A DNA stretch of 19,400 bases from Methanothrix sp. (GTDB lineage: Archaea > Halobacteriota > Methanosarcinia > Methanotrichales > Methanotrichaceae): the NCBI GenBank assembly GCA_037128175.1, contig JBAXWY010000050.1, positions 1 to 19,400 of the forward strand. Direction: 5' to 3'. Under the pieces are notes generated by a model. That model saw only the letters and a program-made list of their open reading frames with translations. It did not search any database and had not been told where the DNA came from. Below are positions 1 to 19,400 of the stretch, in pieces (position 1 is the stretch's first letter; every line of letters starts with the position of its first letter). Position numbers and translations under genes: made by a program.

Positions 1-161
1 GAGTTTCGATCGACTGCAAAACACCGTTTTTGCCTTTGATTCCTAAGTCGATGTCATATTCATTCCGGCGGGGGAGAAACACTGGCATGGTGCCGCTAAA
101 GATTGCACCTTCTCGCATATTTATGTCATGTCACCGGATCTGAAAATAACGCAAATTGAGG

Positions 162-300
162 ATTAAGATATTCGCGAACAAGTTCCACCTGGGCTTTGGT
201 ATTACGGCGGTTCGCTATTTACCACCCTGCCGTCACAATGTGCAGGTATCCTCCTGCACCGTCCAGTTATCCAACCTCAGTGCCATTTTGAGCTCCAACC
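162..300 (-). pseudogene. Decayed tyrosine recombinase/integrase fragment (region after box I, including the catalytic-Lys hairpin)
   Basis: With about 3 frameshifts and one stop, the minus strand reads ELKMALRLD-LDGAGGYLHIVTA-GGK*RTAVIPKP-VELVREYL. This matches the tyrosine recombinase pattern 'EL..L...D.D...G.L.I..(K)GGK.R.V.IP....ELLREYL'. Confidence 0.55.
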
Positions 301-331
301 CCTTCGATTATCAAAAAAGTAATGGAATGGC

Positions 332-1237
332 TTACTGCACCACCTTGGTGATAACAAGCCTCCATTCCTCACCATGAAGCCCTGCCGTTGTCCAGTAGCA
401 CTCCTTGTTCACTACCGTTTTATTGTCTCCAATGACTTCGAAATAGCTATAATTCCCATGCCCTGACCTCTCGGCCACAATCCTATGCTCCACCAATTCT
501 AGGAGGTCAGGGAACGGCTTGTATAGCGGATCTTCGAATAGATTCTTGCCTATCTGGCTCGTATCCTCGTCGTAGAGGAGTAGGCCATCACGATCCATTA
601 CCCAGAAAGTGTAATCGGCAATGCCGCTCCGATTGTTCATGTCACCATCGAGCAGAGGAGCTACAAGCTCATTGAGCAACTTATCAGGTTCAATGATTTC
701 AGTGATCCCTCCCAGGAACTCGCCTTGTGGGGAAAATATTGGATATGCTAGGGCTGTTCCGCTATATCCTTGAACCAGCAGGAACTGTTTGCTAAACACA
801 GGAGTTTTGGTCTGCAATAAGCTGGCAATATGTTCTTGCCTACTTATATCAGCCCCTTCGGCGCTCTCGCTTCCTTTGCCTTCTGCTATAATGATACTCC
901 CCTCCTTTCCAACTATGGATGTTTCAACCAGGTTTGAGTTAGTTTCCAACAGCTTGATCAGGACTTCGCGAGCAGCTGTTCCTTCTAATCCCGTTGTTGA
1001 GAGATTTTGAGATGTATCTGCTACATCCAAATCCAGATCATCCAGGCTGCCCTGCACGTCAGCCTGAAACTGGAGTAGCTTAAAGAGCATAGCTGCCTCG
1101 GATTCTGTCGCATTAAGACTGCTGTTAGGTACAGCCTGGCCGAAAGCAGCGATTGAGCAGAGAAGCAGAATAGCTGCAATCGCCGCCGCCGACGCAAAGC
1201 TGAATACCACTATTCCAGAATTTTTCTTCGGATTCAT
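332..1237 (-). CDS. Secreted stand-alone Cache-domain (dCache_1-like) protein
   Basis: 301-aa ORF with an N-terminal signal peptide (..AAILLLCSIAAFG). Cache-like motifs: DISRQEHI..LL.TKTPVFS, LAYPIFSPQGEFLGGI, WVMDRDGLLLYD.D..QIGKN. Several N-x-S/T sequons. No second TM helix or output domain. Confidence 0.8.
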   Translation of the reverse strand: MNPKKNSGIVVFSFASAAAIAAILLLCSIAAFGQAVPNSSLNATESEAAMLFKLLQFQADVQGSLDDLDLDVADTSQNLSTTGLEGTAAREVLIKLLETNSNLVETSIVGKEGSIIIAEGKGSESAEGADISRQEHIASLLQTKTPVFSKQFLLVQGYSGTALAYPIFSPQGEFLGGITEIIEPDKLLNELVAPLLDGDMNNRSGIADYTFWVMDRDGLLLYDEDTSQIGKNLFEDPLYKPFPDLLELVEHRIVAERSGHGNYSYFEVIGDNKTVVNKECYWTTAGLHGEEWRLVITKVVQ

Positions 1238-1290
1238 GCATCATCACTCCATATTTGCCAGAATTAATCCCAATATTCACCTAAACTCAA

Positions 1291-2217
1291 TCAGTTTGCT
1301 TCCTCATCATTAGCGTAGATCCCAGAGCCCAGGAACCAGGTGCCTTCTACGTCCACTACATAACTAAGCTTTAGCTTCTCGGTCATGTTTCTGGTTGGAT
1401 CGGGATAGATGTAATATGTGAAACCATTCCCTATTTTGGCAACGTCGATGAGCTGGCGGATCAAATAGACTCCATTGGGATCTTGATCATCGATTCCGTT
1501 TGTACCAATAATCTCTGGCTGGTAAGGAAGGGCCAAACTCTGTCCATTGTAGTCACGGGCAAATATATAGCGTCCATCTCTTGTGAAAGTTCCGTTTATA
1601 TCGTTGAAAACCGGCAGAGACTCTTCCTCGCCATTCTCTTTCGCAAACTGTAATGCTTCATTCACATAGGCAGCAAGTTCATCTCTCGCCTCCTTATCGA
1701 ATGAAGCGGATATATTGGAGAGGTATATCCCAGAGCCTAAGAACCAGTTATCATCTACTTTCATCACATAAGCGATTTTAAGTTCACTCTTATTATCGTG
1801 AGCAGGATTTGGGAAGATGAGGTAGTGAAATCCTGCTCCTTCTTTTGCGGCATTGATCCCCTCCCTCACGTACAAAACGCCGTTGGAATCCGATTCGTTC
1901 AGCTTGCTCTCGCCTATCCAATCGGTTTTGAACGGATGTGCAATGCAAGTTCCATTGAAATCGTATGCAAATAAGTAAAGCTCTCCATTGATAAACGAGC
2001 CAGTCTTATTGCTGAATTCCTTGAGTGACATCTCTTTGCCATGTTCATGCGCATAAGCCACAGCGGACTCGACAAAGGAGACGAGTTGTGTCTCGTTAAG
2101 TGAGGCACTTATCGATGCTCTTGCTATGCCTGATTTTTCTGCCAAAGCCGATTGAGTGCCGAAAACAATTGCACTCAACAGCAAAATGGCAGCCAATAGC
2201 ATATTCCAATTCTTCAT
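1291..2217 (-). CDS. Secreted protein with two tandem Cache_2-type domains
   Basis: Signal peptide MKNWNMLLAAILLLSAIVFGTQSALA. Two repeats of 'Y.FA.D.NG...A.P.....IG......D.NGV......I..AK.G.GF.Y...P.P......KL.YV..V...WFLGSGIY'. ATG 2217 preferred; TTG 2223 possible. Confidence 0.85.
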   Translation of the reverse strand: MKNWNMLLAAILLLSAIVFGTQSALAEKSGIARASISASLNETQLVSFVESAVAYAHEHGKEMSLKEFSNKTGSFINGELYLFAYDFNGTCIAHPFKTDWIGESKLNESDSNGVLYVREGINAAKEGAGFHYLIFPNPAHDNKSELKIAYVMKVDDNWFLGSGIYLSNISASFDKEARDELAAYVNEALQFAKENGEEESLPVFNDINGTFTRDGRYIFARDYNGQSLALPYQPEIIGTNGIDDQDPNGVYLIRQLIDVAKIGNGFTYYIYPDPTRNMTEKLKLSYVVDVEGTWFLGSGIYANDEEAN

Positions 2218-2303
2218 ATCCAATGTTGTTAGTTTATTCGATCAAAAGCCTTCGGTCAATCATGCCTTCGCACTGACAGAATTGAGTAATTGATCAAAGC
2301 CAT

Positions 2304-2420
2304 CCTTGTCTCCTGGAGTCCTGCCATCTCGGCAGCATCATTCAATAGCCTCTGGATCTGCTTAGTGGAGATATGTCCCTTGATCTCTGCCCGCGAAGAT
2401 AATATCCATGGGCCATTCTT
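2304..2420 (-). pseudogene. Decayed tyrosine recombinase/integrase fragment (segment between the Lys hairpin and box II)
   Basis: GHISTKQIQRLLNDAAEMAGLQETR is open in one frame and is preceded by HGY-IFAGRDQ via two 1-nt shifts. This fits the integrase pattern 'LFPGR..GHIS.RQIQR......A..AGL'. The HxLRH box is absent. Confidence 0.6.
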
Positions 2421-2539
2421 TCCATTATTCCTATCGCAGTTATGTCCTACTCAGAGCGCGCCAGGAAGATAGGATGCCAAGGACTTTCATGGAGACCAGG
2501 ACGTGGAATATCCAAGCTCGGTCAAATCTTCCATCAGAT

Positions 2540-2720
2540 GTATAAATCAGAACGTTCTTTAGTGATATTCGTGGGCAATGACATATTCTACCAACTGCTG
2601 CGAGATGATCGATCATGAGACCCTGGTTTTCGTCATTCTGCTCCTCATCGGCATGCTCACTCATTTGGGGCTGGGACTGTGTAGCAGTCGGTTCAAGAGC
2701 CAGCCTGTCTAACTTCCATT
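2540..2720 (-). pseudogene. Possible remnant of a YgjP/DUF45-like (HExxH) metallopeptidase gene
   Basis: The minus strand reads RVS*SIISQQLVEYVIAHEYH* (VEYVIAHE at 2591-2568), resembling 'LNWRLIMAP..VIDYVVAHELxH'. Disrupted by stops. Confidence 0.35.
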
Positions 2721-2880
2721 TGAAATTTTGATGTATTTATGCGCTCTCTGGACGGCGACTTATTTCCTGGATATCTCCAGCGACAGCCTCCTCATTTTGT
2801 CTCTTGCCACAAATTTCAAATATCTATTGCATATCTATTTATCACGAATTTAACGAGTCAAAAAGGAAGTGATGAGAAAT

Positions 2881-3870
2881 ATGAAGATTAGTACTTATTT
2901 GGTCCTATCTGTTGTAGCCCTTTTTTGTATACCATCATTGGCAATGGCATTTGTTCCTAATGTAGATCCTCTGCCTTCTTGGAACGAGGGATCTGCAAAA
3001 AATGCCATCCTCAGTTTTGTAGCAAATGTTACTAACAAGAGCAATCCGGACTATGTAGAAACTGAAGAGCGAATCGCCACCTTTGACAACGATGGCACTC
3101 TATGGTGCGAGTATCCGGATTACGTCCAGTCTCGCTTCATGTTCGATCGAGTTAAGGATATGGCTCCGGAGCACCCTGAATGGAATGATACACAACCTTT
3201 CAGTTCTATCCTTTCCGGTGAACGATTCTACGCCAGCAACTTCAGTACCAAAGAGGTAATGCAAATCTATGTCACCACCAGTTCGAATTTAACTGCTGAC
3301 GAATATATGAGTTTGGCAAGAAACTGGATCAATAGGTCCAAGAACCCTCACTTCGGGCTCTACTATACCAAGTGCATCTATAAACCCATGTTAGAGTTGT
3401 TGAGCTATCTGCGATACGAGGGCTTCAAGACCTACATAGTAACGGGAGGAGACGAGGACTTCGTGCGTGCTTTCTCTGATGAGGTATATGGAATCCCTCC
3501 TGAACAGGTGATCGGTTCGGCCATTAAGCTACAGTTCATTGAAAATAACAGTAGCTGCTCGGTCATGAAGCTTCCTGAAATCCTGGTCATTGATGACGGT
3601 CAGGAGAAGGCTAAGGAAATTCAGCTGAACATTGGGCGTCGTCCAATATTTGCCTACGGCAACTCGGATGGTGATATTCCTATGCTTCAATTCACCACTG
3701 GAGGCAATAGGCAAAGCATGGGTTTACTGAATCGCCACGACGATACTATCCGCGAGTACGCCTATGGTAATGAATCCGCTGTGGGAAGACTGGATAAAGG
3801 GCTTGAGCTCGCCGGTGAATGGGGCTGGCAGGTAGTCAGCATGAAAAACGACTGGAAATATATTTTTTAG
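2881..3870 (+). CDS. Secreted HAD-family hydrolase (non-specific acid phosphatase-like)
   Basis: Signal peptide followed by DPLPSWNEG. HAD motif I FDNDGTLW, motif II IVTGG, motif III Lys (DGQEK), motif IV GNSDGD, C-terminal VVSMKNDWK. SD-like GGAAGTGA at 2865-2872 favours ATG 2881 (2869 and 2872 are alternatives). Confidence 0.9.
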   Translation: MKISTYLVLSVVALFCIPSLAMAFVPNVDPLPSWNEGSAKNAILSFVANVTNKSNPDYVETEERIATFDNDGTLWCEYPDYVQSRFMFDRVKDMAPEHPEWNDTQPFSSILSGERFYASNFSTKEVMQIYVTTSSNLTADEYMSLARNWINRSKNPHFGLYYTKCIYKPMLELLSYLRYEGFKTYIVTGGDEDFVRAFSDEVYGIPPEQVIGSAIKLQFIENNSSCSVMKLPEILVIDDGQEKAKEIQLNIGRRPIFAYGNSDGDIPMLQFTTGGNRQSMGLLNRHDDTIREYAYGNESAVGRLDKGLELAGEWGWQVVSMKNDWKYIF

Positions 3871-3885
3871 ATACAGTACCATTCA

Positions 3886-3893
3886 TTTTTTTT
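3886..3893 (+). terminator. Archaeal oligo(T) terminator after the HAD gene
   Basis: T8 run starting 16 nt after the stop codon. Confidence 0.5.
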
Positions 3894-4087
3894 CTCAAAA
3901 TAAGCCGTGTTCATATTTTTGTTGGAGCTTCGTCGAGATATTCGCCTTCAATTTGCGGCTCCATCGCAGAACCTGGGTCCTGCCCCCGTCCGTGTTCCCG
4001 AGCACGAGCGCACTCACGCACGTGCCCGCGAGCGCCTCCTCCCAAGAGCTCGCCGGACGCTCCAATTGCATTTTCAGGAGATGTTTT

Positions 4088-4435
4088 TCATCCCCCGCAC
4101 TCCCCGCCGGACTCGTACGCCTCCCGGAGCTGATCGGCCACGCTCTCCGAAAGCATCTGCCCGGCCACGGTGAAGAAGACCTCGGCAAAATCGGGATTAA
4201 GGCAGCCGGTACTCTCCGTTCCTTCTATTACCAGGTCGGCCAGATAGCGCATATCCTCGACGGACAATTTTTTCAAGCGCTGCTCGAATTCCTGCACGCT
4301 TCTCGAGTGGTGATTGGCCACCGGGGGCAGAATGTTCAGGTACTCAATCTCTATTCCCTTCTTCTGCAGCACTTCCAGCTCTGGAACCAGCTTTATTAAA
4401 ATCTGCAGGTCTCTCTCATTCAGATCTCGGGCCAT
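4088..4435 (-). CDS. Hypothetical cytoplasmic protein, 115 aa, probably conserved in methanogens
   Basis: The protein-like part of ORF 4088..4756 starts at ATG 4435 (MARDLNERDLQILIKLVPE..PPVANHHS..ESTGCL..). The longer upstream extension overlaps xseA on the other strand and is unlikely. Confidence 0.75.
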   Translation of the reverse strand: MARDLNERDLQILIKLVPELEVLQKKGIEIEYLNILPPVANHHSRSVQEFEQRLKKLSVEDMRYLADLVIEGTESTGCLNPDFAEVFFTVAGQMLSESVADQLREAYESGGECGG

Positions 4436-4635
4436 GCAGGCAATAGTGCTCTGCAATAATATAGCGTTAACCGACAGATTGAGCTCTTCCATCCCTTTTC
4501 GGAACGGCTCGAATAAAGCATTTCGAAAAAGGTCTTTGAGTATCGAGCTGCAAGTCAAAGCCTTTATTAATGCGCAGCTTATCGAGTGATGATCGGTGCA
4601 AATTACATAAACGAATAGCGCTATTTGGGGCTTGA

Positions 4636-5637
4636 ATGGTATCTGTAGACAAGATTGCCGAAAATGATCGACATTTAGCAGATACAGATTCTGCTGATGT
4701 TTATTCTGTAACCGAGCTATCCCAGAACCTAAAGCGGTTTTTGTCGGAAACTCCATCGTTCAATAACGTCCGCTTAAAAGGAGAGATCTCCAACTTTGTC
4801 AGGGCCGCATCAGGTCACATTTACTTTGATTTAACGGAAGATGACTACGTTATCGCATGCGCATTCTTTAAACACCAGCAATTCGTCGGTTGCAGTGACC
4901 TTGGCAATGGGATCCAGGTCTTGGCATCAGGCACTGTAACAGTCTATGAGAAGAAAAGCCAGTATCGGCTCATAATCAGTAAGATCACAACAATCGGGGA
5001 TGGCGTCTCTTCCTCGGAATTTAAGCGCCGAAAGGATAAGCTTGAGAGAGAAGGCCTGTTCAGACAGGATCGGAAGAAGCCCATACCTCGTCTTCCCAGG
5101 AAGATCGGCGTTATCACCTCTAAGGATAGCACCGCCATTAAGGACATCCGGACTGTGGTTGATGCGCGATTTCCAAAGATGGACCTGGTGCTGGCCTATG
5201 CAACTATTCAAGGAGAAGGAGCACCGGGCAGCATAATCCAGGCACTAATCGCTCTTGCTAAGATCAGTGATGTGGATGCCATCATACTGGCAAGAGGCGG
5301 CGGCCCATCGGAAGATTTTATGGTTCTCAACGATGAGCAGCTAGTGCGGGTCATTGCTTCGAGCACCAAGCCCATAATCACGGGCATAGGTCACGAGAGA
5401 GATACGTGCCTGGTTGATTTGGCTGCGGACTTTAGAGCCTCTACGCCTTCTACTGCTGCCCAGGCAGTGATCCCGGATATCCAGGTGCTTAGAAATGACC
5501 TGAGTTCATTGAGGAAAAACTTGGATCGATCTAATCAATCCTACGAAGAGATAAATAAGGTTTCTAGGTACAAAGCCATTATTGCGGTACTGATTGTACT
5601 TTTATTGCTTGTCATACTGATATTTATGGTGAAATGA
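4636..5637 (+). CDS. xseA: Exodeoxyribonuclease VII large subunit, shortened, with predicted C-terminal transmembrane helix
   Basis: OB-fold motifs YSVTEL, GEISNF, SGHIYFDL. Catalytic-domain motifs EGLF..RKKPIP..P.KIGVITS, AIKD, IQGEGA, ARGGG..ED, GIGHERD..LVD.AAD, TPSTAA. Ends in KAIIAVLIVLLLLVILIFMVK. Confidence 0.93.
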   Translation: MVSVDKIAENDRHLADTDSADVYSVTELSQNLKRFLSETPSFNNVRLKGEISNFVRAASGHIYFDLTEDDYVIACAFFKHQQFVGCSDLGNGIQVLASGTVTVYEKKSQYRLIISKITTIGDGVSSSEFKRRKDKLEREGLFRQDRKKPIPRLPRKIGVITSKDSTAIKDIRTVVDARFPKMDLVLAYATIQGEGAPGSIIQALIALAKISDVDAIILARGGGPSEDFMVLNDEQLVRVIASSTKPIITGIGHERDTCLVDLAADFRASTPSTAAQAVIPDIQVLRNDLSSLRKNLDRSNQSYEEINKVSRYKAIIAVLIVLLLLVILIFMVK

Positions 5638-5644
5638 GGATCTT

Positions 5645-5842
5645 ATGGGTGACATTAAATATTTTTACAATATTCAAAGAATCAACGAGATTATATCACA
5701 GCTTGATGAGGGAAAGCTGCCTGCTCAAGAGGCAAAGAAGCAATTCAAAATAGCTAAGGGACTGGCTGATGAATGCGAAGAAATTCTAAATCGCTATTCT
5801 GGAACCGTTGAACAGATAAGCATCATTTCTGCAGGGCATTGA
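5645..5842 (+). CDS. xseB: Exodeoxyribonuclease VII small subunit
   Basis: 65 aa, 7 nt after the xseA stop, with SD-like GAGGA. Pattern RINEIISQLDEGKLP...A...F......A.ECEEIL......VEQI matches XseB. Confidence 0.85.
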   Translation: MGDIKYFYNIQRINEIISQLDEGKLPAQEAKKQFKIAKGLADECEEILNRYSGTVEQISIISAGH

Positions 5843-5958
5843 TTGCCTCGCAACCTCCTGATTGGGCCTGAGCAATTTCTAACTTAATTATAAACAAAAT
5901 ATTTTAAGCAAAAATTTTTTTAGGTCGCTTTAAAACGTATTCGTTGTCGTCTCTTGAT

Positions 5959-6019
5959 GCAAAAATTATAAATATTACTAGCTAAAATTATTATACTAGA
6001 TTTGAGGTGGATACTAGAT
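5959..6019 (+). promoter_or_regulatory. BRE/TATA promoter and SD of the transglutaminase-like gene, with three TACTAG repeats at 18-bp spacing
   Basis: GCAAAAA followed by TTATAAATA (5966-5974). TACTAG at 5976, 5994 and 6012. SD GAGGTG at 6004-6009. ATG 6018. Confidence 0.55.
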
Positions 6020-6713
6020 GGCTACAGGCTTTAACTGGGCGGGGAACGCAATTGTCAGAGATACGGTTATGTGGGACAAAAGAGCGGTCATCGGCAACCT
6101 GGGCCTCTACATTCCCACCGACATTCGGGCCTGGCTCTCTTCCACGAATAGCGAGGTTATCCAGAGAGCTTTGCAGGATATCGGTCTTCCCTCGGTTCGC
6201 GAGGCCGGCACATTTGACCCGCGGGTCTGGAAGATCTGGGATTATGTGGCTACTTCAGTGCAATATGTCACGGACAAAAGCTCCTTCGGCCTGGAGGACT
6301 TCTGGCTCTTTCCCGAGGAGACGCTCGTCTTGCACAAGGGCGACTGCGAGGATTCCTCTTTCCTGCTGGCTGCTCTTCTTCTGGCCAGCGGCATCTCTGA
6401 GCACTGTGTGCGCGTGGTTTTGGGCACGGTCACCACACCGGACGGATCCTTTGGCCATGCCTGGGTGGTCTACCAGAATGAGTCCGGCCGCTGGTGCCTG
6501 CTGGAGTCCACCCTGGATGCCGTCCCCTCCCAGCTGACGCCGGCTGATCCGTTTATAGTGCCTGGAAATGAATATAATTACAGGCCTCTGTTCTGCCTGA
6601 ACGGTTCTCACCTCTGGTCGATGGGGGCGGCAAATGCGCAGATGGCCGATTACCTGAAAACGAGGGGCAAGATCCAGGTGAGGCAGAAGGCCTCAAAAAA
6701 GAGGGTACTCTGA
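6018..6713 (+). CDS. Transglutaminase-like cysteine peptidase (BTLCP/C93-like fold), no signal peptide
   Basis: Motifs VQYVTD....EDFWLFPEETL...KGDCED, GHAWV and WCLLEST give a Cys-His-acid triad. Good SD. Confidence 0.85.
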   Translation: MATGFNWAGNAIVRDTVMWDKRAVIGNLGLYIPTDIRAWLSSTNSEVIQRALQDIGLPSVREAGTFDPRVWKIWDYVATSVQYVTDKSSFGLEDFWLFPEETLVLHKGDCEDSSFLLAALLLASGISEHCVRVVLGTVTTPDGSFGHAWVVYQNESGRWCLLESTLDAVPSQLTPADPFIVPGNEYNYRPLFCLNGSHLWSMGAANAQMADYLKTRGKIQVRQKASKKRVL

Positions 6714-6809
6714 GCCGGATCACTGGGCTTCAGATCCACCAAAAAGCGCTGCACATCTCTTCTCCAGGCATCCGCAACTATTTATCGATTGATCTCGGAC
6801 ACTTCCCAC

Positions 6810-8747
6810 ATGAAGAAGGCGATGAGCAATGTGGACGTCGCCGCCATGGCTGCGGAGCTATCCGACAGGATCCTGGGCGGCTTTATGGGCAAGGCCTACC
6901 AGCAGTCCTCGGACAAGATCTGGCTGTCTATCCAGTCTCCGGCGGAAGGCAGGCTGGATCTGCTCCTCGTGGCCGGCAAGAGGGTCAATATCACCAAAGG
7001 GCTGCGGCCTGCCTCCAAAACGCCTCCCCAATTTCCCACCATGCTCCGGAACCGTATAACCGGGGGCAGGATTGTCGAGATTTTGCAGCACGACCTGGAC
7101 CGGGTTCTGGAGATCGCAGTAGAACGCAGCGGCTCTCGCCATTATCTCGTTATCGAGCTGTTTCCCAAAGGCAGCATGATTCTGCTCGATGAGAACCGGC
7201 AGATCCTCTCCATGCTCAAAAAGATGGTCTACCGGGGCAGCAAAATGGCCGCCGGTGAGACGTACCTCTACCATCCCGGCCAGCTTGACCCCAGAACCAT
7301 TTCTCTGGAAGAGCTCTCAGCCTGGCTGGCCAGCGCCGGCCAGGATCTGGTCCGGTCCATTGTGCGAGGACTGAACATGGGCGGAACCTACGGCGAGGAG
7401 GTTTGCCTCGTGGCGGGAGTGGATAAGAATAAGCCCGCAGCAGATCTGGACCCAGGCGAGATTGAAAAGGTCCATCAGGCCTTAAGAGAGGTCTTTTTGA
7501 ATGACTCTCTCGATCCGCACATCGTTCTCGATAATGGCGAGCCGGTTGATGTCCTCTCCCGGCCTCTCAAGATCTACGAGGGTCTTGAGAAAAAGCGCTT
7601 TGCCACTTTCAGCGAGGCCCTTGATGCATTCTTCGTGGAAAAAGAGGGGGATGAAGAGAGGAAGAAAAACCCCCTGGATCGCCGCATCGAAGTGCAGCAA
7701 AAAGCGATTGAAGAGTTCGAGGCCCAGGAGAAGACATTCGTTGGCAAGGGCGAATTGGTCTACCAGATTTACGGCAGCGTGGAGCAGATTTTGTGCGTGG
7801 TGGCCGAGGCCAAAGCCAAGGGTTTTTCTTACAATCAAATCTGGGAGAGAATCAGCGGCTCGGGCCTGCCTCAGGCCAAGACCATTCTCTCTTTGGACGG
7901 GCAGGGGGAGATGCGCGTCCTGCTGGAGGGGGTGGAGCTGGAGCTACATGCCGGTCTCACCGTTCCCCAAAATGCGCAAAGGTATTACGAGAAGGCTAAG
8001 GAGATGGCCAGAAAAGGGAGCGGCGCAAAAGAAGCCCTGATCGTCACGAAGCAGCTAAGGGCAGGAAAGGCCGCTGCTCCAAAGAAGGCCCGTCCGGTCT
8101 CCTTCTACAGGAGGCGAAAGCCCAAGTGGTATGAGAGGTTCCGCTGGTTTTTCTCCTCGGACGGATTTATGGTGCTGGGGGGAAGAGATGCGGACGGCAA
8201 CGAGGAGATATACACCAAATATATGGAACGGCGTGACCTCGCTCTTCATACGGACGCTCCCGGCGCACCACTTACGGTGATCAAGACCGAGGGAGAGCCT
8301 GTACCCGAGAGCACTCTGCTGGAAGCTGCCCAGTTTGCCGTGAGCTACTCCTCGGTCTGGAAGGGCGGACTTGTGGCTGCCGATTGCTACATGATTAAGG
8401 GCGATCAGGTCAGCAAGACTCCGGAATCGGGTGAATTCTTAAAGAAGGGTGCTTTTGTCATCCGCGGGGAGCGTACTTACTTTAAAGATACGCCTCTGGG
8501 ACTGGCCCTGGGCATAGCCGATGGTGTTCTGGTGGGCGGGCCGGTCTCAGCAGTCAAGCCCAAAGCCGATCCCGTAGTGGAGATCGAGCCGGGGGAGCTG
8601 AATGCCGAAGATCTGGCCAAGAAGATTTACAGACAGTTTTCCGATAAAGTGGAGGACCGAGCATTCCTGAAGTCAGTCGCCTCAGTAGATCAGATGGTGC
8701 AGTTCCTGCCTCCGGGCGGATCGAAGATAAAAGAGAATACCGTCTGA
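6810..8747 (+). CDS. rqcH: Ribosome rescue/quality-control protein RqcH (Rqc2/NEMF, NFACT family)
   Basis: MKKAMSNVDV start. NFACT-N motifs F..MLR, Q...DRV, IELF..G. GLNMGG.YGEE, NAQRYYEKAK, and NFACT-R WYERFRWF.SSDG..V.GGRDA..NE..., QVSKTPESGEFL.KGAFVIRGER. Confidence 0.95.
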   Translation: MKKAMSNVDVAAMAAELSDRILGGFMGKAYQQSSDKIWLSIQSPAEGRLDLLLVAGKRVNITKGLRPASKTPPQFPTMLRNRITGGRIVEILQHDLDRVLEIAVERSGSRHYLVIELFPKGSMILLDENRQILSMLKKMVYRGSKMAAGETYLYHPGQLDPRTISLEELSAWLASAGQDLVRSIVRGLNMGGTYGEEVCLVAGVDKNKPAADLDPGEIEKVHQALREVFLNDSLDPHIVLDNGEPVDVLSRPLKIYEGLEKKRFATFSEALDAFFVEKEGDEERKKNPLDRRIEVQQKAIEEFEAQEKTFVGKGELVYQIYGSVEQILCVVAEAKAKGFSYNQIWERISGSGLPQAKTILSLDGQGEMRVLLEGVELELHAGLTVPQNAQRYYEKAKEMARKGSGAKEALIVTKQLRAGKAAAPKKARPVSFYRRRKPKWYERFRWFFSSDGFMVLGGRDADGNEEIYTKYMERRDLALHTDAPGAPLTVIKTEGEPVPESTLLEAAQFAVSYSSVWKGGLVAADCYMIKGDQVSKTPESGEFLKKGAFVIRGERTYFKDTPLGLALGIADGVLVGGPVSAVKPKADPVVEIEPGELNAEDLAKKIYRQFSDKVEDRAFLKSVASVDQMVQFLPPGGSKIKENTV

Positions 8748-8758
8748 AGATTTGCACC

Positions 8759-8803
8759 TTTTTTCGCGCTCCGTCGTCAGCCAGGCCCGAAAGATCCTGG
8801 CTG
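8759..8803. terminator. T-run plus 8-bp hairpin between convergent rqcH and arcS
   Basis: T6 at 8759-8764. Perfect stem CAGCCAGG (8778-8785) / CCTGGCTG (8796-8803) with a 10-nt loop. Confidence 0.45.
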
Positions 8804-8836
8804 CTTGAAAAGGAATGAGGATGATGCCGGAGATTA

Positions 8837-10579
8837 TCATTTTCCTTTGATATGCCTTATCTCCACGGCCACGCCCCGGCGCGAGGCCACCATTTCCCAG
8901 CCGGACATCTTCGCCTTCCCCACGCCGAAGGCCTTCTCTCCTATCACTATTACCTCGTCTCCTGGCCGGATCTGCTCGTCTGCATCAACAACGCCAGGCG
9001 CCAGCAAGGAGCCTTTGGGCAGGAAATCGCCGATCTTGACAATGTAGCGCCCCAGTGGCTCCAGCCGGGCTGCGCCAGCCAGGGAAAGAGCGATCATGCC
9101 GCTGGGCGTGGTCGCCGCCAGGGACCTCTTCTTCTCGTCCTGAATCTCCCGGCCCTTCACTATGATCTTTCCTGCCAGCAGGGCGTCTCCTGCTCTCTCT
9201 CCAAAGTAGTAATCGGCATGGGCCCGGTAGCGCAGGAGGCGCAGATCGGGCAGGCGCGCCGCTCCATGGCAGGCTTCGCTTACCGCCGCGCTGAGCCGGT
9301 CCAGAGCCGGGCCTTTGCTGCCGCCCCCGGTAAATGTGGCATCAATGCCGCTCTCTTTTACCGCCTGCTCCAGCTCGCCATCGAGATGGGCTACGATCCT
9401 GGCGTACTTGTTCTTCTTGAGGTAGGCTTGCAAACAGCTCGTCAGCCACGCTCTTTCTTCTCTGTCCCAGCGGCCGGTGACGGGAACGTCGTAGCTGGCC
9501 GCAGGATAGGCTTCCTCCAGCTCGCGTGGCACAAGGGCCAGGGGCGAGGTCAAAATCAGCTCGTGCAGATAGCGGCGGTGGCCTCCCACCGACTCCGCGA
9601 AGAGCCGGTGCGATCGGGATAAGGAGTAGGGCTTTTTTGCCGAGCAGGGCAGGAGCAGCAAGACATCGCTTTCTGGAGCCTTGTAGCGGTTGATCACCCT
9701 CTCAGCAAAGCGAGTGACTTCCACCCGCTGCAAGGATTCGGCGCAATTGGCATAAAAGGTGCTGCGCCGGCTCTGGGGCGTCCTCTTCTCCAGGTACTGG
9801 TGCTCGCCGTCCAGCAGGCGCAGGGCCGCCGTTTGTTCCGGCGTTACCCGCACCTGCCGCTCGATGTATTCGCGTATGGTCTCGGAGCGAATAGCCTCAC
9901 GAACGGCGAGCAGCTCTTCTTCCAGCTTATGCAGATTGTGGGCAATAAGTAGCTGTGCCTTTCTTCCGCTGGCGGCCATCTCCCGGCAATTTTCGCAGCG
10001 GCAAGGCAACTCCACTAGCTCCGACGCCTTCCAAACGCCATCGCGGGTGTGGTAACGGCCCAGCAGGCCGTCCGCTACGACGCGCGTCCCGTCCAGCATA
10101 TCGATGCCCAGATACACAAGCAAGGCCAGGTTGGCAGGTGTGGCCAGGGCGGGGGCATAAAGAGCTGTGTCCGGGGCGACCTTCTCTCGCACACTTACAA
10201 TGGCCGCCACCAGATCTCTAGGATTTTTCAACGCCCCGCTGCTGCCCAGCACATAGACATCGGCTTTTTCCGGCTCCGTTGCGCTAAAGGGATGGACCAT
10301 CACGCCCTTGGGGCCCGCCAATTCAAGGGGCGGCAGCTCCAGGGCCGGCTCGGAGCGAAGAGCTGCGGGCACGTAGGGCAGTATGGCCAGCTTCTTTTGC
10401 TCCCGCAAAGCCTCGGCGGCATTTATGGCATCCTGAAGAGATGTGTAGCTGTAGACGCTGCCCGCCGAGACGTAATCGTCCTTGGTGATCAGGGCGGGGG
10501 TGCTGATCTGCGGCTCTGTAAGCAGCTTTCCCATGCGGGCCGGGCCGTCGCGGCGGACTACCTCGAAGTACTTGGTCAT
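8837..10579 (-). CDS. arcS: Archaeosine synthase subunit alpha (ArcS), TGT-like domain plus C-terminal PUA domain
   Basis: MTKYFEV..RDGPARMGKL. Zn motif LPCRC..C...HN. ArcS signature LLPCSAKKPYS.SRSH, TSPL.LVPRELE..YPA..YDVPVTG.W. PUA motif LAPGVVDAD..IRPGDEV. Confidence 0.95.
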   Translation of the reverse strand: MTKYFEVVRRDGPARMGKLLTEPQISTPALITKDDYVSAGSVYSYTSLQDAINAAEALREQKKLAILPYVPAALRSEPALELPPLELAGPKGVMVHPFSATEPEKADVYVLGSSGALKNPRDLVAAIVSVREKVAPDTALYAPALATPANLALLVYLGIDMLDGTRVVADGLLGRYHTRDGVWKASELVELPCRCENCREMAASGRKAQLLIAHNLHKLEEELLAVREAIRSETIREYIERQVRVTPEQTAALRLLDGEHQYLEKRTPQSRRSTFYANCAESLQRVEVTRFAERVINRYKAPESDVLLLLPCSAKKPYSLSRSHRLFAESVGGHRRYLHELILTSPLALVPRELEEAYPAASYDVPVTGRWDREERAWLTSCLQAYLKKNKYARIVAHLDGELEQAVKESGIDATFTGGGSKGPALDRLSAAVSEACHGAARLPDLRLLRYRAHADYYFGERAGDALLAGKIIVKGREIQDEKKRSLAATTPSGMIALSLAGAARLEPLGRYIVKIGDFLPKGSLLAPGVVDADEQIRPGDEVIVIGEKAFGVGKAKMSGWEMVASRRGVAVEIRHIKGK

Positions 10580-10750
10580 GCCTTTTGTGCCTCTCTTCTT
10601 ATCGATGCAAGTGATCTTGGATTTAGAGCGGTGGACTTCAACATATCACCGCCAATTACTATCTAATCGTATAAATAGGAGATTTGAGTCTATACGTTCA
10701 ACTCTTAAAAGCGGCTTAATATAACAATTAGGGTATTCAATGGTTGTCTT

Positions 10751-10913
10751 CTTTGCGCCAATCAAGGCTTCGCGTGAGGTTTCAGTGGCTGCGCTAGTAC
10801 AGCCGGGCCTAATTAAAGCCATCTTAACGTGAGATTCAACAGGGTCCGGTTTCACGCGAAGGCGCGAAGCCGCGAAGTTAAAACATTGATTTTTGCGGCT
10901 TCATGTCCATGCG
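10751..10913. repeat. GC-rich REP-like palindromic elements built from CGCGAAG units
   Basis: TCACGCGAAGGCGCGAAGCCGCGAAG (10852-10877) contains three CGCGAAG units at 8-bp period. An inverted copy CTTCGCGTGA lies at 10768-10777 and a degenerate inverted arm TTTTGCGGCTTCATGTCCATGCG at 10891-10913. Confidence 0.65.
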
Positions 10914-11604
10914 CCCACTCAGGATTGCTGGCGTCATAGGCTCTCGTTGCCGGGTGTCAGGCTCTTGCGGGGGTTGAGCCCTGTTTTCGCGCATCTTAAC
11001 TGCGGGGAGTATGTGCAACATGTGAAGATCTTCTCTTTTTTCCATTCTTTTTTTGACAAGACCAAAATCACTCTTGACGATCTGACTTTTCCATACTTGT
11101 GGAATGAATTTTCGACAATTGCCAGCTATAGATTAATTGCCACCAGCGAGATCAAAATTGTGCTGTGGTATCCGTAGCGCAACATGAGAGGGTTTGAGCC
11201 TAGAAAGATGCTTATACTAATCTGCTAGGGCTTTCTTTTCCCTTTTCAGACCGTCCATGGGCCTCCTCCTGGCAGGATAGGTAGTATATGTAACTTACAG
11301 GCCTGGTATGTATTCTACTAGAGAAAAGTTCTATGGCATTTTTACTAGGATCTGGCTAAATGTCCTAGAATAGAACTAAATTGAGGCTTAGGACCTGACC
11401 AGCTTAGGACTCTTTCCCATTAAGCCTTAAGAAAGGTAATAATCAGAAAGTGGTTCAATTATATAAATTTTATAAAACTGTAGATGAATAGTAGGAACGG
11501 AGCATATCTCGATACGTGACCTCTACAGGTGACAATACAACGTGAGCATACCCAAGTCGATTGCCAGAAGGTGTATCTACTCAAACGACTCCAATGGAAG
11601 GATA

Positions 11605-12216
11605 ATGAAATTAGCTGCCTTGGTCATGTTGCTGGCTGTATTCGCAATGCCTGTTGTAGCAGATGATGTGGACAGGTGGATTCAGGATCTCAAAGATCCA
11701 ATTCCGGCTGTACGAGAAGCTGCTGCAGTGGCTTTTATAGGACATAGTGATACACGAGCAGTCGATCCACTGATCCAGGCTCTCGAAGATAAGGATCCAC
11801 GGGTCCGAATGTATGCTGCATTTGCCCTTGGCAAACTCAATGATACTATTCAGGCTCTCGACGATTCTGATTGGCCGGTCCGAGGGCATGCTGCTGAGGC
11901 TCTCGGCTATCTTGGTGACACTAGAGCTGTTGGACCGTTGATTCAGATTCTCAAGGATGAGGAACCTCGGGTCCGAGGGAGTGCTGCATTTGCCCTCGGC
12001 AAACTCAATAACACCAGAGCAGTAGGACCGCTGATAGTGTTGCTCAATGATGAGGCCTCGGTGGTCCGATTGAATGCTGCTGAGGCTCTCGGTAAACTTA
12101 ATGATACCAGAGCTTTAATGCCATTGGTTCAGGCTACCAAGGATGATGACCAGTATGTCCGAGAGCATGCTAAAGAAGCTATCTACCATATGTATATAGC
12201 CTATCCTGATCTTTAG
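11605..12216 (+). CDS. Secreted HEAT-repeat (PBS lyase-like) protein
   Basis: Signal peptide MKLAALVMLLAVFAMPVVA. About six 31-aa repeats 'L.D....VR..AA.ALG.L.DTRAV.PLI'. ATG 11605 preferred over GTG 11542. Confidence 0.9.
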   Translation: MKLAALVMLLAVFAMPVVADDVDRWIQDLKDPIPAVREAAAVAFIGHSDTRAVDPLIQALEDKDPRVRMYAAFALGKLNDTIQALDDSDWPVRGHAAEALGYLGDTRAVGPLIQILKDEEPRVRGSAAFALGKLNNTRAVGPLIVLLNDEASVVRLNAAEALGKLNDTRALMPLVQATKDDDQYVREHAKEAIYHMYIAYPDL

Positions 12217-12295
12217 GCCCATGATGGTTTTATAAACACCTGCTCCTGGTTTATAGACTAAGTGCGTGGAATGAGAACCCCGCATGCCTTAGTAT

Positions 12296-12805
12296 TTAAT
12301 CGAATTCGAGATATGTTCCGTGAACATTCAATTCCAATTTTGAAAAACAGATGTTGTCTTTCAAATTTATACGCTCAAATTTAGCATATACGATATCACC
12401 TTTCTCCAAGTAGAAGGTCTTATCAAAAAAACACGGGGAATTGGCCCCTACATTTGTCCAAGGCTCACCAATAGGATGCCATTCAGGATTTCCATTTTTT
12501 GGAATCAATATACCAATTGTTATTTTTCCCGAATGGCTGCTAAAATTTATAACTGTGAGAGACTCGATCTTGACAATCCCTTCAGCAGGTTCGGTATACA
12601 GTTCCATTTCAGTTGCGCCAACGGATTTAGAAGAGATACTCCTAAATATTCGCGTCCCTTGGTTTTTGGTCCTAAAAAGAGCATAATTGACTGCATGCGA
12701 TCTGCTGCCAAATCGCTTCTTATTTTCTATATTTTGATCAACCCAAGCTAGGAGATCCTCGTCTATTGTTAGATTCGTGTTCTTCTGTGTGGACGTATTT
12801 ATCAC
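12296..12805 (-). CDS. Ribbon-helix-helix (CopG/NikR-like) protein fused to a beta-rich C-terminal domain
   Basis: N-terminal KNTNLTIDEDLLAWVDQNIENKKRFGSRSHAVNYAL is an RHH pattern. GTG 12805 lies about 24 nt after a TATA box (GTG 12823 is the alternative). Confidence 0.75.
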   Translation of the reverse strand: MINTSTQKNTNLTIDEDLLAWVDQNIENKKRFGSRSHAVNYALFRTKNQGTRIFRSISSKSVGATEMELYTEPAEGIVKIESLTVINFSSHSGKITIGILIPKNGNPEWHPIGEPWTNVGANSPCFFDKTFYLEKGDIVYAKFERINLKDNICFSKLELNVHGTYLEFD

Positions 12806-12806
12806 C

Positions 12807-12837
12807 GTGTAGTTAATACACACTTTACTTATATATC
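12807..12837 (-). promoter_or_regulatory. TATA box and palindromic operator candidate of the RHH gene
   Basis: Minus-strand GATATATAAG (12837-12828). Inverted repeat GTGTA-gttaa-TACAC (12807-12821) between the TATA box and the start codon. Confidence 0.5.
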
Positions 12838-12990
12838 TCTTGCTCTGGATCAGTCATGTTTCCCTCGCATCCTTCACCTTTATCGTGGCTTGGTGCAATC
12901 GCACAATTTCATATTATAGATCTAATCCGAAATTGGCAGGCATATTTAGAGGCCAACAAGCATATCTTCGTTAAGCACTTCCTCGATCCT

Positions 12991-13941
12991 ATGAGATTGA
13001 TTCATGTCGTTTTCATCCTTATTCTGGCATTGATAACATCTGCACAATGTCAGATGACTGCAGAAGATTGGGTCAATAAAGTATTATATCACCAAAATCA
13101 GGATAAATACGATGAGGTCATCAAAGCCTATGATGAGAGCATCAAGGATTGGGAGAACGTCATCAGTATAAGTCCCAGTGATCTTAGCAAATGGGTCATC
13201 AAAGGTCCTGGATACGATTATATCAGGCATGATAATGCCATCAAAGCTTATGAAGATGCCATAAAGGCTTACGACGAAGCTATTCGACTAAATCCCAACG
13301 ATGTCGTAGCTTGGTACAACAAAGGCATTGCTCTAAAAACACTTTGCAACTACGATAATGCCATCAAATGTTTTGACGAGACCATCAGGCTAGATCCCAA
13401 CAATGCTGGTGCCTGGAATGGCAAAGGCGTTGCTCTTTATTACCAGGGGATAGATGATGATGCCATCAAATGTTTCGACGAGGTCATCCGACTAGATCCC
13501 AACAATTCCGAAGCATGGAGCAACAAAGGTGCTGCTCTTCGTTTCCAGGGGAAGTACGATGAGACCATTCAAGCTTTGGACAAGGCAATTGGACTAGATC
13601 CCTGCATTGTCGAGGCTTGGATCATAAAAGGTGATACATTCCTTGAATTAAACAAATTCAAAGAATCAGGTTTGGCATATGAAAATGCTATTAGATTAAA
13701 TTCGGTAGATAAATGGGAGTGGCACAGCCTAGGATTAGGCTTTGATGGCCTTGCAGAGCATTACGAAGATGTGGGAGATCATGCGAAAGCTATCGAGTAT
13801 TATCGAAAATCAAATGGATGCTATGAACGTACCATCGAATTAAACGGAGGAGATATAACTAATCCCAGCGGGGTAGATCTAGAACATAATATAGTTTATG
13901 TTCGGAAGAAACTTCAGCTTCTAATCGGCTCACAGGGATAA
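12991..13941 (+). CDS. Secreted tetratricopeptide-repeat protein
   Basis: Signal peptide MRLIHVVFILILALITSAQC followed by QMTAEDW. Multiple 34-aa repeats AW.NKG.AL...G.YD.AIK.FDE.IRLDP. ATG 12991 preferred. Confidence 0.9.
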   Translation: MRLIHVVFILILALITSAQCQMTAEDWVNKVLYHQNQDKYDEVIKAYDESIKDWENVISISPSDLSKWVIKGPGYDYIRHDNAIKAYEDAIKAYDEAIRLNPNDVVAWYNKGIALKTLCNYDNAIKCFDETIRLDPNNAGAWNGKGVALYYQGIDDDAIKCFDEVIRLDPNNSEAWSNKGAALRFQGKYDETIQALDKAIGLDPCIVEAWIIKGDTFLELNKFKESGLAYENAIRLNSVDKWEWHSLGLGFDGLAEHYEDVGDHAKAIEYYRKSNGCYERTIELNGGDITNPSGVDLEHNIVYVRKKLQLLIGSQG

Positions 13942-13984
13942 ATGATGCAATTCAAAGAATCTGTTAGACGAAAATCCATGTGTT

Positions 13985-14071
13985 GACAACGGATTCGCTT
14001 CCGAAACACTTGATCGCAAAGCTGATTCAGATGCAGCCTTCGCCAAGGCCAGAGAGTTGGGATATGCGGGA
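13985..14071 (+). pseudogene. Out-of-frame relic of a TPR-protein C-terminus
   Basis: Reads DNGFASETLDRKADSDAAFAKARELGYAG, resembling the 'LGR..EADAAFAKAKELGY.G' ending I recall from Methanothrix secreted TPR proteins. Lies 43 nt after the TPR stop, in a different frame. Confidence 0.55.
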
Positions 14072-14483
14072 AAGTCTCAGTCTAGAGCAGTATGTGTAAC
14101 CTGCAATCCATTTCCTCTTTTTTCCATATGCATTAAACCACAGGATATTATTATATAAAAGGACTCTTCTCGGCTCAAACTCCCTTCGGTTGCATGGCGG
14201 ATTATAGCTTTGCTTTTTGCGTTTAATGCTCTCGATAAATAGTTATCCGTGAATTGTAAACATGGCGTTCCATTAACTATGGAATTACGAGATAGACTGA
14301 AGTGGATTTAGATCGATTTGAGATAGTTATATAATCTACTATGGATAACTCGCGAGTTCGATGAGCCAGTCCAATCTCTTGGTAATGCCATAAAATTGCC
14401 ATGATGATATGATGACGTGATACTACTGAGACGCAAATGGCCTGTGGCCAATTTATTTATACAAAGCTCGCCATGCATCATCT

Positions 14484-14651
14484 ATGGCTGGGACCGTGAA
14501 AGAGACTGCTATGCCTGTTCGCGGAGAGACCGAAGAGGAAATCAAAGCTCTCCTGATGGGTACGGATGTAGCTTGGACGCAGTATAAGCGAGATCATGGA
14601 ACACGAGTTACTAGCGCCAAGGAACTAGATGCTTTTCTCGACGGCCTTTGA
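14484..14651 (+). CDS. Putative antitoxin, 55 aa (not in the ORF track)
   Basis: MAGTVKETAMPVRGETEEEIKALLMGTDVAWTQYKRDHGTRVTSAKELDAFLDGL*. Acidic. TTTATA box about 23 nt upstream. Its TGA overlaps the toxin TTG (TTGA at 14648-14651). Confidence 0.75.
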   Translation: MAGTVKETAMPVRGETEEEIKALLMGTDVAWTQYKRDHGTRVTSAKELDAFLDGL

Positions 14652-14986
14652 GCATTTTTCGTATGGTCCGAAAAAGAAGTATTAGCAATCCAGGGCCAGA
14701 TCAGGGCACAACAGAGAACCCATATAGTCTGTTCTTTCCTGATGAGATCAAGAATCAACTATCACGCATTAAAAGGAAAGACAAAGTGCTGTTCGAACAG
14801 CTTAGGAAGCGTTTTGAAAAGCTTCGCACAAATCCGGAATGCGGAGAGGTCTTAAGTCATGACAAAGCCGGACATCGGGAAGTCCATGTCAAGGATCACT
14901 GGGTTGTCATTTACAGGACGGATTACAGCGTTCAAACCATCGTCATAGTCAAAATTGGATCTCATGAAAAAGTATTGGGTAGATGA
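14648..14986 (+). CDS. Type II toxin, RelE/StbE/YafQ-family mRNA interferase
   Basis: Basic protein with YSLFF.....QL..IKRKD, KL..NPECGEVLSHDKAGHREVHVKDHWVVIYR....TIVIVKIGSHEKV. Start TTG 14648 or ATG 14663. Confidence 0.88.
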   Translation: MSIFRMVRKRSISNPGPDQGTTENPYSLFFPDEIKNQLSRIKRKDKVLFEQLRKRFEKLRTNPECGEVLSHDKAGHREVHVKDHWVVIYRTDYSVQTIVIVKIGSHEKVLGR

Positions 14987-15076
14987 GAAAAACGATATGA
15001 ACGAGCAGTTCATACGCCGGGACGTGGAATGGGGTCTCTACGGCGATGACTGATGTGGCATTGAACTCCGCACCGC

Positions 15077-16531
15077 TTATTCACCTTGAATGGCACCTGC
15101 AATCGTTTGCTCTCTCTTTAATAGCTCTTCCATCTCCCTATTTTTCAGCCGGAAGCGAAACTTCGCCCCCGGATTGGCTCTGATCATATCCTCTGTGATC
15201 TTCAGGGCCTGCTTCACTGCCGCCTCATCTGCCTCCTCCGGCACCTCGGCATTGAAGGGATAGGTCTCGGACAGCTCCACCGGATAGGGGCCGAAGGGCG
15301 GCTTGAAGTGCAGCACGTGCGCAAAGCCGGACGTGTCCGCCTGGGAATCGTCGGTGATCAAGACATTGCCCTGCAAACTGATGCGGTCAATCCTTCGCGC
15401 ATAGCGCATTACCTCCGGGCGGCTGGCGCACTCCGGGCTCAGGTAAAAGAAGGTGGACTTGCTGGCCGAGTCGAGGCTCTCCAGCCACGGGCCCTGCCGG
15501 GCGAGGCTCTTCAGGCCGTCCAGCATGCGCGGATGCGAGCGGCAGCGTGTCTCCAGCAGGTCCCAGAGAGAGCCCTCGCGAATGCTCTCCTTAACCTGTT
15601 TCATCTCCTGTAGTGAGACGTAGAGATTGTGCTGGGCCAGGAGCCTGGTCTTTTGCGGGCTTTCTATCAGTTCCTTTAAGGTATGCTCCTGGCAGACGGG
15701 GCAGCAGCAGGGAAGGTAGCTCATCTCCTCCAGCTTGCCGGTTCCCTGCACAGTCAGATAACGATCTTGCCTGGCGTAGAGGGCGTATGCTGCCGAGTCG
15801 AAGAGATCGCAGCCCATGGCTGCCGCCAGGGCAAAGATCATGGGATGTCCGGCGCCAAAGAGATGCACGGGCTGGCCAGAGCCCAGGCCCTTTTTGGCGG
15901 CCGTTACCACATCAACCAGATCGCGATACCGGTAAGCTTCCATGAGGGGGACCACGCCGCCCACAGGATAGACATCAAAGGGAAGATCTCTGGCGAACCG
16001 GCCCGCTTTCTCTCTCAGATCAGGGTAGGTTGAGCCCTGAATGGGGCAGGCGAGAAGGCCGGATCTTTCCAGGGAGGCCGCCTGCACCAGTCGCTCCTCT
16101 GTTATTGCCAGTTCCGATTCTGCCCGCTCTCTGCTGACGTCTGGAGGAGTTGGTATGTCCAGGGGTACAGCGATGTCCGATTTTATGGCGAATTGAAAGT
16201 TCAAAATCTCCAGGGGAGTAACATCGATATCTCCATACACGGAGAGCTGGAAGGCGCCCGAGTCCGTCATAATCGGCCCGGAAAAGCCCAGGAGATCATG
16301 CAGCCCGCGCTCCATTGCCTTTACTCTCAGGTCCGAGTCCTGGTGAATGATGTAGCTGTTGGTGATGATCATATCTGCGCCCATCTTTTCCATCTCATTT
16401 GGCGGGATGAGCGGGAGATGAGGATTGACTACAGGCATGAGCGCGGGAGTCTCGATGGTGCCGTGCAGAGTGGAAAGCCGGCCGATCCTTCCGGCCAGAT
16501 CTTTATGCAGTATTTCGAAGCGGTCCGGCAT
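15077..16531 (-). CDS. tgtA: tRNA-guanine(15) transglycosylase (archaeosine TGT), short split type without PUA domain
   Basis: FEIL.KDLAGRIG, ETPALMPVVNP, ITNSYII, IMTDSGAFQL, LDIPTPP, PIQGSTYPDLR, HLFGAGHP, CDLFDSAAYA, Zn site C.CPVC..HNL. ATG 16531 with SD GGAGA; 484 aa. Confidence 0.96.
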   Translation of the reverse strand: MPDRFEILHKDLAGRIGRLSTLHGTIETPALMPVVNPHLPLIPPNEMEKMGADMIITNSYIIHQDSDLRVKAMERGLHDLLGFSGPIMTDSGAFQLSVYGDIDVTPLEILNFQFAIKSDIAVPLDIPTPPDVSRERAESELAITEERLVQAASLERSGLLACPIQGSTYPDLREKAGRFARDLPFDVYPVGGVVPLMEAYRYRDLVDVVTAAKKGLGSGQPVHLFGAGHPMIFALAAAMGCDLFDSAAYALYARQDRYLTVQGTGKLEEMSYLPCCCPVCQEHTLKELIESPQKTRLLAQHNLYVSLQEMKQVKESIREGSLWDLLETRCRSHPRMLDGLKSLARQGPWLESLDSASKSTFFYLSPECASRPEVMRYARRIDRISLQGNVLITDDSQADTSGFAHVLHFKPPFGPYPVELSETYPFNAEVPEEADEAAVKQALKITEDMIRANPGAKFRFRLKNREMEELLKREQTIAGAIQGE

Positions 16532-16595
16532 AAGTTCTCCCTTACCAATAAGGAATAAATAGGTTGGGACAGATTTCCAGCAGAGGATAATTAAT

Positions 16596-17087
16596 ATGAA
16601 AACAATTGTTGTACTAATCGCATTGACCTGCCTCTTGGGCCTGGCCGGTGCCCAGACCATTGGTATGGGTGAGGGCTACAGCAGCACTCAGCTTGCATTC
16701 TTCAATTCACCCAGTTCATCTACCTTTGAACCCAATGTCCAGACGTACTGGGGCAACTATATCGCCAACCAGCAAAATCTGAGCACCAGGAGTGCGACTT
16801 CTAACATGGACATCTGGATGAACACCTTCCCCCTGAGGTTTGATACTCCCCTGCAGTTCAAGGCCACGAGCTTTGCCGCAAATGCTGCCGCTCCTATTCT
16901 TACCGCCACGGAGAGAAACAGCCAGTTTCTAACCAGAAATGTGAACAGTCAGTTCGGTGTCAATCAGATCTGGTCATATCCCCAGACAAGTGGAAGCTTA
17001 ATGGTATCCAATAGCACAGGCACGCCCAGCAAGGATGCAAAAGGACAAATGATGTCGCAAAATATCATGGTCCTCTTTAACAACTAA
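16596..17087 (+). CDS. Secreted hypothetical protein, S/T/N/Q-rich
   Basis: 163 aa with signal peptide MKTIVVLIALTCLLGLAGA. Fills the gap between tgtA and the aconitase gene. No recognised domain. Confidence 0.75.
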   Translation: MKTIVVLIALTCLLGLAGAQTIGMGEGYSSTQLAFFNSPSSSTFEPNVQTYWGNYIANQQNLSTRSATSNMDIWMNTFPLRFDTPLQFKATSFAANAAAPILTATERNSQFLTRNVNSQFGVNQIWSYPQTSGSLMVSNSTGTPSKDAKGQMMSQNIMVLFNN

Positions 17088-17102
17088 AAAGATAGAAAAG
17101 AT

Positions 17103-19061
17103 CTATTTTTCTTTTTTTGCTCCTTTGCTTGCCTGTACTGTGTAAGGCAATAGTCCCCCTGCCAGCAGTATGTCTCTTTGCCTTTTGGAGAGGTTCATAT
17201 TCAGGGTGATCGGCTTGTTTCCAGCCAGGGCCATAATATTCTCTTTGCCAGTCTCCAGTGCCTTACGAATGCCTGGTATTCGAACCTCGGTTTTTTCCGG
17301 CAAGCTGTCCCAATCCGATTCCTGGGCAAAGCTGAAGGGTACTATGCCGAAGTTCACCAGATTGGCAGCATGTATCCTCTCTATGGATTTGGCGATCACC
17401 CCTTTCACTCCCAGGTACATGGGGCAAAGGGCGGCATGCTCGCGAGAGGAGCCCTGGCCGTAGCTAAGGCCTGCCACGATCAGGTTATGCACGCCCTGGC
17501 CCCGCAGGGCGGATGCGCGGATGCTAAAATCTTTATCCAGCGGCTCAAAGACGAATTCTGAGTATTTGGGGACATTGGACCTATATTTGAGGCGAGAGCC
17601 GGCAGGCATGATGTGGTCCGTTGTCACCAGATCTTCTACTCTTATGGTTACCTGTCCTGAGATATCTTCCGGCATCGGTCCGTTGACGGGAGGCTCTCCT
17701 ATATTCGGTCCGCGGCAGATCTCTATTTTCGTTCGTTCAGCAGTCGGGAGTGGTGCAATGATCATGCTATCATCGATCTCAAAATGCTCAGGCATATCTA
17801 TTCTGGGATAATCCCATCCCAGTTCTCTCGGGTCCGTTAGCTTGCCGGTGAGAGCTGAGGCGGCGGCGACTAAGGGGCTGGTCAGATAGACACTTGCGCT
17901 GGGCGTGCCGGATCGACCTAAGAAATTGCGGTTGCTGGTGCGCACGGAAACGGATTCTGTGCATGGTGACATGCTGTTGCCGATACAAAAGCCGCAGGAA
18001 GACTCCAGGATTCTGGCGCCAAAGGCGATCAGGTCGCTCAGGGCGCCGTTTCTGGCCAGGGCGGCCAGCACCTGTCGCGAGCCTGGTGCAACGCCTAAAG
18101 AAATGCCAGCTGGAAGATGTTTGCCTTTTAGCATTGCCGCTACGGTCATGAGATCTACATAAGATGAGTTGGTGCATGAGCCGATCATCACCTGATCTAT
18201 GGACAGATTGAGGTCTTTGATCCTGGCTATGTTTCCCGGGCTGTGGGGCGCGCTGGCGAGGGGCTCGATTTTAGATAGGTCTATCTCAAGGGTGCGATCA
18301 TAGACGGCATCTTTGTCTGCTGCCAGGGCTACCCAATGCTCTTCTCTTCCCTGCGCTTGTAGAAATCGCTTCGTCTGCCAATCGCTGGGGAAGATGGATG
18401 TGGTGACGCCAGTCTCGGCACCCATATTGGTTATGGTTGCTCTCTCCGGCACAGTCAGCTCGGCAATGCCAACTCCCGTGTATTCGCAGACGCAGCCGAC
18501 ATTTCCTTTCGTGCTCAAGATGGAGAGGACTTTAAGGGCCACGTCTTTGGCTGTGGCCCATGGCTCCAGCCGGCCTGTAAGGTGGACATTGATCACACGT
18601 GGGGTGGTGAGGTAGTATGCACCGCCGCCCATGGCAACGGCTACATCAAGTCCGCCTGCGCCCATAGCCAGGGAGCCCACGCCTCCTGCGGTGGGCGTGT
18701 GGCTGTCGGACCCCAGCAAGGTTTTGCCGGGCCCTGCGAATCTCTCCAGATGGACCTGATGGCAAATGCCGTTTCCTGGTCGAGAGAAGTAGATGCCATA
18801 CTTCTTCGCGATGGACTCCAGGTAGGCGTGATCATCTGCGTTTTCGAATCCTACCTGTATGGTGTTGTGATCTACGTAGCTGACGGAAAGCTCGGTGGCA
18901 ATATCAAAAAGCTCCATGGATTCAAATTGGAGATAGGCCATGGTGCCCGTTGCGTCCTGAGTAAGGGTTTGATCTATCTTTATGCCGATCTCTTTGCCGG
19001 GCTCGTAGAAGCCATCCGCGAGGTGCTGCCTCAGGATTTTCTCAGTCAATGTATAACCCAT
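17103..19061 (-). CDS. Aconitate hydratase (putative, Aquifex/archaeal type)
   Basis: DQTLTQDATGT, VDHN, GICHQ, GSDSHT, [4Fe-4S] ligands GSCTN and CGFCIG, NRNF.GRSG, TTDHI.P, GSSREHAA. SD GGAGGT at 19072-19067. TATA-like TTTAATAT at 19130-19123. Confidence 0.93.
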   Translation of the reverse strand: MGYTLTEKILRQHLADGFYEPGKEIGIKIDQTLTQDATGTMAYLQFESMELFDIATELSVSYVDHNTIQVGFENADDHAYLESIAKKYGIYFSRPGNGICHQVHLERFAGPGKTLLGSDSHTPTAGGVGSLAMGAGGLDVAVAMGGGAYYLTTPRVINVHLTGRLEPWATAKDVALKVLSILSTKGNVGCVCEYTGVGIAELTVPERATITNMGAETGVTTSIFPSDWQTKRFLQAQGREEHWVALAADKDAVYDRTLEIDLSKIEPLASAPHSPGNIARIKDLNLSIDQVMIGSCTNSSYVDLMTVAAMLKGKHLPAGISLGVAPGSRQVLAALARNGALSDLIAFGARILESSCGFCIGNSMSPCTESVSVRTSNRNFLGRSGTPSASVYLTSPLVAAASALTGKLTDPRELGWDYPRIDMPEHFEIDDSMIIAPLPTAERTKIEICRGPNIGEPPVNGPMPEDISGQVTIRVEDLVTTDHIMPAGSRLKYRSNVPKYSEFVFEPLDKDFSIRASALRGQGVHNLIVAGLSYGQGSSREHAALCPMYLGVKGVIAKSIERIHAANLVNFGIVPFSFAQESDWDSLPEKTEVRIPGIRKALETGKENIMALAGNKPITLNMNLSKRQRDILLAGGLLPYTVQASKGAKKEK

Positions 19062-19165
19062 AAAAGACCTCCAGCAGGCGTATTAATCCTGGATTGATAT
19101 TCCTGGACCCTTGGTTACGATCATATTAAACTCTAGCGATGGCGTGAATCAATTGGGCACAAAGG

Positions 19166-19400
19166 TTATATATGTCTGAGTTATTGGATGAGTTCGGCCC
19201 GCCTGAAAGGGTGGGGCAACGGGTCCTGTAGATAATGATTATGGGGCCTGAGTATGACATCGGCTTAAGGGCGCCTGGGTCTTTTCTCAACTTCTCATAA
19301 ATGGGGTTGGGGGAAATGCTTAAATACCTCGGCTGACAACCTTAATGGGCCGATGAGGCGTCGCAACCCACGAGCCAGACCTGATTTGATCAAAAGGTCC
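19166..19400 (+). ncRNA. Two TATA promoters followed by structured non-coding sequence (candidate small RNA and/or rRNA-operon 5' leader)
   Basis: TTATATAT (19166-19173) and TTAAATA (19320-19326) are each followed about 20-23 nt later by GC-rich pairing sequence with C/D-like boxes. No ORF. The second unit is cut by the window end. Confidence 0.35.

Follow-up and report, generated by a model that had tools for sequence, protein, structure and literature searches.

A predicted tail-anchored exonuclease VII paralog encoded with its own small subunit in a self-contained cassette of Methanothrix

Work on exonuclease VII (ExoVII), a bidirectional exonuclease specific for ssDNA, has treated it as a soluble enzyme of DNA repair. 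In the published account of the E. coli enzyme (XseA4.XseB24; PDB 8TXR; Liu, Hauk, Yan, Berger 2024, PMC10835039), the large subunit consists of an OB fold and a dehydroquinase-like catalytic domain, the small subunit sits on a neck helix with its beta-strand completing the catalytic sheet, there are six XseB sites, and dimerisation relies primarily on the C-terminal domain. The genes xseA and xseB are adjacent, and the helical length varies among homologues in quantised steps. The purpose of the long, variable, XseB-stiffened rod with its dimerising barrel is described in the same account as an open question. Two other kinds of protein bear on the present locus: tail-anchored proteins, which have their N-terminal domain in the cytosol, lack a signal peptide and carry a single transmembrane (TM) segment at the C-terminus, and to which archaeal Get3 homologues are reported to bind (PMC6593721), and SNIPE (2026, PMC13190303), a bacterial, constitutively membrane-held nuclease with an experimentally proven defence role.

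The window analysed here, i.e., the whole stretch of 19,400 nucleotides at the start of contig JBAXWY010000050.1 of Methanothrix sp. (assembly GCA_037128175.1), carries an xseA-xseB pair whose large subunit, designated XseA-TM, ends in a predicted TM segment (Table 1). The first-pass annotation knew of no functional description of this architecture, and our full-text literature search agrees, having found no description of a tail-anchored XseA; a length survey of ~340 species (Liu Fig. S5) may either contain or leave out such forms. A canonical pair, XseA of 401 aa and XseB of 69 aa, is encoded in the same genome on contig C4. The two pairs belong to the same family, have the same gene order and are both intact, but the canonical XseA ends in a beta-barrel (...GRGRLRCRVLE...) that the tailed XseA lacks, and identity between them is 34% for XseA and 23% (over 35 aa) for XseB. 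Thus, the tailed pair is an accessory paralog beside canonical xseAB, whereas in E. coli ExoVII is the sole copy.

Table 1. Features of the tailed xseA-xseB cassette, with positions in the window
Feature	Position	Strand	Basis
Cassette of xseA-TM and xseB with their own upstream region, 1.39 kb	4473..5859	+	blastn vs syntenic loci; junction alignment
Cassette upstream region, AT-rich; presumed promoter	4473..4635	+	sequence reading; cassette boundary
xseA-TM, predicted 333-aa tail-anchored exonuclease VII large subunit (stop codon included)	4636..5637	+	ORF list, Pfam, NCBIfam, 8txr alignment, Foldseek
OB-fold DNA-binding domain, residues 23-117	4702..4986	+	PF13742 1.6e-20; AF2 pLDDT low, ~40-60
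Catalytic domain, residues 141-281, with D170, R220, H253, D256	5056..5478	+	PF02601; 8txr_A alignment; AF2 pLDDT ~90
Neck helix, residues 282-306, single predicted XseB-binding site	5479..5553	+	AF2 helix; complex-model contacts 282-307
Juxtamembrane R311-Y312-K313	5566..5574	+	listed clade tails; alignment A1
Predicted C-terminal TM segment A314-V332, then K333 only	5575..5631	+	hydropathy; AF2 helix 309-332; clade conservation
Shine-Dalgarno-like GAGGAT overlapping xseA stop, 4-5 nt before xseB ATG	5636..5641	+	sequence reading
xseB, 65-aa small subunit specific to tailed paralog	5645..5842	+	PF02609 1.4e-7; conserved beside tailed xseA

The protein had first been read as an XseA with an OB fold and every named catalytic motif, and Pfam, TIGR00237 and the 8txr_A alignment all agree. 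PF02601 (Exonuc_VII_L) matched residues 141-302 at 3.6e-57, covering only profile positions 1-162 of 315, while TIGR00237 (xseA) matched residues 24-302 at 2e-94 with 317 bits against a cut-off of 180. Since the latter match ends at model position 278 of 389 (having begun at 1), the C-terminal domain of TIGR00237 is unmatched; judging by where both matches end, there is no conserved C-terminal beta-barrel, and the protein closes with the predicted TM segment. Comparison with E. coli XseA gave an E of 7e-56 in the phmmer alignment (8txr_A) and of 1.4e-24 by Foldseek against 8txr. In the former, D170, R220, H253 and D256 correspond to E. coli residues 155, 205, 238 and 241, i.e., to the D155, R205, H238 and D241 reported as required for activity by Poleszak et al. 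(2012, PMC3439923), so that the tetrad is common to both enzymes. The motifs are AIKD (167-170), IQG (191-193), RGGG..ED (220-227), GHERD (252-256) and D..AD (261-265). By these profiles and alignments, XseA-TM is a bona fide XseA with an intact catalytic tetrad. Its neck helix of ~26-32 aa, confined by AF2 to about residues 282-306, gives way to RYK, a run of 19 hydrophobic residues and a closing K; the helical region of clade mates reaches ~200 aa.

This C-terminus, RYK, 19 hydrophobic residues and K in a protein without a signal peptide, was the central feature of the first-pass annotation, and hydropathy bears it out. The mean Kyte-Doolittle (KD) value of the 19 uncharged hydrophobic residues A314-V332 is 3.71 over 19 aa, against -0.14 for the best 19-aa window in the first 60 residues, where no signal-peptide-like segment was found by the same measure. 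The best other 19-aa window in residues 1-290 scores 1.82 and lies in the catalytic-domain core, and 4 of 2000 shuffled versions of XseA-TM reached at least 3.0. The TM call rests on this hydropathy, on the AF2 helix at residues 309-332 and on conservation in the clade; hydropathy and AF2 together give one C-terminal hydrophobic segment with a single residue after it, and by hydropathy there is no second TM segment, as is typical of a tail anchor. Close homologues turned out not to be full-length forms without the tail: 79 of the 86 unique members of the clade have it, always with 1-7 residues beyond the 19-aa window. Among the best 120 database matches, 65 carry it, and none of the 47 canonical-type matches in that set has a window above 1.7; family matches to XseA at E 0.001 number 23,111, tails being judged on the best 150 representatives at most. 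Of the 101 XseA ORFs from species genomes retrieved in the search with alignment A1, four are tailed (labelled Methanosaeta, Methanotrichaceae or Methanosarcinales), and 97 close, like the canonical paralog, with a ..DG....V.. C-terminal domain. Throughout the clade, the predicted TM segment is bordered on its cytoplasmic side by a conserved [KR]-Y-K motif. Since the tail is conserved clade-wide, a private frameshift or assembly error could be ruled out as its origin, and by its sequence features it is a conserved tail-anchor-type TM segment. To our knowledge, there are no DNA nucleases among the known tail-anchored cargo.

The tailed form is rare: 8 of the 105 genomes in the order have it, and the count is still 8 among the 392 of the class, whereas canonical XseA occurs in 97 of the 105; all eight carriers have a canonical copy beside the tailed one. 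In the tree, 26 tailed and 2 tail-less rows grouped with an SH-aLRT of 96, and the canonical Methanotrichaceae XseA formed a clade with an SH-aLRT of 100. When four distant tailed proteins were added, holding 28 rows together gave a log-likelihood 40.6 above that of the free quick tree (p-AU 0.856). Both are quick trees with SH-aLRT only, between which the divergent row L056 shifts; within that resolution, all tailed forms except one bacterial singleton can be placed in one clade, apart from canonical XseA. A recent duplication of the host's canonical xseA was ruled out because the tailed and canonical copies fall in separate clades.

The genomic site was examined by blastn of window positions 1-10600 against the syntenic loci of four relatives (G051, G054, G074 and G069), in which 3-45 unrelated bases replace the tailed pair. 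Homology of the flanks ends at 4472 and restarts at 5860 (G051, G054) or 5955 (G074, G069), and the flanks of these relatives are 93-94% identical. Since positions 4473-5859 are cleanly absent from the same site in four close relatives, they constitute a discrete two-gene cassette, which is self-contained, present or absent among close relatives, and also found in a further genome, G067. Its GC content is 0.453, against 0.584 for canonical xseA. The upstream region 4473..4635 has a TTTATTAA stretch some 70 nt ahead of the xseA ATG and presumably holds a promoter. RNA-library contigs from two studies cover 4965-5194 inside xseA; this cover, from four runs of which one had no match at all, is strandless, gives no level and may reflect DNA carry-over, and the uncovered parts carry no meaning.

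The partner gene starts close by, with 7 nt between the xseA stop (5635-5637) and the xseB ATG (5645). Its 65-aa product matched PF02609 (Exonuc_VII_S; 1.4e-7) and scored 34.5 bits with TIGR01280, for which the cut-off is 35. In metagenomes, a same-strand xseB was found within -25 to +8 nt in all 20 assessable stalked tailed loci, and an adjacent one in none of the four stalk-less tailed loci; this coupling of xseB to the stalk was repeated in genome loci and in the divergent L056. The suggestion that the xseA-xseB pair is maintained therefore stands. Where present, the stalk measures 16-205 aa across the clade (0 in stalk-less forms), in steps of ~49 aa. The quantised steps and the adjacent genes are traits shared with the homologues of E. 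coli ExoVII; however, the step in the tailed clade is a recognisable sequence repeat of ~49 aa, whereas no defined repeat is reported by Liu et al. (PMC10835039).

Binding of XseB was modelled by offering two copies of it to XseA-TM, with small custom alignments. The complex scored 0.78, against 0.27 for the best control; the mark is attained by 58 out of 80 complexes of solved structure and by 2 out of 110 mismatched pairs. The score may, however, reflect the structure of the E. coli complex 8TXR as learnt by the model. Runs shared at least 62% of contacts, with a partner pLDDT of at least 72. Confident contacts were made by XseB copy 1 only, through its residues 51-58, on XseA 282-307 and the strand 179-189, a predicted position that matches the proximal XseB of E. 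coli in the account of Liu et al. (2024, PMC10835039), so that in both enzymes XseB would sit on the neck helix with its beta-strand completing the catalytic sheet. Because helix 282-307 alone is available and one of the two XseB copies docks confidently, XseB stoichiometry is very probably reduced in the window's member, to about one site in the model compared with the six of E. coli ExoVII. The first-pass annotation had proposed such a reduction. With stalks ranging from 0 to ~200 aa in the clade, the short stalk is a property of the window's member and not of the family.

Our preferred reading, on which we find the balance to be even, is that XseA-TM and its XseB form a cytoplasm-facing, tail-anchored ssDNA nuclease, the most likely role of which would be to degrade entering foreign ssDNA at the membrane. 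Insertion, topology, oligomeric state, activity and substrate of XseA-TM are what we infer here, whereas computation gives the family assignment, the catalytic residues, the conservation of the tail, the paralogy, the indel of the cassette and the xseB-stalk coupling. The single C-terminal helix would anchor an accessory ExoVII-type nuclease in the cytoplasmic membrane, the tail anchor having taken the place of the lost C-terminal beta-barrel. The head would face the cytoplasm, because there is no signal peptide, RYK lies on the N-terminal side of the segment and only one residue follows it, and insertion would be post-translational. A full-length Get3/ArsA-family ATPase (228 bits) is encoded in the genome, but its presence says little, since the ArsA family matched in 14 of 14 control genomes. 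The diverged XseB would bind the sole remaining neck-helix site, with its beta-strand against the catalytic sheet, probably 1:1 per XseA. Because the two tails would have to share a single membrane, an autoinhibited tetramer like that of E. coli ExoVII, spindle-shaped and head-to-head, would be hard to form and geometrically unlikely; XseA-TM would probably act as a membrane-bound dimer or monomer, and placement, rather than steric autoinhibition, would therefore limit its reach, with the helical stalk setting the distance between head and membrane. Housekeeping repair would be left to the canonical soluble ExoVII. In sum, the tailed copy is probably a second, dispensable ExoVII whose end domain is replaced by an anchor, an ssDNA nuclease held at the inner membrane face; as to what it would degrade there, entering foreign DNA is the leading guess.

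The active, tethered enzyme might instead serve the cell's own membrane-near DNA, in adduct removal, end processing, or division or filament tasks, which has an appreciable though clearly lesser chance of being correct. It accords with the established roles of ExoVII, namely repair and the processing of DNA-protein crosslinks (PMC10835039, PMC7929499), with the core genes (NFACT, archaeosine synthesis, CDC48) that neighbour the tailed xseA both in the window and in the lineage without a stalk, and with the finding that in 9 of 13 distinct contexts no defence gene occurred among the selected neighbours scanned. However, so narrow a distribution within the order is not what a housekeeping task predicts, and neither is a clean indel among relatives whose flanks are 93-94% identical; canonical xseAB is always present too.

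A bolder version of the preferred reading, which we regard as unlikely, makes the cassette an independent, mobile unit of immunity in methanogenic archaea, with self and non-self told apart by location, the stalk as a ruler, and tethering in place of the autoinhibited tetramer. Virus or plasmid DNA would have its ssDNA ends or intermediates degraded while crossing the membrane, the repeat-built stalk would be tuned in ~49-aa (~7 nm) steps to the entry machinery of different invaders, and the chromosome would be safeguarded by membrane tethering instead of the soluble enzyme's tetramer. In concept this would resemble SNIPE, in that location rather than sequence would part foreign from own DNA, although no sequence relationship is expected, and for XseA-TM a defence role is hypothetical. 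In favour of the preferred reading itself, defence-type genes were found within 6 kb in 4 of the 13 contexts, namely ZacB/ZacC, a DrmD-like SNF2 helicase, a type I R-M operon and a Schlafen-group-3-like helicase, again among selected neighbours. Against it, the PADLOC-DB 2.0 models (E 0.001) returned 0 families for XseA-TM and 0 for its XseB, and no neighbour of the tailed xseA other than xseB is conserved. An apparent 10-locus neighbour cluster was rejected, being composed of TPR/HEAT repeat proteins.

It is improbable that the paralog is decaying or neofunctionalised, i.e., still anchored but no longer a nuclease (e.g., a DNA-binding tether or scaffold), with its residues a relic. Such a fate would suit the broken members, namely the G017 copy, which is interrupted by 2 TAA stops, and the tail-less or frameshift-like L167 and L173, as well as the nested stalk-less subclade without an adjacent xseB and the four sequences with N at the D256 position. 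Nonetheless, in alignment A1 (identity down to 46%) there is no variation at D170 and H253 and hardly any at R220 and D256, H..D is found at the 253/256 positions in 81 of 95 unique sequences by motif scan, xseB is kept by every assessable stalked form, and the catalytic domain is predicted by AF2 with high pLDDT. Purified E. coli XseA alone is inactive according to Liu et al. (2024, PMC10835039), and not every clade member need be active, given the stalk-less forms without xseB, the N at D256 and, in some members, a K at R220.

Nutrient salvage, in which the tethered enzyme would cut imported environmental DNA to oligonucleotides at its point of entry, is rather remote; placement at the inner membrane face would suit any DNA import route, and ExoVII yields short oligonucleotides (PMC10835039), but no ComEC-family channel was matched in this genome (99.8% complete), which weighs against the preferred reading too, transporter and pilus genes are not conserved alongside, and the distribution is patchy. 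Most improbable of all is a hydrophobic C-terminus that serves, without membrane insertion, as the oligomerisation helix of a soluble complex, for although something must replace the barrel if it is the primary dimerisation element as in E. coli (PMC10835039), the clade tails consist of 19-22 consecutive I/L/V/A/F (KD ~3.2-3.8) between [KR]YK and R/G flanks with 1-7 residues after, and their composition is conserved across the clade without their sequence, the pattern of a lipid-embedded anchor and not of a soluble interface.

The tailed clade thus amounts to a natural experiment, in which the barrel would have given way to an anchor, the rod ranges from 0 to ~200 aa in repeats, and XseB is kept exactly with the rod. 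It allows direct tests of the rod as a spacer or ruler, of the need for the proximal XseB in catalysis, and of spatial confinement as a substitute for autoinhibition by the tetramer. Methanothrix is of large importance for methane production and is genetically intractable. If the preferred reading of degradation of foreign DNA were true in the form of defence, the cassette would be an archaeal conceptual counterpart, in Methanothrix, of membrane-located nucleases such as SNIPE; if repair were true, a DNA-processing task close to the membrane, not known in archaea, would be implied.

Two observations concern bacteria. A protein with the NCBI label 'bacterium' (P0138) has RYK followed by a hydrophobic tail; since none of its 119 nearest relatives is tailed, it was treated as an unexplained singleton. 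In the Atlas, the top XseA cluster has a 327-aa representative and 66 members, 71% of them from Bacteria, with Chloroflexota the commonest.

XseA-TM, the tailed large subunit of exonuclease VII, scored 317 bits against TIGR00237 in the NCBIfam profile search (cut-off 180; E 2e-94) and also matched PF02601 (E 3.6e-57) and PF13742 (E 1.6e-20) in Pfam, the TIGR00237 and PF02601 matches ending early at profile positions 278/389 and 162/315, respectively. By phmmer against PDB sequences, the sole match was E. coli XseA (8txr_A, E 7e-56), in which residues 155, 205, 238 and 241 align with D170, R220, H253 and D256 of XseA-TM; mutation of these E. coli residues is reported to abolish activity (Poleszak et al. 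2012, PMC3439923). The alanine at position 238 of the 8txr chain is there because the solved chain is the H238A mutant. XseA-TM ends in ...NKVS-RYK-AIIAVLIVLLLLVILIFMV-K, and its 19-residue tail window has a Kyte-Doolittle value of 3.71, the maximum elsewhere (residues 1-290) being 1.82 and residues 1-60 being hydrophilic. A GAGGA read before xseB overlaps the xseA-TM stop codon. The first-pass annotation had described the XseA motifs, the tail and an xseB 7 nt on with its own SD, and the ORF list, profile searches and hydropathy showed it to be right in all details.

It had also named a private frameshift or assembly error as the case against the tail; this explanation fails, since the tail is found in 79 of 86 unique clade sequences, with 1-7 residues beyond the 19-aa window, and the other seven are contig-end cuts or frameshift-like. 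The clade set pooled database proteins and loci into 95 unique sequences, 86 of which have the end-of-catalytic-domain motif used as a ruler. Among the 120 best database matches to XseA-TM, 65, all at least 45% identical to it, end with the same type of tail, i.e., [KR]-Y-K, then 19-22 hydrophobic residues and usually R-G; 47 remoter, canonical-type matches among these 120 had no hydropathy window above 1.7, and the full-length ones carry the usual C-terminal ..DG..v.v.. domain. In species-representative genomes, 4 of 101 XseA ORFs were tailed, all four labelled Methanosaeta, Methanotrichaceae or Methanosarcinales.

In a first tree (OB and catalytic columns only, 89 rows, quick IQ-TREE, SH-aLRT only), 26 tailed rows and two tail-less relatives formed one group (SH-aLRT 96), which stands apart from canonical Methanotrichaceae XseA (SH-aLRT 100) and clusters, in no resolved order, with the canonical XseA of Clostridia and of the remaining Methanosarcinia. 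Four further tailed proteins of 36-41% identity, among the best 150 representatives from a library of 1.84 billion proteins, were placed within the main clade (one), with the divergent locus L056 (two), and beside canonical sequences (P0138). Since a constraint grouping all tailed rows except P0138 gained 40.6 log-likelihood units over the free quick tree (p-AU 0.856), a single origin of tailed XseA, P0138 aside, is permitted and even favoured, short of proof. P0138 (NCBI label 'MAG ... [bacterium]', 343 aa) is a bacterial-type XseA that ends in ...ERYK plus a hydrophobic run of about 22 residues, and it shares 54-60% identity with proteins labelled Acidobacteriota or Methylomirabilota; its tail, present in 0 of its 119 nearest relatives, could be of independent origin, a tail transfer or a private artefact. 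Among clade members without the tail, L170 (the P0040 type) has another, non-hydrophobic C-terminus of about 60 aa and an xseB 18 nt downstream, and L167 and L173, with xseB 352 and 182 nt downstream, end early in what looks like frameshifts.

Besides the tailed pair, the window's genome (completeness 99.8%) carries a canonical xseAB on contig C4, encoding a 401-aa XseA with the C-terminal domain and a 69-aa XseB whose gene overlaps xseA by 4 nt; the tailed and canonical versions are 34% identical in XseA and 23% over 35 residues in XseB. An XseA match was found in 97 of the 105 genomes of the order and the tailed type in eight, all of which (8/8) also have a canonical copy; over the class, the clade profile gave 437-566 bits in 8/392 genomes, the next best being 300. 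The tailed type is absent from the four genomes with NFACT nearest to that of the window (94-96% amino acid identity), and their DNA alignment to the window halts at 4472 and resumes at 5860 (G051, G054) or 5955 (G074, G069), the flanks being separated by no more than 45 or about 3 nt of unrelated sequence. A fifth genome, G067, has the tailed pair at the same site, its flanks being more distant (82-87% nucleotide identity). The break in the flank alignment of these four relatives marks the cassette out as a separate piece of roughly 1.39 kb, with its own upstream region, xseA-TM and xseB, that close relatives have lost or exchanged. GC content is 0.453 in the cassette and 0.584 in the canonical xseA. 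On a 3.4-kb contig of G017, the tailed xseA is interrupted by two TAA codons, ends at residue 289, and is a probable pseudogene.

The stalk, i.e., the helical part between the catalytic domain and the TM segment, varies greatly: the distance from catalytic-domain end to TM window falls into clade groups of 16-17, 38-46, 52-66, 88-102, 116, 140-150, 182-192 and 205 residues, and in the longer stalks a stretch of about 49 aa recurs, with the pattern L.N.L.SL...L[DE]RSY.[SA]YL... (clade alignment A1). The helical segments of E. coli XseA are about 42-44 aa with two XseB bound per segment, and XseA homologues are reported to vary in length by quantised steps (Liu et al. 2024, PMC10835039). Of thirty metagenome loci of the clade, 24 were tailed, 3 tail-less and 3 truncated where the contig stops; xseB lay on the same strand at -25 to +8 nt in 20/20 tailed stalked loci and was adjacent in 0/4 stalk-less tailed ones. 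These rows are partly dependent: L159 comes from the window itself, L162 and L165 are identical, L175-L182 all belong to a single lineage and the four stalk-less loci to two. The small-subunit gene was also present at six more distinct stalked genome loci and at L056, where it overlaps the tailed xseA, and absent from the stalk-less G025 locus. Because the stalk-less tailed forms nest as a single subclade (SH-aLRT 100, 89-row tree), their condition is a secondary loss. In this subclade (L123 of G025, L183-L186, P0057 and P0069; 310-312 aa), no xseB lies beside xseA; the motif is GHSGN in the G025 form, where N stands in place of D256, and in P0069 R220 is replaced by K. Considering that E. coli XseA by itself is reported inactive (Liu et al. 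2024, PMC10835039), the stalk-less forms may be inactive, borrow canonical XseB or work differently.

An AF2 model of XseA-TM with alignment A1 (mean pLDDT 72; catalytic domain about 90, OB fold poor) showed a helix at 282-306, a break, and a helix at 309-332, its closest structure being 8txr (E 1.4e-24). When residues 125-333 were modelled with two copies of XseB, the complex scored 0.78 (best control 0.27), a mark met by 58/80 solved complexes and 2/110 mismatched pairs, with contact agreement between runs of at least 62% and partner pLDDT of at least 72. Confident contacts were obtained for one XseB copy only, the helices of which lie on XseA-TM 282-307 and residues 51-58 on the catalytic-sheet strand 179-189, as in the head-proximal XseB arrangement of E. 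coli. The reduced XseB stoichiometry suggested in the first-pass annotation fits this model as one XseB per XseA in the window's member, although the pass documents likeness rather than independent proof, since the E. coli complex was already solved.

Together, the data support the tailed XseA-XseB as a putative tail-anchored, cytoplasm-facing nuclease, dispensable and kept in addition to the soluble enzyme. The E. coli holoenzyme has two dimers head to head with tails in opposite directions, and its primary dimerisation element is the C-terminal barrel (Liu et al. 2024, PMC10835039). Since such an assembly is unlikely with both tails of XseA-TM in one membrane, XseA-TM would be a membrane-bound dimer or monomer without an autoinhibited state, restrained by its location instead, a concept with a bacterial precedent in SNIPE (PMC13190303). 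A full-text literature search, with the supplements of Liu et al. 2024 outside it, found no description of a membrane-anchored XseA, in agreement with the earlier statement that no functional account was known. As the putative target, we favour foreign DNA over housekeeping because of the patchy distribution, the cassette behaviour, the low GC and some defence neighbours. Across lineages, no neighbour besides xseB was recurrent. Of 13 distinct contexts, 4 had a defence-type gene at a distance of up to 6 kb: ZacB/ZacC, which are Azaco-system names, a DrmD/BrxH-like SNF2 helicase, a type I R-M operon and a Schlafen-group-3-like helicase. These counts, drawn from selected neighbours, are a lead rather than an enrichment. 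The neighbours scanned in the remaining contexts were surface proteins, metabolic genes or nothing recognisable. The window's genome encodes a full-length Get3/ArsA-family ATPase, and no ComEC-family protein was found in it. RNA-library contigs from two studies span 4965-5194, a faint hint that xseA-TM is transcribed. In the 479-490-aa lineage (L175-L182), the gene just past the end of xseB, on the other strand, always encodes a large protein (at most 694 aa) that Pfam does not match; by eye, a DGHHR-like stretch is seen near its N-terminus.

Features of the window and of related loci
Feature	Location	Strand	Remarks
222-aa ORF	4088-4756	-	overlaps xseA-TM start by 121 nt
Cassette	4473-5859		
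xseA-TM	4636-5637	+	333-aa ORF; TIGR00237, PF02601, PF13742 matches
xseB	5645-5842	+	65-aa ORF; PF02609 E 1.4e-7; 7 nt downstream of xseA-TM
tRNA-guanine transglycosylase-related genes	8837-10579 and 15077-16660	-	two genes, 4.5 kb apart
ParE/YafQ-type toxin gene	14648-14986		
Tailed xseA of G017	L122/L039, 537-1406		
Stalk-less xseA of G025	L123, 4255-5187		
Tail-less clade member	L170, 1123-2451		
Large downstream protein	L181, 9974-12058	-	
ZacB/ZacC	G014		adjoin tailed pair
DrmD/BrxH-like SNF2 helicase	G036		1.1 kb downstream
Type I R-M operon	L168		0.5 kb upstream
Schlafen-group-3-like helicase	L181		5.5 kb distant

The 222-aa ORF beside the cassette, with no match in Pfam or PADLOC, is probably over-extended, because its G067 homologue is of 115 aa and homology with relatives stops at 4472; the real gene is likely to span about 4088-4435. 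It is conserved beside the cassette site, cassette present or absent, and RNA-library contigs span 4300-4419 inside the ORF. The GC background of the window is 0.56-0.62, with two low-GC stretches (0.40-0.49), one at 1-6000, with two Cache-domain proteins, a HAD-like protein with a signal peptide and the cassette, and the other at 11000-15000, with HEAT- and TPR-repeat proteins and the toxin gene. Of the two tRNA-guanine transglycosylase-related genes, one encodes DUF5591, PUA and TGT_C2 (archaeosine-synthase-like) and the other a full TGT domain.
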